A stretch of DNA of 64,000 nt, taken from positions 594,496-658,495 of the forward strand of contig CAVPHS010000001.1 in the NCBI GenBank assembly GCA_963704805.1, written 5' to 3'. A program made the position numbers and the translations under genes. Positions 1 through 64,000 of this stretch are shown one piece after another (positions within the stretch are counted from its first letter, which is position 1; each line of letters begins with the position of its first letter). The notes below the pieces were generated by a model. That model saw nothing but the letters and a program-made list of their open reading frames with translations, did not search any database and was not told the DNA's origin. This stretch comes from an uncultured Gemmatimonadales bacterium. GTDB taxonomy: Bacteria > Gemmatimonadota > Gemmatimonadetes > Gemmatimonadales > GWC2-71-9.

Positions 1-1
1 C

Positions 2-2584
2 TCGCTGCTGCTCGGTATCGTGACGGGCGGAATCGCGTTCGTCTTCCTGTACGGCAACCTGCGGTTCGCTCAGCGCGGGGTGGTGCCGAACCCGGTCGTC
101 ATGCAGATGAACGCGCAGATGCCCGCGCTGGACGTGACGCGTCTCGTGCGCCGCCTGGCGCTGCCCAGCGCGCTCGCGCTGGCGCTGTTCATCGGCCTCG
201 CCATGTCGTCCGGTTGGATGCCGGTGCTGCAGTTCCTGCATCAAACGCCTTTTGGCGTGAAGGATCCGGTGTTCGACCGGGACATCGCCTACTATGTCTT
301 CACGCTGCCCATCGTGACCGGCGTGCTCGCGATCTTGACCGTTCTCGTCACGCTGTCGCTGCTCGCCTGCGGCGCGCTGTACACGCTGCGCCGCGACGTC
401 GTGTTCTATCGCCGCACGGTGACGATCGAGCCGTCCGCGCGGTTGCACATGGGGCTGCTCATCGCCGCGATGTTGGTGCTCACCGCGCTGCGGATCTACT
501 TCGTCCGGTTGCCGGGTCTGCTGTACTCGACGACCGGTCCGCTGTCCGGCGCGAGCTTCGCCGATCTGCACGGCAAGCTCATCGGCCTGCGCATCGCAGG
601 GGTGGCCGCGATCCTGGGTGCGGGGCTGGTGCTCGCGGGCTTGCGCAGCAAGCGCCTGGGACGCAACGCGGTGCTCGCGGTCGCGATCTATTTCGGGGTC
701 TCGCTGCTGGCCGTGTTCGCCTATCCCGCCATCGTCCAGAGGCTCGTGGTTGCGCCCAACGAGCTCGCCAAGGAGACGCCGCAGCTGCGCCGCCACATCG
801 ACGCGACGCGCCGGGCCTGGGGGCTCGACAGCGTGCTGGTGCGCGATCTCTCGGGGGAGGCGCGGCTCACCGGGCGCGAGATCCAGGCGAACCGGCCGAC
901 GATCGACAACGTGCGGCTGTGGGACCGCGATCCACTGCTGCAGACCTTCGGCCAGCTCCAGGAGATTCGCACCTACTACGACTTCGTGTCGGTGGATGAC
1001 GATCGCTACGTGATCGACGGGCGCTACCGGCAGGTGATGCTGTCGCCGCGCGAGCTCAATTCGGCGTCGCTGCCGACGCGCACCTACATCAACGAGCGGC
1101 TCACTTTTACCCACGGCATGGGACTGACGCTGGGACCCGTCAATGAGGTGACCGAGGAGGGGCTGCCGGTTCTGTTCATCAAGGATCTGCCGCCCGCCTC
1201 CAGCGTGTCGCTCGCGGTCAAGCGGCCGGAGATCTACTTCGGCGAGCTGACGGACAACTGGGTGTTCGCCAACACGGGACAGCAGGAGTTCGACTATCCC
1301 TCGGGCGACGAGAACATCTTCGGGACCTACAAGGGCAACGGCGGGGTCGTGGTCGGCGGGCTGCTGCGCCGCCTCGTGCTCGCCGCCTATTTCCGCTCGC
1401 TCAAGGTGCTGCTGTCGAGCGACATCACGAGCGCGAGCCGGGCGATGTATATCCGCAACATCCGCGAGCGGGCGCATACGGCGCTGCCGTTTTTGCTCTT
1501 CGACGCCGACCCGTACATGGTGATCGATGGCGCCGGGGGGGGGCGGCTGCGCTGGATCCTCGATGGCTATACTGCGACGAGCCGTTATCCATACTCGCAG
1601 CCGCTGCAGAGCGGCATCAACTACATGCGCAACAGCGTGAAGGTCGTGATCGACGCGTACGACGGCTCCGTCACCGCCTATCAGGCCGACGCCGCCGATC
1701 CGCTGGTGCGCACCTTTGCCAAGATCTTTCCGGGGATCTTCCACCCGCTCGATTCGATGCCGGCCGATCTGCGCGCGCATCTGCGCTATCCCGAGGATCT
1801 GTTTCACGTCCAGACCGAGCTGTACGGCACCTATCACATGGCGGAGCCGGACATTTTCTATCATCGCGAGGACCAGTGGCAGAAGCCGGTGCTCTCGATC
1901 GCGCCGGAGCGGCCCGATCCGTTCCTGCGCCACATGGTGATGCGGCTGCCGGAGGAAAAGCAGGCGGAGTTCATTCTCATGGTGCCGTTCACGCCGCGCG
2001 GCAAGGACAACCTGGCGTCGTGGATGGTGGCGCGGAACGACGGCACGCATTACGGCGAGCTGGTCGTGTATCGCTTCCCCAAGCAGAGCCTCGTGTTCGG
2101 GCCCACGCAGATCGTGAACCGGATCAATCAGGACACGGAGATCGCGCGCCAGCTGGCGTTGTGGGATCAGGGCGGCTCGCAGGTGATCCGCGGCAATCTG
2201 CTGGTGATTCCCATCGAAGAGTCGCTGATCTACGTGATGCCGCTGTATCTGCGGGCGCAGGGGGGCCGTATCCCCGAGCTCAAGCGCGTCGTGGTGGCCT
2301 ATCAGAATCGGGTCGTGATGGAGGAGACGCTGGACGCGGGGTTGACGCAGCTCTTCGGCGGTGCCGGCGCGGCGACGCGCGAGCCGGGGGCCGCGGGGGC
2401 CGCGAATGCCGCTCCGGCGATGAATGCCCGCGCCGCCGATCTCGCGCGCCGCGCCAACGAGTCGTTGCGCCGGGCGGTGGAAGCGCAGCGCGCGGGGGAT
2501 TGGGCGCGCTATGGGCAGGAGCTGCGCCAGCTCGAGGACGTGCTGCGGCAGCTGCAGGCCGCGGTGGAGGAGAGGAAACCTTAG
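2..2584 (+). CDS. UPF0182 family integral membrane protein (5' partial, open to window edge)
   Basis: Frame open from base 2. Multi-TM N-terminal region then a large soluble part with RLWDRDPLLQTFGQLQEIRTYYDFVSVDDDRY, which I recognise as UPF0182-like. Ala/Arg-rich coiled tail. Confidence 0.75.
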   Translation, partial: SLLLGIVTGGIAFVFLYGNLRFAQRGVVPNPVVMQMNAQMPALDVTRLVRRLALPSALALALFIGLAMSSGWMPVLQFLHQTPFGVKDPVFDRDIAYYVFTLPIVTGVLAILTVLVTLSLLACGALYTLRRDVVFYRRTVTIEPSARLHMGLLIAAMLVLTALRIYFVRLPGLLYSTTGPLSGASFADLHGKLIGLRIAGVAAILGAGLVLAGLRSKRLGRNAVLAVAIYFGVSLLAVFAYPAIVQRLVVAPNELAKETPQLRRHIDATRRAWGLDSVLVRDLSGEARLTGREIQANRPTIDNVRLWDRDPLLQTFGQLQEIRTYYDFVSVDDDRYVIDGRYRQVMLSPRELNSASLPTRTYINERLTFTHGMGLTLGPVNEVTEEGLPVLFIKDLPPASSVSLAVKRPEIYFGELTDNWVFANTGQQEFDYPSGDENIFGTYKGNGGVVVGGLLRRLVLAAYFRSLKVLLSSDITSASRAMYIRNIRERAHTALPFLLFDADPYMVIDGAGGGRLRWILDGYTATSRYPYSQPLQSGINYMRNSVKVVIDAYDGSVTAYQADAADPLVRTFAKIFPGIFHPLDSMPADLRAHLRYPEDLFHVQTELYGTYHMAEPDIFYHREDQWQKPVLSIAPERPDPFLRHMVMRLPEEKQAEFILMVPFTPRGKDNLASWMVARNDGTHYGELVVYRFPKQSLVFGPTQIVNRINQDTEIARQLALWDQGGSQVIRGNLLVIPIEESLIYVMPLYLRAQGGRIPELKRVVVAYQNRVVMEETLDAGLTQLFGGAGAATREPGAAGAANAAPAMNARAADLARRANESLRRAVEAQRAGDWARYGQELRQLEDVLRQLQAAVEERKP

Positions 2585-2682
2585 CGCGATCAGGGACGCC
2601 CGTTCAGAATCGCTTGCCACCCTACGTCTGCTCGCAACACGTCTGCTGATCCTGACAGAAGGGTATGTGTCCTCGAGATTCA

Positions 2683-2704
2683 GATACGTGTACATACACG
2701 TATC
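2683..2704. repeat. Inverted repeat GATACGTGT-ACAT-ACACGTATC in an AT-richer intergenic spacer
   Basis: Perfect 9-bp arms with a 4-nt spacer, read directly. Lies between UPF0182 and the AlkD-like gene. Function unknown. Confidence 0.5.
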
Positions 2705-2802
2705 AGCGTTCGTGCGGCTGCAGGTGCTGGTATTAGCGGATTGACGGCGCGTGATTCCGGAGCGGGTTAGCGGGCGGGAGGTGCGGACTGTCTACGACAT
2801 CT

Positions 2803-3507
2803 GTGCGACGTGAGCTGCGCGCGGGCGCGAACCTGCGCCGGGCCGTGTTCGTGAGCCGCTTCTTCAAGACCGGTCCCGGGGAGTATGGCGCGGGGGACCG
2901 GTTCCTCGGGCTCACCGTACCGGCGGTGCGAGGGCTCGCCGCCAAATACCAGGCGCTTGCTTTGCGCGACATTACCGTCCTCCTCAAGTCGCGCTGGCAC
3001 GAGGAGCGGACGCTCGCGTTGTTTCTCCTGGTGCGGCAGTACACGAAAGGCACAGCGGAACGCCGGGCAGCAATCTACCGGCTCTATCTGCGCCATACCG
3101 CGCACATCAACAACTGGGACCTCGTCGACTGCTCGGCCCCGTACATCGTGGGACCGCACCTGGGCACCGGCAAGCGCCGTGTTTTGCGACGGCTTGCCAA
3201 GTCGAAGCTCTTATGGGAACGGCGGATCGCCATCATCGCGACACTTGCCTACATCAAGCGCGGCGACTTTGCCGAGACGCTCTACCTCGCCCGCCTGTTA
3301 CGCCACGACCCGCACGATCTGATTCACAAGGCGGTGGGCTGGATGCTGCGGGAGGTGGGGAAGCGCGATCGCGCTACGCTAGAGGGGTTCCTCGAGCGGC
3401 ATGCGCAGCGGATGCCGAGGACGATGCTGCGGTACGCGATCGAGCGTTTCCCGCCGGCCTTGCGACGACGTTATCTCTCAGCGCGCGCGGACATCGCGGG
3501 CGACTAG
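2803..3507 (+). CDS. DNA alkylation repair protein (AlkD-like HEAT-repeat family)
   Basis: 234 aa. FFKTGPGEYGAGDRFLGLTVP...WERRIAIIATL...HDLIHKAVGWMLRE matches my memory of the DNA_alkylation family. GTG start. Confidence 0.75.
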   Translation: MRRELRAGANLRRAVFVSRFFKTGPGEYGAGDRFLGLTVPAVRGLAAKYQALALRDITVLLKSRWHEERTLALFLLVRQYTKGTAERRAAIYRLYLRHTAHINNWDLVDCSAPYIVGPHLGTGKRRVLRRLAKSKLLWERRIAIIATLAYIKRGDFAETLYLARLLRHDPHDLIHKAVGWMLREVGKRDRATLEGFLERHAQRMPRTMLRYAIERFPPALRRRYLSARADIAGD

Positions 3508-3614
3508 GTAGCGGCAGTCCGTAAGCGGACAAATTCCTTGCACACGCGTTGCACGATCACCGCAGTATTGTTACGTGCGCCACGCATGCTTCGCAGCCCA
3601 AAGCAGAGGACTCC

Positions 3615-4142
3615 ATGAGCTCAATCCCGGTATGGGACGAGAGTGAATCGTGCATCGAAGCGCTGGGCGAGCGTGCCGCGGGCCCCGTCCGCATCGGCGC
3701 GCGCGCACCGGATTTCGCGCTGCCCGTGCACACGGGAGGGTGGCTGCGTCTCTGGGACATGATCGGCAGGAAGGCTGTGGTCCTCTATTTCTATCCCGGC
3801 GACGGCACGCCGGGCTGTATTCGCGAGGCGCGGGCGTTTCGCGACCGCTATGAGCAGTTTGCCGCGGCGGGCAGCGAGGTCGTCGGCGTCAGTAGCGATT
3901 CAGTAAAGTCGCACCGGCAGTTCGCCGACCGGATGCATTTGCCCTTTCCGCTCCTGTCGGATGAAGCCGGGATCGCGCGAGGTATCTACGGAGTCGAGAA
4001 GACGCTGGGCCTCATTCCTGGCCGGGCCACCTTCATCATAGACAAGACGGGGATCGTGCGGCACATCTATGTGTCGCAGTTCGCGCCCGCGCGTCACGTG
4101 GACGAGGCGCTGAACGCGCTACGCAAGCTCTTCCAACCTTAG
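3615..4142 (+). CDS. bcp: Peroxiredoxin, Bcp-type (AhpC/TSA family)
   Basis: YFYPGDGTPGCIRE peroxidatic-Cys context and LPFPLLSDE. ATG at 3615 preceded by GAGGA. The ORF extends upstream to 3549. Confidence 0.8.
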   Translation: MSSIPVWDESESCIEALGERAAGPVRIGARAPDFALPVHTGGWLRLWDMIGRKAVVLYFYPGDGTPGCIREARAFRDRYEQFAAAGSEVVGVSSDSVKSHRQFADRMHLPFPLLSDEAGIARGIYGVEKTLGLIPGRATFIIDKTGIVRHIYVSQFAPARHVDEALNALRKLFQP

Positions 4143-4177
4143 TACTCCTCCTCGCGCTCGCGCAGGGCGCAGACTCG

Positions 4178-5467
4178 GTGCCCGCCGAGCGTGTCGCCGC
4201 GCGCGAGTGGTATCGCGACGCCAAGTTCGGGATGTTCATCCATTGGGGCGTCTATAGCCTGCTCGGCCAGGGCGAGTGGGTGATGCAGAATCGGTCGATT
4301 GCCGAGGCCGATTACGAGTGGCTCGCCGGGACGTTCAATCCCCAAAAATTCGACGCGCGCGCGTGGGCCCTTCTCGCCAAGTCCGCCGGCATGAAATACA
4401 TCACGATCACGGCGCGGCATCACGACGGGTTTTCGATGTTCGCGACGCGCGCGACGCGGTACAACATCGTGGATTGGACGCCGTTCCGGCGCGATCCGCT
4501 GCGCGAGCTGGCGGAGGAGTGCCGGCGGCAGGGGATCAGGCTTTTCTTCTACTATTCGCAGCTCGATTGGCATCATGCCAATTACTTCCCCCGAGGCTCG
4601 ACCGGCCAAGGAGCCGGGAGACAGGAGTCAGGAGACTGGAGTCGGTATCTCGATTTCATGGATACACAGCTCACCGAACTGCTAACGAATTACGGATCGC
4701 TCGGCGGGATTTGGTTCGACGGGATGTGGGATAAGCCGGAGGCTGACTGGCGACTCGGGCAGACTTACGCGCTGATCCATCGGTTGCAGCCGGCGGCGCT
4801 GGTCATTCCCAATCATCACAAGGCGCCGCTCGCGGGCGAGGACGTGCAGACGTTCGAGCAGGATTTGCCGGGGGCGAACACGGCGGGGTTCAACACGCGC
4901 GAGGTGGGCGGGCTGCCGCTCGAGACGTCGCTGACGATGAATGAGTCATGGGGGTTCAATCTCACCGATCACAAGTACAAGTCGCCGCGGGAGCTGATCG
5001 GTTATCTCGTTCGCGCCGCGGGCTATGGCGCGAATCTGCTGCTCAACATCGGCCCGCGCCCCGATGGGACGATTCCGCCCGAGGCGGAGGAGCGGCTGCG
5101 GGCGATCGGCAGCTGGCTGGCGACGTATGGCGGGTCGATCTACGGCACGCGCGCGGGCCCGATCGCGCCGCGGAGCTGGGGGGTGACGACCGAGCGGCCT
5201 CACCCCCCGTCCCCCTCTCCCTCCGGGAGTCCTCACCCCCCGTCCCCCTCTCCCTCCGGGAGAGGGGGAGATACCGTTTTCGTGCATGTGCTGGACTGGA
5301 AGGATCCCACGCTTGCGTTGCCGTCACTCGGCCCAGGGCGATGGACGGCAAGGAGTTGGCCGGATGGAAAGGCTCTGGCGCTGGTGCAGACGGCGGGAGG
5401 GATGATGCTCACGTTACCGCCGGTGACGGAGCAGCCCGACAGAGTGGTCGTTCTCACGCGCCGGTAA
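4178..5467 (+). CDS. Alpha-L-fucosidase (GH29) carrying an in-frame palindromic-element insertion
   Basis: WYRDAKFGMFIHWGVYS, ITARHHDGFSMF and WFDGMW are GH29 hallmarks. The segment PHPPSPSPSGSPHPPSPSPSGRGG is encoded by repeat 5198-5270. Confidence 0.85.
   Translation: MPAERVAAREWYRDAKFGMFIHWGVYSLLGQGEWVMQNRSIAEADYEWLAGTFNPQKFDARAWALLAKSAGMKYITITARHHDGFSMFATRATRYNIVDWTPFRRDPLRELAEECRRQGIRLFFYYSQLDWHHANYFPRGSTGQGAGRQESGDWSRYLDFMDTQLTELLTNYGSLGGIWFDGMWDKPEADWRLGQTYALIHRLQPAALVIPNHHKAPLAGEDVQTFEQDLPGANTAGFNTREVGGLPLETSLTMNESWGFNLTDHKYKSPRELIGYLVRAAGYGANLLLNIGPRPDGTIPPEAEERLRAIGSWLATYGGSIYGTRAGPIAPRSWGVTTERPHPPSPSPSGSPHPPSPSPSGRGGDTVFVHVLDWKDPTLALPSLGPGRWTARSWPDGKALALVQTAGGMMLTLPPVTEQPDRVVVLTRR
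5198..5270. repeat. Family-A palindromic element (CCTCACCCCCC..CCCCCTCTCC..GGAGAGGGGG), left half tandemly duplicated
   Basis: cctcaccccccgtccccctctccctccggga occurs twice in tandem and is then closed by gagaggggg. Lies inside the fucosidase CDS, in frame. Confidence 0.85.
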
Positions 5468-5470
5468 CCG

Positions 5471-5941
5471 TTATCTGGGGTGCTCGCCCCGCAGGCGACG
5501 AATCTCCTCGAGCGCCTCGATATCCGCCGCATCTCGCAACCGACCGGTACGCTTGGTTTCGATCAAGTCATCGAGGGAGATGAGCGGAATCTTCACGCTC
5601 GTCACCGTAACAGTGTCGGAACGAGGCGCCGCTTGCTCGTACTTGATCCTCCCCGCAACCGTGAACACATCGACTCGAGGGTCATCACCGATAATGGTGA
5701 TGGGGCGGCGCAATAGCTCGACCGCCGTCCACTCGCGAGCGAAGCCATAGCCCAGCGTGCTGAGCGCCCGCAGTGTGCGGTCAGCGTTGGCTTCGGTGCG
5801 CTCGATCAAGATGTCGATGTCCTCCGTAGCGCGACCGAGGCCATGAAGGATGCAAGCAACGCCGCCGATCACCAGGTACTTGACCTTCGCCCGATTGAGC
5901 GTGGCACAGACCTGCGTTACACGCGATTGGCTTTCTTCCAC
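5471..5941 (-). CDS. Nucleotidyltransferase-fold protein (possible toxin partner of upstream RHH gene)
   Basis: KYLVIGGVACILHGLGRATEDIDILI is the G-x-motif plus DxD pattern of minimal nucleotidyltransferases. Overlaps the RHH gene by 25 nt. Confidence 0.6.
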   Translation of the reverse strand: MEESQSRVTQVCATLNRAKVKYLVIGGVACILHGLGRATEDIDILIERTEANADRTLRALSTLGYGFAREWTAVELLRRPITIIGDDPRVDVFTVAGRIKYEQAAPRSDTVTVTSVKIPLISLDDLIETKRTGRLRDAADIEALEEIRRLRGEHPR

Positions 5942-6291
5942 TCGTAGAAATCCTCATAGCTGTCGAAGCCAATGATCTGATGACGCTGACCGCGCCGCGG
6001 GCGCCGGCTGCGGGCCAAGCGCGCGACCTCTTCCGAGTGGCGCAATCGCTCCGCTGGGGATTTGGCAAGGTCTCGTTCGAGCTGCTTGCGGCTTGCAAGA
6101 CCGAAGTCGTCGGGTCCGTAGGTTGGGGTGGCCCCTTCCCGGACCGCCGAGGGGGGGGAGGCATTGGCGAGGTATGCGCGCAACGCGTCCACGATCACCC
6201 GGCTCCGAGAGCGGTCCAGGTCTCTGGCGCGCCTATCGAGGCTGGTCAGAACGTCCTTCGGGAGTGTGATAGCAATGCGAGCGTAGGCCAT
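5917..6291 (-). CDS. Ribbon-helix-helix (CopG/Arc-type) protein
   Basis: N-terminus MAYARIAITLPKDVLTSLDRRARDLDRSRSRVIVDALRAYL has a typical RHH beta-strand and helices. Confidence 0.7.
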   Translation of the reverse strand: MAYARIAITLPKDVLTSLDRRARDLDRSRSRVIVDALRAYLANASPPSAVREGATPTYGPDDFGLASRKQLERDLAKSPAERLRHSEEVARLARSRRPRRGQRHQIIGFDSYEDFYEWKKANRV

Positions 6292-6398
6292 GGCATACTC
6301 AGTATTACTGGGTATTACGAATATAAGAAGATCCAGAGCCTAGAGAAAGGGGTGGTGTCCGTGCGCCAAGAGCCTGCCCTGACGGGTTCCCGACCCGC

Positions 6399-8058
6399 TC
6401 ATTTCACCGCAGGCAAAATGAACTGCGGGACGAACACGCGTTGCGAGGTGTACATCACGGGGTCGCTGTAATTGCCGCCCGTAAACACGATGACCAGATC
6501 CAGGTCCGGAATCCCCATGGAGACCTGGCCGCCGTTCCCGCCCGCGAAGAACGCGCGAATCTTCCTGCCGCTCAAGTCGTACGCGACGGAATTCCACAAA
6601 TAGCCGTACTGCTGGTAGGCGTTCAGATCGCGCAGTGGCGCGGTCGCGCGTTGCACCCAATCGTGATTCACGATCTGCTTTCCGTTCCAGCGGCCGTCGT
6701 TCACCATCAGCTGCGCGAGCTTCAGGAAGTCGCGTGAGGTGAACCGGTGCCCGCCGCCACCGTAGGCGTCGCCGTCGCGGAGAATGAGGTGATGAGTGCC
6801 CATGTGGAGCGGGCGGGCGATGAGCCGCTCGAACAGCTCGAGCTGGGACTCGTGCGCGACCTTGGCCAGCATGCCGCCCGCGAGATTCGGCTCGGTGCTG
6901 CAGTAGAAGATCTTCTCGCCTGGCGCCGAGACGAGCGCGGTCTTGAGCGTGTAATCGTACCAGTCCTGAACCCCGCGATCGTCCATGACATCCTCGTTGG
7001 CCGACGTGGTGTCGTTGGCGTCGCAGTTGAAGCCCGCGGTCATCGTCAACAGGTGCTCGAGCGTCATCGCCTGCTTGCGCGGATCGAGACCCGAGGGGAC
7101 TGTGCCGAGCATCGTCTGGTAGACGGGCGTGTCGAGGCGCAGCGGGATTCCGGCCTCGATCGCCGCGCCGATCAGCGTCGCGGTATGGCTTTTCGAGGCT
7201 GAGCGCAGGTCGTGCGGCTGGTCGCGACTCGCGCCGTGGAAGTATTCCTCGAGGACGAGCTTGCCGTGCCGCGCGATCAGCACGCTGTGGACCTCGGGCG
7301 AGCTCAATGAATCCATCGGCATGTCGATGAGCATCTGGACGAAGCGCTCGATCTGCTCGCGCGAGATGCCGACGTCTTCGAGCGTGGCGACGGGCCAGTC
7401 GTCGTCGAACCGTAATGGCGGTGTGTAGTGATAGCGCGCGGGCGGGTTGCCCGCGGGGATAGAAGTCGCTGCTGCTCGTGTCCGTGACTTTGGTGAAGTC
7501 GTACGTCCCGCCGCGCAGCGGCAGGGAGATCACGCCGTCCTCGTAGCGCCCCTCGGCGAGTGTCGTTTCGGGACCGCGCCCGAACATCGATCCCATCAGC
7601 CGCACATCCTTGCCGTTCACCTCGATCCGCGTCGCCCGCGTGAACCAACCAACGTTGCGGTCGGGATTGCGGAGGTAGGTATGCAGGGTTCCATCGGGCT
7701 GGCGCGTGATCGGCAAGAAAAAGGTGAAGCGGCTCTCGAGCGGGACGACGGTGCCACGCCAGCGGTCCTTGCCATCGGGCACGAGCGTGACGGGAGTCGC
7801 GAAACCTTGGGGCTGGATCCAATGGCCGTTCTTGAAAGCGCCCTTGCCGTCGGGCAGCTGGAACGTGAACTCCTGCCCGTTGCGCTTGGCGGGGACGGTG
7901 AAGCCCGCAATGTCGGCGCGGTAACCGTCCGTCGTTTGGCGAATGATCAGGGTGCCGGCGATATCGGGACCGAAGCGGAGCGTGGCGCCCCAGAGGCCGG
8001 TGAGATCGGCGGCGGTCGCCTGGGCGAGCAGCAGAGCTGGGACGAGGAGGAGGGTCAT
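6399..8058 (-). pseudogene. Serine hydrolase (beta-lactamase fold) with N-terminal secreted domain, split by a 1-nt frameshift near 7432-7445
   Basis: The signal peptide and N-domain (MTLLLVPALLLAQA...DFYPRG) are in the 6340..8223 frame. The frame switches within cgcgggcaacccgcccgcgcgctatcac to ..ARYHYTPPLRFDDDWPVATLEDVGIS..SASKSHT (SxxK) in the 6399..7334 frame. Confidence 0.8.
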
Positions 8059-8138
8059 GGGGGGAAGTTGGTCGAGATACCTTGAAGACACCACGATTAC
8101 GGCATGAGTTGGCTCTCTACGGGCGTGAGTTGGCGCGG

Positions 8139-8318
8139 CCAAAAGCAGGTCCTTCGCGCCTGCGAGAGAAGGGTTGTCTTGCCAAAAGCAGGTCCCTCGC
8201 GCCTGCGGCGCTCGGGATGACACGCGCGCTTACGCTTGTGAGGAAGAAGAAGTGTGAGAGAAGGGTTGTTTTGCCAAAAGCAGGTCCCTCGCGCCTGGCG
8301 GCGCTCGGGATGACACGC
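8139..8318. repeat. Family-B intergenic repeats (AAAGCAGGTCCYTCGC..CGCTCGGGATGAC), three tandem copies
   Basis: ccaaaagcaggtcc[c/t]tcgcgcctg occurs at ~8139, 8182 and 8272. Two copies are followed by gcgctcgggatgacacgc. Confidence 0.85.
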
Positions 8319-8365
8319 TCGCGGCCGTTATTGAATAAAAAAAGAGGATATGATGTCCTGCCCCG

Positions 8366-8968
8366 CTAGGGCGCCCTCACCCAGTAGACCGGATGCAGCT
8401 CCCACAGGGCACGAGCTGAGGAGTTGCATCGGCCGTGAGCTCCATCGGTCCGGTCGCGATGAGTGGCGCCGCCGCGGTGCTCGCCGTCGAAGAACGCAGC
8501 ACCAATAAACCTGAGGCGCACGGCCGGCGTCACATCGCCCTGCGCGTTCCAAGACAACAAGTTCCCCAAGTTGGTACGCGCGTCCTGATACTTTGCGCTC
8601 AGCTCTGCCGGCGGAATCTCCACGACGATGCAGGAGTCAGTTGGGCTGTTCTGTCTGGCGGTGAGCTCTACGTGCCAGTCGCCATCGGTCTCACCGGTTT
8701 TTACGCGCCGCACCCAGCCGAGGACTGAGTAGACGCGTAGCTCACGACCTGCACGGTCTGCGCATTTGAATTGTGCCTGGCTGGTAAAAGGGAGCAGCGC
8801 CCAAGTCCGCAACATCGCTCCGACAGATGTTTGCACGGCGGTGACCGACGCGAGCGACTCGTCGGTTTTTTCGGTCCAGCGGTAATGGGGCTCGGTGCAC
8901 GTCTGCGCCGAGGATTGAGTAGCGGCGAGAACCAACGCTGCGGCTAGAAGCGTGACGGTGGCGCGCAT
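8366..8968 (-). CDS. Hypothetical secreted protein
   Basis: Start at MRATVTLLAAALVLAATQSSAQ (signal peptide). No domain recognised. Confidence 0.55.
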   Translation of the reverse strand: MRATVTLLAAALVLAATQSSAQTCTEPHYRWTEKTDESLASVTAVQTSVGAMLRTWALLPFTSQAQFKCADRAGRELRVYSVLGWVRRVKTGETDGDWHVELTARQNSPTDSCIVVEIPPAELSAKYQDARTNLGNLLSWNAQGDVTPAVRLRFIGAAFFDGEHRGGATHRDRTDGAHGRCNSSARALWELHPVYWVRAP

Positions 8969-9024
8969 GATCGGTCCCATCCTCTCGCCGGTCGAATCTG
9001 CGCCGCAACCTGGCAATGGTTAGG

Positions 9025-9095
9025 GCGTTTTTGCGGCACGAAGGGGCCTTTTTGCGGCAGGTCCCTCGCGCCTGCGGTGCTCTGGATGAACGCCT
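9025..9095. repeat. Family-B repeat copy
   Basis: tttgcggcaggtccctcgcgcctgcggtgctctggatgaacgc, preceded by a degenerate half copy. Confidence 0.7.
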
Positions 9096-9171
9096 CGCGC
9101 TGGTTCGCTGAAAGAGAAGGGAGGAAGAGGGTGATGAACGCCCGTTGACACCGCCGGAGTACCATCGCGCC

Positions 9172-9366
9172 ATGAAGAACGTTGCCGAGCGAGTCGAGGA
9201 CGCCATGAGGGAGGTGGGCACGCTTGTCATCGCGTTCGCGCCGCTCGATGCTGCATTCGCAGAGGGGGCCGAACGAGCCGGTCTTCTCTTGCTCTTCGCG
9301 ATCTACGGAGTACTGTTATTCGTGGGATCGTTGTGGCTTGAGAGGAGACGCTCACGTGACATTTGA
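9172..9366 (+). CDS. Small 2-TM membrane protein (module gene 1)
   Basis: MKNVAERVEDAMREVGTLVIAFAPLD...LLLLFAIYGVLLFVGSLWLERRR. Homologous by eye to 37656..37865. Confidence 0.5.
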   Translation: MKNVAERVEDAMREVGTLVIAFAPLDAAFAEGAERAGLLLLFAIYGVLLFVGSLWLERRRSRDI

Positions 9367-9484
9367 TCTTGCGTTGATCTATGGTGCTGCCCTGGGACTC
9401 TTGGCGCTGATCGGAATCCTGGTTGCGTTGCGTGAGATTCGGCGCGACGAGGCCCGCCGCCGTGCTGCGAAAGACCAGCCATAG
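9356..9484 (+). CDS. Small 1-TM peptide with basic tail (module gene 2)
   Basis: GTG preceded by GAGGAGA. VTFDLALIYGAALGLLALIGILVALREIRRDEARRRAAKDQP. Overlaps the gene 1 stop by 11 nt. Confidence 0.45.
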   Translation: MTFDLALIYGAALGLLALIGILVALREIRRDEARRRAAKDQP

Positions 9485-9497
9485 GGGGCGCGGGCTC

Positions 9498-9606
9498 GAA
9501 CAGCAGGTCCGTCGCTGCGCGCGCGTTCCGCGCGCTTCGCTCAGGATGACAGGTCGCGGTGTCTTCCAAAGCAGGTCCCTCGCGCCTGCGGCGCTCGGGA
9601 TGACAG
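9498..9606. repeat. Family-B repeats, two copies
   Basis: cagcaggtccgtcgc..cgctcaggatgacagg and caaagcaggtccctcgcgcctgcggcgctcgggatgacagg. Confidence 0.8.
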
Positions 9607-9649
9607 GCTTCGCGGCGGTTTCTTGAATAAAGAGAAAGACGGGGGTCCC

Positions 9650-9775
9650 ATGCCAAGTAATGATCTGGTGGCGTTTGGTGGGGTAGGGCTGCTCGGCCTT
9701 ATTGCGTTTCTGATCGATCTCTATCTGATCCGGCGCGACGAGGCCCGGCGGCGAGCGAATAGCGCGAAAGAGTAG
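9650..9775 (+). CDS. Small 1-TM peptide, paralogue of 9356..9484 (below ORF-track length cutoff)
   Basis: MPSNDLVAFGGVGLLGLIAFLIDLYLIRRDEARRRANSAKE shares the IRRDEARRRA tail motif with 9356..9484. Confidence 0.45.
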   Translation: MPSNDLVAFGGVGLLGLIAFLIDLYLIRRDEARRRANSAKE

Positions 9776-9796
9776 CTCCCGCCCGAGGAGCGCAGG

Positions 9797-10195
9797 CGGG
9801 TCGTCCACCGAAAGAGCCAGGTAGATCGCCGAACGCCCGTGCCGGTCCAACCGATGCGCGTGCTGGTGCACAAATTGTCCTAGTCGGCCCCGCCGATTAG
9901 GGGATATCCCCAGGAAATGTGCTGACCGGTCCACCCCGCGAGCACACTGATCCAACGAAGCAGCGCTCTGGTCCACGTCATCAGCAATCCCCTACGCGCG
10001 TTGTGCCTCCCGGTTCATCGCACAAACTCGCCGGTCCACAAAAACAGCGAGCGGTCCCGAGGATGCGAAACACTGCGACACGCAATGGGCGGACAGGTTT
10101 CGTCGCGGCATTTCTTGATTCCTCAAATTCGCGCGCCAAAAATTCCGCAGAGCGTCCTCATCCGGAGACAGCGTCGATTGGTCCGCGAGCACCGT
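9797..10195. repeat. 21-bp-phased array of GTCCAC-like hexamers
   Basis: GTCCAC at 9803, 9929, 9971 and 10034; GTCCGC at 10181. In-phase variants are GTCCAA 9845, GTGCAC 9866, ATCCAA 9950 and GTTCAT 10013. All offsets are exact multiples of 21. Confidence 0.75.
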
Positions 10196-10279
10196 GCACC
10201 GTGGCACGCGTTAGGCACACGCTCCCGAGCGTCGGGAGAAGTTCAACACACGACACGGATCCCGACGCCGTGTCATCAT

Positions 10280-10312
10280 CCCCTGACCCCCTCTCCGCAA
10301 GCGGAGAGGGGG
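10280..10312. repeat. Family-A palindromic element
   Basis: cccctgaccccctctccgcaagcggagaggggg, 22 nt upstream of the ATG at 10334. Confidence 0.85.
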
Positions 10313-10333
10313 AACGATGGGAGGGAGGTTTGT

Positions 10334-11020
10334 ATGAATGCCGTGGTACGCAGGCGGCTGGAAATGGCCGCGCGGGTCCGAGATTTCCTCCGGACCCACA
10401 AGACGGACGGAGTTGGTGAGGGGCTGGGACTCGCCAAGCTCGAGGAGCTCATCACGCGGGCGGAGGCGCTCGCGTCTCAGCAGCGGGGTGGTCAGGTCGC
10501 GACGCGGGCGGCGACGATGCAGCGCGCCGACATTCGCGAGCTGCTCAAGACCAAGCTACTCCGGTATCTGGTGGCGGTGGGCGCGGTGGCGGCGCGCGGG
10601 AATGTGGAGTTGTCGGCCCATTTCCGTCTGCCGCGCAAGTCCAGCCATCAGGCGTTCTTGACGGCTGCGCGTGGGATGCTGGACAAGGCGACCGCGCAGA
10701 AGGACGTCCTGGTGGGCGAAGGGATGTCGGCGACGTTGCTCGACGACCTCACCGCCAAGCTCGCAGAGTTCGAGAAGACGTTGGAGGCTTCGCGGGCGGG
10801 GCGGCGCGAGCATGTCGAGGCGAGCGCCGATCTCGAAGCCGTTGCCGCCGAGATCGCCGAGCGAGTACGGATGCTCGACGGGCTGGTGCGGTATCGGTTT
10901 GGGGACAACCCGGCGCTGATGGAAGGCTGGGCGAGCGCCCGGGATGTGCTGGGGCCGTTCCGGTCGAAGGCACCGCAGGAGCCAGAGGCCGGCGGTAGTG
11001 AGACGCCCAAGGCTGCATGA
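10334..11020 (+). CDS. Hypothetical all-alpha protein ('gene X'); its 3' end is repeated twice downstream
   Basis: ATG at 10334 (MNAVVRRRLEMAARVRDFL...). No family recognised. The ORF-track start at 10001 runs through a repeat and looks non-coding. Confidence 0.6.
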   Translation: MNAVVRRRLEMAARVRDFLRTHKTDGVGEGLGLAKLEELITRAEALASQQRGGQVATRAATMQRADIRELLKTKLLRYLVAVGAVAARGNVELSAHFRLPRKSSHQAFLTAARGMLDKATAQKDVLVGEGMSATLLDDLTAKLAEFEKTLEASRAGRREHVEASADLEAVAAEIAERVRMLDGLVRYRFGDNPALMEGWASARDVLGPFRSKAPQEPEAGGSETPKAA

Positions 11021-11032
11021 CGGCGGCTTAGG

Positions 11033-11072
11033 GGCGCGGCAGACTGATCACCTGCCGCGCCTTTGTCTTCTC
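11033..11072 (+). terminator. Intrinsic terminator of gene X
   Basis: 10-bp stem ggcgcggcag/ctgccgcgcc with a 9-nt loop, followed by tttgtcttctc. Confidence 0.6.
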
Positions 11073-11076
11073 AGAA

Positions 11077-12117
11077 CTAGTCCAAGACCGCGATTGTAAC
11101 ACCCACACTGCGGAACGAATCCATCGCTGCGAGCTCGGGGCCGACCTGCGACAGGGTGATCGTCTTTCCTAACAGTTTCTCAGGATGCAGGTGTCCCTTG
11201 GTTATCAAATCCAGCATCCCCACGTATTCCCTCGCCTGCAGCCCGTGCGTCCCTCTGATTTCGAGCTCCCGCGCGATCACCTGACTCATCGGCACGGGAG
11301 GATCGCTCTCACGGCCGAGGAGCAGTCCGACCTGGATGTGCCGTCCCCGCTTCCTGAGAGAAAGGATGGAATTGCGGCAGGTGGCGGGACTGCCGAGCGC
11401 ATCGATCGAGACATGGGCGCCGCCTCCCGTCACCTCCCGGATCGCGCCCGGCACATCCGCCACCTTCTGCGCGTCGATGACGATTTCGGCACCAGCACAC
11501 CGAGCCAGCTCGAGTTTCTCCGCGGTGATGTCGACGGCGATCACGCGTGCATCGAGAGCCCGCGCGATCATGGTGGTCGAGAGGCCAACGCCACCGCAGC
11601 CGTGCACGGCCACCCATTCGCCGGGCCGGGTTTGGCCCTGTCCGACGACGGCGCGGTACGCGGTCGCGAAACGGCACCCGAGCAATGCGGCGGTCGTGAA
11701 GGCCATGGCATCGGGGAGCCGCACCAGGTTCAGGTCGGCATAGGGGAGGGCGACGTACTCCGCGAAGCTGCCCCAGCCCGTGAAGCCCGGCTGGTAGTAG
11801 CGATCGCAGATCTGCTCGTCGCCCGCGCGGCAACGCTCGCACGAGCCGCATCCCATCGAGAAGGGGACGGTAATGCGGTCGCCCTGCTTCCATTTGCGTA
11901 CGGCGTTGCCCGTTGCGACCACCGTGCCGGCGAACTCGTGTCCAGGGACGTGTGGCACTTTGACGTCGGCGTCGTGGCCCTTCCATCCGTGCCAGTCGGA
12001 GCGGCAGAGTCCCGAGGCGCCGACTCTTATAACGACGCCGTCGGGGGTCGGCGTGGGATCGGGTACGTCGACTAGGCGAAGCGGGCCTTCGAATTGATCG
12101 TAGCGAACCGCTTTCAT
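11077..12117 (-). CDS. Zinc-binding alcohol dehydrogenase (MDR family)
   Basis: GLCRSDWHGWKG, GHEFAGTVVATG, the structural-Zn Cys cluster GCGSCERC and VHGCGGVGLS. Confidence 0.85.
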   Translation of the reverse strand: MKAVRYDQFEGPLRLVDVPDPTPTPDGVVIRVGASGLCRSDWHGWKGHDADVKVPHVPGHEFAGTVVATGNAVRKWKQGDRITVPFSMGCGSCERCRAGDEQICDRYYQPGFTGWGSFAEYVALPYADLNLVRLPDAMAFTTAALLGCRFATAYRAVVGQGQTRPGEWVAVHGCGGVGLSTTMIARALDARVIAVDITAEKLELARCAGAEIVIDAQKVADVPGAIREVTGGGAHVSIDALGSPATCRNSILSLRKRGRHIQVGLLLGRESDPPVPMSQVIARELEIRGTHGLQAREYVGMLDLITKGHLHPEKLLGKTITLSQVGPELAAMDSFRSVGVTIAVLD

Positions 12118-12205
12118 GTCGGGTGAATCTTACGTAAAAGCAGATCCCGCGCCGCACTTCCGCAGCCCTCATGGGTTCGCTCTATTCCACCGGCAATTCG
12201 CTCCA

Positions 12206-13921
12206 ATGGCCGTGGATTCCCCAGTGAACGCTATGTCTCTTCCTTCTGCCCAAGCGGAGCTTGAGCAATGGCGCGCGGTTCGCGCTGTCGTTCTCGCTCG
12301 CGACTCGCACATTTGCAGGGCTTGCGGCGAAACATGCTCTCAGGGCGAAGCCGACGTTCATCATCTGATTCCCCGTGCCGCCGGTGGGGTCGATGACCCC
12401 GCCAACCTGATCACACTGTGCGATGGCTGTCATGCTGCGCACCATCCGAACCTTCAAGGTACGCTTGCTCGCCGGATGATAGAGCGCTGGGGATTGAGGC
12501 TGGCTAGGGCACTGGATTTCCGGCACGAGTTGGCTGGCGTTGATGAATCGCTCGGCGCGGCGATGCGGCTGCTTGGAGTTACCCATCTCCGCACTCCCCA
12601 GCTAGACGTGATTCTCGCGGCCCTCCGAGGCGAGTCACTCCTTCTCGTCAGCGCGACCGGCTCTGGAAAGTCGCTCTGTTTTCAGGTGCCAATCCTGTTA
12701 ACGCGCGGGTGCGGGTTCGTGATTTCACCGTTGAAGGCGCTCATGAGCCAGCAGGTGGCCGACCTTACGATGAGAAAGGTCCCGGGCACCTTCATCAACG
12801 GTGACCTTGGCCCGCACGAAAAGGAGATCCGGTACCAACTGCTAAGGGATGGCGCAATCAAGTTCCTGTATTGCACGCCGGAGCGCTTCGATCCGAGAAT
12901 GGTTCGCCAGGCTGAAGTGGACGAGATCACTGGTACCCGGCCGGCCTACTTGGTGATCGACGAAGCGCATTGCATCGATCGTTGGGGAAATGACTTCCGC
13001 CCGAACTACGGCAAGTTGGGTGCAATTCGCCAGGCGCTTGGCAGCCCGCCGGTGTTGGCGTTCACCGCCACGGCCGGAACGCAGGGCCAGCGCCGCATTC
13101 TCGAATCGCTCGGCATACCAAACGCTCGCGTAGTGGTGACCGGGGTGAACCGACCGAACATCAAGTTCGTCCGTCTGCCGAACATGAAGGACAAGGTGCG
13201 GTTTTCCCTGATCATGAACCTCCTCAGGGTCATGCCGCATGGTCGTGCCATGTTGTTCGTGCCCACGGTCAACACCGGAAAGCAGCTCCAGGAGGGCCTT
13301 CGCTCGGTGGGATTAGACCTTCCCTTCTTCCACTCCAAACTCGGTACGGCTAACGACCGCGACATGCTGCTGGGCCAGTTCACGGGCCGCGTCGACCCGC
13401 CCGTGAGAGTCGTCATCTGTACCAATGCTTTCGGCATGGGACTCGATTTGCCCGACGTTCGACTCGTGGTTCACTGGCAGCATCCCGCGTCACCGGAAGA
13501 CTACCTTCAGGAATTCGGACGCGCTGGTCGGGATGGCAAGCCTTCGGTCGCTGTCATGTTCACAGCAGAGAGCGACGAAGGATTGCTCAGGTTCATGGCG
13601 GAGAAGACATCCGAGATGGCAGTCGACGACGCGTCCAAGGCCTCGGTGCTCGAAGCCAAGCTCGAAGCAATCAAGGAAATGCGGCGCATTGCGACGTCGA
13701 GAGGCGTCTGCGTTCGCAACAATATCGTCCAGTACTTTGGGGAAATGCCTTCGCCTCGGCGTAGAAGCATCGCCGTACGAATTGCGGAATGGGTGCTCTC
13801 ACGGTCCGTCCGTCTCCGACGAACCCGATTCTGCTGTGACCGGTGCGATCAGGTGAATGTCGACGATGTCGACGACGTCATCGCTTGGGCCGTCGGGGTT
13901 TTTGCACAGGAGGGTAGGTAG
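12206..13921 (+). CDS. HNH endonuclease domain fused to RecQ-family DEAH helicase
   Basis: HNH: CRACGE..DVHHLIPRAAGG..NLITLCDGCHAAHH. Helicase: SATGSGKSLCFQ, VIDEAHCIDRWGNDFRPNY, FTATA, RQLQEFGRAGRDG-like and a Zn-binding CCDRCD tail. Start uncertain (12116, 12206 or 12233). Confidence 0.75.
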   Translation: MAVDSPVNAMSLPSAQAELEQWRAVRAVVLARDSHICRACGETCSQGEADVHHLIPRAAGGVDDPANLITLCDGCHAAHHPNLQGTLARRMIERWGLRLARALDFRHELAGVDESLGAAMRLLGVTHLRTPQLDVILAALRGESLLLVSATGSGKSLCFQVPILLTRGCGFVISPLKALMSQQVADLTMRKVPGTFINGDLGPHEKEIRYQLLRDGAIKFLYCTPERFDPRMVRQAEVDEITGTRPAYLVIDEAHCIDRWGNDFRPNYGKLGAIRQALGSPPVLAFTATAGTQGQRRILESLGIPNARVVVTGVNRPNIKFVRLPNMKDKVRFSLIMNLLRVMPHGRAMLFVPTVNTGKQLQEGLRSVGLDLPFFHSKLGTANDRDMLLGQFTGRVDPPVRVVICTNAFGMGLDLPDVRLVVHWQHPASPEDYLQEFGRAGRDGKPSVAVMFTAESDEGLLRFMAEKTSEMAVDDASKASVLEAKLEAIKEMRRIATSRGVCVRNNIVQYFGEMPSPRRRSIAVRIAEWVLSRSVRLRRTRFCCDRCDQVNVDDVDDVIAWAVGVFAQEGR

Positions 13922-13938
13922 GATTAGGAGCTAACACG

Positions 13939-14245
13939 TTGGAGGCTTCACGGGCGGGGCGGCGCGAGCATGTGGAGGCGAGCGCCGATCTCGAGGCCGT
14001 GGCCGCCGAGATCGCCGAACGCGTCAGGAGCTCGACGGGCTGGTGCGGTATCGGTTAGGGGACAACGCGGCGCTGATGGAAGGCTGGTCGAGCGCTCGGG
14101 ATCCTTTGCTGCGCTCAGGACGAGTTGTGTTGGGACCGTTCCGGTCGAAGGCAGCGCAGGAGCCCGAGGCCGGCGGTAGTGAGACGCCGAAGGCTGCATG
14201 ACGGCGGCTTAGGGGCGCGGCAGACTGATCACCTGCCGTGCCATT
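13939..14245 (+). pseudogene. Degenerate duplicate of the 3' end plus terminator of gene X
   Basis: Aligns by eye to 10781-11065, from ttggaggcttc[g/a]cgggcggggcggcgcgagcatgt to ggctgcatgacggcggcttaggggcgcggcagactgatcacctgccg. It has indels and a ~30-nt insert. Confidence 0.8.
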
Positions 14246-14285
14246 TTGCGGTCCATCTCCAAAAGCAGATCAACGATAGGAGGAT

Positions 14286-14525
14286 ATGCCAATGACGAAG
14301 CGAGTGTTTACGTGGTCGAGCCACGAGATGGAGGCGACTGGGCAGCGCAACGTCGTGGGACGGAGCGTGCCCCGGTCGTTACGGAGAACAAGGCCGAGGC
14401 GATCAACTGAAGCCCGCAGGCTCGCACAGCAGCATCCGCTGAGCCAAGTGGTCATCAAAAGCGACAACGGCAGGGTCGAGCGCGAGTACACGTACGGCGA
14501 AGACCCGCATCGGTTCCGCGGATGA
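14286..14525 (+). pseudogene. DUF2188-like gene with frameshifts
   Basis: The C-terminus ARRLAQQHPLSQVVIKSDNGRVEREYTYGEDP is in the listed frame. The N-terminal VYVVEPRDGGDWAAQRRGTERAPVVTENKAEAIN is in another frame. The frames join at atcaacTgaagcc (~14405), with a second slip at the T-run ~14307. Confidence 0.6.
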
Positions 14526-14577
14526 GTGGCGCTGGAGGCTTAGGCGTGCCGCAAGGGGCTAGCGAGACCCATGACGA

Positions 14578-16332
14578 TCAGTCCTCCGGAGGACAATTTT
14601 CGGCACCCAAGACCTTTAGCAGAGAATCCTGGTCCATCGCATGGCGTGCCTCAATGATCGAGATGAGAGAATCCAGCGACCGCCGGTTGCTGGGTGATGA
14701 CTGGCGTTTCGATTTCAGGACCGCAAGACTGTCCAGGTCAGCCTGGGCTCGGCGCTGGGCAGCCTGGACAGCCGAAGACGCTTTTGTGCAGGGTCCCTGT
14801 GGGAGAGATAAGCACCCCGTCGGCTGGCCGTGTTCAGGTGCCAGGACATTATCGAGTCGGACGTGGGGGCGCTCTGCGGACACGAGGAATTCTTCCTTGC
14901 GCGCACCAATGGTCACCGTCACGCTGGTCGCACGCAGGTAGTTTCCCTGGACTGCAGTTTCAGGTCCGCATTTCTTTCCCATCTTAGAGAGTGCCACTCG
15001 AATGGACGAACTGTCACCGAATTCGATTCGTGCGGGAACCGCAGCCATTCTCAGGGAATCTGTCGACAGAACCCAGACAAATACTAGTCGCGGTGGATGA
15101 TCAGGTAGCGATGCGATGACAGCGGGAAGCAAGTTTTCCGTGACGATCCCCCTCGGGACGTGGACGCCGCTCCGGTCTAGATCGCCCTCGCCCGTCAGAG
15201 AATACTGTCCGCTGTCGATCAGTGCCTGAGCAGAATACCCCGCCACTTCACGAGAATAACTCGTGCGCTGAACGTAGCTGTGAATGGTGGACATACCACG
15301 ATCGACTTCGGTCCGCCACTCGTCAGTGTACTGGTCTTTGTTCCCCTCATTCCACGTCGATGAGACGTAGCGCTCGAGAATTGCAGTCCCCTCGGGAGAA
15401 AGAGTCTTCGAGTAAACGGTCCTCGTACTTATAGTTCGTATATGGTTGTTGTCCTTCTCAAAGAACGTCACTCCATCAAGGACATCGGGATCGATCCGCA
15501 ACGAATCGTTCACGCTCGCCTTTGCCAGAGACGGGTCAGGCGGCGCTTCGCGGTGAACCGAAGACCCAAAGGTCACACGAACAGCTTCGGAAAGAGGCAC
15601 CGCGTCCTGCGAAGCAATCGTCCCTAGCTGAGCGCGAACGTAGTTGATTGGAAGCGCGAAGTTCAGGTTTTGCGCCCCTGGTTCTGCCCATGTCCCGAGG
15701 ACGAGCCCGATCGCATGACCCCCCTCATCGAGTATGGGTCCACCGCTACTCCCGGGCGACGTAGGAGCCGAAATCTGAAAGAGCCTGTGATCCCCCTGGT
15801 TCCTCACACCGCTGAGTAGCCCATCACTGACCGTTGCCTCAAACCCCTCTGGTGCCCCAACAACGTAGATCCGCTGTCCCACCGAAGTACTATCCGAATT
15901 GCCAAGGGTGATCGTAGGGAGATCGACTCCCTCCATTTTGATGATGGCATAATCGAACCGGTGATCCACGCGATAGACTCCGGTAACTACCCGCGTGTCC
16001 CCGTCTGGCAGGCGAACGGAAGCTGAAGAGGCGCCGTCGATGACGTGAGCGGCCGTGACTAACAACCCGTTGGGAGAGATAACGAAGCCGCTCCCAGTAA
16101 AACCGCCACTCGCCTTCTTAACCGCGATGAATGCTGTTGCCCTCCTCGCCGCGTCGATGGTTCGAGCGCCCGCGGGATGCTGCGCATGAAGCGCGGAGGA
16201 GAACGACCCCAGGACAAGAAGGAGGCCGATATCTCTCGGACTTAGTTTTGTGGCCAAGAATGAAGAACTCCGTGCGTACGGTGCCCCCTTACGGGATGCG
16301 CCTAAGGTGCGGCGCCAGGCTTTCATGTTCAC
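14578..16332 (-). CDS. Secreted trypsin-like serine protease (S1C-like) with ~330-aa unknown C-terminal region
   Basis: GSGFVISPNGLLVTAAHV (His), DYAIIKM (Asp), GSSGGPILD (Ser), and an N-terminal signal/TM. Confidence 0.75.
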   Translation of the reverse strand: MNMKAWRRTLGASRKGAPYARSSSFLATKLSPRDIGLLLVLGSFSSALHAQHPAGARTIDAARRATAFIAVKKASGGFTGSGFVISPNGLLVTAAHVIDGASSASVRLPDGDTRVVTGVYRVDHRFDYAIIKMEGVDLPTITLGNSDSTSVGQRIYVVGAPEGFEATVSDGLLSGVRNQGDHRLFQISAPTSPGSSGGPILDEGGHAIGLVLGTWAEPGAQNLNFALPINYVRAQLGTIASQDAVPLSEAVRVTFGSSVHREAPPDPSLAKASVNDSLRIDPDVLDGVTFFEKDNNHIRTISTRTVYSKTLSPEGTAILERYVSSTWNEGNKDQYTDEWRTEVDRGMSTIHSYVQRTSYSREVAGYSAQALIDSGQYSLTGEGDLDRSGVHVPRGIVTENLLPAVIASLPDHPPRLVFVWVLSTDSLRMAAVPARIEFGDSSSIRVALSKMGKKCGPETAVQGNYLRATSVTVTIGARKEEFLVSAERPHVRLDNVLAPEHGQPTGCLSLPQGPCTKASSAVQAAQRRAQADLDSLAVLKSKRQSSPSNRRSLDSLISIIEARHAMDQDSLLKVLGAENCPPED

Positions 16333-16509
16333 AAACCCAATTCTACGCTAAATGATGGGTTCCCTTACCAAGCTGCATGGAGGCGCGATCAGACCTCGTG
16401 ACCAGCACGCGCTCCACATGACTTTGGCGGTTCCTTCAGCCATTGCTTCACTCCGCCATGTGCTCGCTCACTAGGACTGGAGCTACTGAGACCTGCTGTG
16501 CCAGTGATC

Positions 16510-17766
16510 TCATCGCAGATCCCAGTACCAGTTAAAATCGTAACCATCGGTCAATTCAAAACGCCGGAACCCCATGGTGCGCAATGTCCCAAAGAAGTCG
16601 GTGTTCTGAGACATCTGGTGCGCGGTTACGCGCCCGGCCAGGACGTATTTCATGTGTAGCGTCGTCGCTGCGCGGCCGAGCACGGTTACCTCCACATCCA
16701 TCCCCTGGTCGAGAAACAATGACTCCGCGCGCTTTGCAAACTCGCGGCGGTTTTGAATTATCGTCGCTTCAGTAGCACGAAGCGCCGCCTGTTGTAGCAG
16801 ACTGTCTTGATGTAATGCTTTTCTAAGGAGTTGCGCTCGTCGTTGCTGCTGTGGAGCAGTGAGCGGCGAATACAGAGCATTTAACTGCTCTCTCGCAGGT
16901 GCGATCCTCCCCCACCCGTCCTTGTTGGGGCGCAACAGCACGTCTGCGGAATCAAGTCGTCTCGTGACTGCACGGACATGGAGAGAATCGTGAGGAATAG
17001 TGAGGTGCGAACCGTGAACAAGGTCTTCAAATCGAAAAAGGTCTGCTGTGGTTCGCGTGGCAGGCACGCGCAGACTTGCCATCAGCTGCATGGCCGATGC
17101 ACTGTCGCCATGCCGCTTATCAGCAGACGCTGCGGGAGCAACGGAGCGCGATTCAGGTCTGCCGCTAACGGAGCCGACAAATATGCCCGCAAGCGCAGCG
17201 GCTACCATGGCAATGACAGTTCCCCGTGACAACTGCTGAATTGAAGGTCTGGGAACCGTTGTTTCTGTGGAGTGTCCCCCAGGGGTGAATACCGTTCCGC
17301 ATCGAGAACACAGGAAGGACGATTCCCATCGCGTGACGAGCTTTGGCAGCTCAGTCTGATTCCACTGCTTCTGTCGCCAGAGATATCGCGCGCACGGGAT
17401 TGCCAGCAGGACGCCGAAGAGGATACCTGCACCGGGATTGGCGAGGCCTCCGAAGTAGAGAGCCAGCCCCGCAAGTACACCCATCGCAGCCCACCCGCTC
17501 AATCTTAGAACTTGGGGTGGAGCGAGATCGCGTGCGAGCAGAGTCTTGTGAGTTCCCTGCGTCTTCGAACCAAAAACGCCTACTCCAAGCCCGCCCCGCG
17601 CCACGCCTGCACCGACTCCTCCGGTCTGCTCATCCACCATAGTCGTTCCTTCACGGTAGACGAGCGATACCCGACGAACGTCCGCAGCGCCGCAGCTGGG
17701 GCACGAGAGATCCATTTTCAGCTCCCGACGGAGGGCTTTCAGAAGATGCGTCGCAAAACGAACCAT
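16510..17766 (-). CDS. Membrane protein with two zinc-ribbon motifs and unknown C-terminal domain
   Basis: CPSCGA and CSRCGTVF motifs flank predicted TM helices (WAAMGVLAGLALYFGG.., VIAMVAAALAGIFVG). Start at 17766 or 17715. Confidence 0.55.
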   Translation of the reverse strand: MVRFATHLLKALRRELKMDLSCPSCGAADVRRVSLVYREGTTMVDEQTGGVGAGVARGGLGVGVFGSKTQGTHKTLLARDLAPPQVLRLSGWAAMGVLAGLALYFGGLANPGAGILFGVLLAIPCARYLWRQKQWNQTELPKLVTRWESSFLCSRCGTVFTPGGHSTETTVPRPSIQQLSRGTVIAMVAAALAGIFVGSVSGRPESRSVAPAASADKRHGDSASAMQLMASLRVPATRTTADLFRFEDLVHGSHLTIPHDSLHVRAVTRRLDSADVLLRPNKDGWGRIAPAREQLNALYSPLTAPQQQRRAQLLRKALHQDSLLQQAALRATEATIIQNRREFAKRAESLFLDQGMDVEVTVLGRAATTLHMKYVLAGRVTAHQMSQNTDFFGTLRTMGFRRFELTDGYDFNWYWDLR

Positions 17767-17794
17767 GGTTAGTGTTAGGTCTTGTGGAGATCGC

Positions 17795-17953
17795 CGAGCA
17801 GCTGCGGCTGCTCGGAGGGGCCTGTGCGGTGTCGGGTTCGGGATAGCGTCGACCTGATGGAGGCGTGGGCCAGCGCGCGGAATGTGCTGCGGCCGTTGAA
17901 GCCGAAGGGGCGGCTCGAAGACAGGTGGTGGTGAAAGGCCGAAGGCGGCGTGA
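17795..17953 (+). pseudogene. Third, more diverged 3' fragment of a gene-X homologue
   Basis: EIAEQLRLL..VDLMEAWASARNVLRPLKPKG parallels EIAERVRMLDGLVRYRFGDNPALMEGWASARDVLGPFRSKA of gene X. Confidence 0.6.
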
Positions 17954-17955
17954 TG

Positions 17956-18019
17956 CCTCACCCCCCGGCCCCTCTCCCGTTCGCTACGCTCAGGGGAGGC
18001 CCTTTCGGAAGAGGGGGAG
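17956..18019. repeat. Family-A element, long-loop variant
   Basis: cctcaccccccggcccctctccc...ggaagagggggag. Confidence 0.6.
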
Positions 18020-18043
18020 TGTAAGCAGACAGGCGCTCTGGGT

Positions 18044-18088
18044 GAAGGTCACGATCCTTCGCGCCTCGCGGCGCTCAGGACAACGCCT
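18044..18088. repeat. Family-B repeat, degenerate copy
   Basis: gatccttcgcgcctcgcggcgctcaggacaacgc. Confidence 0.5.
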
Positions 18089-18121
18089 GGCGCGCCCTGT
18101 TCACTCGAGGACCTCTTTGAT

Positions 18122-18420
18122 TTACGCCGTCCTGAACTCCATCCACATCGGTCTGTGATCTGATATGTGGTACTTCACGAAGGTCTTGTAGTCCTTTGTG
18201 CCGCGGGTCTGATAGAGATCGGGGAAGAGCACCTGGTCGTAGTCGAAGACTCCCATTTCCCTGTGAACGCCTGGCCGACAACGCCGGGGAAGAACGCGAT
18301 CTGGTCGTAGTGCGCGCCGAAGCAATCGAAGAGCCAACCTGAGAGGAGCGTCCAGGCACCTGCAGGCCCTTTTTCGTGAGAGCCTTGTAGATCGGATCCG
18401 CGGGGTCACATCAACGAATG
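18122..18420 (-). pseudogene. Remnant of an endonuclease/exonuclease/phosphatase (EEP) family gene
   Basis: Terminal peptide GVFDYDQVLFPDLYQTRGTKDYKTFVKYHISDHRPMWMEFRTA carries the SDHRP motif typical of EEP C-termini. The upstream part is scattered over other frames. Confidence 0.55.
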
Positions 18421-18568
18421 TGCCGCGTTTCCGCCTGTCAGTGCCGCAAAAACGCCCTAGCTCCGCTCGTTCGGCCCCGGCATCATTTCCCTTGTCAGCT
18501 GAGGCCGGAGGAGCACTGCTGGCCGCATTTCGGTCCGGGCGCTACTTAATGTCTCGGAGGGCACCACT

Positions 18569-19111
18569 ATGAACGCGATCAGACATCTCGTCGTCGGATG
18601 GATGCTCACGGCTTTGCTGCCGGTGCAAGCAGCTACAGCCCAAGCTCCCTCTGGCGCCACCGCTCGGTGTCGGGACAGTTCGTATTCGTATAGTACAAAC
18701 CACAGTGGCACGTGCTCGCATCACGGAGGCGTCGCCCAATGGCTCTCGCCGAGCACGGCAGCGCCGGCATCGAAGTCCCGTGATTCTGGCCCGGTTCGCC
18801 AAGGGACTCTTACCGCAGCTCAAGCAAGGGATCACGTGGGCGAGACCGCGACGGTGTGCGGCGTCGTATCGAGCGCGCGGTACGCTGCGTCCAGTCGCGG
18901 TCAGCCGACGTTTCTGAATCTCGATGAACCCTATCCGGCCCAGATTTTCACCATCGTCATCTGGGGATCAGCGCGCGGTGCGTTTACGCAAGCGCCTGAG
19001 GCAGCCTACTACGGCAAGAAGATCTGCGTTACCGGACTCATCGATACGTACCGCGGGAGCCCTCAGATCGTGGTTGGCAATCCCGATGCGATTCGAGTGA
19101 TGACGCACTAG
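18569..19111 (+). CDS. Secreted DUF3761-domain protein
   Basis: Signal peptide, then ATARCRDSSYSYSTNHSGTCSHHGGV, which matches the DUF3761 motif as I recall it. C-terminal beta-rich domain. Confidence 0.65.
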   Translation: MNAIRHLVVGWMLTALLPVQAATAQAPSGATARCRDSSYSYSTNHSGTCSHHGGVAQWLSPSTAAPASKSRDSGPVRQGTLTAAQARDHVGETATVCGVVSSARYAASSRGQPTFLNLDEPYPAQIFTIVIWGSARGAFTQAPEAAYYGKKICVTGLIDTYRGSPQIVVGNPDAIRVMTH

Positions 19112-19148
19112 TCTTGCGTTTCCCATCGCGGGCGAGAGGCGGATCCGT

Positions 19149-19505
19149 ATGAAACTTGCCATGATCGTGGGCACGCTGTGTTTGAGCCTTGTCTCGATTT
19201 CGGGAATGGCCTGGTCCCCTCATCCAGGCGTGGCATCCTGTGATGCCTCCGACTTGAGTGAGATCGTTGGTTACACTGCCGTTACATCGACCAATGTGGT
19301 TGGCGAATTCGAAGGAGCGGACTACGATAAGCCGGTGAAGCTTGACAACGGAATGATCTTCGAGTTCACAGAATACAACTATTCGTACAGCTATCGCCCT
19401 GATGTTATTATCTTCGCTCGGTCCGCAACCATCCAAGACCGTCAAGTCAATTTGTACAAGCTATTGATCGCGGATGAACTCTACGATGTTATTCGCGTGC
19501 GATAG
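19149..19505 (+). CDS. Hypothetical secreted protein
   Basis: MKLAMIVGTLCLSLVSISG signal-like N-terminus. Lower-GC codon usage. No family recognised. Confidence 0.5.
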   Translation: MKLAMIVGTLCLSLVSISGMAWSPHPGVASCDASDLSEIVGYTAVTSTNVVGEFEGADYDKPVKLDNGMIFEFTEYNYSYSYRPDVIIFARSATIQDRQVNLYKLLIADELYDVIRVR

Positions 19506-19937
19506 CCAGTGACGGGGTCGCCAATTCGAGTAGTTCGAAGTGAGTCCGCCCAATCGAGAACGCAGAATTTCGTCGTGAGTTCACCGACCGCATGATGGGA
19601 TACCTCTTTAACCCCGCAACGACGTGAGAGGGAAGACCAGTCGAGTTCGTTGCTAGCTTCCCACCCGCACCCTGAATGCCTTTTGATAACCGTTTCGAAT
19701 CATAGATGACCGATCGTCGTTCAATCGGCGAATGACGGACTCCAAGTCCTGATGAACCTGGCTAATGCACGAATTCGCGTAGTCAGGATCGGCGACGTGA
19801 AAGGGCTGGACCAGGAATGGGCCAGTCGATGGCTGAATCTGGCCGCGACATGACTGGTCGAGCTCAGGTAGGTAAACGGACGTCTGGATTGTCGACCTGC
19901 AGTTGACACAGTCTGAAACGACTGTAATTCATATCGT

Positions 19938-20300
19938 GTGGCTATTCCTCGGTGGGTCAAGTCTCTCGTCGTCTACCTATCCGGGGGTACCCTTGCCATC
20001 GGGTCGGTCTCATCTGTCGCGGTCGCGCAAAACCCGAAACCAAAGCCACCCGTCGAAAAAGATTCGACAAGAATCCTCATTGATTCCGGGTACACGCGTT
20101 TGGGAGAGAAGTTTCTCCTCACCCGTGCCGACTCTCTCGTGGTTCGTGCAAATGGTGACACCGCGCACTTTAAGCGGAGCCACCCGACGACGGGCCACGC
20201 GTCGCACGCGTCGCACGCGTCTCACGCCTCACATGCCTCACACGCCTCGCACTCATCGCACTCCTCACACTCGTCCCATTCCTCGGGCGGCTGGATCTGA
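19938..20300 (+). CDS. hxsA: His-Xaa-Ser repeat precursor protein (HxsA-like)
   Basis: 120 aa, GTG start, signal-like N-terminus. C-terminus is GHASHASHASHASHASHASHSSHSSHSSHSSGGWI: 6x HAS plus 4x HSS. Confidence 0.8.
   Translation: MAIPRWVKSLVVYLSGGTLAIGSVSSVAVAQNPKPKPPVEKDSTRILIDSGYTRLGEKFLLTRADSLVVRANGDTAHFKRSHPTTGHASHASHASHASHASHASHSSHSSHSSHSSGGWI
20196..20285 (+). repeat. Ten tandem 9-nt His-Xaa-Ser coding repeats
   Basis: cacgcgtcg-type units read directly. Codon choice varies between units, so conservation is at the peptide level. Confidence 0.9.
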
Positions 20301-20307
20301 CCTGCCG

Positions 20308-20652
20308 GTGAGTACCAACGATGGGGCTCCAGCTTTCGAAACAGTCGAGAGGACGGACGATTTCGTTCTACTGCGGGTCGATACTAAGCTGTATGCTCGC
20401 GAGTCCCTCTTCCGCGCGTGCTACCAGTTCACCGATCGTTGTTACTTGTTTCTGCGCTCTGATGGCGACAACGCGATCGTCGTCGAGATTCGTCGTAGAC
20501 CCGCGTCCGCGCCGCTCGGCGAACTGCTTGGTGACTTCGGCAACGAGCTCCTGAATCAACAAGTCCGGACCGACATTGCGCGAGAAACCCGCGCGATTCG
20601 GGAGATGATCGTTGCCCAGGCGTTCCGAGAGTCCGATTTGCATGCGGGGTAG
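20308..20652 (+). CDS. hxsD: HxsD-like small protein
   Basis: In-frame GTG at 20308. FVLLRVDTKLYARESLFRACYQFTDRCYLFL...GNELLNQQVRTDIARETRAIREMIVAQAF resembles the LLNDYxLRE-motif family named HxsD in TIGRFAMs (from memory). Confidence 0.65.
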   Translation: MSTNDGAPAFETVERTDDFVLLRVDTKLYARESLFRACYQFTDRCYLFLRSDGDNAIVVEIRRRPASAPLGELLGDFGNELLNQQVRTDIARETRAIREMIVAQAFRESDLHAG

Positions 20653-20872
20653 GAGCGTGGTGCTGTCTCATACGATCTACCCGCGATCGGCATTGGAATC
20701 GGCGCGGTCAGCCTTTGCGGGGCTGTGTGACATCGATGTACGGAGTGACGGAGCGGATGTGCGTGTAACGATATCGGCCCGGGATGGCGCGCCCCTTGAA
20801 GCGGTTGATGAGTTCCTGTCATACGTGCTCTCGGCGGCGATTGAGTCTCACCTCGCCAGCTCGACTCAATGA
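20642..20872 (+). CDS. Second HxsD-like small protein (diverged paralogue)
   Basis: VVLSHTIYPRSALESARSAFAGLCDIDVRSDGADVRVTI..AVDEFLSYVLSAAIE parallels the N-terminal two-thirds of 20308..20652. Its start overlaps the previous stop, and its stop overlaps the next ATG (ATGA). Confidence 0.5.
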   Translation: MRGRSVVLSHTIYPRSALESARSAFAGLCDIDVRSDGADVRVTISARDGAPLEAVDEFLSYVLSAAIESHLASSTQ

Positions 20873-22365
20873 CGAAGGTGGTCTTTCATCCTCCCGCTCG
20901 CTATGCCGGGCCTGGGGACTATGAGCTTTTGCCATTTCGCTTCATTGATCTGGACGATCGCAAGGTCGTCGTCAACGAAGTCGGCGAGTACGAACTGCTC
21001 GACCAGAACGCGTTCCAGCAGTTCGTAAGACACTCGCTCTCTCCGACCTCGGACACCTATCGCAACCTCAAGGCCAAGCATTTCCTCCGGGACCCAGAGT
21101 CGTTGGTCCCGCTTAGACTTCTGTCCACCAAATACAGGACCAAGCGCGCGTTTCTAGAGGGGTTTACTAGGCTCCACATCTTCGTCGTCACGCTGCGGTG
21201 CGATCACTCCTGTCACTATTGCCAGGTGTCGCGCGTCAGCATGAACCGCTCAAAGTACGACATGTCACCAGAGTCCGCGCGAGCGGCGCTCGATTGGGTG
21301 TTTCGCTCCCCCTCCCGATATCTCAAGATCGAATTCCAAGGCGGCGAGCCGCTGCTCAATATCGAGCTCATCAGAGACATTACAGAGGAGGCGAAGCGGC
21401 GGGCCGTGGCCTCGGAGAAAGAGGTTGAGTTCGTCGTGGCAACGAACCTTTCCTTCCTGAGCGACGACATTCTGGCGTTCCTGAAGGCGCATAACATCGG
21501 CATCTCGACATCCCTCGATGGGCCCGCATTCATCCACAACGTCAACCGCCCTCGGCCTGGTAATGACGCTCACGAAACGACGGTGCGCGGCATAGCCCGG
21601 GCGCGAGCAGCCCTCGGACGGGGTGCTGTTTCAGCCTTGATGACAACGACACGGCTGAGTCTTGAGCATCCCGAGGCGATCGTGGATGAATACATCAAGC
21701 AAGGTTTTGACCGAATCTTCCTGCGCCCCATCAGTCCGTATGGGTTTGCGGTGCGGACGCAGCAGAAGACCGGCTATGACGTGCAGGCCTTCCTGGAGTT
21801 CTACAAACGCGCGTTAGATCGAGTGATTGCGATCAATCGGAGCGGCAAATGGATGGTCGAGATCTACGCGCGCATTTTGCTGACAAAAATCCTGACTCCC
21901 TTCGCTACAGGCTATGTCGACCTGCAATCGCCGGCTGGCGCTGGAGTTAGCGTTGCGGTCTACAGCTACGATGGCGACGTCTATGCAACGGACGAATCGC
22001 GGATGCTCGCCGAGATGGGCGACCGCACCTTTCGTTTAGGCAACGTTCATTCGAACAGTTATGAAGAGGTGTTCGGCGGTCCACTGCTGAGGTCCCTCGT
22101 CGCGGCCTCCTGTGTCGAGTCCCTTCCCGGTTGCTCAGACTGTGCATTCCAAACCTTTTGCGGCGCGGATCCCGTGGAAAACTACGCCACCCAGGGGGAT
22201 GTCTTCGGCCATCGACCGACGAGTCGCTTCTGTGCTCGGAATATGGAGATCATCAGGCATCTACTCCGTCTATACCACAGCGGAGATGCGTTCATTCAAC
22301 AGTTGTTTTGGAGCTGGGTCGAAAACGTGCCGGTGGATTCCCTTACGGAACGCTTACCAAACTAA
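20869..22365 (+). CDS. hxsB: Radical SAM/SPASM maturase (HxsB-like)
   Basis: CDHSCHYCQ (CxxxCxxC) and GGEPLL. C-terminal Cys-rich SPASM-like region CVESLPGCSDCAFQTFCGADP. Confidence 0.8.
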   Translation: MTKVVFHPPARYAGPGDYELLPFRFIDLDDRKVVVNEVGEYELLDQNAFQQFVRHSLSPTSDTYRNLKAKHFLRDPESLVPLRLLSTKYRTKRAFLEGFTRLHIFVVTLRCDHSCHYCQVSRVSMNRSKYDMSPESARAALDWVFRSPSRYLKIEFQGGEPLLNIELIRDITEEAKRRAVASEKEVEFVVATNLSFLSDDILAFLKAHNIGISTSLDGPAFIHNVNRPRPGNDAHETTVRGIARARAALGRGAVSALMTTTRLSLEHPEAIVDEYIKQGFDRIFLRPISPYGFAVRTQQKTGYDVQAFLEFYKRALDRVIAINRSGKWMVEIYARILLTKILTPFATGYVDLQSPAGAGVSVAVYSYDGDVYATDESRMLAEMGDRTFRLGNVHSNSYEEVFGGPLLRSLVAASCVESLPGCSDCAFQTFCGADPVENYATQGDVFGHRPTSRFCARNMEIIRHLLRLYHSGDAFIQQLFWSWVENVPVDSLTERLPN

Positions 22366-22367
22366 CG

Positions 22368-23585
22368 ATGCGCTTATGGTCAGCTGGGCAGGCACACGGC
22401 ATCACGCGGCCAGTGCTGGGCAGAGTTACGACGCAGCCAGTACCCGAGGGCGAACGTCACGACTTCATCGCGTATGGGAGCGAAACCGAGCTAGCCCGTT
22501 TCGGACCTGAGCTCGCTCGCTATCCGGGTGTCCTGTGTCGCGGCTCCCTGGGCGCCATCCCCAAGACAGCGGTCATTCATTCGGCCCCCCATCTGGAATA
22601 CTTGTCTGATGGTGACGTCGTTCGACTGTCGCCGGACGGAACGATCAACGTGCTGTATCGGCGCTCTTCACACTACAACACGATTCTCACCACGGAGCGC
22701 TGCAACAGTTTCTGCCTGATGTGTTCGCAGCCACCCAAACCAGCGGACGACTCATACCGCGTTGCCATGATTCTGCGCCTGCTCGAGCTCATCGACCTAG
22801 AGGCGATCGAATTGATCATCAGCGGCGGTGAACCAACGCTCCTGGGCGGACGCTTTCTGGATATCATCGAGAAAGCCAGGGTGACCCTGCCAAGGACAGC
22901 CCTGCACGTTTTGACGAACGGTCGGCACTTCAAGAGCAAAGACTTTGCACGTCGCCTCGCGGATATCGATCACCATGATTTGATGCTGGGCATTCCGCTC
23001 TACTCCGACATTCCCGAACTGCACGACTACGTCGTCCAAGCGTCCAATGCGTTTGATGAGACGCTCGAAGGGTTCTACAACCTGGCGGCGACAGGAGTGC
23101 GGCTGGAGCTACGTGTTGTTTTGCATAAACAAACCTGCGAACGCCTACCCCGACTGGCTGAGTTCGTGACCCGGAATCTCCCTTTCGTCGAGCACGTCGC
23201 ACTCATGGGGCTCGAGATGTTCGGGTTCACTCCGCGTAATCTGGACGTGCTGTGGATCGACCCTGCAGACTACGCGCCGCAACTCGAAGAGGCCACTTTG
23301 ACGTTGGCCACGAGAGGAATGAACGTTTCGATCTACAATCATCAGCTCTGCACGATTCCGCGATCGCTCTGGCCGTACGCACGAAAGTCCATATCTGACT
23401 GGAAGAATGTGTACCTGGACGTCTGCGCTTCGTGTGGAGTGAAGGACTTCTGCGGTGGATTCTTCCAGTCTGCGACCAAGAAGCACAGCGCTCACATAGC
23501 GCCCTGTGCGGCGTTAACAGGCAGGGCACTTAACTACATGCGCAAGCTCCACAGCCTGGATTCCGCTGCGACGCGGGTGAACTAA
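22368..23585 (+). CDS. hxsC: Radical SAM protein (HxsC-like)
   Basis: CNSFCLMCSQ (CxxxCxxC) and SGGEPTLL. C-terminal CASCGVKDFCGG. ATG lies 3 nt after the HxsB stop. The listed start at 22131 overlaps hxsB and is rejected. Confidence 0.75.
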   Translation: MRLWSAGQAHGITRPVLGRVTTQPVPEGERHDFIAYGSETELARFGPELARYPGVLCRGSLGAIPKTAVIHSAPHLEYLSDGDVVRLSPDGTINVLYRRSSHYNTILTTERCNSFCLMCSQPPKPADDSYRVAMILRLLELIDLEAIELIISGGEPTLLGGRFLDIIEKARVTLPRTALHVLTNGRHFKSKDFARRLADIDHHDLMLGIPLYSDIPELHDYVVQASNAFDETLEGFYNLAATGVRLELRVVLHKQTCERLPRLAEFVTRNLPFVEHVALMGLEMFGFTPRNLDVLWIDPADYAPQLEEATLTLATRGMNVSIYNHQLCTIPRSLWPYARKSISDWKNVYLDVCASCGVKDFCGGFFQSATKKHSAHIAPCAALTGRALNYMRKLHSLDSAATRVN

Positions 23586-24904
23586 TGCTGCGTGTCGAAG
23601 GGTTGGGCTCGTTTGTGGACCGCACTGCAGAAGATACCCTCCCCCAAAGACGTATCGCGGGCGTATCGATTTCAGTGGCCCACCAGGGGATGCTCCTATA
23701 TGCGGATGGTCATGGTTACGCGAACCTCATAGAGGGTACGAAGGCAACAGCGTCAACGGTGTACAGTCTAGGGTCGATGACAAAGCAGTTCACGGCGGTT
23801 GCGGTGCTGCAGCTCGTCGAGCGAGGACGCATTGCGTTGGATGCTTCGATCGGCTCGGCGCTCCCACTAAAGAAACCGTCGAGATCTGCGGTCCCGATCC
23901 GCCATTTGTTGTCGCACACAGCCGGCATTCGTGCCGACGTGGAGCTGGCGATGCTTGCCGATTCGCGTGGCCCCAATGCCATGTCTCGAGATGCAGCTTT
24001 GTCGCTGTTCACTGACGATGTATTCGATGCGGGGCCGGGTGAGGTGTGGCGGTACAGCAACTTTGGGTACTACCTGTTGGGGCTGTTGATTGAAGAAATC
24101 GCCGGAATGAGCTACTCGGACTATCTCAAGACAGAGATTCTCCACCCGGCTGGCCTGACCAACACGACGTGCGGCGCCGAGTCAGTTCCCATGGGATTGC
24201 TCGCCCAGGGCTACGCCGAGCGGCAGGGTGAATTCGCTTCGGTCGATACGCCGGCGACCAGCCAGACGTTCTCTTCCGGCGCGCTCTTTTCAAACGTGCT
24301 GGACCTTCAAATGTGGCGGGCTGCCATCGAAGATGGGCGGCTGATCCAGACCAGCACGTATCGACAAATGACCAGTCCAGCTGTTCTACTGAACGGCGAG
24401 GCAACCAGCTATGGGCTCGGACTCTTCCTTGGGGCTTGCGGGCCATTTCGTGAGATCGGCCATGACGGCACTAGCGGCGGATTCTCTGGGCAGGCTGCGT
24501 ACTACCCAGATGTAGACCTGTCCGTTGTTGTGTTAATGAATTCCGAACGACACGAAGCAGAGCGGCTCGAGAAGATGATCAGTCGGCGTGTGTTAGGCGT
24601 CTCGGAGCCCACGGCCCAGAATCAGAAGATGATTGTCTCGGAAGGTGAGCTAGTTAAGTATACAGGCATCTATCTACATAAGGGTCTTGAACTGCCTGTT
24701 GAGACACAGGAGTCCGGTCTTGTTATCGTCATTCCAAACAGACGAATTCTGCCCCTGACGTATCAGGGCAATAACATGTTTGTGGAAGCTGACGATCCAT
24801 CCATCCAAATTGAATTCATGGTCCAGTCGGCACGCGCAGACGGCTTTGTCGTGTCGAGGGAAGGTAAGACGATTGCGAATGCCCGCCGCTTATCAGGCAG
24901 TTGA
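23585..24904 (+). CDS. Serine hydrolase (beta-lactamase/DD-peptidase fold), translationally coupled to hxsC
   Basis: SMTKQFTAV (SxxK) and YSNFGY. The ATG overlaps the hxsC TAA by 1 nt (aacTAATGctg). Confidence 0.8.
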   Translation: MLRVEGLGSFVDRTAEDTLPQRRIAGVSISVAHQGMLLYADGHGYANLIEGTKATASTVYSLGSMTKQFTAVAVLQLVERGRIALDASIGSALPLKKPSRSAVPIRHLLSHTAGIRADVELAMLADSRGPNAMSRDAALSLFTDDVFDAGPGEVWRYSNFGYYLLGLLIEEIAGMSYSDYLKTEILHPAGLTNTTCGAESVPMGLLAQGYAERQGEFASVDTPATSQTFSSGALFSNVLDLQMWRAAIEDGRLIQTSTYRQMTSPAVLLNGEATSYGLGLFLGACGPFREIGHDGTSGGFSGQAAYYPDVDLSVVVLMNSERHEAERLEKMISRRVLGVSEPTAQNQKMIVSEGELVKYTGIYLHKGLELPVETQESGLVIVIPNRRILPLTYQGNNMFVEADDPSIQIEFMVQSARADGFVVSREGKTIANARRLSGS

Positions 24905-24912
24905 ACCTGGCC

Positions 24913-26211
24913 TCACCTGCCTAATACTGAAAGAATTGCGCTAGCCCGATACGCGTCTGGCGTGGTGATGAATAGAGCGGAACCTGAACCGTCCTTAGTC
25001 AGCGCAAGCAGATTACGATCATAATCGAGCTGAACATGGAGCAACTTCTTTAGGGGAATGGACGTCGTCCCATCATGGATCAGCAGGAGTCGTTTGTCGG
25101 TGATGAGCAAGGCCCCTTCCTTCTCAATTACCGGGGCGCGGACCTTGTATCGCTGACCGGCGCTCTGAAAGGACCGCACCGTTTTGATTTTTAGCAGCCG
25201 CGCGTCGCCTTCGTAATAACAGACCTCACCCTCGGGAAGCGAGACACTTGGCTTAATCGGTTCAAGGGCTCCGCTGAGAATAGACCTTATCTGTTTGAGA
25301 TGCACGACGAATCCAAGCTCCGGAAGAACTGCGTGCTCGTCGATCTCCAGTTCTTCTCTGATGTGTCGTAGCGCGTCCTCCTCTTCCTCGGTGAGTTCAT
25401 GATCAGCGACGCATTCTAGGTAAACTCTTCGAAAAACATTCAAGTGCGATTCGTGCAAGAACTCTTCCGTCAAGCTGCACAATTGGCTTATCTGACGAAG
25501 GAGGGTTTTTTCTTCATCGGAAACCCGACCGTCCGTCACGATCGTTTCGAGGGCATTCAGGTAAGAGGTCTTCCCATAGTATTCCCGATCGGAGTCTGTG
25601 ACGCGCGGATCGCTAATTGCAGATCGGAGCTCAGCCATCTCTGTCGGGGACAGTTCTCTGGTGGTTGAGAATCTCTCAGCGAGCCGCGTGCCGAGTGCTG
25701 CACCTCGACGATTCTTCCTCCAGGCATGAATCATTGGGGCAGGCCAGAGGGAGAGCAGAGCGGCGAGTACCACAGTTGCGATTGTGCGAACTTGGGGACT
25801 AAGAAGGGCTTGATTGCGCAGTATTGCACCGCCAATCACGGCGAGAGTTGGCAAAAGAAGATAAACGGCTATGCTAAGTGTCTTTCGCCGCAGTGTTGAT
25901 TCCAGAGTGGGGAGGGATGAGGACGGGATACTCGCGAGAGGGTAAGTGACATTGGCATCCCCGCTAATCGTAAACGGATCCTCCGGTTCTGATACACCAG
26001 CCTCCGATAGTCTATTGGCACTCGGATTTGAAGCACTGCCGAGCGATTGTCGGAAATACAGACCACCACGCCCCGCGTGCACGTAACCACGCCCGGTCGA
26101 CGTAATACCAATACGCGCTCCGGGAACACCAACGGACAGTCCCAGTCCGCTCTTGGAGAGATTCAGACGCAGAGGTCCTGCACTGAAACTCTTGCGAAGG
26201 TAGAAGCCCAC
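24913..26211 (-). CDS. DUF4236-domain membrane protein with TerB-like motifs and C-terminal bacterial PH-like domain
   Basis: N-terminus MGFYLRKSFSAGPLRLNLSKSGLGLSVGVPGARIG (DUF4236). Two TM helices. DGRVSDEEKTLLRQI and ELTEEEEDALRHI motifs. Tail LLITDKRLLLIHDG. Domain calls other than DUF4236 are tentative. Confidence 0.6.
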   Translation of the reverse strand: MGFYLRKSFSAGPLRLNLSKSGLGLSVGVPGARIGITSTGRGYVHAGRGGLYFRQSLGSASNPSANRLSEAGVSEPEDPFTISGDANVTYPLASIPSSSLPTLESTLRRKTLSIAVYLLLPTLAVIGGAILRNQALLSPQVRTIATVVLAALLSLWPAPMIHAWRKNRRGAALGTRLAERFSTTRELSPTEMAELRSAISDPRVTDSDREYYGKTSYLNALETIVTDGRVSDEEKTLLRQISQLCSLTEEFLHESHLNVFRRVYLECVADHELTEEEEDALRHIREELEIDEHAVLPELGFVVHLKQIRSILSGALEPIKPSVSLPEGEVCYYEGDARLLKIKTVRSFQSAGQRYKVRAPVIEKEGALLITDKRLLLIHDGTTSIPLKKLLHVQLDYDRNLLALTKDGSGSALFITTPDAYRASAILSVLGR

Positions 26212-26309
26212 GGGTGAAGTGCCTCAGTAGTACAAGAAAACAGGGCGACAAGTGTTTCCGAGTTGCTGTGCCAATTCGGAGCCTAGCTCAAAATCGCAGC
26301 CGTCGACAC

Positions 26310-26513
26310 TCACCTATTGCACGCACACCCCGGCCCGACGTTGCACGTCGCTGTTGCCGCGATACATGTGTCGCCGCACGCCTTCCCAGTCGAGCAGACC
26401 TTACAGCAACCCGGTCCTGTTCCATTTCCACAAGCTGCGGTGAGTGGTGGACCACTTGCGGCCCCGAGCGCGAACAGAAGCGATCCGATAAGACGCAGTT
26501 TCTTCCAAAGCAT
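26310..26513 (-). CDS. Small secreted cysteine-rich protein (7-Cys module)
   Basis: MLWKKLRLIGSLLFALGAASG signal, then CCKVCSTGKACGDTCIAATATCNVGPGCACNR. The same Cys spacing occurs in the tail of 27649..28662. Confidence 0.6.
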   Translation of the reverse strand: MLWKKLRLIGSLLFALGAASGPPLTAACGNGTGPGCCKVCSTGKACGDTCIAATATCNVGPGCACNR

Positions 26514-26633
26514 GGTCGCGTTCCTCCCAAACGAAACCTGCGTTAGCGCGCTGCCCGACGCTCGCCGACGTGCGCCTGGAGCCGTGACGCGCAGTTGCGC
26601 AATCTCTCTGGTCAAGAGTTCCCATTAAAACGC

Positions 26634-27281
26634 CTAAGCCTCCGTTCTCCGATCCAAGACAAAGACCGAACCCTGTTGGGTCTTTGCATGTCCCAACATC
26701 TCAATTGCCAGTTCCGCAATCTGCGAAAAGTGCTCGTAGCGCCGGTGCTGATTCGTTACGACGCCCATAGATGCTCTGATGTTTGGCATACTTAAACCAC
26801 CCGTAATGGTTTTAGTAGGGCGATGGAAATGCAAGTCGAAAGACTCTAGGATTTGACTACACACTTCTCCAATCTTAGCGGCGGGAAGGATCAGGATGAA
26901 CCGCACCTTCCCAACCCGGGCAACAAACCCTTCTACAGAGGGATCTAGAACTAGCTGGTCTACGATCGCACTCAGTACCGCAACCACGTCCTCTGTGGTT
27001 CCACCGAATTTCTTGACGTGCTCCTCGTGGCGATCAATGTCGAGAAAACAGACGGCGAACCATTGTCCATCAAGGAGGCGAATCCGACACTGGTGGTGAA
27101 TGTCAAAGTAGGTTTGTTCAGCTGGAGTGTGCGGCTCGGTGCCTTCCCTCCAGCGGTCGTCAAGGAATCCGGGAGCCACTTCGCGACACCACGCCTCCCA
27201 CTTGCCGTATAACTCATCGAGGAACTCGCCGTAGGTTAGCGACCGCGCATCATGGCACCATGCTTCAAAGACATCAGTCAT
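26634..27281 (-). CDS. Degenerate GGDEF-fold protein
   Basis: FAVCFLDIDRHEEHVKKFGGTTEDVVAVLSAIV, ARVGKVRFILILP (GKVRF in place of GGDEF), IRASMGVV and AIEMLGHAKTQQGSVFVL follow the GGDEF domain layout. Confidence 0.55.
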   Translation of the reverse strand: MTDVFEAWCHDARSLTYGEFLDELYGKWEAWCREVAPGFLDDRWREGTEPHTPAEQTYFDIHHQCRIRLLDGQWFAVCFLDIDRHEEHVKKFGGTTEDVVAVLSAIVDQLVLDPSVEGFVARVGKVRFILILPAAKIGEVCSQILESFDLHFHRPTKTITGGLSMPNIRASMGVVTNQHRRYEHFSQIAELAIEMLGHAKTQQGSVFVLDRRTEA

Positions 27282-27648
27282 TGTCTGGCCTCGCGGGCCG
27301 ACTCACACGCCGAACCAAATCCCGGTGTCTACCGAGACCTGTCGCGCGCGGGCTCGAGCATACAACCAACTTGATCACTTGAAGCGTTGCCTGCCACCAT
27401 TAGGTCAAGCTGGGGACAAGCGTCTAGGCTCCTTCTCTCTTCTCCCCTATCCGTTAAGTCGTCGAGGTGGCAGCAGCGCACTGGCTCGTACAGGACGCCC
27501 GTCGTGAATCCCTCCAAGACACTTCGGAGCTCGGCGACCCTACTGGCATCACTCTGAAAAGCGAAACTACCTCTAACCGACGGGGGCAGCCACTACGCTG
27601 GCTCCTCGTCTTCGGCAAGCGCGACAAGTCGGTTCTTGGTGCAGATTC

Positions 27649-28662
27649 ATGTTCGTGACACACCGCACCTCTAACTCCGGTCTTGTCGGGGGTATCCTCT
27701 GGCTGCTCGCCAGCCCTCTTCCCGCCCAGCAACTCGAAATTCACTTCCTCAACGTCGGCCAAGGCGACGCCGCCATTATTCAGGAAGGCGGCCACACCGC
27801 CATCATCGATGCCGGCACAGGAGCCGGCATCGGCGCATACCTCCAGAGGTTTCACGTCGACACGATCGACCTCGTCGTCGCGAGTCACCCGCACGCCGAC
27901 CACATCGGCGGCATGCCGGCGCTGCTCCAATCAACCGTTGTCCGCTTCTACCTCGACAACGGCGTGCCGTACACGACCGGGGTCTATCGTCAGACAATGA
28001 CCGCGGTCCGCGCGAGCGGCGCGCAATACCTGAACGCCACGAAACGGACGATCACCCTCGGCGCCGCTCTGCTCCACGTCCTCGCGCCACCCGCGGATAA
28101 TGAAATCAACAACGGCTCCGTCGGCATCCTGATCGAATACGGCCAGTTCCACGCGCTGTTCACGGGCGACTCTGAGCTCAAGGAGTTGAGCTACTGGCTC
28201 GGATCCGAGACCATCCCGCGCGTAAACGTGCTCAAGGTTGCCCACCACGGGAGCCCGAACGGCACGAGCCCGGAATGGATCGCCGCTACGAGGCCGCAGG
28301 TCGCCGTCATCTCGGTCGGGGCAGGGAATTCCTACGGCCATCCCTCAGCTGCCGTGATCACAGAATGGCAGAGCGCCGGAGCGCGGGTCTATCGCACCGA
28401 TGAGGATGGCAGCGTGCTCGTCGTCGCCAACGACGACGGCAGCTTTGTCGTCACGACCGATCGCTCCACGTCGAGCGGCGTCGTACAATTCCAACCGTTC
28501 GTCCAGGACTCGGGTCCCTCCCCCGCGGTCACGCCCGCGGAAGCCCCACCCCGAGCGTGCTGCCGGATCTGCACCACAGGAAAAGCGTGCGGCAACTCCT
28601 GCATCGCGAAGGACCGGCAGTGCCATCAACCGGTCGGCTGCGCCTGCAACGCCAAGCCGTGA
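27649..28662 (+). CDS. MBL-fold hydrolase (ComEC C-terminal-like) with C-terminal 7-Cys module
   Basis: LNVGQGDAAII, SHPHADHIGG, KVAHHGSPNG and SVGAGNSYGHPS. Tail CCRICTTGKACGNSCIAKDRQCHQPVGCACNAKP. Confidence 0.8.
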   Translation: MFVTHRTSNSGLVGGILWLLASPLPAQQLEIHFLNVGQGDAAIIQEGGHTAIIDAGTGAGIGAYLQRFHVDTIDLVVASHPHADHIGGMPALLQSTVVRFYLDNGVPYTTGVYRQTMTAVRASGAQYLNATKRTITLGAALLHVLAPPADNEINNGSVGILIEYGQFHALFTGDSELKELSYWLGSETIPRVNVLKVAHHGSPNGTSPEWIAATRPQVAVISVGAGNSYGHPSAAVITEWQSAGARVYRTDEDGSVLVVANDDGSFVVTTDRSTSSGVVQFQPFVQDSGPSPAVTPAEAPPRACCRICTTGKACGNSCIAKDRQCHQPVGCACNAKP

Positions 28663-28931
28663 AATACGCCTTCTACGCCGTCGACCGCTTCGAGCGCAAC
28701 GTCGCGGTTCTCGTGAGCGACACCGGCGAGACAATCGACCTGCCGCGGGCCGAGCTGCCCAAAGGCATAGGTGAAGGCTCGGTGCTACGGGTGCCCCTTG
28801 GAGCGCAGAACCAGCCGGATTGGTCGAGCGCGGCGATCGATAAGAAGGAAGAGGAGCGGCGTCTCAAAGAGGCGAAGGACCTGCTCGATGAGATGAAACG
28901 CAGCGACCCCGGAGGGGATATTACGCTCTAG
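28659..28931 (+). CDS. DUF3006-like protein
   Basis: GTG overlaps the MBL stop (gtGTGAaa). YAVDRFERNVAVLVSDTGETIDLPRAELPKGIGEGSVL fits DUF3006, a family commonly found next to such MBL genes. Confidence 0.6.
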   Translation: MKYAFYAVDRFERNVAVLVSDTGETIDLPRAELPKGIGEGSVLRVPLGAQNQPDWSSAAIDKKEEERRLKEAKDLLDEMKRSDPGGDITL

Positions 28932-29176
28932 GAAGCACCCAGGAGACTGTCACACCCCTCCGCCAGTCTTCGCTCATGGATCTCGGCCCAGTCATCCGCA
29001 TCATCGAAAACATCCCCGCCGCCCTCCCCGTTGAGCGGCAGCCCAACGCGGCCGCGCCGAAGGAACCAGCACCCACCAGGATCGAGGAGCCCGTGCCGGC
29101 GTGACCTCCGCCGTCGGTGCTGTCGCCGTCACCCGTGCAGGCTGATCTGAAATCCAGCGTGTCCCGGTTAGTGTGA

Positions 29177-29210
29177 TCCGTCGGCTGAAGCCGGTCCTTC
29201 AGGATACGGA
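29177..29210. repeat. Family-C element, short form
   Basis: tccgtcggctgaagccggtccttcaggatacgga: the outer arms of family C without the central part. Confidence 0.55.
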
Positions 29211-29264
29211 CAACGAACCCAGCGGGAACTGCACCCATGTCACCAGCACCTGTGGAGGCTGATT

Positions 29265-29684
29265 TTAGGGCGGCGACACGACGCGTACCGGCAACACCGC
29301 AGCGATCCGGCTGAAGTCGTCCTGGTCATACGTCATCACGGCGGCGTCATACGCCCACGCCGTCGCGGCCAGGAGCACGTCATTGCGCAACACGCGGAGC
29401 CGCGCCGGCCCAAACAGACTCCGCCGGGCCAACACGCTGAGCACTTGGCCCGCGAGGATCCAGGCCGTGGCTGGTGGATTCACCAGGCGCCGCTGTCGCT
29501 GCGCTGTGTGAAGCAGTCGCTCGCAGTCCGCACGCTCGGCCGCCAACTGGGCGCCGGCCCACAATTCCTGCAGCGCGATGGTGGAGACCAGCAGCTTCGC
29601 ATGTCCGTCGCGCCCGAGCTGGAACGAGACAGGCGTTTCAGTCAGCCAGTCGATCCAAACGGTTGTGTCGGGTATGACCCTCAC
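29265..29684 (-). CDS. vapC: PIN-domain toxin (VapC-like)
   Basis: MRVIPDTTVWIDWL (N-terminal acidic residue), and acidic residues later in LRNDVLLAATA...TYDQDDF. Confidence 0.7.
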   Translation of the reverse strand: MRVIPDTTVWIDWLTETPVSFQLGRDGHAKLLVSTIALQELWAGAQLAAERADCERLLHTAQRQRRLVNPPATAWILAGQVLSVLARRSLFGPARLRVLRNDVLLAATAWAYDAAVMTYDQDDFSRIAAVLPVRVVSPP

Positions 29685-29911
29685 CGCGGGCGGTGCCGGC
29701 GACGCGGCGGCGGCCGCCGAGTGAGAGGAGAGCGAAACGTCTTCCAGCTCGGCGACGCTTCCCGGAACAGCTGCATCAAGTCCCGCTCGAAGACAATGTC
29801 GTCCAGGAGCCGGTCGATGACCTCCGTCTCGGTCTCGAGCTTGAGATACTCGCGCGCCTGCCGCAGCTTCGCGGCATCAATATTGAGCGTCTTGCGCACC
29901 TTCCGTCCCAT
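29681..29911 (-). CDS. vapB: Type II antitoxin (VapB-like)
   Basis: MGRKVRKTLNIDAAKLRQAREYLKLETETEVIDRLLDDIV. 4-nt overlap with vapC. Confidence 0.6.
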   Translation of the reverse strand: MGRKVRKTLNIDAAKLRQAREYLKLETETEVIDRLLDDIVFERDLMQLFREASPSWKTFRSPLTRRPPPRRRHRPR

Positions 29912-30319
29912 CACACACCCCGCCATAATCGTGTACGCACAATATGCATACGGTATCCGTATGGCGCGACTCGGATCACTAAAACGCGGGCGGTGTCGCA
30001 CCGGCGCCGTATCGTCGTGGCAATGACAAAAACCGAGCGCTGGCTCAACCTCCTCGCCTTCCTCCTCGACCGCCACTACCCGGCCTCGCGCGAGGAGATT
30101 CTGAGCCAGGTCTCAGACTACAAAGAGGACTGGGTCGGCGGCGACGCGCGCGCGCGCGAGACGGTCCGCCGCAAGTTCGAACGCGACAAGAAGGAGCTGA
30201 AGGACCTCGGCGTCACGCTCGAGCCGCTGAAAGAGAAGATCCTCGCGGATCACGCAGATCAGGAAGTCGAAGCCTACCAGCTCAAGCCTCGCGATTTCTA
30301 TCTACCCTATCTCAGCGTT

Positions 30320-30370
30320 CCCCCTCTCCGGGAACGGAGAGGGGGTCAGGGGGTGAGGACGGGGGTGAGG
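30320..30370. repeat. Family-A palindromic element with double GGGGGTGAGG tail
   Basis: ccccctctccgggaacggagagggggtcagggggtgaggacgggggtgagg. In frame, encoding PPLRERRGGQGVRTGVR. Confidence 0.85.
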
Positions 30371-30726
30371 CCCTATTTCTTGAACGAGGTCGCGCTCTCA
30401 TCAGATGATCTCCCCGTTCTCCGTCGCGCCGCCGAGCGCATCGCCGCGCTCACCGATACGCCCCTCGGCACCGCTGCACGCTCGGCGATCCGCAAGCTGT
30501 CGTTCGATCTTCCGGAGCTGAACGTCGGTTCCGAAGAGCGAGCCTTCACGGCACCCGCCGAGGTCGACGCCCAGTTCGCGATTCTGCGACAGGCGGTCGA
30601 ATCGCGGCGGGCGGTCCGCTGCCGCTACTACTCGATTCGACGCGACGTAGAGGGCGAGCGGGTGATCGAGCCGTACGGACTGATGCTGTCGTGGGGACAT
30701 TGGTACTGCGTCGCCCGTCTCGCGCC

Positions 30727-30756
30727 CTGGCCCCCTCTCCGCACGCGGAGAGGGGG
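30727..30756. repeat. Family-A palindromic element (core only)
   Basis: ctggccccctctccgcacgcggagaggggg inside the WYL domain coding region. Confidence 0.8.
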
Positions 30757-31167
30757 ACGATCGAGTGCGGGTGTTCCGGCTCGATCGCATGAAGGACGTC
30801 CATATAGTAGAAGGGGAGCAGGGCGAGTTCACCGTGCCCAAGGGCTTCAAGATCGCGAGCTACCTGAACCGCGCCCCGTGGGAGCTGTCCGACGAGAAGC
30901 CGGTCACGGCGCGCGTGCGCATCAACTTCCCGCAGTCGCGCTGGGTCATCGGCGAGCGGCTCGGCAAGGTCGTCAAAGCGGTGACCGACGACGCCGGCAG
31001 CGAGTTCGAATTCGAGGTCCGCGCCGTCGATGCCTTCGTGCGCTGGCTGCTCCCGCTCGGCAAGCAGGTCGAAGTCCTTTCGCCAACCGTCGATCAAGAA
31101 ACAGCTCGACGAAGCTCGCGCGGCACCGGGCTCTGCACGCGCACACGCACCACGCCCACGCACCTAG

Positions 31168-32102
31168 ATGTCAGACACCGCCGTCACCCAGGCCCCTCGA
31201 CTCATCGAGCTGATCGCGTGGCTGTCACAGAGCGACAACGGGGGGGGCACGACGATTTCGTATAAGGCAGCGGCGAAGAAACTGGGCGTGACCGAGAAGC
31301 AGCTGCGCGACGATCTCGACGTGCTGCTCGAGCTGTCATCCGACCACAAGGACTGGCTCGGCAGCCTGCGCGTCGCGCTCGTGGCGGACGGATTCACGGT
31401 GATCAGCCGCGGCGCATTCCGCCGGCCAATTCAATTCACCGCTGAGGAAGGTCTCGCGCTGCTGCTCGGACTCGGCGCGGTGCGCGGCGGCAGCAGCGTC
31501 GCGGCCAAGTTCGCGAACGGACAGCGCGGCCGGCGCTCCCGAGGCGATCGAGTCGGCCTATGCGATCGGAACGGCGCCGAGCGCCGAGCTGGACGGCGTG
31601 CTCGCGGTGGCGCGGACGGCGCGCGATGAGAAACGCAAGCTCGAGCTGTTGTACTGTGGATCGGATGGCGAGCCTTCGCGCCGCATCGTGCACGTGCATC
31701 AGATCGTCGAGAGCGCCGGGCGCTGGTACGTCATCGCGTGGTGCGAGAAAGATGCAGGATTTCCGGCGGTTTCGGGCAGAGCGGATCCTCGAGGCTCGGC
31801 TGCTCTCGCAGGACTTCCGTCCGCAGGTGCTGTTCAAGCCGATCAAGGACCCTAAGGAGCTGCTGAGCGCGGACGGGACGGTGCCGGCGGAGGTCGCGTT
31901 CAGCAAGAAGATCGCGCGCTGGCTAAAGGAGAAGTATCCGAACGGGCGCGAGCAGCGCGATGGGCGCTACGTCGTCACGTTCCAGGTGGCGGATCCGGCG
32001 TGGTTCGTGCGTGAGGTGTTGCAGTACGGGGCTGAGGCTGAGGTGTTGGGGCCGGAGGGGTTGAGAGAAGCGGTGAAGCGGATGGTGGAGTCCGTCGGCT
32101 GA
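31168..32102 (+). pseudogene. Second HTH-WYL regulator (PafC-like), two apparent frameshifts
   Basis: RLIELIAWLSQ..ISYKAAAKKLGVTEKQLRDDLDVL. The frame switches near 31525-31533 to APEAIESAYAIGTAPSAELDGVLAVARTARDEKRKLELLYCG..GRWYVIAWCEKDAGF, and near 31760-31765 to RRFRAERILEA..LQYGAEAEVLGPEGLREAV. Confidence 0.7.
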
Positions 32103-32173
32103 AGCCGCGGCTCGGCCACTACGCGAGCCCTTAAGGGCTCACGCCTTTGCCGAGCTGGCGCTTCAGCGCACGG
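32091..32173. repeat. Family-C long hairpin element
   Basis: tccgtcggctgaagccgcggctcggccactacgcgagcccttaagggctcacgcctttgccgagctggcgcttcagcgcacgga. Supplies the last codons and stop of 31168..32102. Confidence 0.85.
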
Positions 32174-32179
32174 ACACCA

Positions 32180-32476
32180 ATGTCACACACGTCGGATAGA
32201 CTCCTTCCATGTCCGAGGACCCAATCCGCTACCTACGCCGGACCGCCGCCCCCTCCACAGCAACCGCTGCTCGAAGCCCTGCTCGTCGATCGCGATCGGA
32301 TGATTCGGATGCTCCGCATCGCGCTGGCGGAGCTGCACAGTCGGCGGCTCACGACACCACAGTGTACCGGTTACGCAGATTTCCCGGAGGTGCTCCGATA
32401 CTGGGAAGAAGTATTCGGCTGGATCAAGCAACAGAATGCGGCGGACATCGTGCTTATGAGGCGCCGAACGTTCTAA
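32180..32476 (+). CDS. Hypothetical small protein
   Basis: The C-terminal half LLEALLVDRDRMIRMLRIALAELHSRR..VLRYWEEVFGWIKQQNAADIVLM looks protein-like. Start uncertain. Confidence 0.35.
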   Translation: MSHTSDRLLPCPRTQSATYAGPPPPPQQPLLEALLVDRDRMIRMLRIALAELHSRRLTTPQCTGYADFPEVLRYWEEVFGWIKQQNAADIVLMRRRTF

Positions 32477-32567
32477 ACACGAAAGCCGGAGAGCTCCTTG
32501 GCGGAATCTTCACGATCCCCTTAAGCGCGCCCGGTTAGCCTCGCGTCAGACCGAACGAGGAGTCTCT

Positions 32568-33134
32568 ATGCGCAGCTATGCGATCACGGCGGCACTCCTG
32601 TTCGCCGCCGCTCCCCTTGCCGGCCAAGGCCGCGAGATTGTCGTGTCACTGTACGGCGGCGGTGCCGATCACCTCGCCGACCTCCAGGAGTCACCGCCCG
32701 CGTGGTTCATGCCCGGCTACGCCCTCGGCGGTAGCGTCGGCGTCCCGCTCAACCAAAAATTCAGCATTCACGGCGATTTCACATACACGCGCAATCCCGT
32801 CGAGGGCAGCGGCGCCATGGTAGGCGGCGACGTGAACCGCTTCTTCTACGGCGTCCACGTCGAATACCGCTATCCCATGGGGAAGTGGAACCCGTTCATC
32901 TTTGGCGGACTTGGCGCCGTCTCGATCGATCAACTGAACCCGGAGGCCTTTGACCCGACCACCCGTCCCGCCGCGATGTTCGGTGGAGGCCTGTTCTACC
33001 AGATTCCGGACTCGCGCCTCGAGATACTGGGTGAAATAAAGGGCCTGACCTACAACTGGAACATGGCGGGCTTCAATCGCAACCAACTGGACGTGACCTA
33101 CGTCGCCGGGCTGGCCTATCGCTTCGGCCTCTAG
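32568..33134 (+). CDS. Outer-membrane beta-barrel protein (small OMP family)
   Basis: Signal MRSYAITAALLFAAAPLAGQG, alternating beta-strand pattern, and terminal YVAGLAYRFGL (aromatic near the C-terminus). Confidence 0.7.
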   Translation: MRSYAITAALLFAAAPLAGQGREIVVSLYGGGADHLADLQESPPAWFMPGYALGGSVGVPLNQKFSIHGDFTYTRNPVEGSGAMVGGDVNRFFYGVHVEYRYPMGKWNPFIFGGLGAVSIDQLNPEAFDPTTRPAAMFGGGLFYQIPDSRLEILGEIKGLTYNWNMAGFNRNQLDVTYVAGLAYRFGL

Positions 33135-33156
33135 TCGCTGCTTCATCCTGCTCGGC

Positions 33157-34830
33157 GTGCTCTCCGCCGCATGCAGCAGCGACAACGGTCTCGGCCCGCC
33201 TCCACCCGCGGGCTTCGATGCGACGGGCGACTGGAGCTTCACCGACGACGTCAGCGAAAGCTCCCTGCACATCAGATGCACGAGCACCGGCATTTTCTCA
33301 ATAACCGTCACCGGCACCACGGTCACCGGCTCCGGGTACGGCGAGGGCACCTGCACTGGACCAGGCGGCTCCGTCACCGATAGCAGCACCGTGTCGCTCA
33401 GCGGGACCCTGAACGGCCAGACCATCCATTTCACCGACGACAACGGTTGTACGTACGACGGCACGCTGTACGACGCCGGCTCGCAGACAAAATCGTCCGG
33501 ATCGGAGAGTTGTCTGGTCGATGACGGCTCCGGCCACATCTACACGCTGCACGGCAGCTGGTCGGCGGTCTATGTCATCGATCGGACTCCTCCAGGGGTG
33601 GGCGGGAGCCGTGCCGGGCCCTTTGGTGATACCGTCCTCGTCGTCAGCGACTCACTGTCCATTGCGATTCATGCGACGGACAACAAGAAGCTGGCGTGGG
33701 TCGGCTACACACTGGGCGCGCCGGTCGTCAAACGAGACTCGGTCGCGGTGACCGGCACGAGTGCCGACGTGACCCTGCGGACCGAGATCCCGCTCATCAC
33801 CGCCGGCCAGATGGCGGTGAACGTGTTCGCGCGCGATTCAGCGGGGTACGTCCGCGATTTCACGCTCGACCCGATCTCGGTGGTGAGCGGCACCCGGCGA
33901 GCGATGCATGTGCTCACGCTCCCCGCGCCGGTGTACGAGGTGGCGATGGATACGAAGCGCGGCCTCGCCTATCTGAGCTACGTGGGCCGGCACGAGATCG
34001 GCGTCATCAATCTCACCACCGGCACATTCGCGCCATCGATCAGCACGACGTTCTGGCCGCGCAAACTCGACCTCAGTGCCGGCGGCGATTCGCTGATCGT
34101 CTCGATCGACAGCCAGCCCGCGCTCGCGATCATGAGGCTGACTACGCAGCCGCCCACCACGGCCGTCGTGCGTGTGGATTCGAATTACGTCGGCGGCGCC
34201 TGGCAGGTGGCGGACAATGTGCGGGCGATGGGGAACGGCAAGCTGCTCGTTACCCTGAAGTTCCGCGACGCGTATAGCTGTTGCTCCGCTCGGATCGTCG
34301 ACTACGATCTCGCAACCGGGCTCTCGCGCCAGCGCCTCATGTCCGACGAGCGCCAATGGCTGGCGCGCTCCTGGGATCGCACGGTGCTTGCCACGGCGAC
34401 GGGATCGTCGACGCCGGTGGCGGCGCAGCTCTACACCGCCGCGACCGATACCTTCACAGACCGGCAACTCATCACGCTCCCGGCCTGGCTGTACGCCGCC
34501 TCCGCGGACTCGACGGGCAGCCGCTATCTCTTTGTGAACGCGTTGTTCGATGGAGCGCTGAGCTCGCTCGGTTCCTTTACCGACGCGGATTACCAGCAGG
34601 GAGGCGGGACGGTGCTGTCACCCAACGGCAGCACGGCATACCTCGGCACCTGGACCGGATTCTCGATCGTGCGCACGTCGGACGGCGTGGTGCTCGAGCG
34701 CTCGCGCCTGCCGTTCTGGCCCTACCAGCTGGCGATCAGCGCGGATGGGAAAACATTGATTGCGGTTGGTGGAACGCCGACCTATTTCGACCCGCCGAAC
34801 AATCAGGTGGCGATTATTTCGGTGCAGTGA
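33157..34830 (+). CDS. Hypothetical lipoprotein/secreted protein, probable beta-propeller C-terminal half
   Basis: The GTG start gives VLSAACSSDNG (lipobox-like, but the signal looks truncated). Repeated ..YV.....I.V.. strand patterns. No family assigned. Confidence 0.5.
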   Translation: MLSAACSSDNGLGPPPPAGFDATGDWSFTDDVSESSLHIRCTSTGIFSITVTGTTVTGSGYGEGTCTGPGGSVTDSSTVSLSGTLNGQTIHFTDDNGCTYDGTLYDAGSQTKSSGSESCLVDDGSGHIYTLHGSWSAVYVIDRTPPGVGGSRAGPFGDTVLVVSDSLSIAIHATDNKKLAWVGYTLGAPVVKRDSVAVTGTSADVTLRTEIPLITAGQMAVNVFARDSAGYVRDFTLDPISVVSGTRRAMHVLTLPAPVYEVAMDTKRGLAYLSYVGRHEIGVINLTTGTFAPSISTTFWPRKLDLSAGGDSLIVSIDSQPALAIMRLTTQPPTTAVVRVDSNYVGGAWQVADNVRAMGNGKLLVTLKFRDAYSCCSARIVDYDLATGLSRQRLMSDERQWLARSWDRTVLATATGSSTPVAAQLYTAATDTFTDRQLITLPAWLYAASADSTGSRYLFVNALFDGALSSLGSFTDADYQQGGGTVLSPNGSTAYLGTWTGFSIVRTSDGVVLERSRLPFWPYQLAISADGKTLIAVGGTPTYFDPPNNQVAIISVQ

Positions 34831-34878
34831 GCTCCTCTAAGTGTGGGATGCGGGGATGATGGGTCGGGGAGCCCGGGC

Positions 34879-34909
34879 AAAAAAAACCGGGGGCGGCCTG
34901 CCGCCCCCG
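34879..34909 (-). terminator. Intrinsic terminator of 34943..35257
   Basis: On the minus strand: cgggggcgg-cagg-ccgcccccg hairpin followed by T8 (plus-strand A8 at 34879-34886). Confidence 0.75.
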
Positions 34910-34942
34910 ATGTCCTGCTGTGCGTACTACTGCTTCACTCGA

Positions 34943-35257
34943 CTAGTTCTTCGATGCAATCTTGTGGAACGTCGAGTTCTTCACTTCGTACGTCTCGACA
35001 CGAGGCGTCCCGTCGATGACGGTCGCCAGGCTCGCCACGACGCCAGGATACGCATCGCGCGCAAACGATTCCGAATTCTCGCGGTTCTCCCACAAGGTTA
35101 TGGCAAGCGCATCCGTGCCGTTCGGAGCCACGAATGTGATCTCGTCCTTAAAGCCGTTCTGTTTGCGCAGCACCGGCAGGACGTTTGACTCCAGCATCCG
35201 ACTAAACTCGGACTGCGAATTGGCCTTCAGGTTCAGCGACACATTACGAGCATACAT
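34943..35257 (-). CDS. ABM-like (antibiotic biosynthesis monooxygenase fold) small protein
   Basis: ATG at 35257 preceded by GAGGAG. MYARNVSLNLKANSQSEFSRMLESNVLPVLRKQNGFKDEITFV..ALAITLWENRENSESF. Confidence 0.6.
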   Translation of the reverse strand: MYARNVSLNLKANSQSEFSRMLESNVLPVLRKQNGFKDEITFVAPNGTDALAITLWENRENSESFARDAYPGVVASLATVIDGTPRVETYEVKNSTFHKIASKN

Positions 35258-35434
35258 TTGACAATCTCCTCTGCAGACAACTGCTCTGCAACTGCAACAG
35301 CACTTTTCACTGCGAACACGACTCAACGGGAGCAACCTAGCTGAATGTACTACATTTGTCAAGTCACCATACGACATATGAGTCATAATTCACTTGATTA
35401 GTTAACTCCCATCTTGGCGAAGATGAGAGAGTTA

Positions 35435-35453
35435 CCCGTCGGCTGAAGCCGCG
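35435..35453. repeat. Family-C element, left-arm fragment
   Basis: cccgtcggctgaagccgcg only. Confidence 0.4.
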
Positions 35454-35487
35454 TGCGCGTGCGCTAAACACGACTATTATCCCTCAT

Positions 35488-35787
35488 ATGACCGCACACG
35501 AGTACCTCGCCCGGCGCCTGGATGGGGCGCGCGACCTCTACCTCCTGGCCCTGGCCGTCGGCGAGCGCGGCAGCGGCCCCGGTCCCTTGGGCCCCATGAT
35601 CCAGGAAGCCCGAATCCACTTCGAGAACGTGCTTGCGGAAGCGCGCATGGCGGGTCTCGACACAACCGACATCAGCACCATGCTGGCGAAACCCAGCAAG
35701 GAGCTCGCCGGCAACATCCGGCCGGAAATATGGGATCGCCTTGGGGAGCTGGTTGCGGAGCGCGGCCGCACGAAACGCCGCGGGTGA
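35488..35787 (+). CDS. Hypothetical protein upstream of kinase
   Basis: 99-aa ORF with helical-looking sequence. No family recognised. Confidence 0.4.
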   Translation: MTAHEYLARRLDGARDLYLLALAVGERGSGPGPLGPMIQEARIHFENVLAEARMAGLDTTDISTMLAKPSKELAGNIRPEIWDRLGELVAERGRTKRRG

Positions 35788-35824
35788 GAAACGCAGCGAG
35801 GCTCCACTCGTAGGACGAGACACC

Positions 35825-37390
35825 ATGACCGCGTCGATCAGCCCCGAATTCCTCGTCCTGCAGGAGCTGCTTGCCGGCCGCTATTCGATCGAGCGCGAGC
35901 TTGGCCGAGGCGGTATGGGGATCGTGCTGCTCGCCCGGGATGTGGCGCTCGACCGCCCGGTCGCGATCAAGCTGCTCCCGCCGCACCTCGCGTCGCGCCC
36001 CGACGAACGGGACCGCTTCCTGCAAGAGGCGCGCACCGCCGCCGGCCTCGCGCATCCCAATATCGTGCCGATTCACCTCGTCGAGGCACACGGCGACCTC
36101 GTGTTCTTCGTGATGGGCTTCGTGGACGGCGAGACGCTGCGCGATCGGGTGGAGCGAGCCGGCCCGCTCCCGCCGCGCCTGGCGACGAAGCTGCTGCAGG
36201 AAGTGGCGTGGGCGCTGGGCGCCGCGCATCAGCGCGGCGTGATTCACCGCGACGTGAAGCCCGACAACATCATGATCGAGCGCGCGACCGAGCGCGCGGT
36301 CGTCACCGACTTCGGAATCGCGCTCGGCAGACGCGCGGGGGCGGGGGCCGAACAAAGCACGGACGGCTCAGTCACCGGGACGGCGCGCTACATGAGCCCC
36401 GAGCAGGCGTGCGGCGAGCCGGTGGACGCGCGCAGCGACCTCTACTCCCTGGGCGCGACGTTCTTCTACGCCCTCACGGGCCGGGCACCATTCGAGGCTG
36501 CCAACGTGCCCGCGATCCTGACGAAACACGTCTACGAGATCGCGCCCCAGGTTCACGCGCTCCGGCCCGAGGTGCCCGCCAAACTCTCAGCCGTAATCGA
36601 GCGCCTGCTCCGCAAAGCGCCGCCGGAGCGGTTTCAGACGGCGGACGATCTCGCGCGGGTCGCGGGCGAGCTCGTGGGCCGGGACTTCCGCGCCCCGCCG
36701 CTGGTCCGAGCCTTCATGCGGAACGCGCAGGTCTCGACCATGGTGCTGCTGTCGCTGGCGGTCGCGGGGCAGGGGGCGGGAATAATCGGGGCGATCCTCA
36801 TCATCCAACTGGTCATCGTGGCCCGCCGGCTCTTGAAGGAAGGCTTCGCGTTCGACGACATCCGGGCGGCCTTGCTCGGCGAACGGCAAGTGCAGCAGGA
36901 GGAGGCGGAAGTCACCAAGCAGCGCAGCTGGTTCCGGAAGCTGGACTCGTTGTGGTACCGGATTTGGGCCGGAAAAGTCGGACGCGCATTCTTCCGGCTG
37001 GCGGGGATCGGCCTCACGGCAACCGCACGCCCGGCCCTGCCCTCGGTCGATCGGACCGAACTCGTGCTGGGACGCTCGGCGCTCTCCGCCTATAAGGCGC
37101 TGCCGGACGCGGAGCGGCGCCAGGCGCGAGACCTCCCGGCCGTTGTGGAGCGATTGGAGACCGGCGCAGAGGCACTGCGGGCACGGGGCGACACGGGCGA
37201 ATCGCTCACCGAAGCTGTGGCCGCGCTCGAGCACCTGCGCCTCGCCCTCGTGAAGCAGCAGTCCGGCGTGGGGTCGCCCTCCGATCTTACGCTCGCTCTC
37301 GAGCGCGCCAAGGAGATCGGGGACCACGTCGACCGCCGGCTTGCGGCGGCGGCGGAGGTGCAAGCGCTGCTCGGGGAAGTCAGGCAGTAG
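35825..37390 (+). CDS. Ser/Thr protein kinase with C-terminal TM and helical region
   Basis: GRGGMGIVLLARD, VAIKLL, HRDVKPDNIMI, DFGIA and TARYMSPEQ. ATG at 35825. Confidence 0.85.
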   Translation: MTASISPEFLVLQELLAGRYSIERELGRGGMGIVLLARDVALDRPVAIKLLPPHLASRPDERDRFLQEARTAAGLAHPNIVPIHLVEAHGDLVFFVMGFVDGETLRDRVERAGPLPPRLATKLLQEVAWALGAAHQRGVIHRDVKPDNIMIERATERAVVTDFGIALGRRAGAGAEQSTDGSVTGTARYMSPEQACGEPVDARSDLYSLGATFFYALTGRAPFEAANVPAILTKHVYEIAPQVHALRPEVPAKLSAVIERLLRKAPPERFQTADDLARVAGELVGRDFRAPPLVRAFMRNAQVSTMVLLSLAVAGQGAGIIGAILIIQLVIVARRLLKEGFAFDDIRAALLGERQVQQEEAEVTKQRSWFRKLDSLWYRIWAGKVGRAFFRLAGIGLTATARPALPSVDRTELVLGRSALSAYKALPDAERRQARDLPAVVERLETGAEALRARGDTGESLTEAVAALEHLRLALVKQQSGVGSPSDLTLALERAKEIGDHVDRRLAAAAEVQALLGEVRQ

Positions 37391-37391
37391 C

Positions 37392-37440
37392 CAGCAAACC
37401 GTTCCCAGAAGACGCACAGACGCCACAGGCGCAACAGCGG
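37392..37440 (+). repeat. Family-D ~50-nt conserved noncoding element
   Basis: cagcaaaccgttcccagaagacgcacagacgccacaggcgcaacagcgg, starting 2 nt after the kinase stop. Confidence 0.7.
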
Positions 37441-37516
37441 TCTTCAGTGCACCGTTGATAGGAAATCAAAACCCTCCAGGGCACGGACACGGCAATCCCA
37501 TCACCCCTGTAACGCG

Positions 37517-37645
37517 CTAGGCGGTCGCCTGGTGATCCTTCGGCGGGCGACGGTTCGAAGCCTCGCGACGCTGGATGCGTTTCGCAATCGCGTAGAGAAT
37601 GAGGATGTAGACAGTCATCAACCCGAGAACAACGAATCGAAACAT
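37517..37645 (-). CDS. Small 1-TM peptide with basic tail (module gene 2, second locus)
   Basis: MFRFVVLGLMTVYILILYAIAKRIQRREASNRRPPKDHQATA. Same size and architecture as 9356..9484. Confidence 0.45.
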   Translation of the reverse strand: MFRFVVLGLMTVYILILYAIAKRIQRREASNRRPPKDHQATA

Positions 37646-37655
37646 CGCAATCCCC

Positions 37656-37865
37656 CTAGCGCTCGATTTCAACCCGTATTCCGAGCCATAAACACAATCC
37701 ACTCACGAGCAGTATCCCAATGACGTACATCACCTGCACAGTGAAATCTAGCGCTTCCTTCCCACGCGATGACAGGTCCAGAAGGCCAAACACAAAAACG
37801 AGTACTGCCGCTTCGCGTAAGAACTCCCCGAACATTTCCAGCTTCGATTTTCTCTCGGAGGCCAT
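37656..37865 (-). CDS. Small 2-TM membrane protein (module gene 1, second locus)
   Basis: LEMFGEFLREAAVLVFVFGLLD...VIGILLVSGLCLWLGIRVE aligns by eye with 9172..9366 (VEDAMREVGTLVIAFAPLD...LLFVGSLWLERRR). Confidence 0.5.
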   Translation of the reverse strand: MASERKSKLEMFGEFLREAAVLVFVFGLLDLSSRGKEALDFTVQVMYVIGILLVSGLCLWLGIRVEIER

Positions 37866-38097
37866 AATGCGACGGTGGGTTGAGACAGCGACGTCGACTT
37901 AACCGCGCGAACGCGTCACGGAGTATTTCAGCTCAGGCGCGTGCGTTTTTTGGGTTATGCTCGCGTTTTCGGGCTTCCTATACTAGGCGGGTACTGCCTT
38001 TCGGAGCCTCCACACGAACCGCACTCAGGTAATCCGCAACGTCGCGCTAGCTACCGGCAGAACGTGCATTGCGTGCGGCCGTGCTGCTACTGGTAGA

Positions 38098-38427
38098 GTG
38101 GGCAATTATCCGGTATGTGCCCGCCATCGAATGACGGTGAAGACCCGCGATCCCAACTGGAAATGGAAAAACAACGTTCGAACGCGTCATGCGCGACGCA
38201 TGCACGCGCGGGCATGCGCATGGTGTGGACGACGTCGTGGACTCACTCGACATCATGATTGGTCAAAAGGCAGCTGGGGACATCCGCCGAGACCGGTCGT
38301 GTTGTGCCGCCGGTGTCATCGGATCGCGGACTCGGGATCTGCTTGGAAGGTCTGGCGGTGGCGACTCAAGCTAGCCACTCGCCCCTTGAGACCACTGCTG
38401 GGTCTGCTGCGCCTGTGCGTCTCCTAA
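38098..38427 (+). CDS. Possible small HNH-like zinc-finger protein
   Basis: CAWCGRRRGLTRHHDWSKG...VVLCRRCH gives a CxxC..HH..CxxCH layout. The C-terminus overlaps family-D element 38392-38440, so the coding status is uncertain. Confidence 0.35.
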   Translation: MGNYPVCARHRMTVKTRDPNWKWKNNVRTRHARRMHARACAWCGRRRGLTRHHDWSKGSWGHPPRPVVLCRRCHRIADSGSAWKVWRWRLKLATRPLRPLLGLLRLCVS

Positions 38428-38440
38428 GAACGGTGTGCTG
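38392..38440 (-). repeat. Family-D element
   Basis: Minus strand: cagcacaccgttcttaggagacgcacaggcgcagcagacccagcagtgg, just downstream of the stop of 38453..39457. Confidence 0.7.
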
Positions 38441-38452
38441 CTCGACTCCTCC

Positions 38453-39457
38453 CTACAGCGTCAGATATACAATCTTGACGAAGTCGTCGCCCTTGTATCT
38501 CCCCCCGGCCCAGTCGCCATCCAGATCGGTGAACGGCTTGGCGGCGATGGATTCCTCCAGTGATTTCCCGGACGCCTTGAGCCTCCGTACCCGGTCCGCT
38601 GCCGTGGAGAGCATGTCGCGATACTTCACGAGGTCGGCCCTGGTGGCGAGTCGGCCGTGGCCCGGAACGATCTTGGTGTCCGAGTCGGCCATGCTCAGCA
38701 GGCGGCCCGCCGCCGCGATCATCCCGTCGACCTTGCCGCCGGTCCCGCCGTCGATGAGGGGGTACCTGCCGTTGAAAAACACGTCGCCCGCGTGCAGCAG
38801 GTTGGCGTGCTCGAACCGCAGGATCACGTCGGTGTCGGTGTGCGCCGGCGGCACGTGTGAGACCTCGATCCGCTCGCCGTTTGCCTCGAGCTTGTAACCG
38901 TCCTTGAACACGCGCTGGGGCAGGGCGTTCTTTGGTGAGGGCGGGATGTCGAGCTCGAGTATCGCCATGCGCTGCGGGTGGGACATCCGCCGCTTGGTGT
39001 TCTCGTGGGCCACCACCGTCGCACCGCCGGCATGCAGCGGCGCGTTGTTGTCGGTGTGGTCGAAGTGCCAATGCGTATTGATCACGAACTTCACGGGCGC
39101 GCCCCCGCCTACTCCTTGGAGCGACTCCTGGAGCTTGGGCCACGCCGGCGCGACGAACGTGTCCACCACGATCAACCCCTCGGCGCCGTGCAGCACCACC
39201 ACGTTGCCCCCCGGCCCCGAGAGCAGGGTGAGGTTCTCGGAGAGCCGCTGCGTCTGGATCGGGACGGCGCCGATCTGGGCCCGAAACGCCGCCGTGCGGT
39301 CCTGAGTCGGCCGCTGCGTCCCGAGCGCAGCGAAGGACGCCAGCTCGCGGGGAATCAGCGCGTCGACCACCGCACCCGCGCCGAGCGCGGCCATCACCCG
39401 TAACCACTCGCGTCGCGTCGCGCTCGTCATCGCCCCCGCCGTCCTCTTCCGACTCAT
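38453..39457 (-). CDS. MBL-fold metallo-hydrolase with Tat-type signal
   Basis: TRREWLRVMAALGAGAVV (twin-Arg), INTHWHFDHTDNN (HxHxDH) and PGHG. Confidence 0.8.
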   Translation of the reverse strand: MSRKRTAGAMTSATRREWLRVMAALGAGAVVDALIPRELASFAALGTQRPTQDRTAAFRAQIGAVPIQTQRLSENLTLLSGPGGNVVVLHGAEGLIVVDTFVAPAWPKLQESLQGVGGGAPVKFVINTHWHFDHTDNNAPLHAGGATVVAHENTKRRMSHPQRMAILELDIPPSPKNALPQRVFKDGYKLEANGERIEVSHVPPAHTDTDVILRFEHANLLHAGDVFFNGRYPLIDGGTGGKVDGMIAAAGRLLSMADSDTKIVPGHGRLATRADLVKYRDMLSTAADRVRRLKASGKSLEESIAAKPFTDLDGDWAGGRYKGDDFVKIVYLTL

Positions 39458-39527
39458 CGGCCACCTGCGTGTTCGAGTAGCGGTGCAAATTCCTTCATTT
39501 TTTTCTCTCTAGCAAGCAAGCACGCAC

Positions 39528-39652
39528 GTCATCCCGAGCGCCGTTTGGCGCGCAGCGCCAAGGCGCGAGGGACCTGCTTTTGGATCCATCGCCAACTACA
39601 AAAGCAGGTCCCTCGCTCCGCGCGCCTACGGCGCGCTTCGCTCGGGATGACA
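39528..39652. repeat. Family-B repeats, two inverted copies forming a large hairpin
   Basis: gtcatcccgagcg...gagggacctgctttt and acaaaagcaggtccctcgc...cgctcgggatgacat. Confidence 0.85.
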
Positions 39653-39694
39653 TGCGCGCCTCGCTTGAAAAAGAGAAGGAGAGAAAGGAGAGAA

Positions 39695-39778
39695 TCCGTC
39701 GGCTAAAGCCGCGGCTCGGCAACTACACGAGCCCTTAAGGGCTCACGCCTCCGCCGAGCCGGCGCTTCAGCGCACGGA
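39695..39778. repeat. Family-C long hairpin element
   Basis: tccgtcggctaaagccgcggctcggcaactacacgagcccttaagggctcacgcctccgccgagccggcgcttcagcgcacgga. Confidence 0.85.
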
Positions 39779-39841
39779 AGCACGAAAGCCGGAGAGTGTT
39801 CTGATTGCAATGTCTCGACCGACTGCCAGATTCCGGTCCTC

Positions 39842-41311
39842 ATGACGCCGCCCACTCGTCGCCAATTCCTCCAGACCTCCCTCGCCAGCGCAGCAGCGCT
39901 CACCGGCCTGCCGCTCCGCCTCATCGATCCTCCAGCACCATTCGGCCCGCTCCCCTCACCCCGCCAACTCGCCTGGCATGCGCTCGAGTTCTACGGTTTC
40001 CTTCATTTCACCGTCAACACCTTCACCAACCGCGAATGGGGCGACGGCGACGAATCGCCCGCCATCTTCAATCCGACCGATTTCGACGCCGATCAGATCG
40101 TCGAGGCCGCGAAGACCGGCGGGATGAAAGGGCTGATCCTCACCTGCAAGCACCACGACGGCTTCTGCCTCTGGCCATCGCGCTACACCGACCACTCGGT
40201 GCAACGCAGTCCCTGGCGGGACGGTCGCGGGGACGTCGTGAAAGACATCTCCGAGGCGTGCGCGCGGCACGGCGTGCGGTTCGGCATTTACCTCTCGCCG
40301 TGGGATCGCAATCGCCCGGACTACGGCCGCGCCGAGTATCTCGTGTACTACCGCAATCAGCTGCGCGAGCTGCTGACGGAGTATGGCCCGGTCTTCGAGA
40401 TCTTCTTCGACGGTGCGAACGGCGGCGACGGCTACTACGGCGGCGCCTACGAGCGGCGCGCAATCGACAACCGCACCTACTACGATTGGCCCACGACGTG
40501 GCAGCTGGTGCGCGACCTGCAGCCCGACACCGTGCTCTTCAGCGACGCCGGCCCCGACATCCGCTGGGTGGGCAACGAGAACGGCATCGCAGGCGAGACC
40601 TGCTGGGCGACCCAGAACAGCGAGGGTCTCGCCCCCGGCCGCGCCGATCCGGCGCGCTTAACCCTAGGCGATCGGCCCGGCACACACTGGGTGCCGCCTG
40701 AGTGCGATGTGTCGATCCGGCCCGGCTGGTTCTATCACAAGCACGAGGACGAGCAGGTGAAAACGCCGCGGCAGCTCGTGGATCTCTATTACTCGTCCGT
40801 GGGCCGAGGGGCCTCGTTGCTGCTCAACCTGCCGCCGGACCGCCGCGGCAGGATTCACGAGAACGACGCGCGCTCGCTCGCGGAGTTCCGTCGCATCCTC
40901 GACGCGACGTTCGCCACCGATCTCGCCGCCGGCGCTCGCGTCCAGGCGACGAGCACGCGCGGCTCAGATCCGCGGTTTCAACCTGCCAGTGTGCTCGACG
41001 GCAAGCGCGACACCTACTGGGCGAGCGAGGATGCGGTGCACACACCCGCGCTCACCCTGGATCTCGGCCGAGAGAAGAGCATCAACGTGGTCCGCCTGCG
41101 CGAGTATCTGCCGCTCGGCCAGCGCATCGAGGCGATGGCGCTCGATGCGTGGCAGCACGGCCACTGGGAGGAGTTTGTGCGCGCCACCAGCATCGGCAAT
41201 TGCCGGCTGATTCGGGGGCCGCGACTCACGACGACGCGGGTGCGGCTGCGGGTGACGCGCGCGCCGGTGTGTCCGGCGGTGGCGGAGGTGGGACTGTTCT
41301 TGGAGCCGTGA
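39842..41311 (+). CDS. Alpha-L-fucosidase (GH29) with Tat signal and C-terminal F5/8 type C (discoidin)-like domain
   Basis: TRRQFLQTSLASAAALTG, FYGFLHFTVNTF, LTCKHHDGFCLWPS, and the C-terminal DGKRDTYWAS...VVRLREYL. Confidence 0.8.
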   Translation: MTPPTRRQFLQTSLASAAALTGLPLRLIDPPAPFGPLPSPRQLAWHALEFYGFLHFTVNTFTNREWGDGDESPAIFNPTDFDADQIVEAAKTGGMKGLILTCKHHDGFCLWPSRYTDHSVQRSPWRDGRGDVVKDISEACARHGVRFGIYLSPWDRNRPDYGRAEYLVYYRNQLRELLTEYGPVFEIFFDGANGGDGYYGGAYERRAIDNRTYYDWPTTWQLVRDLQPDTVLFSDAGPDIRWVGNENGIAGETCWATQNSEGLAPGRADPARLTLGDRPGTHWVPPECDVSIRPGWFYHKHEDEQVKTPRQLVDLYYSSVGRGASLLLNLPPDRRGRIHENDARSLAEFRRILDATFATDLAAGARVQATSTRGSDPRFQPASVLDGKRDTYWASEDAVHTPALTLDLGREKSINVVRLREYLPLGQRIEAMALDAWQHGHWEEFVRATSIGNCRLIRGPRLTTTRVRLRVTRAPVCPAVAEVGLFLEP

Positions 41312-41358
41312 GCTACCGTCCAGGCCTTTGTCTCTTCTTCAATAAAGCGCCCGGCGAT

Positions 41359-41468
41359 GTCATCCCTTCGCTGCGCTCAGGGCAGGCTCTGAGCGAGCGC
41401 GCACGCGCGAGCGAAGGACCTGCTTTCGGGAAGCGCGCAAGCGCGCCTTCGGCGCTCAGGATGACACG
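41359..41468. repeat. Family-B repeats (inverted pair, variant loops)
   Basis: gtcatcccttcgctgcgctcagg...gcgaaggacctgctttcggg...ccttcggcgctcaggatgacacgc. Confidence 0.8.
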
Positions 41469-41512
41469 CTCGCTCGCTTACGTGAAAAAAGAAGAAGACA
41501 AAGCCAAACTGG

Positions 41513-41905
41513 CTACGCGGAGACCAATACCGCCGCGGGTGCCGGCCCGGCGTCGACGAGCTGCTTCGTGACGGGTTCGACGCGGAAGTTGAGGCCTTCC
41601 AGAGTGCGAGAGCCCATCAGAGTCAGGTCGCCCGGCTCACCGAAGACCACGTCATCTCCCGTCCGCTTTCCCGCCACGGTGATCACGACGATGCCGGTCC
41701 AGCGCTCGAGCACCGTTCCGTTCGCCTGGCGGAAGCGCCATTGATTGTTGCGCTCCACACCTAACGATTCGAGCACTTCGGTTGGTACCCAACTCAACTC
41801 GGCACCCGTGTCGACCAGGACCGACCGGAGTGTGCGCTTAACGCCCGGCCTGGCCGGATTTTCCAAGTCCATGTCAACGCGAAAGGTCCCCATGTCGTTT
41901 GGCAT
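41513..41905 (-). CDS. Retropepsin-like aspartic protease
   Basis: LVDTGAELSWVP (D-T-G-A active-site motif), ~130 aa single lobe. Start at 41905 or 41893. Confidence 0.65.
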   Translation of the reverse strand: MPNDMGTFRVDMDLENPARPGVKRTLRSVLVDTGAELSWVPTEVLESLGVERNNQWRFRQANGTVLERWTGIVVITVAGKRTGDDVVFGEPGDLTLMGSRTLEGLNFRVEPVTKQLVDAGPAPAAVLVSA

Positions 41906-41995
41906 AGTAGCTCCTGAAGGCACGCCGAGTAGTACCAGATCAATGCGGGTCGTGTCAATGTGTCGAGGGACTTCCTGCAATCTCCACGCTGTAAA

Positions 41996-42045
41996 CCACT
42001 GCTGCGTCTGCTGCGTCTGTGGCGTCTTCTAAAAACGGTGTGCTG
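41996..42045 (-). repeat. Family-D element
   Basis: Minus strand: cagcacaccgtttttagaagacgccacagacgcagcagacgcagcagtgg, upstream of the aspartic protease gene. Confidence 0.7.
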
Positions 42046-42251
42046 ATTGCTATGTCTCTCCCGCGCCAGGTCATGCTCCGCCATTCGGGGGTTTTACCGA
42101 GACGCAAATGATGGGATGACCCAGCGCGGCCACATGTAACCTCACGGACCCAATGGCCCGGGTCACACCATCATGATCGTCAGATGAAATTCCCAAATGG
42201 CGGTTCTGAAACGCTCTCCATACCATGGAACCACTATCGCGGAGGTGGACC

Positions 42252-43502
42252 ATGGTTATGCGTTCCTGGTTCACGTGCTGCGCCCTCACGTCAATCACAG
42301 TTCTGTGGCTCGCTGGTTGCGAAAATCCTCAGCACGATGTCACGAATGCCGCGCTTGCCGACTCGACACTCGACGGCGGCGTCGAAGCGCTGGCCGCGTC
42401 GAGCCTCGGTGAGCCGTTCGCGGACCTCACGCCCGACGAGCAGGCGCGGTTCGAAGCCGGTCAGGACGAGTTCGAAGACGTCGAGACCGTTGAGGATGGG
42501 CTCGGCCCCGTATTCAACGAGGCGTCGTGCGCCACCTGTCACACCAACCCGGTGGGCGGCACGAACAACCGGCTGGAAACGCGCTTCGGCCGGCTCGTGG
42601 CCGGAGTGTTCGATCCGATGACCTTCGCCGGAGGCTCGCTGATCCAGGACCATGCGATTGGCGCGGTCGGTGGCGATCCGCCGACGTACGAGTACCTCGC
42701 CGAGGTCGTACCCGCTGACGCGACGATCCGAACGGGCCGCATCACCACGCCGCTCTTTGGCCTCGGCCTCGTCGACGCGGTGCCCGATGAGGTGTTCCTG
42801 AAGCTCGCGCGCCTTCAGGCCGCCAGAACGCCCTCCACCGCTGGAACACCGAACATGGTGCTCGAAATCAGCACAGGCCAAATGCGCGTCGGCCGATTCG
42901 GCTGGAAGGCACAGGTTCCGACGCTGCATCAGTTCTCGGGTGACGCGTACCTGAACGAGATGGGCATCACGAACCCCGACTTCCCGGCCGAGAGCTGTCC
43001 GCAAGGTGAGTGCGCCACACTGGCGTTCAATCCCGCGCCGGACTTGAACGACGACGGCGACGGCGTCGAGGCGTTCACCGATTTCATGACGTTCCTGGCG
43101 CCCCCGGCTCAGGGGCCGAGATCCGTCCAGGTGGTAAAAGGGGGCGTGCTGTTCAACAAGGTCGGCTGTGCCGACTGTCACACGCCCTCGCTCACCAGCG
43201 GAACCAGCCCTGTCGGGGCGCTGTCGCGCAAGGGGTTCGCCCCGTTCTCGGACTTCCTGCTGCACGACATGGGAAGCCTGGGGGACGGCATCGTCCAGGG
43301 CAACGCGACGGGCAGCCAGATGCGCACGGCGCCACTCTGGGGTGTCCGGACGCGCACGGCGCTGTTACACGACGGGCGGGCGGCGACGGTCGAGGCCGCA
43401 ATCGCCGCGCATGACGGGCAAGGCCGGTCGGCGCGAGACGGGTTCCTCGGGCTCAGCGCTAGCGGCCGCGCGGCGCTGCTCGCATTTGTGAACTCCTTGT
43501 AG
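42252..43502 (+). CDS. DUF1111 di-haem cytochrome c family lipoprotein (paralogue 1)
   Basis: LWLAGCENP lipobox and two CxxCH motifs (CATCH, CADCH). ATG follows GGAGGTGGACC. Confidence 0.8.
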   Translation: MVMRSWFTCCALTSITVLWLAGCENPQHDVTNAALADSTLDGGVEALAASSLGEPFADLTPDEQARFEAGQDEFEDVETVEDGLGPVFNEASCATCHTNPVGGTNNRLETRFGRLVAGVFDPMTFAGGSLIQDHAIGAVGGDPPTYEYLAEVVPADATIRTGRITTPLFGLGLVDAVPDEVFLKLARLQAARTPSTAGTPNMVLEISTGQMRVGRFGWKAQVPTLHQFSGDAYLNEMGITNPDFPAESCPQGECATLAFNPAPDLNDDGDGVEAFTDFMTFLAPPAQGPRSVQVVKGGVLFNKVGCADCHTPSLTSGTSPVGALSRKGFAPFSDFLLHDMGSLGDGIVQGNATGSQMRTAPLWGVRTRTALLHDGRAATVEAAIAAHDGQGRSARDGFLGLSASGRAALLAFVNSL

Positions 43503-43517
43503 ACTCAAAAAGCAGAT

Positions 43518-43601
43518 CCCGTCGGCTAAAGCCGCGGCTCGGCCACTTCACACGCCCTTAAGGGCGCGTGTCTCGGCCGAGCCGGTGCTTCAGCACACGG
43601 A
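43518..43601. repeat. Family-C long hairpin element
   Basis: cccgtcggctaaagccgcggctcggccacttcacacgcccttaagggcgcgtgtctcggccgagccggtgcttcagcacacgga. Overlaps the 3' end of 43558..44211. Confidence 0.85.
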
Positions 43602-44211
43602 GAATCCGTACGCCCGCTACACCTGCCAGTGGAAGCACTATCCCTGTCCCGAACAGCTCCCACCGGAATCGCGGCGGATCGGTGCGCATGAGCGCGTAGC
43701 GGTAATCCACGGTAAACGAGAGCAGCACCAGCACACCGCCAAGGATGGCGAGAGCCCCGGCTGGCCGCGACAGTTGCAGCGCCGGACGAGCGAGGAGCCA
43801 CAGCGATCCGGCCACGAGGCAGAGACTCACGATGACGGGCGCGATGACAGGGCCGAGCCAGGGGACCGGGATGAGGAACAAGACATCCCATGTGAGGAGC
43901 GATGGCGGCCAGCCGATGAAGACCCACAGCCATATATAGTAGAAGAGGTCCCAGATCCCGAACGCGAGCGCGAAGTAGAGGAACGCCTCCCGTAGGTTGC
44001 GGGCGGCGATCGCGGCGACCGCCACGATCATCACCAGCGTCGCCGCCTCGCGACCGACCTCGATCGGGACGAGGTGGGCGGGAATCTCGTGCAGCAGAAC
44101 GGTCAACGGCGCGTCGGGGGGGGGGTGCAGCGCGCGCAAGTACACGACCACGGCGGACTCGACCGCGGCCATCGCGGTCGCGTAGAGCGCGACCCACCAG
44201 GCGTTTCTCAT
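43558..44211 (-). CDS. Hypothetical polytopic membrane protein
   Basis: Six or more hydrophobic segments. The last ~15 codons are read from the family-C element. Confidence 0.55.
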   Translation of the reverse strand: MRNAWWVALYATAMAAVESAVVVYLRALHPPPDAPLTVLLHEIPAHLVPIEVGREAATLVMIVAVAAIAARNLREAFLYFALAFGIWDLFYYIWLWVFIGWPPSLLTWDVLFLIPVPWLGPVIAPVIVSLCLVAGSLWLLARPALQLSRPAGALAILGGVLVLLSFTVDYRYALMRTDPPRFRWELFGTGIVLPLAGVAGVRILRVLKHRLGRDTRP

Positions 44212-44217
44212 GTCTCC

Positions 44218-44272
44218 ACAAGCAGGTCCTTCGCTACGCGCGCGTTCCGCGCGCTCCGCTCAGGATGACAGG
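44218..44272. repeat. Family-B repeat
   Basis: acaagcaggtccttcgctacgcgcgcgttccgcgcgctccgctcaggatgacagg. Confidence 0.8.
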
Positions 44273-44314
44273 CTCGCTCCCTTAACGAGAAAGAAATGAA
44301 AAAGATGACGCGCG

Positions 44315-45672
44315 CTAGAGCCGATACGTCTCTTTCACGAGCTCGTACGCCAGCGCCCGCGCCATGAGACGCGCGTCGCTCGCCTCGATCACGTGCCGCG
44401 CCACCAAGCCGCCGAGATAATTGGCATCCATCCGCCGAGCCAGGTCGTGCCGCGCCGGGATGGAGCAGAACGCGCGCGTGTCGTCGTTGAACCCGGCTGT
44501 CTTGTAGATCGACGCCGTTTCGGTCGTGCGCTCGCGGAAGCGCCGCATGCCCTCCATGGAATCGTGGAACCACCAGGGCGGTCCGAGGCGCACCGCGGGA
44601 TAGTGGCCCGCGAGCGGCGCGAGCTCGCGACTGTAGGTCGATTCGTCCAGGGTGAACAACACGAGCGTAAACCGCGGATCGTTGCCGTAGGCGTTGAGCA
44701 GCGGGCGCAGGTTGCGCGTGAACTCCGTCGCCACCGGAATGTCGCCGCCCATGTTCGGGCCAAAGCGCTCGAAGACTTTGGTGTTGTGGTCCCGGAACGC
44801 GCCGGGATGGATCTGCATTACGAGGCCGTCCGCCAGCGACAGCTTCGCCATTTCCATGAGCAGGTGCGCGGTGAAGCGGCGTTCGTCTTCCGGCGTCGCC
44901 TCACCTTTACACGCCCGTTGAAACAGCCGCTCGGCCTCCTCCTCGGGGAGGAGGGCGGTGTACGGCTCGAGCACTGCGTGATCGGTCGCCGTGGCGCCCA
45001 GATGCTTGAAGTACGTCCGACGCTCGGCGATCGCGCGCACAAAGCTCGCGTAGATCGCGGACGGCGCCGAGCGCGTCGAGCGCTGCCGGCCACTCGGGCG
45101 ACGCGATCTTGAACAGCGCGTCCGGACGGAACGTCGGGATCACGCGGCCTTGCCAGCCCGATTTGCGAATCGCGTCATGGTGCGCGAGGCTGTCGGTTGC
45201 CGCGTCGGTCGTCGCCAGCACCTCGATGTTGAAGCGCTCGAACAGCGCGCGCGGCCGGAACTCTGGGCTCTTGAGCTTGCGCGACGATCTCGTCGTAAAT
45301 CCGCGCGGCCGTGTCACCCGACAGCTGCTCGCCGATGCCGAAGACTTCGTACAGCTCGTAGTCGAGCCACGCCCCGGTCGGTGTGCCGCGAAACAGGTGA
45401 TAATGCTCGGCGAACAGCTGCCACACCTGGCGAGGCTCAGCCTTCAGCAAGGATTCGAGCGGCACGCCATTGGCGTACAGCAGGCGCAGGATGTAGTGGT
45501 CGGGCTGAACGATCAGCGACGCCGGCTCCGGGAACGGCGCGTTCTCGGCAAGAATGCGCGGATCCACGTGGCCGTGGGGCGACACGATCGGAAGGCCCCG
45601 GGTCTCCTCGTACAGCGCGCGCGCGACGCGGCGGACTGAGGGGTCGGGGTCGAAGAAACGGTCGGGGTTCAG
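44315..45672 (-). pseudogene. uxaC: Glucuronate (uronate) isomerase, two apparent frameshifts and no canonical start
   Basis: LNPDRFFDPDPSVRRVARALYEETRGLPIVSPHGHVDP is in the 45175..46797 frame. LKSPEFRPRALFERFNIEVLATTD follows after ~45285. AIYASFVRAIAERRTYFKHLGATATDH..PPWWFHD follows after ~45060. Confidence 0.8.
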
Positions 45673-46985
45673 ACGGTGGGTGCCCAGCCGGGCGCGTACT
45701 CCCGTGACCAGTGAGCCATCGCCGCCTCGTCGCCCAAAATATGGCCGGTTGCGGGATCGACGCGCAGCGCGCGACCCGTCCACTGCGCGATGTTGCCCAG
45801 GTGGCAGAGCAGGTTGGTCTTCGCGCCCTCCTCGATCGGCTGCGTGACGGGCGACCCCGTGCGGACACCCTCGACGAAGTTCGCGATGTGCAGCGCCGTG
45901 AGCTGATCGTCGCCACTGAATGCGAGTGGATCGTTGCTCGGCTGAGGGGGGGCGACGTTCTGCTTCACGACCTTCTTGTCCATGTCGTACACGGTGTAGC
46001 CGTCCTGATCGACGACCATCGTCCCCGTCGTGCCGTGCACGATCGTACCGCGACCGCGGCCTTCGACAGGATAGGGATTGCAGCTCCGTCCCTGCCACGC
46101 GATTGCGCGGCCGCCTTCGAACTCGAACGCCGCTTCCTGCGTGTCGGTGAACTCCCAGTCGTCCTCGAAGTGGTAGCGGCCGCCCGCGGAGGTGACGCGC
46201 ACCGGATGATCCACGCCGAGGGCCCAGCGGGCGACGTCGATTTCGTGTGTGCCGTTGTTGTTGATCTCGCCCGTGCCCCAGCGGCGGAACCAGTGCCAGT
46301 TGTAGTGAATCACGTTGTCCTTGTACGGCGTGCGCGGCGCCGGCCCCTGCCACAGCTCGTAATCGAGATCCGCCGGCACCGGCACGGGCTTGCCGCGCCC
46401 GATGGACGCGCGGCGGTTCGCGTACCACGCGCGCGCGAAGTACGGGCGGCCGATGATCCCCTCGCGGATCGCCTGCACGGCTTCGATCGCGCGTGGCGAG
46501 CTGCGGCGCTGCGTACCCATCTGGACCACGCGCTTCGTCTTGCGCTGCGCGTCCACCAGCAGCTCGCCCTCGCGCGGGTTGTGGCTGCACGGTTTCTCCA
46601 GATAGACGTGCTTGCCGGCCGACAGCGCGAGAATCGTGGCGGGCGCGTGCCAGTGATCGGGCGCCGCGATCACGAGCGCGTCGATGGATTTGTCGTCGAG
46701 CGTGCGCCGGAAGTCGACGATGCTTTTCACTTGCTTGCCCTGCGCCTCGCTCACGGTCGCGGCGGCCTTGGCCAACACATTGGCGTCCACGTCGCACACC
46801 GCGGCGACCTCGGCGTTGGGCGTTTTGGCGAACACTTTGCCGAGCACGGTCCCGCGCTGGTTCAGGCCCATCACGCAGACCACGACTTTCTCGCTAGGCG
46901 AGCCTTTGGCGAATAGCGGCGCGCGTGCCGCAATGAGTCCGAACCCAGCGCTGGACACGGTTTTCACGAAGCGACGGCGTTTCAT
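45669..46985 (-). CDS. Gfo/Idh/MocA family oxidoreductase with Tat signal
   Basis: MKRRRFVKTVSSAGFGLIAA and CVMGLNQRGT Rossmann start. Confidence 0.8.
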   Translation of the reverse strand: MKRRRFVKTVSSAGFGLIAARAPLFAKGSPSEKVVVCVMGLNQRGTVLGKVFAKTPNAEVAAVCDVDANVLAKAAATVSEAQGKQVKSIVDFRRTLDDKSIDALVIAAPDHWHAPATILALSAGKHVYLEKPCSHNPREGELLVDAQRKTKRVVQMGTQRRSSPRAIEAVQAIREGIIGRPYFARAWYANRRASIGRGKPVPVPADLDYELWQGPAPRTPYKDNVIHYNWHWFRRWGTGEINNNGTHEIDVARWALGVDHPVRVTSAGGRYHFEDDWEFTDTQEAAFEFEGGRAIAWQGRSCNPYPVEGRGRGTIVHGTTGTMVVDQDGYTVYDMDKKVVKQNVAPPQPSNDPLAFSGDDQLTALHIANFVEGVRTGSPVTQPIEEGAKTNLLCHLGNIAQWTGRALRVDPATGHILGDEAAMAHWSREYAPGWAPTV

Positions 46986-47740
46986 AGTGGCCTCACTTTG
47001 ATATCACGGAAATAGACTTCGTCCCCGTGGTCCTGCAAGACGATGTGTCCGCGGCGCTTCTCGCCGAACCCGGGGATCGTCTTGTACTTGCTGGCCGCGA
47101 GCAGTGAATCCATGCGCGCGGTGCCGAGCTCGAACTGGACGACTTTCTGCCCGTTGAGCCAGTGCTCGCCGTGGGTGCCGCGGAAGACGATGCGTGAGCT
47201 GTTCCATTGGCCTACGGGGTGTAGTAGGGGCGCAGCATGCTGCGCCCCTACGTTCGGCGCGATCAGGTCGTACAACGCTGCGGAGCGGTGGCTCGGCAGC
47301 TTGCCATCCTCGTGCCGGTCGTCATCGAGAACCTGATACTCGAAGCCGAGCGCGGAGTGCGTCGGCCCGCCTTGCGTGCCCGCGCCCCCCTGGGCCAGCG
47401 ACATCGCTTCGGAGACGTTGTATTTGACGCCGCTGTTCGCCCCCTGTGTGACTTTCCACTCGAAGCTCAGCTCGAAATCGGCGAACGAATCCACCGTCAT
47501 GAGGTCGCCACCGACCAGTGGCCGCCCGTCGGCCACGCGCGGCACGTCCCCCGACGCGATCTTCTTGATCGCGCCGTTCACCACGACCCAGTGGGAAGTG
47601 GGCACGGTGTCGTAGCCGATGCCGCGCCAACCAGCGAGGGTGCGGCCGTCGAACAGGAGTTGCCAGCCGGCGGCGAGTTCGGCGGACGTGAGGGTGTTGG
47701 GATTCTGGACCAGAGCGATGATGAGGAATGTTGTGATCAT
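46982..47740 (-). CDS. DUF1080 (3-keto-disaccharide hydrolase-like) protein with in-frame palindrome insertion
   Basis: GWQLLFDGRTLAGWRG, GANSGVKY, HIVLQDHGDEVYFRDIKV. Start MITTF at 47740. Confidence 0.75.
   Translation of the reverse strand: MITTFLIIALVQNPNTLTSAELAAGWQLLFDGRTLAGWRGIGYDTVPTSHWVVVNGAIKKIASGDVPRVADGRPLVGGDLMTVDSFADFELSFEWKVTQGANSGVKYNVSEAMSLAQGGAGTQGGPTHSALGFEYQVLDDDRHEDGKLPSHRSAALYDLIAPNVGAQHAAPLLHPVGQWNSSRIVFRGTHGEHWLNGQKVVQFELGTARMDSLLAASKYKTIPGFGEKRRGHIVLQDHGDEVYFRDIKVRPL
47224..47251. repeat. 28-nt perfect palindrome GTAGGGGCGCAGCATGCTGCGCCCCTAC inside a CDS
   Basis: Read directly. Encodes ..VGAQHAAPLL.. in the DUF1080 frame. Confidence 0.85.
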
Positions 47741-47750
47741 TAGGGCTCCC

Positions 47751-47892
47751 ACAAAAGCAGGTCCTTCGCGCCTTCGGCGCTCAGGATGACAAGCGCGCTT
47801 GCTTCTCTTTTCTTTTTTTTCAAAAACAAGCAACAGCTTGTCATCCTGAGCGGAGCGCGCGGTACGCGCGCGTAGCGAAGGACCTGCTTTTC
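47751..47892. repeat. Family-B repeats, inverted pair flanking a T/A-rich spacer
   Basis: acaaaagcaggtccttcgcgccttcggcgctcaggatgacaag ... cttgtcatcctgagcggagcgcgcggtacgcgcgcgtagcgaaggacctgctttt. Confidence 0.85.
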
Positions 47893-47903
47893 AGTGACAG
47901 GGC

Positions 47904-49223
47904 TCATGACGTGGCCTCGGAGCTTCCCATCCGCGCCGGTTCAAGTCGCGGCGCCAGCAAGTGAATGATCGTCCAGGCCGTGATGTAGGCAAAGCCGCAG
48001 ACGGCGAAGATCGACGCGTAGTTGCCTCCGGTGGCGTCGAGAATCCGGCCGGTGAGCCACTGGAACAGCACGCCGCCCATGGCGCCGGCGAAACCGCCGA
48101 TGCCGGAGACGGACGCCACGGCGCTCGGCGGGAACATGTCGCTCGCGAGCGTATAGACGTTGGCCGACCAGCCCTGGTGCGCGGCGGCCGCGAGGCTGAC
48201 GATGAGCACCGCCGTCCACAGGCTGCCCGCGCGCGGCGCCAGCGCCGTGGGCACGATCGCGAGAGCCATCAGCAACATCGCCGTCTTGCGGGCGCGGTTC
48301 ACGGTCCAGCCGCGTTTGAGCAGGCCGCTCGACAGCCAACCCCCGCCGATCGACCCGACATCGGCGATCACATACACCGTAATAAGAGGAAGGGCGACCT
48401 GGGCGAGCTTGATGCCGTACGTCGCATCCAGAAACTTCGGGAGCCAGTACAGATAGAACCACCAGACCGGGTCGGCGAGGAACTTGCCGGCGACGATCGC
48501 CCAGGTTTGGCGGAAAGAGAGAAGCCGAAGCCATGGCACCCGGGGCGGGGCCCCGAAGTCCTCACCCCCTGGCCCCCTCTCCGTTCCGGAGAGGGGGGAC
48601 GCAGGGCTGCGGTACAATACGAGCCACAGGAACAGCCAGAGGAAGCCAAGCGAACCGGTGACGACGAACGCCCAGCGCCAGCCCCACGTCAGCGCGATCC
48701 ACGGAACGACGAGCGGCGTGAGGATCGCGCCGGTGTTGGTGCCGGCGTTGAAGATGCCCGTGGCCAGGGCGCGCTCATCCTTGGGGAACCACTCGCCCAC
48801 GCTTTTGATGGCGCCGGGGAAGTTGGCCGACTCGCCCAGGCCGAGCAGCGCGCGCGCGGCCGAGAAGGCGGCGGTGGTGCGGGCGAGGGCATGGCCGATC
48901 GCCGCCAGGCTCCATACGACAACCGCCGTGGCGAAGCCGCGGCGCACGCCCACGCGGTCGAGCCAGCGCCCGGCGATCAGGAAGCCGAACGCGTACACCA
49001 GGGTGAACGAGTAGACCACGGCCGCGTACTGCGACTCCGACCAGCTCAGCTCGCGCTGTAACGTCGGCGCGAGGATGCTGAGCACCTGCCGGTCCATGTA
49101 GTTGATCGTGGTGACGAGGAACAGCAGCGCGCAGATCGTCCAGCGGTACGGCGGCCTCACCCCCTGGCCCCCTCTCCCTTCGGGAGAGGGGGGACGCGGG
49201 GCGGGGGACGAGTCGAGCGACAT
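47904..49223 (-). CDS. MFS transporter, hexuronate-transporter (ExuT)-like, with two in-frame family-A insertions
   Basis: LFLVTTINYMDRQVLSILAP and GRWLDRVGVRRGF. Insert peptides are PPSPEGRGGQGVRPP (N-terminus) and SPLSGTERGPGGED (central loop). Confidence 0.8.
   Translation of the reverse strand: MSLDSSPAPRPPSPEGRGGQGVRPPYRWTICALLFLVTTINYMDRQVLSILAPTLQRELSWSESQYAAVVYSFTLVYAFGFLIAGRWLDRVGVRRGFATAVVVWSLAAIGHALARTTAAFSAARALLGLGESANFPGAIKSVGEWFPKDERALATGIFNAGTNTGAILTPLVVPWIALTWGWRWAFVVTGSLGFLWLFLWLVLYRSPASPLSGTERGPGGEDFGAPPRVPWLRLLSFRQTWAIVAGKFLADPVWWFYLYWLPKFLDATYGIKLAQVALPLITVYVIADVGSIGGGWLSSGLLKRGWTVNRARKTAMLLMALAIVPTALAPRAGSLWTAVLIVSLAAAAHQGWSANVYTLASDMFPPSAVASVSGIGGFAGAMGGVLFQWLTGRILDATGGNYASIFAVCGFAYITAWTIIHLLAPRLEPARMGSSEATS
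48560..48598. repeat. Family-A palindromic element
   Basis: cctcaccccctggccccctctccgttccggagagggggg. Confidence 0.85.
49155..49193. repeat. Family-A palindromic element
   Basis: cctcaccccctggccccctctcccttcgggagagggggg. Confidence 0.85.
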
Positions 49224-49254
49224 GGCGACTCCAAAGCTACTTTCAGAACACGCG

Positions 49255-50182
49255 ATGACTACTCGCAGGGAGTTTCTCGCAACCGCCGCCGCACTCGCCC
49301 TTACGTTCCCCCTCTCCGGAACGGAGAGGGGGTCAGGGGGTGAGGACTGGAGCGGGGGTGAGGCTGCCGCTCGGCTTCTCAACGCTTGGTTGCCCGACCT
49401 GGCCCTGGTCCGAGATTCTCGACTTCGCGGCCGAGCACCAGTTCGCCTCGATCGAGCTACGCGGGATCCTCGAGAACATGGATCTCACTAAAGTGCCCGA
49501 GCTCGCGCCCGATCGTTTGGGCGAGGCGAAACGGCAGCTCGCGGCCCACGGGCTGGTGGTGTCGTGCCTCGGCGCGTCGGCGCAGATGCACGACATGGAC
49601 CCGGTCAAGCATGCCGCGCAGCTCGACGAGGCGCGCCGCTTCATCGATCTCGCCCAGGCGCTCGGCGCCCCGTACGTGAGGGTATTCGGGAACGAGTACG
49701 TGAAGGATGTGCCGCGCGACGAGATGCTCGCGCACATCGCGGGCGCGCTGCACGCGCTCGGCGACTACGCCAAGCCGAAGAACGTCACGGTCGTCATCGA
49801 GTCGCACGGCGACTTCACCGACTCGCCGGCGTTGCTCGAGATCCTCCAGAAAGCGGACTCATCCAACGTGGCGCTGCTCTGGGATGCGCATCACACGTTC
49901 GTGTCGGGCAAGGAGGAGCCGGAGGACACGGTGCGCCAGCTCGGCCGCTACATCCGGCACGTGCATCTGAAAGACTCGGTCCCCGCCGGCAACGACCGCC
50001 GCTACGTGCTCACGGGCACCGGCCAGGTCCCGGTGAAACGACAGATCGAAGCGCTCGTGAAGCTCGGGTACCGCGGCTACTACAATTTCGAGTGGGAGAA
50101 GCGCTGGCATCCGGAGATCGAGGCTCCCGAGGTCGCGTTTGCGCAGTATGCCACAGTCGCGGCGCAGTATTTAGGCAGGTAG
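49255..50182 (+). pseudogene. Xylose-isomerase-like TIM-barrel protein; Tat signal and catalytic domain are in different frames across a family-A element
   Basis: MTTRREFLATAAALALT starts at 49255 (49102 frame). RLPLGFSTLGCPTWPW...IELRG..YVRVFG..HLKD is in the 49340 frame. Confidence 0.7.
49308..49363. repeat. Family-A palindromic element with double GGGGGTGAGG tail
   Basis: ccccctctccggaacggagagggggtcagggggtgaggactggagcgggggtgagg. Confidence 0.85.
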
Positions 50183-51022
50183 AGCACGGAGCCGCTGGCG
50201 GGCGGAGCCGAGCCCGTCAATGCCCAGCTCGACCTCGTCACCGTCGACCAGAAACCGCGGCGGCTTCTGCCCCATCGCGACGCCCGCGGGGGTCCCAGTC
50301 GAAATCACGTCGCCCGGCAACAGAGTCATGAACTGGCTGATGTAGCTGACGAGCGTGGGCACGTCGAAGACGAGGTCCTTGGTCGAGCCGGATTGCTTGG
50401 TCTCCCCATTCACCTTGAGCCACAGGCGCAGGTTGTGGACGTCGGGGATCTCGTCGGGCGTCGCGAGAAAGGGGCCGAGGGGCGCGAACGTGTCGCAGCT
50501 CTTACCCTTGACCCACTGTCCCCCCCGCTCAAGCTGGAAGGACCGCTCCGAGTAGTCGTTGTGCAGCACGTAGCCCGCCACGTGGGCCAGGGCGGCGTCC
50601 CGCTCGACGTAGCTCGCGCGGCGCCCGATGACCACCGCAAGCTCTACCTCCCAGTCGGTCTTGGTGCTGCCCTTGGGGATGACGACGTCGTCGTTCGGAC
50701 CGGCGAGCGCGGTCGTGGCCTTGAAGAACAGCACGGGCTCGGCGGGGACCGCCTGGCCCGTCTCGCGCGCGTGGTCGCGGTAGTTGAGCCCGACGCACAC
50801 GATCTTGCTCGGCCGCGCGATCGGCGGGCCGAGACGCACGGAGTCGGGGACGACGGGAGGGCCTTCCTTCGCGAGCCAGCGCGCCAGTCGCTCGAGGCCG
50901 CCTGAGCCGAAGAACGCCTCGTCGTAATCGGCGCCGAAACCCGAGACATCGATGCGCCGCCCTCCGTCCACAATTAGGCCGGGCCGTTCCCGTCCCGGTT
51001 CACCGAAACGAATGAGTTTCAT
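50171..51022 (-). CDS. Fumarylacetoacetate hydrolase (FAH) family protein
   Basis: MKLIRFGEPGRERPGLIV, KIVCVGLNYRDHA, DWEVELAVVIG and PGDVISTGTPAGV. Confidence 0.85.
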   Translation of the reverse strand: MKLIRFGEPGRERPGLIVDGGRRIDVSGFGADYDEAFFGSGGLERLARWLAKEGPPVVPDSVRLGPPIARPSKIVCVGLNYRDHARETGQAVPAEPVLFFKATTALAGPNDDVVIPKGSTKTDWEVELAVVIGRRASYVERDAALAHVAGYVLHNDYSERSFQLERGGQWVKGKSCDTFAPLGPFLATPDEIPDVHNLRLWLKVNGETKQSGSTKDLVFDVPTLVSYISQFMTLLPGDVISTGTPAGVAMGQKPPRFLVDGDEVELGIDGLGSARQRLRALPA

Positions 51023-52050
51023 CGCTCACCCCCGAGACCTTCCCACAGTCCCTGGAGATACGTCGCGCCCAGCGCGCGGTCGTACAATCCGTACCCCGGC
51101 CGCCCGCGCTCGCCCCAGATCATCCGCCCGTGGTCGGGGCGCATCGGACCGGCGAAGCCAGTGTCGCGCAATGCGCGGAGCACGTCGGCAAGCCTGACGT
51201 CACCCGAAGGATGCGGCGTCTCGTGGAACTGTCGGTCCCCGGTGATGTGCACGTTGCGGCAGTGCGCAAAGTGGATGCGGGGGCCGAGTCGCCGCACCAT
51301 CGCGGGGAGGTCGTTCTCCGGGAGAGCGCCGAGCGAGCCCGTGCAGAACGTCAGACCGTTGGCGGGGCGGTCGACGAGCTTCAGGAGTCGCTCCAAGTCC
51401 CGGCCGCGGCAGATGATCCGCGGCAGCCCGAAGATGGGCCAGGGTGGATCGTCGGGGTGGATGGCCATGCGCACGCCCGCTTGCTCGGCGACGGGGACGA
51501 CGCGCTCGAGGAAGTACGCGAGATGATCCCACAGCCGTTCCGCATCCACCTCGCGATAGGCCGCGAAGAGCCCGCGCAGCGCGTCTGCATCATAGGCCGC
51601 GGCCCAGCCGGGGAGATCCCCAGTCCCGCGCGCGATGTCCATGCGGGCGAGCGCCGCTTCATCGTAGGCGAGCGCAGTCGATCCGTCGGGCAGCCGCATC
51701 GCGAGATCGGTGCGCATCCAGTCGAACACGGGCATGAAGTTGTAACACAGCACCTGCACGCCCAGCTCGCCCATCGTACGGACGCTCTCGCAGTAGTTCG
51801 CGATCAGACGGTCTCGCGTCGGCCGTCCGAGCTTGATGTCTTCGTGGACCGGAATGCTCTCGACGACGGCCAGGCGCAGTCCTGCGTCCGCGATGTCGTC
51901 CTGCAGGTGCGCGAGCCGGCCCTTCGGCCACGCCTCGCCGACCGGCACGTCGTACAGCGCGCTCACGACTCCCTGCACGCCGGGGATTTGGCGGATGTGC
52001 GCGAGCGGGATCGGGTCCGTCGGCCCGAACCAGCGGAACGTCATGAACAT
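51019..52050 (-). CDS. uxuA: Mannonate dehydratase
   Basis: MFMTFRWFGPTDPIPLAHIRQIPGVQGVVSAL is a classic UxuA N-terminus. 4-nt overlap with the FAH gene. Confidence 0.85.
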   Translation of the reverse strand: MFMTFRWFGPTDPIPLAHIRQIPGVQGVVSALYDVPVGEAWPKGRLAHLQDDIADAGLRLAVVESIPVHEDIKLGRPTRDRLIANYCESVRTMGELGVQVLCYNFMPVFDWMRTDLAMRLPDGSTALAYDEAALARMDIARGTGDLPGWAAAYDADALRGLFAAYREVDAERLWDHLAYFLERVVPVAEQAGVRMAIHPDDPPWPIFGLPRIICRGRDLERLLKLVDRPANGLTFCTGSLGALPENDLPAMVRRLGPRIHFAHCRNVHITGDRQFHETPHPSGDVRLADVLRALRDTGFAGPMRPDHGRMIWGERGRPGYGLYDRALGATYLQGLWEGLGGER

Positions 52051-53414
52051 CGGGCCGTCTCCACCAGTTGGCTCAACGCGGTCTCGACGCCGCCCTGCGC
52101 CAGGACGGCCATCCACTGTGTCGTGGCAGCAACGAACTCCGGGATGCGCGCCGCCTCGCCCAGCGACTCGAGCGGCGCGCCCGTGTACGTCAGATGCGCC
52201 GCCGTGGCAAGAGCGAGACCGGTACGGAGGGTTTTGTCCGTGCCCTGAAGGGCCGGCTCGGCTACTACGCGCGTCCTAAAGGACGCAAGGATGAGTGGCA
52301 CGACGCGAATCCGAAACTTCTCCTCCTGATTCGTCGCGATGACGCGCCACTCGTGCTCGAGCCACGGATTGGCAAACCGCTCGAGCACCGCGTGCGCGAA
52401 CGCGCGCGCTTCGTCCGCCGGGATATCGGTCGCGGGGATGATCTCGTCGAACAGCAAGCGTTTCTGGAACGCGCCGAGCAGCGGATCCCGGGTGGCGTCG
52501 CGCACGATGCGGAGGCCGGCGAGCAACGCGACGGGCGTGGTCGCCGTGTGCAGCGCGTTGAGCAGGCGCAGCTTGCGCTCACGATAGAAGGTGATATCGG
52601 GTGCGAACACGACACTCGCGCTCTCGATCGGGAAGGCAGCGCGCAGCTCGGCGGGGCCTGCTTCGATGGCCCACAGGGCGTACGGTTCGGCCACGGTGAG
52701 CAGGGCGTCGCGGTAGCCGAGCTGCGCTTCGAGGGCGGCGTGCTGGTCGGGCGGCGGGGCGGTCACGATTCGGTCCACGAGCGAAGAGCAGAATCGCACG
52801 CGAGCCTTGAGCCAGTCGCGAAAGCTTCGAGCCGCATCGTGCCGCCCAGCCAGCTCGTCAACCATCGCCGCTAGGCGCGGTCCGTTATCTGGGACGAGCT
52901 CCGTCGGGATGACGAACACGGGCGGAGCATCCGGTGCGCGGGTGAATCGAGCGTGCAGGGCATCAGTGAGCCGCGCGGGGAAGGGCGCGTCGATCCGGAA
53001 CCCGGCCTCCGAGACATTGCTGATGATCACCTGAGTCTCGGGCCGCGCGGCCACGTCGCGCACGGCGTTCCACTGAGTGTCGGCGGCGAGCGCGCGCGAG
53101 ATCGCGCCGATCAAGCCAATCCGCTCGAGCGGCGCGCCGCCGGTCAGGCCGCGCTCGACTAGCGTGTACAGTCCGTCCTGGGCGTTCAGGGCGCGGGCGC
53201 GGGACGCTCCTTCCGCGGTGCTCTGCACGACGACGATGCGACCGGCGCGTGCGCCCGCGCGGTTTGCCGAGTCCACCGCGGCCGCGCATAGCGCGCGCAG
53301 CAGCATGCCGCTGCCGAACTGGAGCACGCGCTCGGGCAACCGATCTCGATCGTAGGCGGTGGCGGGCCAGTGCGCGCCGGTCAGAGGGGGAAGCACACCG
53401 GATAAGCTGTGCAA
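52041..53414 (-). CDS. Mannitol dehydrogenase family protein (tagaturonate/fructuronate reductase-like)
   Basis: RVLQFGSGMLLRALCA N-terminal Rossmann motif, ~457 aa, in uronate context. Confidence 0.75.
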   Translation of the reverse strand: MHSLSGVLPPLTGAHWPATAYDRDRLPERVLQFGSGMLLRALCAAAVDSANRAGARAGRIVVVQSTAEGASRARALNAQDGLYTLVERGLTGGAPLERIGLIGAISRALAADTQWNAVRDVAARPETQVIISNVSEAGFRIDAPFPARLTDALHARFTRAPDAPPVFVIPTELVPDNGPRLAAMVDELAGRHDAARSFRDWLKARVRFCSSLVDRIVTAPPPDQHAALEAQLGYRDALLTVAEPYALWAIEAGPAELRAAFPIESASVVFAPDITFYRERKLRLLNALHTATTPVALLAGLRIVRDATRDPLLGAFQKRLLFDEIIPATDIPADEARAFAHAVLERFANPWLEHEWRVIATNQEEKFRIRVVPLILASFRTRVVAEPALQGTDKTLRTGLALATAAHLTYTGAPLESLGEAARIPEFVAATTQWMAVLAQGGVETALSQLVETARCS

Positions 53415-53442
53415 TGTCGCACCGCGTCACCAGATTGAATCC

Positions 53443-54916
53443 ATGCCTCACCGTCTCTCGAAGTCGCGCTACACCGCCGGCGTCCAATGCCACAAGCTCC
53501 TCTGGTGGAAAGTCCACGAGCCCCTCGCCGTCGAGCTCCAGCCCGACAAAGTGCTGCAGGACCGCTTCGACCAGGGCGCACAGGTCGGCGCGCTCGCGCG
53601 CGAGACAGGTTTCCCGGTGGCGTGCTCGATCGACCTGCCGCATCAAGCTGTCGCTGAACGCGTCAAACTCACCCGCAAGCTGATCGACGACGGCGCGCCG
53701 GCAATCTTCGAAGCGAGCTTCCTCGCCGACAACACCTTCGTCGCGGTTGACGTCTTGACGCCCCAGGACGGCGGCTTTCACCTCACCGAGGTGAAGTCGT
53801 CGTCCTCACAGAAGGAGGAGCACCTCCCCGACGTCGCCGTGCAGATACACGTCCTGGCGCAGAGCGGCATTCACGTCACGGGCGTCGACATCATGCACTT
53901 GAACAAGGAGTGCCATTTCCCGGACCTGGCGAATCTGTTCGAGCGCACCGATGTGACCGAAGCGGTGCAGCCACTCCTCGGCAAAGTCGGCTGGGAAATC
54001 GACGCGCAGCTCGCAGATGCTCGACGGCCCGCTGCCCGACGTGCCGATCGGACTGCAGTGCCACGAGCCGTACGCATGTCCCTTCATGGAGCGCTGCTGG
54101 CCCAAGGATCCCGATCACATCATGCGGCTCTACAACATCGGGCCGAAGAAGGGCTGCGACTTCCTGCTGACCGGCGTGAACCGGATCTCCGATCTTCCCG
54201 CGACGCAGAAGCTCAACGTCACGCAGAAGCGTCAGATCCGCGCGATGAAAGAGGGCCGCATCATCGTCGAGCCGGGCCTCAGCAAGGCGTTGGAAGCGCT
54301 TTGACGGGAGGCTCGGCTTTCTCGACTTCGAGACGATTTCGCGCGCGGTGCCGGTGTGGCCGGGCATGGTGCCGTGGGAGCAGGCGCCGGCGCAGTTCAG
54401 CTATCACGAAGCGAACGGCGACGGCACGTATACGCACGCCGAGTACCTGGCGGAGGGACCGAAGGACTGCCGGCCGGAGCTGGCGCGGCGCATGATCGAA
54501 GCGACGCAGAACGCGGAGAAGGTCGCGACGTACTCGGGCTTTGAGAAGACGAAGATTCGTGGGCTGCAGAAAGGCGGTACCAGAAGTACGAGCTGAGCTC
54601 GAGACGCTCGAAGAGCAAGTTGGTGGATCTACTACCGGTGGTTCGGGAGAACGTATACCACCCGGAGTTCCTCGGCAGCTTCAGTCTCAAGTACGTGCTG
54701 CATCCGCTGGTGCCGGAGCTGACGTACGACGATCTCGTGATCGTGGACGGGCTCGTGGCAAGCGTGGAGATCGCTCGGCTGCTCTTCGTGGCGGGGAAGA
54801 TTCCGGGTGAGGAGCACGACCGCGTGCGGCAGGATCTGCTCAACTACTGCGAGCGGGATACGTGGGCGATGGTGAAAGTGCTGGAGCGGCTGCGCGACCT
54901 CTCTCACAACCTGTGA
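53443..54916 (+). pseudogene. DUF2779 (RecB/Cas4-like nuclease family) gene with about four frameshifts
   Basis: MPHRLSKSRYTAGVQCHKLLWW. Frame pieces: ..EIDAQLA / MLDGPLPDVPIGLQCHEPYACPFMERCW / DGRLGFLDFETISRAVPVWPG..YSGFEKTKIRGLQK / AVPEVRAELETLEEQ / LVDLLPVVRENVYHPEFLGSFSLKYVL. Shifts are near 54015, 54302, 54570 and 54620. Confidence 0.75.
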
Positions 54917-54927
54917 GGCGCATCACC

Positions 54928-55028
54928 GACCCAACGGGTCAGTCGCATGCGTTAGGCATCATGACCCAACGCTCCGGTCACATGTGTTAGGCATGATGAC
55001 CCAACGATCCGGTCACATGTGTCTAGGG
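54928..55028. repeat. Three tandem ~35-bp direct repeats (GACCCAACGnnCCGGTCACATGTGTTAGGCATnAT)
   Basis: Units start at 54928, 54963 and 54998, upstream of DUF1111 paralogue 2. A related motif atgacccagcgcggccacatgtaacc lies at ~42114-42140 upstream of paralogue 1. Confidence 0.8.
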
Positions 55029-55115
55029 AATTACCGAGTAGTGTAGGGGGAACCTCTCGCGATAGCATCCATCCACTATTCAGGAGGTGGACCATGTGTA
55101 AGCGGGAGGTGGACC

Positions 55116-56387
55116 ATGCATAAGCGTTCGCGATTTACATGCAGCGCCCTCACGTCAGTCGCAGTTCTGTTGCTCGCTGGTTGCGAAAACCCACAGAGTG
55201 ATGTCACGAATCCCGCGTCTCCCGACACGACGGTCGCAGACATCGAAGGCATCGATGGCGCCGTCGTAGCGCTGGCCGCGTCGAGGCTGGGTGAGCCGTT
55301 CGCGCGGCTCAATGCCGACGAGCAGGCGCGGTTCGACGCCGGTCGGGACGAGTTCGAAGAGGTCGAGGAGGTCGAGGATGGGCTCGGCCCCGTCTTCAAC
55401 GAGGCGTCGTGCGCCACGTGCCACACCAACCCGGTGGGCGGCACGAACAACCGGATCGAAACGCGCTTCGGCAAGACGACGAACGGAGTGTTCGATCCGC
55501 TGGCGAACTTTGGCGGCTCGCTGATCCAGGACCATGCGATCGGCGCGGTCGGTGGCGATCCGCCGACGCACGAGTTCCTCGCCGAGGTCGTACCTGCCGT
55601 CGCGAACGTCCGCACGGGCCGCATCACGACGCCGCTCTTTGGCCTCGGTCTCGTCGACGCGGTGCCGGATGAGGTGTTCCTGCAGCTCGCACGCCGTCAG
55701 GCCGCCAGAACGCCGCGTACCGCCGGGACACCGAACATGGTGCTCGAAATCAGCACGGGCCGTATGCGCGTGGGCCGGTTCGGCTGGAAAGCACAGGTGC
55801 CGACGCTGCATCAGTTCGCGGGGGACGCGTACCTGAACGAGATGGGCATCACGAACCCCGACTTCCCGGCCGAGAGCTGTCCGCAAGGTGACTGCGCCGC
55901 AGTGGCGGCTTTCAATCCCGCGCCGGACTTGAACGACGACGGCACGGGCGTCGCGGCGTTCGCCGATTTCATGACCCTGATGGCGCCCCCGCCGCGGGGG
56001 CGGAAAACCTTCCAGGTGGCCCAGGGGGGCTCGCTGTTCGCCCAAATCGGCTGTGCCGACTGTCACACGCCCTCGCTCACCAGCTCGGCCAGCCCTGTCG
56101 GGGCGCTGTCGAAGAAGACGTTCAGCCCGTTCTCGGACTTCCTGCTGCACGACATGGGCAGACTGGGCGACGGCATCGTCCAGGGCAACTCGACGGGCCG
56201 CCAGATGCGCACAGCGCCGCTCTGGGGTGTCCGGACGCGCACGATGTTGTTACACGACGGGCGGGCGAGGTCGATCGAGGCGGCAATCGCCGCGCATGAC
56301 GGGCAAGGCCGCTCGGCGCGCGATCGGTTCTTCCGGCTCAGTCGTCGGAGCCGCGCGACACTGGTCGCATTTGTAAACTCCTTGTAG
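55116..56387 (+). CDS. DUF1111 di-haem cytochrome c family lipoprotein (paralogue 2)
   Basis: LLLAGCENP lipobox, CATCH and CADCH. Long runs are identical to 42252..43502. Confidence 0.8.
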   Translation: MHKRSRFTCSALTSVAVLLLAGCENPQSDVTNPASPDTTVADIEGIDGAVVALAASRLGEPFARLNADEQARFDAGRDEFEEVEEVEDGLGPVFNEASCATCHTNPVGGTNNRIETRFGKTTNGVFDPLANFGGSLIQDHAIGAVGGDPPTHEFLAEVVPAVANVRTGRITTPLFGLGLVDAVPDEVFLQLARRQAARTPRTAGTPNMVLEISTGRMRVGRFGWKAQVPTLHQFAGDAYLNEMGITNPDFPAESCPQGDCAAVAAFNPAPDLNDDGTGVAAFADFMTLMAPPPRGRKTFQVAQGGSLFAQIGCADCHTPSLTSSASPVGALSKKTFSPFSDFLLHDMGRLGDGIVQGNSTGRQMRTAPLWGVRTRTMLLHDGRARSIEAAIAAHDGQGRSARDRFFRLSRRSRATLVAFVNSL

Positions 56388-56405
56388 TCTCGAGCGGCGG
56401 CACGG

Positions 56406-56442
56406 AAAAACGAAAGCCGGGAAGCATTGCTTCCCGGCTTTC
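56406..56442 (-). terminator. Intrinsic terminator between convergent genes
   Basis: 14-bp stem gaaagccgggaagc/gcttcccggctttc with a 3-nt loop. On the minus strand it is followed by GTTTTTCC. Confidence 0.65.
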
Positions 56443-56462
56443 TAGCGTAGCGAAACCGGCGT

Positions 56463-56934
56463 CTAGGCGGTCTCGCCAGGCTCCTCGCGCTTGCCGCTGC
56501 GGCGCTCGACGAAGGCACGATGACCGCACGCGCACTGCTCGAGCATGCGGCCGTACCGGTCGGTGCGGAATTCGAGGTACTCGCGACAGACGGGACAACG
56601 CGCCGGCCCGCGATCGACCACGAGTGGACTCCGCGCCGCCGCGCGATGGGGCTTAATTGGGCCACCCCGAGCCCGCGACGAATCCCCGCGGGGCAGCAGG
56701 CGTTGAGGCGGTAGGGGCGGGGGCAGGGGCGGGGGCCGGGGCCGGGGCGGGTTTAGCAGCCGGAGCAAGAGCAGGAGCCAAAGCCGGGGCGGACTCGAAC
56801 AGCACGGCATGCTCGCAGGTGCACAGCGCGCTGCGCGGCGCCTTCGGCGGCGTCGCAGTACTCGGCGAGCGATAAATGGTGCTCGCTGGGTTGTCGATGA
56901 AGCCACCGCAGACGTGGCAGTGAATCGTAGGCAT
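56463..56934 (-). CDS. Zinc-ribbon protein(s) joined by an Ala/Pro-rich linker; either one frameshifted gene or two genes
   Basis: MPTIHCHVCGG..CTCEH then (AP)n is in one frame, stopping at 56653. ..RCPVCREYLEFRTDRYGRMLEQCACGH is in another frame, ending at 56463. Confidence 0.45.
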
Positions 56935-57011
56935 CGCACAAGCTAGCGGTTCGTACCACCATTGTCGAACATTCGGCCGCATTTGAGCACAAACCCGGTT
57001 ATTTTGAGTGC

Positions 57012-57533
57012 ATGTCTCTCACCTTCACCCGCCTGCGCGTCCCGCCCCCCGTTGGCGAGCTGGTCATCACCGCGTCCGACACGGCGATCACCGGCGTGTA
57101 CTTCCAGAAATCGCGCCGCGGCCCGCCGCCGACGCATCAGGCCGGCTGGGTCGAAGCGGGCAGCGAAGGACCAGCCGCGGCATTGCTCGCGCGCGCCCGC
57201 CAGCAGCTCGAGGAATACTTCGCCCACACGCGCACCACGTTCGACCTGCCGCTCGAAGCCCTCGGCTCCGCCTTCGAGCATCGCGTGTGGAACGCGCTAC
57301 GCGCGATCCCCTATGGCACGACGATGAGCTATGGCGAGCTCGCCAAGAGCCTGGGCGACAAGAGCGCCACGCGCGCCGTCGGGCTCGCGAACGCCAAGAA
57401 CCCGATCCCGATCATCGTCCCGTGTCACCGGGTGGTGGGATCGAAAGGCGAGCTGACGGGATTCGGCGGTGGACTGGACACGAAGCGGTGGCTGCTCGAG
57501 CACGAAGGGGCGCTGATGCAGCTGGGAGTGTAG
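57012..57533 (+). CDS. ogt: Methylated-DNA--protein-cysteine methyltransferase
   Basis: IPYGTTMSYGELA and NPIPIIVPCHRVVGSKGELTGFGGGL (PCHR active site). Confidence 0.9.
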   Translation: MSLTFTRLRVPPPVGELVITASDTAITGVYFQKSRRGPPPTHQAGWVEAGSEGPAAALLARARQQLEEYFAHTRTTFDLPLEALGSAFEHRVWNALRAIPYGTTMSYGELAKSLGDKSATRAVGLANAKNPIPIIVPCHRVVGSKGELTGFGGGLDTKRWLLEHEGALMQLGV

Positions 57534-57580
57534 CCGAGGCTACTCTTGTATAACAGCGTTAGGATGCGTTAGTTTTAGAC

Positions 57581-58339
57581 ATGCCTGCCAAGCCCCACAA
57601 GACCATCGACGATGATCTCGCCGCCGCGATCGGCGCCCTCGCCAAGCGCGTCGCTCGCCGCACCAAGTCCGGACACGTCATCACCGGCCGCCTGAAACGG
57701 CCGTTGGGCAACAAGATCTTCATCGCGGTCGCGGATGACGACACCCTCACGCTGCATGCGATCAAGCGGAGTATTGGGGGGGGGCGCCGTCGCCAGACTC
57801 AGTCCCGCGACATCGCCACGCGCCTCGCGGAGATCGAGGCCGTGCTGGAGGAATTCGAGCCGCGCGCACGTGCCCCCCTGACCGACGCCGAAGCGGAAGT
57901 GCTGGCTGAAGGTGGGGCCAAGGTGCCGGGTGACAGCACAGCATTGGCGGATGATGCGCGCGTCCGCGCCGCGGCGGCGTATTCGCGTCTCCTCCGGGAC
58001 AGCTACTCGACCGCGCAGGCAGCGAAGCAGCTTCGCGTGAACACGAGTCGTGTCCGCCAGCGCTTGTCCGGCACGCCGCCGACGCTGTATGGCATCAGGG
58101 TCGGAAAAGAGTGGCGCATCCCGCGCTTTCAGTTCGATCGCGATCACGTGATTCCCGGCCTCGAAGCGGTGCTGGGCGCACTGTCCCGCGACGTGCATCC
58201 GGTCGCCCTGCACGAGTGGTTCACGCTGCGTCACGGCGATCTGTGTGATGAGAGCGGCGCTGAGTGTTACTCTCCCATCGAATGGTTACGCAGCGGTCGG
58301 CCGGCGAGCACGGTCGCGCAATTGGCGGCTGAGCTCTGA
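57581..58339 (+). CDS. Putative antitoxin of RES toxin (HTH plus DUF2384-like C-terminus), unusually long
   Basis: STAQAAKQLRVNTSRVRQRL (HTH-like) and C-terminal YSPIEWLRSGRPASTV. Immediately upstream of the RES gene. Confidence 0.55.
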   Translation: MPAKPHKTIDDDLAAAIGALAKRVARRTKSGHVITGRLKRPLGNKIFIAVADDDTLTLHAIKRSIGGGRRRQTQSRDIATRLAEIEAVLEEFEPRARAPLTDAEAEVLAEGGAKVPGDSTALADDARVRAAAAYSRLLRDSYSTAQAAKQLRVNTSRVRQRLSGTPPTLYGIRVGKEWRIPRFQFDRDHVIPGLEAVLGALSRDVHPVALHEWFTLRHGDLCDESGAECYSPIEWLRSGRPASTVAQLAAEL

Positions 58340-58345
58340 CGTTAG

Positions 58346-58972
58346 GTGCCGAAGTTTCCTGAGCCGCCACCCGCCGCGGAACTTGCCAGGCTCGCCCCAG
58401 ACGAAGCGACGCTTCGGAAGGGCACCCTGTGCTGGCGGATCTACTTCGCCGGTGGCCCCAATCCTTCGACGTGGAATTCCTTCCGGTCGTTTGGTCCTTT
58501 GGCAACGGGTCGCTTCGACCATCACGAGGAGCCGCAACATGTGCAGAAGCGGGGCATTCTGTATGGGGCGGCGCGGGTTTTTACCTGCTTCGCCGAGGTG
58601 TTTCAGGAAACGCACACGATCGAGCGGAATCGCAACGAGCCGTGGCTCGTCGGATTTCGGCTCGCGCGCGATGTGAAGTTGCTCGACCTGTCCGGAAGGT
58701 GGCCGACGAGGGCCAAGGCATCGATGGCGATCGTTTCCGGCAACCGCGCCCGTGCGCGGCGTTGGTCGCGAGCGATTTACGAGGCGTATCCCAAGCTCGA
58801 AGGACTGTTGTATGGCTCGTCCATGGATAGCAACAGACCCACATACGCGTTCTACGAACGGGCCGAGGACGCTCGGCCCACGTCGCCGAGTCTCCATCGC
58901 GCGCTGCGCGATCCCGCGATCGCCGCTGTCGTAGATGCGGCGGGCAAGGAGTTCGACTACCTCGTGGTCTAA
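58346..58972 (+). CDS. RES domain toxin
   Basis: GRFDHH (R), CFAEVFQE (E) and LLYGSSMD (S), spaced as in RES domains. GTG start. Confidence 0.7.
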   Translation: MPKFPEPPPAAELARLAPDEATLRKGTLCWRIYFAGGPNPSTWNSFRSFGPLATGRFDHHEEPQHVQKRGILYGAARVFTCFAEVFQETHTIERNRNEPWLVGFRLARDVKLLDLSGRWPTRAKASMAIVSGNRARARRWSRAIYEAYPKLEGLLYGSSMDSNRPTYAFYERAEDARPTSPSLHRALRDPAIAAVVDAAGKEFDYLVV

Positions 58973-59409
58973 CTCTGTGGTGCGGGACCGATGTGCAGCG
59001 CGACCATCCTCCAGCCCAACGGTCCTCCTCGTGCATACACCGCCGTGTACCGGCGGCGTGTGGTATTCGTGTTGCCATTGCTTGTCCACGACCACTCCGC
59101 CAGCCCGATCAGCACACCCGCGCTACCAAGCGATCGGACCCGAACATCGCTCGTTCGGAAGTAATGGATCTGGAATCCTGGCTGCGCCGGCCCGACATCC
59201 GCCATCTCACCTTTCTTGTCCTTGAGCCGGCCGTTCCCGCTCGTCACGATCAGACTGTCGTCGAACAGCTTGGACGCGAGCGCCGTGTCGTTGGTCGCGT
59301 AGCTCCGCGCCCACGCGCTGTCGAGCCTCAGGAGCGTGTCCCTCGCCGTTTGCGCCGCCGCCGAATGAGCGAGCGCCGCCAGGATTACGCAAACCGTCGC
59401 AGTTCTCAT
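58969..59409 (-). CDS. NTF2-like/SnoaL-like (DUF4440) secreted protein
   Basis: Signal MRTATVCVILAALAHSAAA. LLRLDSAWARSYATNDTALASKLFDDSLIVTSGNG. Confidence 0.65.
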   Translation of the reverse strand: MRTATVCVILAALAHSAAAQTARDTLLRLDSAWARSYATNDTALASKLFDDSLIVTSGNGRLKDKKGEMADVGPAQPGFQIHYFRTSDVRVRSLGSAGVLIGLAEWSWTSNGNTNTTRRRYTAVYARGGPLGWRMVALHIGPAPQS

Positions 59410-59413
59410 TGGT

Positions 59414-60058
59414 TTACCTCGCAAGCAGTGCGTCGATGACCTGTCGTACTTTCTCCGCATTCGTCACACTGAAATGCACCTCGCGAACGCCCGCGTCGCG
59501 AATCTTCCGCACGTTGGTCGCATTGATTGCGCCGCCCGGCAGAATCCCGATGCGACTCTTGGACTGACGGACCAGACGGGCAATCTGTTCCACCCCTTCG
59601 ATCGCCGTAGGCGCGCCTCCTGAGGTCAGCACCCGCACAACGCCCAGCCGAATCAGCGTTTCCAGCGACGTCGCAAGATCGCGACACTCGTCGAACGCGC
59701 GATGAAACGTGAATGGGAGCGGACGCGCCGCCGCGATCAGCTCTGCCGTACGCTCCTCTGCGATGTGATCGCCCAACAGTTCACCGCTCACGACGCCGTG
59801 CGCTCCCACCTCCTTCGCCCGCCGAATCTGCTCGAGCATCGTGCGATGCTCCGCATCGGTGTAGACGAAGTCGCCGGCCCGCGATCGTACCAGCACAAAG
59901 ATTGGAATCGACAGCTGCGATCGGCATTGGCGGAGCAGCGGGATTTCCGGCGTGGTGCCGCCGTGCGCGAGATCGGCACACAGCTCGAGGCGATGCGCGC
60001 CACCTTCGGCCGACGCGAGCGCGGCCTCGAGGGACTCCACTGCCGCTTCGATGAGAAT
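59414..60058 (-). CDS. cutC: Copper homeostasis protein CutC
   Basis: VESLEAALASAEGGAHRLELCADLAHGGTTP. The frame is open up to ATT at 60056-60058, directly after the neighbouring stop. The listed GTG at 60040 may be the start. Confidence 0.75.
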   Translation of the reverse strand: MLIEAAVESLEAALASAEGGAHRLELCADLAHGGTTPEIPLLRQCRSQLSIPIFVLVRSRAGDFVYTDAEHRTMLEQIRRAKEVGAHGVVSGELLGDHIAEERTAELIAAARPLPFTFHRAFDECRDLATSLETLIRLGVVRVLTSGGAPTAIEGVEQIARLVRQSKSRIGILPGGAINATNVRKIRDAGVREVHFSVTNAEKVRQVIDALLAR

Positions 60059-60059
60059 A

Positions 60060-60584
60060 CTAGCGGCGCTTCGAATACTTCACGTCGTAATTCAGCAACA
60101 CCGTGCCGGTCTTCTTGAAGAGCCTCTGCTTGGTCAATACGAGCTTCGCGCTGCCCGTCGATTTCGGCAGCAGCGGCAGCCCATCGCCGAGCAGCACCGG
60201 GATCACGGCGACTTCCACCGCGTCGACGAGCTGCAGCTCTAGCATGCTGCGGAACAGCTCGCCGCCGCCGAACAGCCAGATGTCCTTGCCCTTCGCTTTC
60301 TTCAACTCGGCGACGGTCCGCTTCGGATCTCTTGAGACTGTCGCGTCTGGGACGTCGGATTGCCGCAACGTTGTGGAGAAGACATAGGCCTTCGGTCCCG
60401 GCATCCCGTAGCCTGTGCCCTGGGCGGCCTCGTAGGATTTCCGGCCCATCAGCACGGCATCGTAGTTCTTGAACATCTCCCCAAAGTCGATTTCCGGATC
60501 CATCACGATCCAGTCGTACTCGCCCCTGGGACCCGCGATGTAGCCGTCGAGGCTCATCGCGACCGAATAGCGCACGCGCCGCAT
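60060..60584 (-). CDS. Dihydrofolate reductase family protein (RibD C-terminal domain-like)
   Basis: MRRVRYSVAMSLDGYIAGPRGEYDW..YDAVLMGRKSYE..IWLFGGGELF. Confidence 0.8.
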   Translation of the reverse strand: MRRVRYSVAMSLDGYIAGPRGEYDWIVMDPEIDFGEMFKNYDAVLMGRKSYEAAQGTGYGMPGPKAYVFSTTLRQSDVPDATVSRDPKRTVAELKKAKGKDIWLFGGGELFRSMLELQLVDAVEVAVIPVLLGDGLPLLPKSTGSAKLVLTKQRLFKKTGTVLLNYDVKYSKRR

Positions 60585-60586
60585 CG

Positions 60587-61030
60587 TCACGGCTCCAATT
60601 TGAGGCGGGCAAGCTGGTCGAGGAAGCCTGCTTGTCCGGGCAGGATCTTCTCCTTCGCCATATCCAGACCAAACCAGCCGGCGCGATCGATCTCGGGAAA
60701 CTCCCGGCCCTTCCACGTGAAGGTATTGCTCTTCACCTGCGCCGGATCGCAGTCGCCCCGAACGGCCCACGCGTGCACGATCTTGCCGCTCCGCTGCTTC
60801 AACGGCGTGAGCGGCAGGAAGTCTCCGGCGACCGTGCAGCCCGTCTCTTCGGTAAACTCACGGCGCGCAGCCATGAGTGCGTCCTCGCCAGGCGCGAGCT
60901 CGCCCTTCGGGATCGACCACGCGCCATCGTCCTTCTTTGCCCAGAAGGGGCCGCCCGGATGCACGAGAAACACCTCGAGTGCACCGGCTTGGTAGCGGTA
61001 CAGTAGAAGCCCAGCGCTAGTTTTTGGCAT
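60587..61030 (-). CDS. NUDIX hydrolase
   Basis: SIPKGELAPGEDALMAARREFTEETG (Nudix box GX5EX7REUXEEXGU). Confidence 0.85.
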   Translation of the reverse strand: MPKTSAGLLLYRYQAGALEVFLVHPGGPFWAKKDDGAWSIPKGELAPGEDALMAARREFTEETGCTVAGDFLPLTPLKQRSGKIVHAWAVRGDCDPAQVKSNTFTWKGREFPEIDRAGWFGLDMAKEKILPGQAGFLDQLARLKLEP

Positions 61031-61041
61031 ACATTAAAATC

Positions 61042-62025
61042 ATGCGTCGCCGCCCCTTCGCCGCCGCCGTTCTGGTCGCCGCCTCATTCGCCGCCTGTAG
61101 TGACGGCTCCGGCCCCGCCCCTCTGATCGCGAACGGCACGCTGCTCGCGGCGGAACTCGACACGCTGCACGCGGCCCTCGCGTCCCCGCAACTCAAGAGC
61201 CTGGGCAGCCTCGCGCTGCCGCTGCTGAACCTCCGCGTCACAGTCTACACGATGGATTCGACGATGCTGGGGCGGACAGTGGAGTGGGATCCAATCCGTC
61301 GCCAGCTGCAGTTCACGTCGCGGAGCGGCGCGCCGTCCAATGTGATCAAGCTGATCCTTTATAAGACCGACGACACCGGCTTGCCTGCGTACCCCCCAGA
61401 AGAGGTCGGTTACGCCTATCTCGAGCCGATGAATGAGCGCACCGGCGGCCAGCCGGACAGCGTGTCGCTGCGCTTTGTTGTGTTCAACAACGCGACTCCG
61501 ATCTCAGCCGTCGTAGCGGACATCATGGCGTGGCGCCTTCCGTCCGATGTGGGATGCGGCCAATGCGCGAGCTTCAGTGCATCGGCGGGGCCTGTCAGTA
61601 TCGGGAATCGCACGATCTACCTCGAGGTACCGTATCAAATCCCCGTCGACGGTGACGGACAGTTTTCCGCCACTTCGTGGGGCGGTGGCTTCAACTTCAA
61701 TCACTTCGCGACACTTCCGGGACCGAGCTCGACGGCGGCGACCGCCAATCTGGGTTTTCGTTTCGGAGACGACTCGATCGAGGCAATTTCGGGGCCACTT
61801 CATCCCAACTCGGGCAGGCTGATCGGTAAATCGGAGATCACCATCAACGGTGTCCACTTCGCCACCGTCACGCGTACGGCAACCGGCATTTCGGCGACCG
61901 GGCCCAATGGCCAGCATATGCGCGGCACAGATTTACGTGTGCTCGAAGGGCTCTTCTCGGTTCCCGCGGATATCGCGTATTACATCGAGTGGCCGACGTT
62001 TGTCGTCTTTTTCTGCGGGTGCTAG
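61042..62025 (+). CDS. Hypothetical lipoprotein
   Basis: MRRRPFAAAVLVAASFAACSDG lipobox. No family recognised. Confidence 0.55.
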   Translation: MRRRPFAAAVLVAASFAACSDGSGPAPLIANGTLLAAELDTLHAALASPQLKSLGSLALPLLNLRVTVYTMDSTMLGRTVEWDPIRRQLQFTSRSGAPSNVIKLILYKTDDTGLPAYPPEEVGYAYLEPMNERTGGQPDSVSLRFVVFNNATPISAVVADIMAWRLPSDVGCGQCASFSASAGPVSIGNRTIYLEVPYQIPVDGDGQFSATSWGGGFNFNHFATLPGPSSTAATANLGFRFGDDSIEAISGPLHPNSGRLIGKSEITINGVHFATVTRTATGISATGPNGQHMRGTDLRVLEGLFSVPADIAYYIEWPTFVVFFCGC

Positions 62026-62951
62026 CGCACCTTCTCTCGCAGTGCCCGCATCATCGCTTCCGCCGCCGGTGGATCGAGATTCGCGAGCACGATGAGGTCG
62101 TAGCCCCCCGGTAGATCGGTCTCGACGACCGCGTTGAGCCCGGGCGCGCCGCCCGCGATCCCGAAGCCGAGCCTTGGACCGTTCGGAATCTTCCCCTCGC
62201 GCAACGCATTGAGCAGGCGGAGCAGATCGTGCGCGGTAGAGTAGCCGCCACCTGCTGAACTTCCTCGCCCTGGTAATAGCTCGGAGTTGCGGCCTCCCGT
62301 TGTATAGCCGATAGCGGTGTTCTCCGGCAACGAGTCCACAGCAAAGTGAGCGGTTCGAATCATTCCCGCTGGGTCGTAGATGTGTTTTTGCACGTAGGAG
62401 TAGTAGCTCTCACCAGACAGCCGCTCGACGAGCAGTCCCAACACCACATATCCCGCATTGGAGTATTGCTGTTGCGCACCCGGCTCGAAGCGCATCGGCT
62501 CGTTCACGAACAGCGGCAGAAAGTCGGCGAGCTTGCGGATATCGCTGCGCTTACCGCCCGGTGGGGCATCGAAGATGTTGCCGCCCAGCCCACCGCGATG
62601 CTCGAGCAGCTGGTTAATCGTGACTCGCCGCACCGCTGGATTGGGATAGTCTGGCCAGTAGTGGCCTATGCCCGAATCGATGTTGAGTTTGCCCTGCGCG
62701 GCGAGCTGCCGGATGGCGATTTGCGTGAAGAACTTATTGATCGAGCCCAGGTTGAACGCCGTCTCGACGTTGTTGGCTCGGCCGGCTTCGCGGTCCGCCA
62801 TCCCGTAGGCCTTCTCGAAGACCGACGCGCCACCGCGGGCAATGAGCACGACGCCGGAGAAGTGCTGGGCGGTGACAAGACTGTCGACTGTGGGGCCGAG
62901 GCTCAGGGCCTGCAGCAAGAGGAGGAGTGTCATGCTGTTGAAGACGCTCAC
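62022..62951 (-). CDS. Serine hydrolase (beta-lactamase fold)
   Basis: SINKFFTQIAI (SxxK) and YSNAGY. Confidence 0.8.
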   Translation of the reverse strand: MSVFNSMTLLLLLQALSLGPTVDSLVTAQHFSGVVLIARGGASVFEKAYGMADREAGRANNVETAFNLGSINKFFTQIAIRQLAAQGKLNIDSGIGHYWPDYPNPAVRRVTINQLLEHRGGLGGNIFDAPPGGKRSDIRKLADFLPLFVNEPMRFEPGAQQQYSNAGYVVLGLLVERLSGESYYSYVQKHIYDPAGMIRTAHFAVDSLPENTAIGYTTGGRNSELLPGRGSSAGGGYSTAHDLLRLLNALREGKIPNGPRLGFGIAGGAPGLNAVVETDLPGGYDLIVLANLDPPAAEAMMRALREKVR

Positions 62952-62983
62952 GGCCTCACGAAGGTCGCATAGTTTTCACCCTC

Positions 62984-64000
62984 GTGCTCCTGTCCGCGCT
63001 TGTCCAGACCTCGAACCAGGTGGCCGCCACCTCCGGTCGTCTCGCCAAGATCGAGCTCCTGGCTGACCTGCTGAAGCGGGCCAGCGGCGAGGAGGTCGAG
63101 ATCGTCATCGCCTACCTCTCGGGGACGACGCGCCAGGCCAAGGTGGGTGTCGGGTGGGCGACGCTCCAGGCGGCCCGCGGTCATCCTGCACCGACGCCGA
63201 CCATCGAAATCGGTGACGTGGATGCGACGCTCGAGAGCATCGGAAAGCAGGCAGGGAAGGGGTCGGCGGGTGCCAAGACCAAGCTGTTGGGCGACCTCTT
63301 TGCCCGGGCTACGCGAGAGGAGCAGGACTTTTTGTTTCGGCTGCTAACCGGTGAGCTGCGCCAAGGTGCGCTCGAGGGGATCATGGTCGAAGCGCTCGCG
63401 AAGGCGCGCGATTTACCACCAAATGAAGTGCGGCGCGCCATGATGCTCGCGGGGAATCTGGGCGCCGTGGCGAAGGGTGACCTCTCGAGCTTCAAGATCG
63501 AGCTGTTCCGGGCGATCAAGCCGATGCTCGCGAAGACGGCGACCGATGTGGACGACGCGCTTGCCGAGCTCGGAGGGGGGCCGGCTTCATTCGAGTACAA
63601 GCTGGACGGGATTCGGATTCAGGTGCATAAAAACGCGGATCGGGTGCGCATTTATTCACGCACGCTGAACGACATCACCGCGGAGCTCCCCGCCATTGTC
63701 GACATATCCAAGAGTGTTGATATGAACGAGGGGATACTGGATGGGGAGGCGATCGTGCTTACCGCCGGCAATCGCCCGGTCCGCTTTCAGGAAACAATGA
63801 AGGGTCTCGGCGGCGGCATTCCTTTCTTCTTTGATATCCTCTATCTGGACGGCACGTCCTTGCTGGATCAGCCCTACTCGACGCGCGCCAAGATTCTCGC
63901 CGAGCGCGTCCCGGAATCGCACCGCCCGCCCCGTCTGGTGACGGCCGACGCGAAGCAAGCGCAGGACTTCTTCGACGCCGCCATCGCTGCCGGCCAGGAA
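62984..64000 (+). CDS. ATP-dependent DNA ligase (3' partial; absent from ORF track because unterminated)
   Basis: My own translation: VLLSALVQTSNQVAATSGRLAKIELLADLL...FEYKLDGIRIQVH (KxDG adenylation motif)...ILDGEAIV...FFFDILYLDG. Frame open to base 64000. Confidence 0.85.
   Translation, partial: MLLSALVQTSNQVAATSGRLAKIELLADLLKRASGEEVEIVIAYLSGTTRQAKVGVGWATLQAARGHPAPTPTIEIGDVDATLESIGKQAGKGSAGAKTKLLGDLFARATREEQDFLFRLLTGELRQGALEGIMVEALAKARDLPPNEVRRAMMLAGNLGAVAKGDLSSFKIELFRAIKPMLAKTATDVDDALAELGGGPASFEYKLDGIRIQVHKNADRVRIYSRTLNDITAELPAIVDISKSVDMNEGILDGEAIVLTAGNRPVRFQETMKGLGGGIPFFFDILYLDGTSLLDQPYSTRAKILAERVPESHRPPRLVTADAKQAQDFFDAAIAAGQE

Follow-up and report, generated by a model that had tools for sequence, protein, structure and literature searches.

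The control region of gene X

The window analysed here, meaning the whole stretch of 64,000 nucleotides from an uncultured Gemmatimonadales bacterium, contains a gene that we refer to as gene X and, upstream of it, a degenerate tandem array of 21-bp units followed by a set of conserved non-repeat elements. The features of the locus, in positions of the window, are the following; numbers preceded by L denote related loci.

9544..9646, + strand: left boundary of the module, with REP-like elements and a purine-rich tract AGAGAAAGACG, homologous to DNA just upstream of the distal GTCCTC pair of the relative L071
9647..9832, + strand: replacement segment of ~192 bp with a small membrane-peptide ORF (ATG 9651 to 9775), recognised by comparison with L071
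9797..10065, + strand: degenerate tandem array of ~13 units of 21 bp, defined by phase, autocorrelation, shuffles and orthologue gaps
Starts at 9803, 9845, 9866, 9929, 9950, 9971, 10013 and 10034: array unit cores (YYGGTCCAC-like)
9893..9918, no strand assigned: element GATTAGGGGATATCCCCAGGAAAT, nearly invariant and in phase within the array, identified from conservation among loci
9900-9911: perfect 12-bp palindrome GGGGATATCCCC inside the GATTAGGGGATATCCCCAGGAAAT element
10070..10109, + strand: ACACTGCGACACGCAATGGGCGGACAGGTTTCGTCGCGGC, a conserved block without repeats that separates the array from the proximal inverted repeat, identified in alignments
10154..10169, no strand assigned: proximal inverted repeat GTCCTC-ATCC-GGAGAC, a subfamily variant of the family-wide GTCCTC-N4-GAGGAC that is common to close orthologues
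10187..10193, + strand: conserved GAGCAC(G/C) motif, GAGCACC in the window, with GTCCGC at 10181 just before it
10202..10217, + strand: sigma-54-type -24/-12 box TGGCACG-CGTT-AGGCA (TGGCACGCGTTAGGCA), with GG at 10203-4 and GC at 10215-6
10229..10274, + strand: conserved 5' leader, with GCGTCGGGAGA at 10229-39 and hairpin arms GACACGG / CCGTGTC at 10252-74, kept in most loci
10280..10316, no strand assigned: insertion in the leader of a dispersed hairpin repeat, CCCCTGACCCCCTCTCCGC..GCGGAGAGGGGGAAC, recognised from its repeat copies
10334..11020, + strand: gene X, 228 aa, with a good Shine-Dalgarno GGAGGGAGG upstream

With respect to the gene itself, the protein is predicted to fold as an all-helical bundle with two helices of ~60 residues (pLDDT 84). 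Searches of Pfam, PADLOC and PDB sequences gave nothing significant for it and fold searches nothing convincing, and the sole hint of an affiliation is a similarity to the NCBIfam 'PQLLE family' that is weak and below threshold. At least 977 homologues were found, essentially all in Gemmatimonadales soil metagenomes, and the gene is multicopy, six copies lying on different contigs of one MAG. Its neighbours differ among loci: no recurrent neighbour gene that might encode an array-specific binder was found beside it, Pfam searches revealed no rep, par or cas genes among the neighbours, and no integrase was found in the adjacent accessory region, nor any tRNA in the window. Proteins of the family are often encoded at the edge of defence or accessory islands, and accessory islands may use the family as a point of insertion.

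The elements downstream of the array follow the same order in almost all loci, namely the palindrome GTCCTC-N4-GAGGAC, GAGCACG, the box TGGCCCGATTTACGCA, GCGTCGGGAGA, a leader hairpin and the Shine-Dalgarno. Specifically, the palindrome is present in 85 of the 102 loci with at least 350 bp of upstream sequence, and the distance from its start to the TGG of the -24 element falls into two classes, 46-48 or 55-58 bp, that are one helical turn apart. The promoter is thereby preceded by a dyad-symmetric site at a fixed helical face. The conservation of this palindrome extends to its sequence, beyond mere pairing, which suggests a DNA-binding dimer rather than an RNA hairpin. The proximal inverted repeat of the window is the candidate activator (UAS) site.

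The box that follows carries the -24 GG and -12 GC of a sigma-54 promoter. TGG-N10-GC is found at the homologous place in 50 of 85 loci, compared with 14% of shuffles, and the consensus of these 50 boxes is TGGCCCGATTTACGCA, in which G7 is invariant and C6 is present in 46 of the 50. The published sigma-54 consensus is TGGCACG-N4-TTGCW, and we take TGGCCCGATTTACGCA to match this pattern in both its GG-N10-GC spacing and its TGGCACG-type left half. Further along, the arms GACACGG / CCGTGTC of the leader hairpin cross with CGTCGGG / CCCGACG, and the hairpin repeat inserted in the leader has other copies in the window at 30310-30761 and 48558-49347, as well as in the leaders of other loci. A short sigma-54 activator gene (AAA+ plus C-terminal HTH, 324 aa, lacking a receiver domain) adjoins gene X in L070, L130, L104 and L094; none was found within the 64-kb window.

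A non-coding array with a period of 21 bp

The original prediction drew attention to GTCCAC hexamers at 9803, 9929, 9971 and 10034, a GTCCGC at 10181 and degenerate copies at 9845, 9866, 9950 and 10013, all offset from one another by multiples of 21 bp. Each of these coordinates is correct, the degenerate copies are present and read, in this order, GTCCAA, GTGCAC, ATCCAA and GTTCAT, and every hexamer lies at phase 0 modulo 21 relative to 9803. GGTCCAC with at most one mismatch occurs at seven positions, again in a single phase. For GTCCAC, of which the + strand of the 64-kb window holds 22 copies, 0.08 would be expected per 232 bp and four were seen. Autocorrelation of 9797-10195, which had been proposed as a check, yielded peaks at lags 21, 42, 63, 84, 105 and 126 (z 2.8-3.8), other lags being unremarkable. 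The periodicity statistic of this region was 0.135, compared with -0.0002 +/- 0.012 in 2000 dinucleotide shuffles (z = 11), none of which reached the observed value. Periods 21/42 were the best among those from 5 to 60, and a sliding scan placed the strongest 21/42/63 signal of the whole window at 9717-10079.

Set out from 9797 in lines of 21, the sequence displays YYGGTCCAC as an uninterrupted conserved block, followed by about seven variable bases and a weak AGC; the core is lost in the units at 9824, 9887-9908 and 9992. Tandem Repeats Finder did not detect the array in the window because its units are only ~39% alike. The unit at 10181 lies outside the array proper, in a conserved block that separates the promoter from the proximal inverted repeat, and in relatives the 21-bp register continues through this region. 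Overall, the hexamers of the window are the best-kept cores of a degenerate, non-coding array of 21-bp units.

The original prediction had also raised the possibility of a relic of a heptad-repeat gene. Twenty-one bp corresponds to seven codons, and one minus-strand frame indeed reads x-V/L-D-Q/R every seven residues with a single stop, which is present at 9992-9994 as described. Against a minus-strand heptad-repeat protein gene, whether relic or live copy, all six frames across 9797-10195 are interrupted by at least one stop. The same is true of 5 of the 18 long arrays (>=180 bp) found in relatives, which are much cleaner than that of the window, and in L057 the counterpart of the Asp frame is interrupted by a stop in each unit. 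None of the relatives encodes an intact annotated protein at the array, an outcome that had been named beforehand as a trivial explanation of the periodicity. Furthermore, 3-base periodicity was not seen in the autocorrelation of 9797-10195, the top lags containing no multiples of 3 except 21n; the conserved columns of the window's array form one contiguous block rather than falling on every third base, and gene callers treat the region as intergenic. A coding origin is therefore hardly credible, and we regard it as close to refuted.

Iterons measure 17-22 bp, and in centromere repeat arrays, as in iteron arrays, direct repeats of ~20 bp occur in runs of 5-20. Unit length and number at gene X are similar, and the original prediction had listed iteron- and centromere-like arrays beside operator-like arrays bound on one DNA face. 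The operator-like, one-face part of this proposal is favoured by our data, because the array lies upstream of a conserved promoter, its register is common to most of 77 loci, and its indels between orthologues are multiples of 21. The labels iteron and centromere, on the other hand, do not fit, since the array is chromosomal, is present in six or more copies per genome, is always found upstream of this one gene family, and has neither rep, parA nor parB nor any other recurrent neighbour nearby; moreover, no relatives were found on viral contigs. With virtually no probability left to it, an origin as plasmid-type iterons or as a partition centromere is effectively refuted by copy number and context. 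A CRISPR array was also considered and rejected, as complete units of 21 bp (or 63 bp) follow one another head to tail without unique spacers, and cas genes were not seen.

A transcribed repeat RNA, that is, an sRNA or long leader made from an upstream promoter and serving, for example, as a protein sponge with one site per 21 nt, would be in keeping with a long non-coding region that is conserved in position and has a purine-rich boundary at its left end. The array is, however, located upstream of the sole recognisable promoter, and neither a sigma-70-like promoter nor a terminator was found around it. Rfam returned no match in the window or in 10 relatives, and neither strand is predicted to fold in any unusual way (z = -0.26 and +0.20). 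Because such an RNA would in addition explain neither indels in steps of 21 nor a register tied to a DNA palindrome, we consider it very unlikely.

Conservation, register and length of the array in the gene X family

To place the window's copy in context, 62 loci were gathered from genomes and 80 from metagenomes. Plain detection at lag 21 also flags coding regions, lag 21 being a multiple of 3; the periodicity score used here contrasts lags 21 and 42 with 18, 24, 39 and 45 and excludes the contribution of codon periodicity. In a first set of 49 upstream regions, 21, 42 and 63 were the top autocorrelation lags in about 45. The 21-bp score is flat at zero from -3000 to +3400 except between -600 and -200 before the start codon, where 44-56% of the score windows lie above threshold. 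A 21-bp array is present upstream (-650..-150) in 77% of 98 loci, compared with 1% of control flanks. About a quarter of the loci fall below the array threshold, and most of these retain the palindrome-like repeat and the promoter.

Many arrays of relatives are nearly perfect, with 15-26 units, and those of L017, L030 and L053 contain 63-bp higher-order repeats. Unit sequences differ widely between paralogues. The paralogue L061, at 36% identity, has an array of 21 units; L050 and L051, paralogues at 47-48%, lack 21-bp periodicity and retain the palindrome-like repeat and a promoter-like box. The loci are related by descent, and counts of loci are consequently not independent; that the register is kept over such divergence is nonetheless itself the point. 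The array is a hallmark of the whole gene X family.

A feature shared by most of these arrays is a fixed relationship to the palindrome. In 63 of 77 loci, the registers of the arrays relative to the palindrome agree to within 1 bp (z = 47 when compared with random registers), and the combination of a 21-bp period with a register common to the palindrome places sites every two helical turns on one face, in the manner of BvgA. Exact GTCCTC is also enriched upstream on the + strand, with 28 copies against 4.9 expected in 31 loci. In about 30 loci a GTCCTC pair 20 bp apart is found 357/377, 378/398, 399/419 or 421/441 bp upstream of the proximal half-site. Among the distances from distal GTCCTC to the proximal half-site, 55 of 83 equal 0 or 20 modulo 21, most of them at 350-441 bp. 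The loci with a distal pair represent at least 8 lineages with proteins down to 45% identical (median 73%), and within one lineage (>=85% identity) the distal distance takes the values 357, 376-378, 396-399 or 421. From the distal pair to the palindrome, the palindrome-anchored 21-bp register is unbroken; in L071 the distal pair is 3-4 bp off the main register.

When units are pooled in the palindrome register, their consensus has GACCGC in columns 4-9, the same column as the outer distal GTCCTC, with which it shares G.CC.C. We considered whether the units are degenerate GTCCTC half-sites, and this proved true of the bracket sites and only weakly of the units, as one-mismatch copies of GTCCTC are only mildly enriched in arrays (102 vs 90 and 138 vs 100).

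Comparison of close orthologues indicates what is held constant in the array. Aligned with L071, whose protein is 89% identical over aligned residues, the window forms one ungapped block at 9833-10233 (401 bp, 74% identity). Relative to its orthologues, gaps inside 9833-10070 measure 21, 63 or 84 bp, save for one compensated 7/8-bp pair in L070, which also has two gaps of 21 bp. Specifically, L075, L077, L079, L080 and L124 lack exactly 84 bp, so that core 9928 is joined to 10012, some of them with a further 21-bp gap, and in L120 the gaps measure 63 and 21 bp. The adjacent 5' leader, compared in the same way, has indels of 1, 6 and 19 bp. In a phase-variable (contingency) promoter repeat, a change in unit number would alter the spacing or phase of the promoter and thereby switch expression; here the number of units does vary between close orthologues, each step amounting to two full turns and lying upstream of the candidate activator site, with the phase kept rather than changed.

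Sequence identity of the array between orthologues is 0.74-0.77, and that of the four-fold degenerate sites of gene X is 0.78 (L071). Core and spacer columns are 0.717 and 0.710 identical between orthologues, and stronger purifying selection on the cores than on the spacers was accordingly rejected, core conservation being no better. Taken together, indels in multiples of 21, distal spacing in 21-bp steps and near-synonymous substitution argue that helical phase and length are constrained and sequence hardly at all. Sequence-specific recognition of each unit is accordingly no more than putative, since cores are no better kept than spacers and change at nearly the rate of four-fold sites.

The near-synonymous substitution rate, the differences in copy number between close orthologues and the absence of the array from some loci would also be expected of a neutral minisatellite, a slippage-prone repeat that was copied along with gene X and has no function of its own. 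Such a repeat would not, however, be anticipated in the same place in most of ~100 loci, including those with paralogues at 36-45% identity such as L061, nor would its length be expected to stay at 17-21 units. Small indels are absent over 400 bp at 26% divergence, although the neighbouring leader has them, and the register is tied to the palindrome. A neutral minisatellite is for these reasons quite unlikely in our estimation.

The same data bear on a phase-keeping spacer or curved DNA, whereby single units would be unbound and the array would set a distance of ~400 bp together with the helical phase, or sum small bends, duplications and deletions of 21 bp being the sole length changes passed by selection. 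Near-neutral substitution that is equal in cores and spacers, indels in multiples of 21, the freedom of unit sequence to differ between paralogues, and a distal-proximal distance that shifts in 21-bp steps within a narrow range are all consistent with this explanation. A plain spacer, however, need not repeat, and yet the arrays have been repeatedly homogenised, as is evident from the 63-bp repeats of L017, L030 and L053. A column-specific consensus, G..GACCGCG....A.A, also persists across 77 loci, and the degenerate array of the window retains its cores with the spacers randomised. We regard a role solely as spacer or curved DNA as unlikely.

With respect to the window's own copy, homology with L071 extends over 9544-9646 and resumes from 9833 onwards. 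The intervening replacement segment, of which 9727-9756 repeats 9436-9465, corresponds in L071 to seven units (147 bp), the distal GTCCTC pair among them. The distal bracket is consequently missing from the window, having been replaced by other DNA, and regulation of this copy may therefore differ or be less effective. The array of the window, old and degenerate, belongs to a subfamily with GGTCCAC cores and the embedded palindrome GGGGATATCCCC. The GATTAGGGGATATCCCCAGGAAAT element that contains this palindrome is kept in L070, L007, L004, L071, L075, L077, L079, L080, L120 and L124, the flanking units being variable, and kindred TAGGGG..CCCC elements are found in L011, L014 and L033. On the basis of this conservation, the element is probably a separate protein-binding site.

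Possible mechanism and relation to known systems

In terms of function, the best-supported reading is that the array, phased as it is, serves the sigma-54 promoter of gene X in the manner of an enhancer or operator, through occupancy or through looping, and we put its chances at about even. The standard layout of the family comprises two distal GTCCTC sites, then ~17-20 units of 21 bp, one proximal palindrome of the form GTCCTC-N4-GAGGAC and, at a further 47 or 57 bp, the sigma-54 -24/-12 promoter, all in a single helical register. In the mechanism that we propose, the strong GTCCTC sites would be bound by a regulator, for which a PspF-like sigma-54 activator is the most plausible candidate. 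This regulator could then spread cooperatively from the strong sites over weak ones spaced at two turns along one DNA face, or an in-phase loop or bend of ~400 bp could bring the distal and proximal sites together, in which case the repeats would be a phase-neutral spacer. Either variant would determine how strongly gene X is transcribed from its sigma-54 promoter. The array and its non-coding character, the motifs of promoter and palindrome, the common register, the 21-bp steps in length and the indels by multiples of 21 are observed; the binding of a protein to the units, the identity of that protein and the effect on transcription are what we infer.

The two variants are favoured by different observations. 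Near-neutral substitution at equal rates in cores and spacers favours bridging, or else very weak sites, whereas repetitiveness, repeated homogenisation and the shared column consensus favour cooperative spreading. An enhancer-like array as such is supported by the finding that 21-specific periodicity occurs only at -600..-200 before gene X and by the conserved TGGCnCG-N4-nCGCA box at a fixed distance from the conserved palindrome. Also consistent with it are the sigma-54 activator gene with HTH that adjoins gene X in four loci, the common register, the gaps in multiples of 21 and the spacing of distal GTCCTC. By analogy, BvgA (PMC7250471) and NorR (PMC2831303) offer precedents. On the other side stand the equal conservation of cores and spacers, the near-four-fold rate at which the array changes, the relatedness of the loci by descent, the diversity of unit sequences among paralogues and the mild enrichment of one-mismatch GTCCTC, the sub-threshold quarter of loci, the presence of an adjacent activator in only four loci and its absence from the window, and the L071 distal pair that is out of register.

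If an enhancer-like array is indeed what these loci contain, they may represent an undescribed type of enhancer in Gemmatimonadales, a suggestion that we put forward tentatively and with some doubt. This would be a phased minisatellite of ~400 bp and ~19 units with a period of 21 bp, bracketed by GTCCTC and coated or looped by a sigma-54 activator, that would evolve by whole two-turn units with near-free drift of sequence and control the helical proteins of this multicopy family. Few regulatory regions of bacteria have more than a handful of phased sites, and sigma-54 enhancers acting at long range usually consist of two or three. In the present loci, one architecture is available in more than 100 natural variants, which differ in unit sequence and number, have period, register and overall length in common, and constitute a natural experiment on helical phase, site number and weak-site affinity in enhancer-dependent transcription. 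They also provide an example of a bacterial minisatellite in which only changes in length by whole helical turns are let through, and the array marks a large uncharacterised gene family in a widespread, little-studied soil phylum.

Several known systems resemble parts of this architecture. In the pspA-pspF system of enterobacteria, a helical protein of ~225 aa has a sigma-54 promoter and a short activator (~325 aa, AAA+ plus HTH, lacking a receiver domain). Gene X is likewise helical, with a sigma-54-type promoter and, in some loci, a short activator gene adjoining it, but it matches neither the PspA/IM30 Pfam family nor solved structures, and the psp enhancer consists of two sites and an IHF site rather than a repeat array. 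At oriC, high-affinity DnaA boxes at both ends anchor the ordered filling of evenly spaced weak sites; this is an analogy only, as oriC is a single-copy replication origin with another protein and another spacing. Iteron and partition repeats of plasmids differ in that the gene X array is chromosomal, multicopy and tied to a promoter, with no replication or partition gene.

A similar arrangement of sites is that of BvgA~P at the Bordetella promoters Pfha and Pptx, where head-to-head dimers are bound every 22 bp, two turns apart, on one DNA face (PMC7250471). Up to six consecutive sites, mostly weak and without consensus features, are occupied there by nucleation from the most upstream site, and deletion of whole 22-bp units preserves phase (PMC7250471). 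The gene X arrays are also phased at two helical turns on one face, but they comprise ~13-20 units over ~400 bp, compared with 3-6 for BvgA; and since the gene X promoter is of the sigma-54 type, the array, at which binding is putative, does not abut a -35 box. A counterpart to the strong upstream site may be seen in the exact GTCCTC pair at the distal end in ~30 relatives, replaced in the window, the affinities of these sites being putative.

At the sigma-54 promoter of E. coli norVW, NorR has three adjacent enhancer sites in 66 bp, spaced ~21-24 bp, none of which is dispensable, and the active oligomer gains stability from additional DNA on the flanks (PMC2831303). A sigma-54 promoter and multiple sites at ~21-24 bp, putative ones in the case of gene X, are common to both cases, although NorR has three clearly conserved inverted repeats GT-N7-AC, whereas gene X loci have one palindrome and two distal half-sites bracketing many poorly conserved units. 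Literature searches turned up no account of such arrays in Gemmatimonadetes, nor of sigma-54 promoters with 21-bp repeats. Activator arrays in phase and sigma-54 enhancers with several sites are already known; an array of 13-26 units over ~400 bp that varies in 21-bp steps, is bracketed by half-sites and extends family-wide through an order is apparently undescribed.

Leader and coding region of gene X

The conserved 5′ leader of gene X, the gene for a 228-residue protein predicted to be all-helical, contains two crossing pairings (CGTCGGG/CCCGACG and GACACGG/CCGTGTC; window 10229-10274), which are kept in most of the homologous loci. These pairings would be alternative hairpins or a pseudoknot. 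Inside the gene itself, from approximately +300 to +560, a weak 21-nt periodicity was observed in many loci (score 0.03 versus 0 elsewhere), as exemplified by L009 (3222-3566) and L049 (3299-3564). This periodicity probably reflects the heptad pattern of the long helices of gene X.

Dispersed repeats and membrane-peptide ORFs

Two families of dispersed repeats were found in the window, along with a pair of small paralogous ORFs to the left of the array of degenerate 21-bp repeats.

9501-9631, 8142-8339, 9057-9105, 39554-39652, 44221-44277, 47754-47888: REP-like element (...GCAGGTCC.TCGCGCCTGCGGCGCTCGGGATGACAGG...)
10280-10316, 30310-30360, 30725-30761, 48558-48601, 49157-49205, 49304-49347: second hairpin repeat (CCCCTCTCCGC..GCGGAGAGGGG)
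9224-9484 and 9651-9775 (+): single-pass membrane peptides with the C-terminal end IRRDEARRRA

In addition to its many copies in the window, the REP-like element is present in the orthologue L071, where it lies at the left edge of the gene X module. With respect to the hairpin repeat, the copy at 10280-10316 is located within the gene X leader, and many other gene X loci carry one or two copies inserted at the same place. The second of the small ORFs (9651-9775) is carried by the segment that took the place of the distal end of the array.

A candidate sigma-54 activator

A PspF-like sigma-54 activator gene, encoding AAA+ and HTH domains and reading EGAFTDA where GAFTGA is expected, adjoins gene X in four loci (L070, 3367-4341; L130, 1-807; L104, 1625-2377; L094, 1670-1873). 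Its product is a candidate regulator of the gene X family.

The gene X 3′ end and its accessory and defence-related neighbours

Sequences downstream of gene X include partial copies of its own 3′ end.

13933-14245: partial copy, 86% DNA identity to 10775-11064
17787-17953: weaker partial copy, 72% identity
12116-13921 (+): HNH and RecQ-like helicase, 601 aa (PADLOC model DpdF, E = 8e-181)
20869-23585: two radical-SAM ORFs, adjacent or overlapping

The stronger copy also takes in the gene X stop codon and a terminator-like hairpin. This copy lies directly after the helicase gene, so that direct repeats of the gene X end flank the dehydrogenase and helicase genes (11077-13921). The arrangement suggests either insertion of accessory DNA at the 3′ end of gene X or the decay of tandem copies of the gene. 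The radical-SAM ORFs fall within a lower-GC accessory stretch (12-28 kb, GC 0.53-0.61), in which no integrase was found, and are accompanied by a beta-lactamase-fold gene, a trypsin-like protease, and DUF3761 and DUF4236 proteins.

At other loci, gene X has TIR and MmeI-like genes (L069) or SocA/Panacea (L004) on its downstream side, or queC/D/E-like genes upstream (L001). DpdF, the model matched by the window helicase, is a component of the 7-deazaguanine DNA-modification defence system.

Follow-up and report, generated by a model that had tools for sequence, protein, structure and literature searches.

We analyzed a 64,000-nucleotide stretch of DNA (the window) from an uncultured Gemmatimonadales bacterium. 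The part of interest begins with a full-length gene, here called gene X, and continues with two blocks of other genes, each followed by a copy of the gene X 3' end (Table 1). As had been predicted from the sequence, the alcohol dehydrogenase (ADH) and HNH-RecQ genes lie between copies A and B, and the DUF2188 pseudogene, the protease and the Zn-ribbon protein lie between copies B and C. The product of gene X had no Pfam, PHROG or PADLOC match and had a weak match (23 bits) to NCBIfam PQLLE_fam. An AF2 model (pLDDT 85) has long helices, and a fold search gave no significant match. We found 977 homologues of gene X. It is specific to Gemmatimonadales and belongs to a multi-copy family, with at least 3-5 copies per genome.

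Table 1. Features of the gene X array in the window.
Feature	Position	Strand	Remarks
REP-type palindrome CCCCTCTCC..GGAGAGGGGG	10272..10322	.	immediately 5' of the gene X ribosome-binding site
Gene X	10334..11020	+	228 aa, all-helical; full-length head copy of the array
Repeat copy A	10775..11064	+	part of gene X plus hairpin, duplicated downstream
Hairpin A	11033..11068	+	10-bp G+C stem, 9-nt loop, T-rich tail; terminator-like
Zn-dependent alcohol dehydrogenase (ADH)	11077..12117	-	Pfam ADH_N/ADH_zinc_N
Probable remnant of hairpin right arm (CCCGCGCC)	12146..12153	+	between ADH and HNH-RecQ; read by eye
HNH-RecQ cassette core	12217..13929	+	92% nt identity to L064 529-2246
Repeat copy B	13933..14245	+	pseudogene fragment of the gene X 3' end (aa ~149-228), with hairpin B at 14214-14242
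Frameshifted DUF2188 gene	14246..14525	+	cargo; Pfam
Trypsin-like (HtrA-type) serine protease	14578..16332	-	cargo; long C-terminal extension
Zn-ribbon membrane protein	16510..17712	-	cargo; no family match
Repeat copy C	17784..17953	+	diverged fragment of the gene X 3' end (aa ~183-228), different gene X lineage
REP-type palindrome	17954..18021	.	between copy C stop and hairpin C
Decayed hairpin C	18032..18065	+	L001/L052/L010 type; covariance model, blast
Further lower-GC accessory region	18100..27500	.	past copy C; GC profile

We found that the repeated gene X 3' end is real. Aligning the three copies (repeat finder and MAFFT) gave the boundaries listed in Table 1. Copy A consists of the terminal ~246 nt of gene X, the stop codon and the hairpin. 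Copy B is ~92% identical to copy A overall; the two have ~290 bp in common, in aligned blocks of 91-95% identity, with a single mismatch within 10981-11058. Copy B has a 24-nt insertion (~14102-14126), and its reading frame is broken by a 1-nt deletion near 14023 (tblastn). Copy C has ~70% DNA identity, and the protein HMM covers amino acids 183-215. These results bear out the original prediction, which had described a repeat of the gene X end and its terminator hairpin near 13939-14245, with indels and with a post-stop string that is indeed identical in copies A and B, and a more diverged third fragment. The blast E-values for the repeat copies (1e-106 and 9e-19), together with the count of the exact hairpin pattern (one occurrence in 64 kb vs. 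0.18 expected), rule out chance. A covariance model of the hairpin found only three sites in the window.

The differences between copies A and B were of all types (G/C, G/A, C/G, T/G and others) and were not confined to adenines, and there was no reverse transcriptase among the window ORFs scanned (20-39457). We therefore rejected a diversity-generating retroelement.

Copy C is the most distal and the most decayed of the three copies. Its stop codon is followed by a REP-type palindrome of ~68 nt and then by a decayed hairpin. A REP palindrome between stop codon and hairpin is also found in the related loci L063, L036 and L013 and in the L052 fragment, and the hairpin C region has blast matches to the sequence that follows gene X in L001, L005, L011 and L013. 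Copy C comes from a REP-containing gene X lineage, with a hairpin type unlike that of copies A and B. Hairpin C itself is a weak call (16.4 bits, E = 0.04 with the covariance model), and it no longer folds better than shuffled sequences.

Hairpin A (GGCGCGGCAGACTGATCACCTGCCGCGCC, at 11033-11061) starts 12 nt past the stop codon. It scores 54 bits with the covariance model, and its RNA fold is -28.4 kcal/mol (z = -3.3). The family consensus is GGCGCGG-loop-CCGCGCC followed by TYGTTGC, with a stem-loop of 29-33 nt and a loop of variable length; conservation of sequence ends 7 nt past the stem. This consensus occurs almost only 3' of gene X (~33 of 56 pattern matches are at gene X ends), and hairpin A is a family-wide boundary element. 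It is probably an intrinsic terminator, having a stable G+C stem-loop on the sense strand after a stop codon and a T-rich tail; the tail consensus is only moderately U-rich. Across 45 sequences, pairing in the stem is kept through G.U pairs, and on the sense strand only. This variation points to a likely role as RNA or as a single strand (a terminator), so that a mere end of homology would fit as well as a recombination site. In many gene X copies, similarity begins at the upstream REP palindrome or ~27 nt before the ATG. Gene X and its hairpin are a discrete promoter-less unit of ~0.75 kb (ribosome-binding site, ORF and hairpin), several of which are present per Gemmatimonadales genome.

The cargo in the window has a GC content below that of the flanks, as determined from the GC profile. 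The HNH-RecQ gene probably extends from 12233 to 13921 (the mechanical ORF is 12116-13921). Its product has HNH, DEAD, Helicase_C and RecQ_Zn_bind domains (Pfam) and matches the PADLOC 'DpdF' model PDLC02859 (E = 8e-181). The ADH gene has host-like GC (GC3 0.79). It is absent from six related HNH-RecQ junctions, where the HNH-RecQ block directly adjoins the hairpin. Between the two genes in the window is the short sequence that we read as a remnant of a hairpin right arm, followed by GCAG..CCCT.A.GGTTCGC, the conserved start of the HNH-RecQ cassette; the remnant is a weak call, and its register was not recovered in the MAFFT alignment. Because the six related loci are without ADH and because of this remnant, block 1 is probably two units, with ADH probably inserted separately between hairpin A and the HNH-RecQ cassette. 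In block 2, the DUF2188 gene has 82% nucleotide identity to an intact gene in L005, which there adjoins a gene X fragment.

We compared the junctions of the HNH-RecQ blocks in L064, L065, L067, L070, L071 and L072. The blocks themselves are 93-98% identical in DNA sequence. In contrast, the 150 nt 5' of them (the gene X end and hairpin) are 33-81% identical and have differing types of hairpin loop. The left junction of this unit was constant, at the 3' margin of the hairpin that follows the stop codon and within ~20 nt of CTGCCGCGCC-TTGTTGC, rather than inside the gene X 3' end as had been predicted. Of 306 ends of high-identity matches, 25 lay between -30 and +15 nt relative to the hairpin tail (0.55% expected), most of the 25 coming from the HNH-RecQ cassette alone, so that this breakpoint evidence is largely that of one family. 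The right end of the block was variable. Where a gene X remnant comes next, it starts at position 445, 470, 656 or ~690 of the profile; elsewhere there is none. Strictly defined units, each of cargo with a site of its own, would therefore require extra deletions. L070 and L099 have the same cargo-to-remnant junction and diverge ~45 nt further on, with a switch of gene X lineage inside the conserved TPKAA-stop block. Such a pattern suggests that homologous exchange took place in the conserved end of gene X.

Similar arrays recur. At ~20 independent loci, cargo blocks of 0.3-7 kb are separated by gene X 3' ends or hairpins that share one orientation, and ~32 of ~32 extra hairpins or fragments agree in orientation with their own array. 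The cargo includes TIR proteins, restriction enzymes, GmrSD, RT-protease, toxin-antitoxin pairs and HNH-RecQ. In L001 (gene X 91% identical), TIR, MmeI/Eco57I-type and ResIII cargo precedes a gene X fragment (aa 137-227); in L052, a 325-bp VapB-like cargo lies between 150-bp repeats; and L005 has 4-5 boundaries within 8 kb. Repeats equivalent to those of the window are also present in L064-L070. L066/L067 have six co-oriented gene X ends 5' of HNH-RecQ, mostly at single-gene spacing (a Kelch-repeat protein, a patatin and others), and L142 has four. Overall, the arrays reach 6-7 sites with ~1-kb spacing. Gene X is not a single-copy target: near-full copies are found in mid-array in L066/L067 and in tandem in L042, and internally deleted copies also occur within arrays. 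A few fragments are 3'-truncated (the main copy in L042, and L050). Hairpin types often differ inside one array (A and B vs. C in the window; L052, L023 and L035), which argues for import rather than local duplication. HNH-RecQ, DUF2188, DUF3761 and a 118-aa ORF are common to several arrays, and array content differs between closely related genomes.

We looked for a recombinase that might move these blocks. None was found among the window ORFs scanned (20-39457) or in six Pfam-annotated contexts of related loci, in agreement with the original prediction that no recombinase is visible. A motif scan of the window plus ~1.25 Mb of related loci (~1.3 Mb in all), which was non-exhaustive and blind to atypical recombinases and to every DDE transposase, found only xerD-like genes (L015 and L020) and an IntI-like gene (L053). 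The xerD-like genes are of a housekeeping type, both kinds lie outside arrays, and there is no gene X hairpin near the IntI-like gene of L053.

The arrays resemble several known systems. ICEs, IMEs and CIMEs accrete in tandem at the 3' ends of genes or tRNA genes, as at the streptococcal fda and tRNA-Lys sites (PMC7563491). In both cases, direct repeats from the target gene 3' end bracket the cargo (here in the window, with copies A, B and C, and in L001, L052, L005 and L064-L070), many units are without a recombinase, and older units are more decayed. In contrast to that accretion, no integrase-bearing member was seen among ~140 loci, the anchor is multi-copy, the junction lies past the stop codon at the hairpin, and units are often single genes, at up to 6-7 sites. 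The crossover position is constant on the left of HNH-RecQ, at the hairpin tail, and the starts of gene X remnants vary widely, from aa 137 to 203. Integron arrays and CALINs (clusters of attC sites without an integrase) also have co-oriented hairpin sites, each 3' of a short cargo unit, with strand-specific structure, cassettes shared between arrays, and cargo rich in toxin-antitoxin and defense genes; the basic gene X unit is likewise promoter-less. As in CALINs, co-oriented sites close short cassettes that are common to several arrays. However, no intI adjoins any gene X array, and the architecture of attC is absent: the stem-loop is 29-33 nt vs. 55-141 nt, there is no R''/R' (AAC..GTT) or L''/L' organization, and no AAC that could pair with the tail GTT occurs in the 14 nt 5' of the hairpin. 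Furthermore, the gene X sites are homologous remnants of one gene, the cargo is in both orientations, and multi-gene units are possible.

Defense-island hotspots without mobility genes are known in E. coli (PMC10121019) and as core defense hotspots in P. aeruginosa (PMC10250203). They too have variable, defense-rich cargo beside a conserved anchor gene and no visible mobility genes. Unlike gene X arrays, with a multi-copy anchor whose 3' end is reiterated between cargo units, they lie between single-copy core genes and have no internal repeated boundary. In the orphan 3'-end arrays of rhs, cdiA and mafB, and in silent pilS copies, the 3' end is variable and functional and is swapped into the expressed gene. 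Those arrays also consist of a full-length gene followed by co-oriented 5'-truncated copies among small genes, with exchange through conserved sequence. We rejected displacement of the Rhs/CdiA type, with its variable C-terminal domains and cognate immunity genes, for gene X, because the gene X C-terminus is conserved and what varies is unrelated genes on either strand. The pdif modules of Acinetobacter have 28-bp dif-like sites in alternating orientation. Like other Xer-exploiting elements (IMEX), they are small modules without a recombinase, with short palindromic sites and presumably a host enzyme acting in trans. The gene X hairpin differs: it contains nothing dif-like, its loop varies in length, and its copies are strictly co-oriented. 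Group IIC introns insert just past terminator hairpins or attC sites (PMC3001079, PMC4424553), an orientation-specific insertion directly 3' of a stem-loop that is recognized as a structure. Gene X cargo contains no intron ribozyme, and an Rfam search of the window gave no match.

We saw no circular form and no empty site, and it is from comparisons of sequence only that we infer that the cassettes are mobile. The best reading, and to us about an even bet, is accretion of cassettes at the hairpin edge by an enzyme acting in trans. Accessory DNA would be added directly 3' of the gene X hairpin by Campbell-type integration of a circular molecule. Each unit would bring or leave a hairpin and a gene X 3' remnant of its own, giving a co-oriented array in which a head copy is followed by cargo and remnant in alternation. 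For the window this would correspond to gene X with hairpin A, ADH, the hairpin remnant, HNH-RecQ, copy B, the three genes of block 2, copy C and further cargo. The exchange would be site- or structure-specific, at or beside the hairpin, with catalysis in trans. Remnant lengths would vary as redundant gene X copies lose 5' parts and keep the cis-acting 3' end. The proposal that the copies mark successive additions of foreign DNA in an attL/attR-like array is supported, by co-oriented arrays with differing cargo in ~20 loci and by copies from different gene X lineages. The classical form of this proposal, an island encoding its own integrase, is unsupported, with no tyrosine or serine recombinase found at any examined array.

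The main rival reading, possible if doubtful, is that homologous recombination does this with no recombinase of its own. Being conserved and dispersed, the gene X 3' end and hairpin would serve as portable homology. Single or double crossovers that depend on RecA and join copies of gene X in one genome or in different genomes would insert, swap or delete adjacent DNA; circles from recombination of direct repeats would re-enter any gene X copy; and the hairpin boundary would be the end of homology. The 3' third is indeed the most conserved part of gene X, copies A and B have ~290 bp of 91-95% identity, the switch between L070 and L099 is of the expected kind, and the loci scanned have no detected recombinase. 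Gene X is also located at synteny breaks, and at orthologous UPF0182 loci the flanks have 88-94% DNA identity vs. only 62-65% protein identity for gene X, which suggests allele replacement. Against this, the hairpin loop beside the 93-98% identical cassette differs in six contexts. The exchanges would all have to resolve in the ~17-nt invariant right arm and tail, since a crossover in the longer conserved blocks further 5' would have carried the loop along. In addition, gene X lineages that differ by 20-50% are a poor substrate for RecA.

We consider it improbable that the arrays are decayed conventional integrative elements, in which integrase-encoding islands or ICEs/IMEs would have targeted the gene X 3' end and lost the integrase, leaving att sites and CIME-like remnants mobilizable only by a related intact element. 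The architecture is that of attL/attR accretion at a gene 3' end with the most distal copy most decayed, and in streptococci intact elements are fewer than CIMEs and microCIMEs that lack an integrase (PMC7563491). However, no intact integrase-bearing member was seen among the ~140 loci, a unit can consist of one gene or of a cargo of only 325 bp, arrays of 6-7 sites at ~1-kb spacing are unlike decayed ICEs or IMEs, and remnant starts vary widely. Disfavored, and very improbable, is an absence of mobility, with decayed tandem gene X paralogues between which genes were gained by unrelated processes. The multiple copies of gene X, the near-full or internally deleted copies in arrays (L042 and L066/L067) and the few 3'-truncated fragments would fit this view. 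The different lineages within one array, the same cargo behind unrelated gene X ends, the lower GC of the cargo and the differences among closely related genomes do not.

Thus, gene X arrays of soil Gemmatimonadales appear to be integron-like, made of swappable accessory blocks, many of them defense-related, with no recombinase nearby. If accretion at the hairpin edge is correct, these bacteria build and shuffle accessory, often defense, genes at boundaries made of the gene X 3' end and hairpin with no cis-encoded recombinase. Cassette arrays would then have a third origin, in addition to integrons and CIME accretion. The hairpin model would then be a simple sequence handle for accessory and defense cassettes in an abundant, poorly studied phylum, and the search for an enzyme acting on the hairpin would become tractable. 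Even under homologous recombination, a dispersed multi-copy gene would be the portable homology that organizes defense islands.

A further notion, which we consider unlikely, is that gene X and its hairpin form the autonomous element of a cassette system not described before. The ~0.75-kb unit would itself be mobile, and the cargo blocks would be non-autonomous derivatives left with just the cis-acting 3' end and hairpin, comparable to MITEs, which retain the ends of transposons. The gene X protein, helical and rich in arginine, would belong to machinery that recognizes the single-stranded hairpin, and insertion beside existing hairpins would build integron-like defense arrays.

The bracketed blocks are as originally predicted, but lower-GC accessory DNA runs past copy C to ~27.5 kb, with no detectable closing repeat. 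This region contains an EEP pseudogene fragment, DUF3761, the 118-aa ORF and HxsA/D/B/C, and encodes beta-lactamase-like, PDC-S48-like and GGDEF-like proteins. DUF3761 and the 118-aa ORF are also found within the gene X arrays of L027, L069 and L142.

We found that the 3' end of gene X, a multi-copy gene of the Gemmatimonadales, recurs in the window together with a stem-loop that follows its stop codon, as the original prediction had it. By repeat finder and MAFFT, a span made up of the last ~246 nt of gene X, the stop codon and the post-stop hairpin (copy A) is found again as copy B. Aligned blocks of copy B are 91-95% identical to copy A. The two share a hairpin type and a 41-nt run that starts at the stop codon and reaches into the stem-loop, and they are near-identical across their last 80 nt. 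The reading frame of copy B is broken by a 1-nt deletion near 14023, and a 24-nt insertion in this copy contains GCGCTCAGGA, the core of a second REP-like family. A third copy (copy C) is ~70% identical. It has retained its hairpin: the stop is followed by a REP-type palindrome of ~68 nt and then by a decayed stem-loop, which scores 16.4 bits with the hairpin covariance model. In its REP-containing architecture and its type of hairpin, copy C matches other lineages (the related loci L063, L036 and L013, and the L052 fragment), and the palindrome is inserted in the same place in these four loci. That copy C is the original 3' end of a resident gene like that of L063 or L001 was unsupported; its identity to many lineages is ~75%, and no lineage is particularly close. 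A template and variable repeat of a DGR was rejected, since the A/B mismatches are not adenine-specific. No tRNA or tmRNA target gene was found within the window.

Features of the window, with positions in nt and strand in parentheses
Feature	Position	Sequence or placement
Gene X	10334-11020 (+)	
Copy A	10775-11064	
Copy B	13933-14245	
24-nt insertion in copy B	~14102-14126	TCCTTTGCTGCGCTCAGGACGAGT
Copy C	17784-17953	
Stem-loop of copy C	near 18032-18065	
ADH (alcohol dehydrogenase) gene	11077-12117 (-)	
Probable right-arm remnant	12146-12153	CCCGCGCC
HNH-RecQ cassette core	12217-13929	
REP-type palindrome family	10272-10322	CCCCTCTCC..GGAGAGGGGG; directly 5' of gene X ribosome-binding site
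REP-type palindrome family	17954-18021	between copy C stop and hairpin
REP-type palindrome family	5229-5269, 30310-30360, 30725-30761, 48558-48601, 49157-49205, 49304-49347	
Second short repeat family	8118-8341, 9057-9089, 9529-9631, 18055-18080	GCAGGTCCCTCGCGCCTGCGGCGCTCGGGATGAC
RHH and nucleotidyltransferase-like gene pair	5471-6291 (-)	
Endonuclease/exonuclease/phosphatase-family fragment	18122-18409 (-)	just 3' of copy C
His-Xaa-Ser system	19938-23585	
ORFs ending in Cys-rich motif	26310-26615 (-), 27649-28662 (+)	

The second short repeat family is clustered in non-coding DNA 5' of gene X and also lies beside the hairpin of copy C; it is present in many related loci.

Among gene X copies, DNA similarity starts ~27 nt 5' of the ATG, sometimes with a REP palindrome, and stops just past the post-stop hairpin. 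The conserved unit is thus a ribosome-binding site, an ORF and a hairpin, without a conserved promoter. The hairpin consists of GGCGCGG, a variable inner stem and loop, and CCGCGCC, followed by TYGTTGC, and conservation ends 7 nt past the stem. In 45 sequences, its ten stem pairs are maintained, and two inner pairs vary (C-G/U-G/U-A and A-U/G-U/G-C) such that pairing is valid only on the sense strand. The folding energy is -28.4 kcal/mol (z = -3.3). The hairpin looks like an intrinsic terminator, and a further role is suggested by the conservation of its sequence among paralogues that share only 60% protein identity. Gene X ends are almost the only places where it occurs: of 56 loose pattern matches in 0.77 Mb, ~33 had a gene X end no more than 160 nt away, and the only sites scoring in the 64-kb window were those of copies A, B and C. 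Since only sites tied to gene X score, the hairpin was rejected as a generic terminator of this genome. It had no match in Rfam at gathering thresholds, and it resembles a dif-like or attC-like site in neither sequence nor architecture. Some gene X lineages have an alternative stem-loop in its place, CTACGGCTCCGC..GGGGCCGTAG followed by GTTTT or TTGTTT, which the hairpin model does not pick up (L001, ~8386-8445; L019, ~10327-10375; L099 and L140, directly 3' of short gene X remnants).

The 228-aa product of gene X had no match in Pfam, PHROG or PADLOC. Its only NCBIfam match, PQLLE_fam, was sub-threshold (23 bits, cut-off 80), and we found no literature on that family. A protein search gave 977 homologues, nearly all unnamed proteins from soil metagenomes and Gemmatimonadales MAGs; look-up of the window's own protein returned no record. 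The AlphaFold (AF2) model (pLDDT 85) has very long helices in a bundle and a disordered tail. Its structural matches in PDB and BFVD were helical bundles, none of them significant, and a sequence profile search of PDB gave nothing.

Gene X is multi-copy within genomes, with at least 5 copies on 5 contigs in one species-representative MAG and 3 in others, and its neighbours on both sides are different in nearly every locus. No conserved partner, neither neighbour nor recombinase, emerged when ~1,445 ORFs of ~52 loci were clustered. A solo gene X in L060 (9894-10583) lies between a type II secretion operon and MoxR/ATP-synthase genes, without accessory DNA. In L144, L145 and L147, where MoxR is 88-91% identical to that of L060, there is a BTAD-AAA_16 or PAS-kinase gene in place, and neither gene X nor the secretion operon. 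Because these relatives also differ across the whole flank, the solo gene X is at a synteny break. In orthologous loci with a UPF0182 flank, flank DNA is 88-94% identical, gene X protein is only 62-65% identical, and the content between differs. The RHH and nucleotidyltransferase-like gene pair, probably a toxin-antitoxin system, is a semi-conserved companion at a variable distance (0.8-5.7 kb) 5' of gene X; it is also found in L005, L009, L013 and L023 (~71% DNA identity).

The repeats in the window belong to a family-wide, hairpin-delimited cassette array with no recombinase detected in cis. In L001, a gene X 91% identical to that of the window is followed by genes for a TIR protein and MmeI/Eco57I-type and ResIII proteins, and then by a gene X fragment (aa 137-227). 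The minimal case is L052, in which a 325-bp VapB-like remnant lies between 150-bp direct repeats, each running from gene X aa 203 to the stop, through the hairpin and 25 nt beyond; a solo hairpin of another type is found 3' of these repeats. There are 4-5 boundaries in 8 kb of L005, between SocA/Panacea, trypsin, DUF1508 and DUF2188 genes. L066/L067 has six co-oriented gene X ends spaced 0.7-2 kb apart, and most of the intervals hold one gene each (Kelch-repeat protein and patatin among them). A near-full gene X comes next, followed by HNH-RecQ. L070 has GmrSD and a methylase past its array, and L064 has an RT-protease. In all loci with two or more gene X-derived sites, the ~32 extra sites are oriented as their array, the sole exception being one 74-nt match (E = 0.004). 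Gene X fragments are overwhelmingly 3'-terminal, with 5' starts that vary from aa 137 to 203; the search was seeded with 3' motifs, so fragment-only loci are biased in this respect and fragments flanking full-length genes are free of the bias. A few gene X copies are 3'-truncated or internally deleted (L042, L050).

Cargo is shared between gene X ends of different lineages. In a metagenome scan with the window HNH-RecQ protein, every close relative had a gene X end or hairpin immediately on its 5' side, and several had one on their 3' side as well. Five loci (L064, L067, L070, L071 and L072) have a common junction, CCGCGCC TTGTTG CAGTGGCCCTTAGGTTCGCC... ATG, and L065 has the same junction plus a 45-nt insertion. 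On the 5' side of this junction, the loci have hairpin loops and gene X remnants of different types. Pairwise identity is 93-98% over the first 900 nt of the cassette and 33-81% over the 150 nt 5' of it. Between loci, 25 of 306 high-identity match ends fall within -30 to +15 nt of the hairpin tail (0.55% expected), mostly from the HNH-RecQ cassette alone; L042/L019 is an independent case. The right side of HNH-RecQ is less tidy, with gene X remnants that have differing start points, or none, after the same gene. L070 and L099 have a cargo-to-remnant junction in common, and the gene X lineage switches ~45 nt later. Copies of another cargo, a 216-aa secreted protein (L070, L048 and the window), are too highly diverged for linkage comparison.

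The blocks bracketed by the copies in the window hold the genes first described there: ADH (-) and HNH-RecQ (+) in block 1, and a frameshifted DUF2188 gene, a trypsin-like protease (-) and a Zn-ribbon membrane protein (-) in block 2. The HNH-RecQ copy is 92% identical to that of L064 over 12217-13929, and its true start is probably the ATG at 12233. The octamer CCCGCGCC, 5' of the conserved cassette start, is a probable remnant of a hairpin right arm, a step that we infer, as MAFFT did not recover its register. In relatives, HNH-RecQ adjoins the hairpin without ADH; the window has ADH, whose GC is host-like, and the probable remnant. Block 1 is probably two units.

The original prediction, tandem accretion of attL/attR type at the 3' end of gene X, was right in outline. 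A Campbell-type insertion of circular DNA next to an existing site, which here would be a gene X hairpin, is expected to give what is seen: direct repeats that are co-oriented and of mixed lineage, with cargo in common. A classical island encoding its own integrase was not supported. No recombinase had been visible in the window, and none was found in the Pfam-annotated contexts. A motif scan registered xerD-like genes (L015, L020) and an IntI-like gene (L053), none of them in an array. Decayed classical islands, which need integrase-bearing relatives, are for that reason quite unlikely. The cargo in common and the mixture of lineages contradict pure decay of gene X paralogues, which we regard as highly improbable.

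The reading we prefer, though we hold it to be about evenly balanced between right and wrong, is that cassettes recombine at or beside the hairpin through an enzyme that would act in trans. The point of exchange in six contexts falls within the ~17-20 nt that separate the hairpin loop from the start of the cassette. This stretch is too short, and too consistently used, for ordinary homologous recombination between sequences that differ by 20-50%. The main rival is RecA-dependent exchange, in which the conserved gene X end would serve as portable homology. It accounts for the lineage switch in L070/L099, the near-identity of the ends of copies A and B, and the presence of gene X at synteny breaks, and we take it to be possible but doubtful. 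Gene X and its hairpin might also be the autonomous member of a new cassette system, with the cargo blocks as its non-autonomous derivatives, a notion that we consider rather improbable. The xerD-like genes are divergent and ~1.1 kb 5' of gene X (L015, ~4814-6379 (-); L020, ~7352-8923 (-)); the integron-integrase-like gene (L053, 455-1516 (-)) is 2.3 kb 5' of a distant (36%) gene X homologue without a hairpin. These genes could be coincidence or a lead to a trans-acting enzyme.

The gene X arrays work like accretion of ICEs, IMEs and CIMEs at gene 3' ends (PMC7563491) and like integron/CALIN arrays. Unlike the former, they have no integrase-bearing member, and unlike the latter, they have neither intI nor attC organisation. 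They are similar to recombinase-free defence hotspots (PMC10121019, PMC10250203), but have an internal reiterated boundary and a multi-copy anchor. Orphan arrays of rhs/cdiA are also alike, except that variability in those arrays resides at the 3' end. Group IIC introns (PMC3001079) likewise insert directly after a terminator hairpin; in contrast, the window has no intron ribozyme (Rfam). Our literature search found no description of this architecture in Gemmatimonadota.

Between ~12 and 27.5 kb of the window, GC drops from 0.64-0.68 to 0.52-0.61, indicating that the accessory region extends well beyond copy C. No closing repeat was detectable in the window with the hairpin covariance model. 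Just 3' of copy C is a C-terminal fragment of an endonuclease/exonuclease/phosphatase-family gene (motif ...SDHRPMW...), by eye pseudogene debris. The lower-GC region contains a full His-Xaa-Ser system, with an HxsA repeat peptide, an HxsD-like protein and the radical-SAM maturases HxsB and HxsC. An Hxs cluster 77% identical in DNA is also found in L064, ~5.5 kb 3' of the same HNH-RecQ cassette. Two otherwise unrelated ORFs, one of them encoding an MBL-fold hydrolase, lie at the right edge of the lower-GC region and end in the same Cys-rich motif, CC[KR][VI]C[ST]TGKACG[DN][ST]CI...C..GCAC.

Follow-up and report, generated by a model that had tools for sequence, protein, structure and literature searches.

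Is a helicase of the RecQ type that carries its own HNH nuclease a genome caretaker, or does it act against foreign DNA? A gene in a 64,000-nt stretch of a Gemmatimonadales contig (the window) raises this question. The original prediction took it for a single-polypeptide nuclease-helicase fusion, distinct from housekeeping RecQ and typical of anti-phage or anti-plasmid functions. We find that the protein combines an HNH domain, a linker that is rigid and conserved, and a pared-down motor of the RecQ family without winged-helix (WH) or HRDC domains, and that its family is accessory, horizontally mobile and uncharacterised. It is plausibly a defence nuclease encoded by one gene and not the housekeeping RecQ.

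Gene start and domain layout

The gene lies in an uninterrupted forward-strand open reading frame (12116..13921, 601 aa). Translation from 12116 is unlikely because it would overlap the start codon of a divergent ADH-like gene (11077-12117, minus strand). The start given in the original prediction, 12206, is Met31 of this frame. When the upstream DNA of six loci is aligned, the conserved ATG falls at 12233 (Met40), and the resulting product has 562 aa, compared with 559-575 aa in its relatives. Motif residues are numbered on this 562-aa product. The features of the locus are as follows.

10775..11064, forward strand: left direct-repeat copy, comprising the 3' end of the intact gene X (10331-11020) and 44 nt (repeat search, blastn, tblastn)
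12177..12232, forward strand: conserved 55-nt leader, a putative promoter/5' UTR that moves with the gene (placed by the start of homology in unrelated flanks)
12233..13921, forward strand: coding sequence of the HNH-RecQ-like nuclease-helicase, 562 aa, stop codon TAG at 13919-13921 (start inferred from relatives and the upstream alignment)
12314..12445, forward strand: HNH (beta-beta-alpha-metal) nuclease domain, residues 28-71 (PF01844; CxxC, DVHH, N58, CDGCH, H71)
12458..12577, forward strand: conserved helical linker, residues 76-115 (LQGTLARRxIERWGLRLARxLD...; many invariant columns, AF2 helices)
12596..13078, forward strand: RecA-like domain 1 (DEAD/DEAH; PF00270), which aligns with BLM, RECQL5 and E. 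coli RecQ
13202..13537, forward strand: RecA-like domain 2 (Helicase_C; PF00271, 66.2 bits) with motif VI QEFGRAGRDG (invariant columns)
13568..13918, forward strand: C-terminal helical Zn-type subdomain (C493...C534-C535-D-R-C538) and terminal helix (RecQ_Zn_bind below cutoff, invariant cysteines, AF2)
13933..14245, forward strand: right repeat copy, a 3' remnant of gene X disrupted by a frameshift (repeat search, blastn, tblastn)

The HNH motif predicted at the N-terminus is present (C28xxC31 ... D41-V-H43-H44 ... N58 ... C63-D-G-C66-H67 ... H71), and the Pfam HNH family (PF01844) matches at 38.9 bits (cutoff 21.4, E 9e-10). By motif content the domain is catalytically complete and of the McrA/Cas9 type; the HNH domains of known structure nearest to it come from a group II intron maturase, from E. 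coli McrA (6GHC), with which it aligns, and from IscB. No Pfam family matches the linker (residues 76-115). In the whole protein, DEAD (PF00270) scores 81.8 bits and Helicase_C (PF00271) 66.2 bits. Motif I (SATGSGKS) occupies residues 140-147, and motif II (DEAH) is followed by C..WG.DFRP (from residue 243), the aromatic-rich loop of RecQ. RecQ_Zn_bind (PF16124) reaches 21.8 bits, below its cutoff of 25, and neither HRDC nor RQC has a Pfam match in the protein at E <= 0.1. Only 24 residues remain between the C493...C534-C535-x-x-C538 cluster and the protein end, so that there is no room for a WH or HRDC domain. The protein also passes the subfamily cutoff of NCBIfam recQ_fam (TIGR00614; 279.9 bits against 219.8). 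As originally predicted, it is a RecQ-like DEAH helicase with a putative Zn-binding region and without HRDC.

The catalytic motifs are invariant across an alignment of 51 relatives, and C493, C534, C535 and C538, predicted to bind metal, are invariant in 51 sequences. Compared with six relatives, dN/dS is about 0.2 (0.17-0.22) for the whole gene and 0.07-0.16 for the HNH domain; by these ratios both halves, HNH and motor, are under purifying selection. An AF2 model built from 51 sequences (pLDDT 81.5; the first model, from a shallow alignment, was poor, with pLDDT 65) has linker helices at residues 78-93 and 107-113 and is all-helical from 446 to 561. Profile alignments to RecQ, BLM and RECQL5 in the PDB stop at about residue 507.

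Relationship to known helicases and nucleases

Like bacterial RecQ (E. coli, 1OYW; D. radiodurans, 4Q48), the protein has an SF2 RecQ core with motif 0, TGxGKS, DEAH-C..WG.DFRP and Q-E-x-GRAGRDG, and a tetra-Cys subdomain after RecA2, matching by profile at 228 bits and superposing with an rmsd of 3-4 A over about 405 columns. The RecQ-specific motifs (aromatic-rich loop, QExGRAGRDG) are invariant in the family alignments, in register with BLM and E. coli RecQ. Unlike bacterial RecQ, it adds the N-terminal HNH and linker, lacks winged-helix/RQC and HRDC, and has a putative Zn subdomain with a roughly 25-residue insertion and CCDxC spacing; it is accessory and horizontally mobile, whereas RecQ is core. 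The human RECQL5 core (PDB 5LB8 etc.) is among its best sequence and fold matches and is likewise a minimal RecQ, composed of two RecA domains, a Zn subdomain and a helix without WH. In contrast, RECQL5 is eukaryotic and nuclease-free, and it binds RNA polymerase II through a long C-terminal region. WRN, too, is a single polypeptide in which a nuclease precedes a RecQ-family motor, although that nuclease is a DnaQ-fold exonuclease rather than an HNH, and WRN is a eukaryotic repair protein that keeps RQC and HRDC.

Cas3, which reels in and cuts ssDNA, consists of an N-terminal metal-dependent nuclease and a 3'->5' SF2 helicase. The order of nuclease and SF2 helicase is shared with HNH-RecQ, which has weak PADLOC matches to Cas3-like models. 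Cas3 differs in its HD nuclease, in its SF2 clade and in being recruited to an R-loop by Cascade; no recruiter is evident for HNH-RecQ. PsyrT/RqlH (PsyrTA/RqlHI) is an accessory, defence-associated RecQ-like helicase, and the PsyrT model matches at 220 bits over the helicase core only. It is HNH-free and works with the adjacent antitoxin PsyrA/RqlI, whereas HNH-RecQ has no conserved adjacent gene at 24 loci. HmaA, Hna and Nhi join an SF1 or SF2 motor to a nuclease in one polypeptide and occur in defence hotspots. Their motors belong to other clades (Snf2, SF1), their nucleases are of the PD-(D/E)xK type and they have been tested experimentally, while HNH-RecQ is known from sequence. HmaA is a single helicase-nuclease protein that gives defence, for which its nuclease (nickase) activity is required (PMC11232893).

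Distribution, mobility and neighbourhoods

The HNH is in frame with the helicase at at least 26 loci, which excludes a separate upstream reading frame and confirms a true fusion. Relatives of 478-517 aa that seem to lack the HNH were considered as split genes, a possibility rejected by an HNH in frame upstream at three loci (L091, L110 and L114). Judging from such upstream sequence, the database relatives without HNH are start-codon miscalls. NCBI and JGI label family members 'RecQ family ATP-dependent DNA helicase', and an exact-sequence look-up of the window protein returned no record.

The family is sporadic. Its 24 genome loci (40-98% identity) are in Gemmatimonadota, Alpha- (including rhizobia), Beta- and Deltaproteobacteria and Actinomycetota, and the fusion is present in only about 45-55 clusters (50% identity), compared with 8149 clusters of RecQ-like proteins (E <= 1e-30). 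The family is amenable to experiment, with orthologues in strains of S. meliloti, R. leguminosarum, Mesorhizobium and R. etli (CIAT 652) that are in culture. The S. meliloti chromosome CP090106.1 has recQ and no HNH-RecQ, and other S. meliloti strains carry one. Identity between phyla is 50-71%, which indicates horizontal transfer, and close relatives (74-98% identity) lie at different, non-syntenic loci.

Only two of 72,556 plasmid records contain the family, one of them as a fragment, and a plasmid-borne lifestyle was rejected on this count; a mobilizable plasmid of Mesorhizobium has one copy, with IS66 and Tn3 around it. Matches on Cereibacter and Thiothrix plasmids, which begin at residue 42, were rejected as part of a different, 1706-aa protein. 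Among 2.9 million IMG/VR contigs the family is found in one tailed-phage lineage, and 50,697 GenBank phages contain no member. The phage copy (54-58% identity, motifs intact) belongs to a bona fide tailed phage, where it separates the replication/recombination module from the terminase. It follows genes for an SNF2-type helicase, a Cas4-like exonuclease, a primase-polymerase and a RuvC-like resolvase, and precedes those for a ParB-methyltransferase, an HNH protein and TerL.

Nucleotide homology to relatives is confined to 12177-13924. It starts at 12177 for two loci with unrelated flanks (L003 and L091) and at 12217 for L001, and the conserved upstream block ends at the invariant ATG. By these boundaries, the gene and its leader travel horizontally as a sharply bounded one-gene cassette. 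A sigma-70-like consensus was not found in the leader, and a scan for sigma-70 promoters and terminators was uninformative. The gene lies where synteny breaks, within a segment of lower GC: its GC3 is 0.69 (0.79 in the adjacent ADH-like gene) compared with 0.77-0.90 for core genes at 1-7.3 kb of the window, and synteny with the locus of a related MAG (L021) ends at its stop codon. We identified no tRNA in the 64-kb window, and no prophage or integrase context there or at most other loci.

The original prediction placed the gene between two copies of gene X. This description fits in part, since there is one intact copy and one remnant; the ADH-like gene lies between the intact copy and the helicase, and the right copy is frameshifted. 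Repeat families D1, D2 and D4 around gene X have 91-95% identity, and the part of the remnant at 13933-14201 begins 12 nt past the helicase stop. The sequence enclosed by the repeats (11079-13917) coincides exactly with the portion in common with the related MAG locus. A faint third trace of gene X is seen at about 17787-17953.

All-against-all clustering of neighbours at the 24 loci did not identify a conserved partner gene. A protein with an HNH_2 domain, about 300 aa long, is seen repeatedly near the family, but at three loci only (L026, L091 and L114). By a raw tally with no background rate, about 6 of the 24 loci adjoin restriction-modification (R-M), TIR/Thoeris, McrBC or Hhe-like genes. 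These are ResIII with an N6_N4 methylase, and NYN (L001); type I R-M, a PLD-DUF3427 helicase, DndB and GIY-YIG (L006); HsdR, TIR and ThsB (L007); McrBC (L018); a type IIG methylase (L019); and an Hhe-like DUF4011 helicase with a C5 methylase (L114). Pooling 124 neighbours of 21 loci, PADLOC matches REase_I, mREase_IV, IIG, MkoA, PbeA, HEC-09 and PDC-S54. At about half of the loci the flanks look ordinary, with genes such as aaRS/SecDF (L003), AcrB (L012), PBP5 (L022) and kinases (L009, L013). Transposases flank L011, L014, L019 and L112. Repair genes (two for Ku, and those for ImuB and DnaE2) lie some 3 kb from the R. etli copy, and the Ensifer aridi copy adjoins an SbcCD-like pair (AAA_27 and Metallophos). 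Two distant representatives (P0154 and P0173) are on contigs too short to show a neighbourhood.

Possible functions

The anti-phage or anti-plasmid role originally proposed is in part borne out. The defence-type neighbours at about a quarter of the loci and a PADLOC match to a model named DpdF are circumstantial points in its favour. Against it, the window's own neighbours have weak, domain-level PADLOC matches and form no recognisable defence system, Dpd partners are missing, and the phage copy leaves room for a role in DNA metabolism. The PADLOC model matches the protein over its full length at 600 bits. We tentatively favour, at a confidence that stops just short of probable, an autonomous, accessory, Cas3-like nuclease-helicase for conflicts with foreign DNA (phage or plasmid).

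That PADLOC model (PDLC02859) covers residues 59-580 and profile positions 2-527 of 545, and several other PADLOC DpdF sub-models match the helicase core; 'DpdF' is here the name of a model only and not evidence of Dpd function. The gene could accordingly be an orphaned or stand-alone relative of DpdF, a subunit of Dpd (7-deazaguanine) restriction that needs DpdA-C modification and the other DpdD-K proteins. This is very improbable. Canonical DpdF shares the RecQ-like/DEAD helicase core, but it has about 813 aa and lies in a dpd cluster, and the curated NCBIfam model NF041063 gives 158.4 bits against a cutoff of 550, on the helicase core only. The window has no TGT-like, DndB/ParB-like or preQ0-pathway neighbours, no Dpd partner is among the top-25 families for the 124 neighbours of 21 loci, and no neighbour of any kind is conserved at the 24 loci. 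By definition, Dpd is a set of clustered genes, dpdA/B/C and dpdD-K, that spans roughly 20 kb (PMC10164549). Given the NF041063 score and the missing partners in the window and the neighbour pool, we rejected membership of such a cluster. Largely refuted, and almost certainly wrong, is the view that this is the lineage's ordinary housekeeping RecQ with an acquired HNH. The NCBI/JGI family label and the recQ_fam score agree with it, but the recQ equivalog (TIGR01389) scores 278.2 bits where 640.2 are required, PRK11057 scores 234.6 of a required 1015, and WH and HRDC are absent. The non-syntenic positions of close relatives, the cross-phylum identities that point to horizontal transfer, and variation among S. 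meliloti strains in a species with a separate, canonical recQ also argue against it. Together with the sporadic distribution and the synteny breakpoint, these results bear out the original distinction from housekeeping RecQ.

Two further explanations concern DNA metabolism. ZRANB3, an SF2 translocase with an HNH, is a structure-specific endonuclease, and by analogy to it and to WRN (exonuclease plus RecQ helicase) the gene may encode a specialised, accessory second RecQ paralogue for repair or replication restart, whose HNH would incise stalled forks, D-loops and recombination intermediates remodelled by the motor. The intact RecQ-specific motifs, including the aromatic-rich loop, and the superposition on bacterial RecQ agree with such a role, as do the non-defence flanks at many loci, the R. 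etli and Ensifer aridi neighbours, and one relative (P0173) with a DnaQ/RNase_H_2-type 3'-5' exonuclease ahead of HNH-RecQ, a WRN-like architecture. We nevertheless consider it unlikely, as repair genes do not usually vary between strains, occur sporadically across phyla or move as one-gene cassettes, and WH and HRDC, which provide substrate and SSB contacts in canonical RecQ, are missing. SOS regulation was rejected because no LexA/SOS box (GTTC-N7-GTTC or GAAC-N7-GAAC) is present upstream of 10 alphaproteobacterial orthologues. It is decidedly unlikely that the gene belongs to the DNA metabolism or counter-defence of phages and other mobile elements (host-DNA degradation, intermediate processing, superinfection exclusion), with the chromosomal copies as remnants or cargo. 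The motif-intact phage copy between replication module and terminase, the Mesorhizobium plasmid copy and the transposases beside four loci favour this origin. Set against them are the rarity of the family in phages and plasmids, the lack of prophage or integrase context in the window and at most loci, and the lack of a tRNA in the window; moreover, true defence genes are also commonly phage-carried, and phage carriage discriminates weakly.

If HNH-RecQ does act in conflicts with foreign DNA, its motor would load on 3' single-stranded tails, forks or D-loops, as other RecQ-family enzymes do; these structures are plentiful while phages and plasmids replicate or enter the cell. The motor would then translocate 3'->5' with ATP. 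The HNH, tethered to the N-terminal RecA domain and presumably placed where the tracked strand exits the motor, could nick or cut the DNA while it is reeled through, and the target would consequently be shredded processively, following the logic of Cas3, HmaA, Hna and Nhi. With no conserved methylase, antitoxin or sensor to pair with it, the choice between self and non-self by the enzyme would have to come from DNA structure, expression control or host factors. A nuclease-helicase without an immunity partner poses a problem of self-toxicity, which speaks against a defence function. In the literature searched, we found nothing specific on this architecture and no experimental work on the family. 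A bolder version, which we regard as conceivable if doubtful, is a fully autonomous, hitherto unrecognised one-protein immune effector, a 'Cas3 without Cascade'. In it, the minimal RecQ motor would sense phage and plasmid replication or entry intermediates from DNA structure alone and feed them to the tethered HNH, and the gene with its promoter would spread among phyla, plasmids and phages as a cassette of 1.75 kb.

Were the defence function correct, a compact (1.7-kb) single-gene nuclease-helicase would join the anti-phage repertoire, and the RecQ fold, usually a genome caretaker, would have been weaponised by gaining an HNH and losing WH and HRDC. As a repair enzyme, the protein would instead be a bacterial analogue of nuclease-coupled RecQ/SF2 fork processors such as WRN and ZRANB3. 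Databases name the members only as RecQ family helicases, often with the HNH lost to a wrong start, and this annotation is worth correcting.

Reading frame and domain architecture

The window contains an uninterrupted ORF of 601 aa (12116..13921, +), and a start at 12116 would overlap the start codon of a divergent alcohol-dehydrogenase-like (ADH-like) gene (11077-12117, minus strand). In an alignment of six loci, an invariant ATG at 12233 (Met40) marks the edge of the conserved upstream DNA. As relatives are 559-575 aa long and the upstream alignment ends at this ATG, we infer a real product of 562 aa (12233..13921, +), the HNH-helicase. The original prediction had correctly placed a single ORF running to 13921, although its start, 12206, is Met31 of the 601-aa frame.

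HNH and helicase share one frame in 24 of 24 loci from species-representative genomes, so the HNH is not a separate ORF. Database entries of 478-517 aa that lack the HNH are apparent counter-examples, and the split-gene reading of them was rejected as start-codon miscalls: one frame spans residues 1-560 in a Gemmatimonadota MAG (L091; 84% identity), and in-frame HNH coding sequence lies upstream of the annotated ATG (Met of 'PRSMGG') in Sinorhizobium meliloti (L110) and Rhizobium etli CIAT 652 (L114). This misannotation is systematic and hides the HNH in many records. Public records that omit it via an internal Met start are L110:9881-11554, L114:9881-11551 and L091:7758-9437.

Pfam domains in the HNH-helicase
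HNH: 38.9 bits (cutoff 21.4)
DEAD: 81.8 bits
Helicase_C: 66.2 bits
RecQ_Zn_bind: 21.8 bits, slightly below the cutoff of 25

No Pfam match to HRDC or RQC was identified in the protein. It scores 279.9 bits against NCBIfam TIGR00614 (RecQ family subfamily; cutoff 219.8). We aligned first 20 and later 51 family members, which are 49-93% identical to the window protein. The HNH residues (C28xxC31, D41-V-H43-H44, N58, C63-D-G-C66-H67, H71) are invariant throughout, as are TGSGKS (helicase motif I), DEAHC..WG.DFRP (motif II and the RecQ aromatic-rich loop), QEFGRAGRDG (motif VI) and four cysteines (C493, C534, C535, C538). The predicted N-terminal HNH, RecQ-like DEAH helicase and lack of an HRDC are thus all confirmed. 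Compared with six relatives, the window gene has a Nei-Gojobori dN/dS of 0.17-0.22 over its whole length and 0.07-0.16 in the HNH domain, indicating that the nuclease is kept by selection and is not a decaying add-on.

A first AF2 model from a shallow alignment was poor (pLDDT 65); with 51 sequences, pLDDT reached 81.5 and pTM 0.78. Foldseek searches of the PDB recovered RecQ-family cores exclusively (BLM, RECQL5, bacterial RecQ), with Deinococcus radiodurans RecQ (4Q48) at 3.2 Å and Escherichia coli RecQ (1OYW) at 4.0 Å over about 405 columns. Sequence profiles gave BLM 257 bits, RECQL5 229 and E. coli RecQ 228, with alignments stopping near residue 507 within the Zn subdomain. Nearest to the isolated HNH are a group II intron maturase HNH, E. 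coli McrA (6GHC) and IscB/Cas9. For the whole architecture, Foldseek found no solved structure in the PDB and no BFVD viral model covering both parts. Residues 446-561 form only helices in the AF2 model, and the chain ends 24 residues past the Cys cluster, leaving neither winged helix nor HRDC. The protein is in this respect a 'minimal RecQ' like RECQL5.

Two variants were seen among relatives. The L091 orthologue has GFGKS, not GSGKS, as its Walker A (L091:8118-8297 region); the change is either inactivating or an error in the sequence of this long-read MAG. P0173 (L117:1255-3954, 899 aa) joins a DnaQ/RNase_H_2-type 3'-5' exonuclease, an HNH and a RecQ-like helicase in a WRN-like triple fusion.

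A one-gene accessory cassette

The HNH-helicase is a one-gene cassette and sits where synteny breaks. In the nearest genome, a Gemmatimonadales MAG (L021; HNH-helicase 98% identical in aa), collinearity with window positions 1-6360 is followed by a skip to 11079-13917 (the ADH-like gene and the helicase), and homology ends at the stop codon of the helicase. Nucleotide homology to L001, L003, L091 and L006, which have unrelated contexts, is restricted to 12177/12217-13924; the unit shared with these four loci is the CDS plus a leader of at most 55 nt, finishing within 3 nt of the stop. Clustering of all neighbours in 24 loci identified no conserved partner gene; an HNH_2 protein recurs in three loci only. 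The helicase had been described as lying between two copies of a repeated gene X; one is intact, and the second is only a frameshifted remnant.

Gene X copies and traces in the window
10331-11020: intact gene X, 229 aa, probably helical
13933-14245: frameshifted 3' remnant, 86-95% identical, beginning 12 nt past the helicase stop
about 17787-17953: faint third trace

Neither Pfam nor PADLOC (defence-system models) gave a match to gene X, and it accompanies the helicase in no other locus, based on the 24-locus clustering and the PADLOC-scanned neighbours. Short dispersed REP/MITE-like intergenic repeats, such as GCAGGTCCCTCGCGCCTGCGGCGCTCGGGATGA (four copies), occupy the variable segment upstream (8118-8341, 9057-9089, 9544-9631). 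Another element of ~45 nt is scattered over the window (10272-10322 vs 30310-30360, 30725-30761 and 49304-49347).

Several lines of evidence agree with the original proposal that the gene is accessory and not a housekeeping RecQ. Its score falls far short of the canonical NCBIfam RecQ equivalogs (278 vs 640 and 235 vs 1015 bits), and close relatives occupy unrelated loci. Members occur sporadically in several phyla, with high identity between them: 65-98% in Gemmatimonadota, 71% in a Deltaproteobacteria MAG, 65% in Phycisphaerae, 50-53% in rhizobia (Ensifer, Rhizobium, Bradyrhizobium, Mesorhizobium, Pararhizobium), about 50% in Solirubrobacterales and Acidimicrobiales, and 44% in Rhodobacterales. 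In an exhaustive 50%-identity library the fusion accounts for about 45-55 clusters vs 8149 RecQ-like clusters (E <= 1e-30). The S. meliloti chromosome CP090106.1 encodes an annotated recQ and no family member at E <= 1e-100, whereas other S. meliloti strains carry one. GC3 of the gene is 0.69 vs 0.77-0.90 in core genes (window 1-7.3 kb) and 0.79 in the adjacent ADH-like gene, and a lower-GC segment (0.55-0.60) extends to about 28 kb. No second RecQ lies within the 64-kb window. A housekeeping role is highly improbable.

Neighbourhoods of the window gene and its relatives

Clear restriction or defence genes lie beside the HNH-helicase in six loci.

Restriction and defence genes beside the HNH-helicase
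L001: ResIII and N6_N4 methylase, NYN, RNase_H_2-SF1 helicase
L006: type I HsdR/HsdS, PLD-helicase-DUF3427, DndB, GIY-YIG
L007: HsdR, TIR_2, ThsB_TIR
L018: McrB and McrC directly upstream
L019: type IIG methylase and Mu-type transposase
R. etli CIAT 652: Hhe-like DUF4011-SF1-MTES_1575, C5 methylase, HNH_2 protein; also Ku, Ku, ImuB, DnaE2

When 124 neighbours were pooled and scanned with PADLOC, they matched REase_I, mREase_IV, type II and IIG components, PbeA, MkoA, HEC-09 and PDC-S54, with no Dpd (7-deazaguanine restriction-modification) partner among the matches listed. Other loci have ordinary-looking flanks (aaRS/SecDF, AcrB, PBP5, Ser/Thr kinases). As a raw tally, the defence-island association is real but partial (about six of 24 loci). 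In L001 and L021 the neighbouring gene downstream is convergent and encodes a 1126-aa RNase_H_2-SF1 helicase.

In the window, the HNH-helicase itself matches a PADLOC model, 'DpdF'; its neighbours have weak domain-level matches only (protease, MBL, radical-SAM and WYL domains) and form no recognisable system. Directly downstream is a 584-aa trypsin-like serine protease (14578-16332, -) whose protease domain weakly resembles the 'RT-Protease_XI' and LmuA models (57 bits). A 498-aa radical-SAM protein (20869-22365, +; PF04055 and Fer4_12) follows several small ORFs at 19149-20872, an arrangement suggestive of a peptide-maturase-like locus; on the Mesorhizobium plasmid, the HNH-helicase adjoins HxsB/HxsC radical-SAM maturases. 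The lower-GC segment has three genes at its far end (24913-26211, -; 26634-27281, -; 29693-31213, +), encoding a DUF4236 protein with weak sub-threshold TerB and weak PDC-S48 matches, a short GGDEF protein and a WYL-domain protein of 506 aa.

Possible functions

At the sequence level, one selected polypeptide combines a complete HNH active site with a complete RecQ-type ATPase/translocase through a conserved helical linker, and it has no partner gene. Judging from the known biochemistry of RecQ and Cas3, the motor would bind 3' tails, forks or D-loops and move 3'->5', and the N-terminal HNH, on RecA1 at the exit of the tracked strand, would nick or cleave the threaded DNA, giving ATP-coupled processive degradation. 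The most likely targets would be invading DNA forming such structures during replication or entry. We tentatively favour use against invading DNA, at somewhat short of an even chance. An accessory repair or fork-processing nuclease-helicase, to which the triple fusion P0173 and repair-gene neighbours point, is rather unlikely; it is weakened by the lack of SOS boxes upstream of 10 alphaproteobacterial orthologues and by the mobility of the gene.

A role in the DNA metabolism of mobile genetic elements (MGEs), or in counter-defence, is also unlikely. The fusion was found in no GenBank phage and on 2 of 72,556 plasmids; L011, L014, L019, L112 and the Mesorhizobium plasmid copy have transposases or plasmid functions in their flanks. 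In IMG/VR one phage lineage carries it (L092 and L093, overlap 100% identical), a bona fide tailed phage from two metagenomes (L092:1-11257 / L093:1-10514; UViG_3300027503_000771, UViG_3300024354_000660). Its motif-intact copy (54-58% identical) sits between a replication/recombination module (SNF2-type helicase, Cas4-like exonuclease, primase-polymerase, RuvC-like resolvase) and packaging genes (ParB-methyltransferase, HNH endonuclease, large terminase TerL), a position that would fit a DNA-metabolism or inter-MGE role.

The full-length match to the 'DpdF' model PDLC02859 (600 bits) means that PADLOC already catalogues this architecture. Dpd is defined as a cluster of roughly 20 kb, with DNA modification by DpdA-C and restriction by DpdD-K, the role of each protein being unknown (PMC10164549). 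The HNH-helicase shares helicase-core homology with DpdF, but neither it nor its relatives are surrounded by a Dpd cluster, and it widely misses the curated DpdF equivalog (158 vs 550 bits, helicase core alone aligned). We thus treat 'DpdF' as a homology label and not a functional assignment; an orphan Dpd subunit is very doubtful. PsyrT, the next named defence relative (220 bits, core only), requires an adjacent antitoxin, whereas none lies beside the HNH-helicase. The closest tested analogues are HmaA-type single-protein helicase-nucleases (PMC11232893).

The literature searched yielded no description or experimental test of an HNH-RecQ fusion. The family is already in sequence databases ('RecQ family helicase') and PADLOC (as a 'DpdF' sub-model), yet is uncharacterised. 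As a lead it is sound and of moderate interest; the tractable orthologues in S. meliloti and R. etli add to its usefulness, as does the start-codon misannotation that hides the HNH. Four alphaproteobacterial HNH-RecQ proteins of about 715-720 aa (P0371, P0377, P0385, P0389) have a peptidoglycan-binding domain (PF01471) at the C terminus, an unusual partner for a DNA enzyme.
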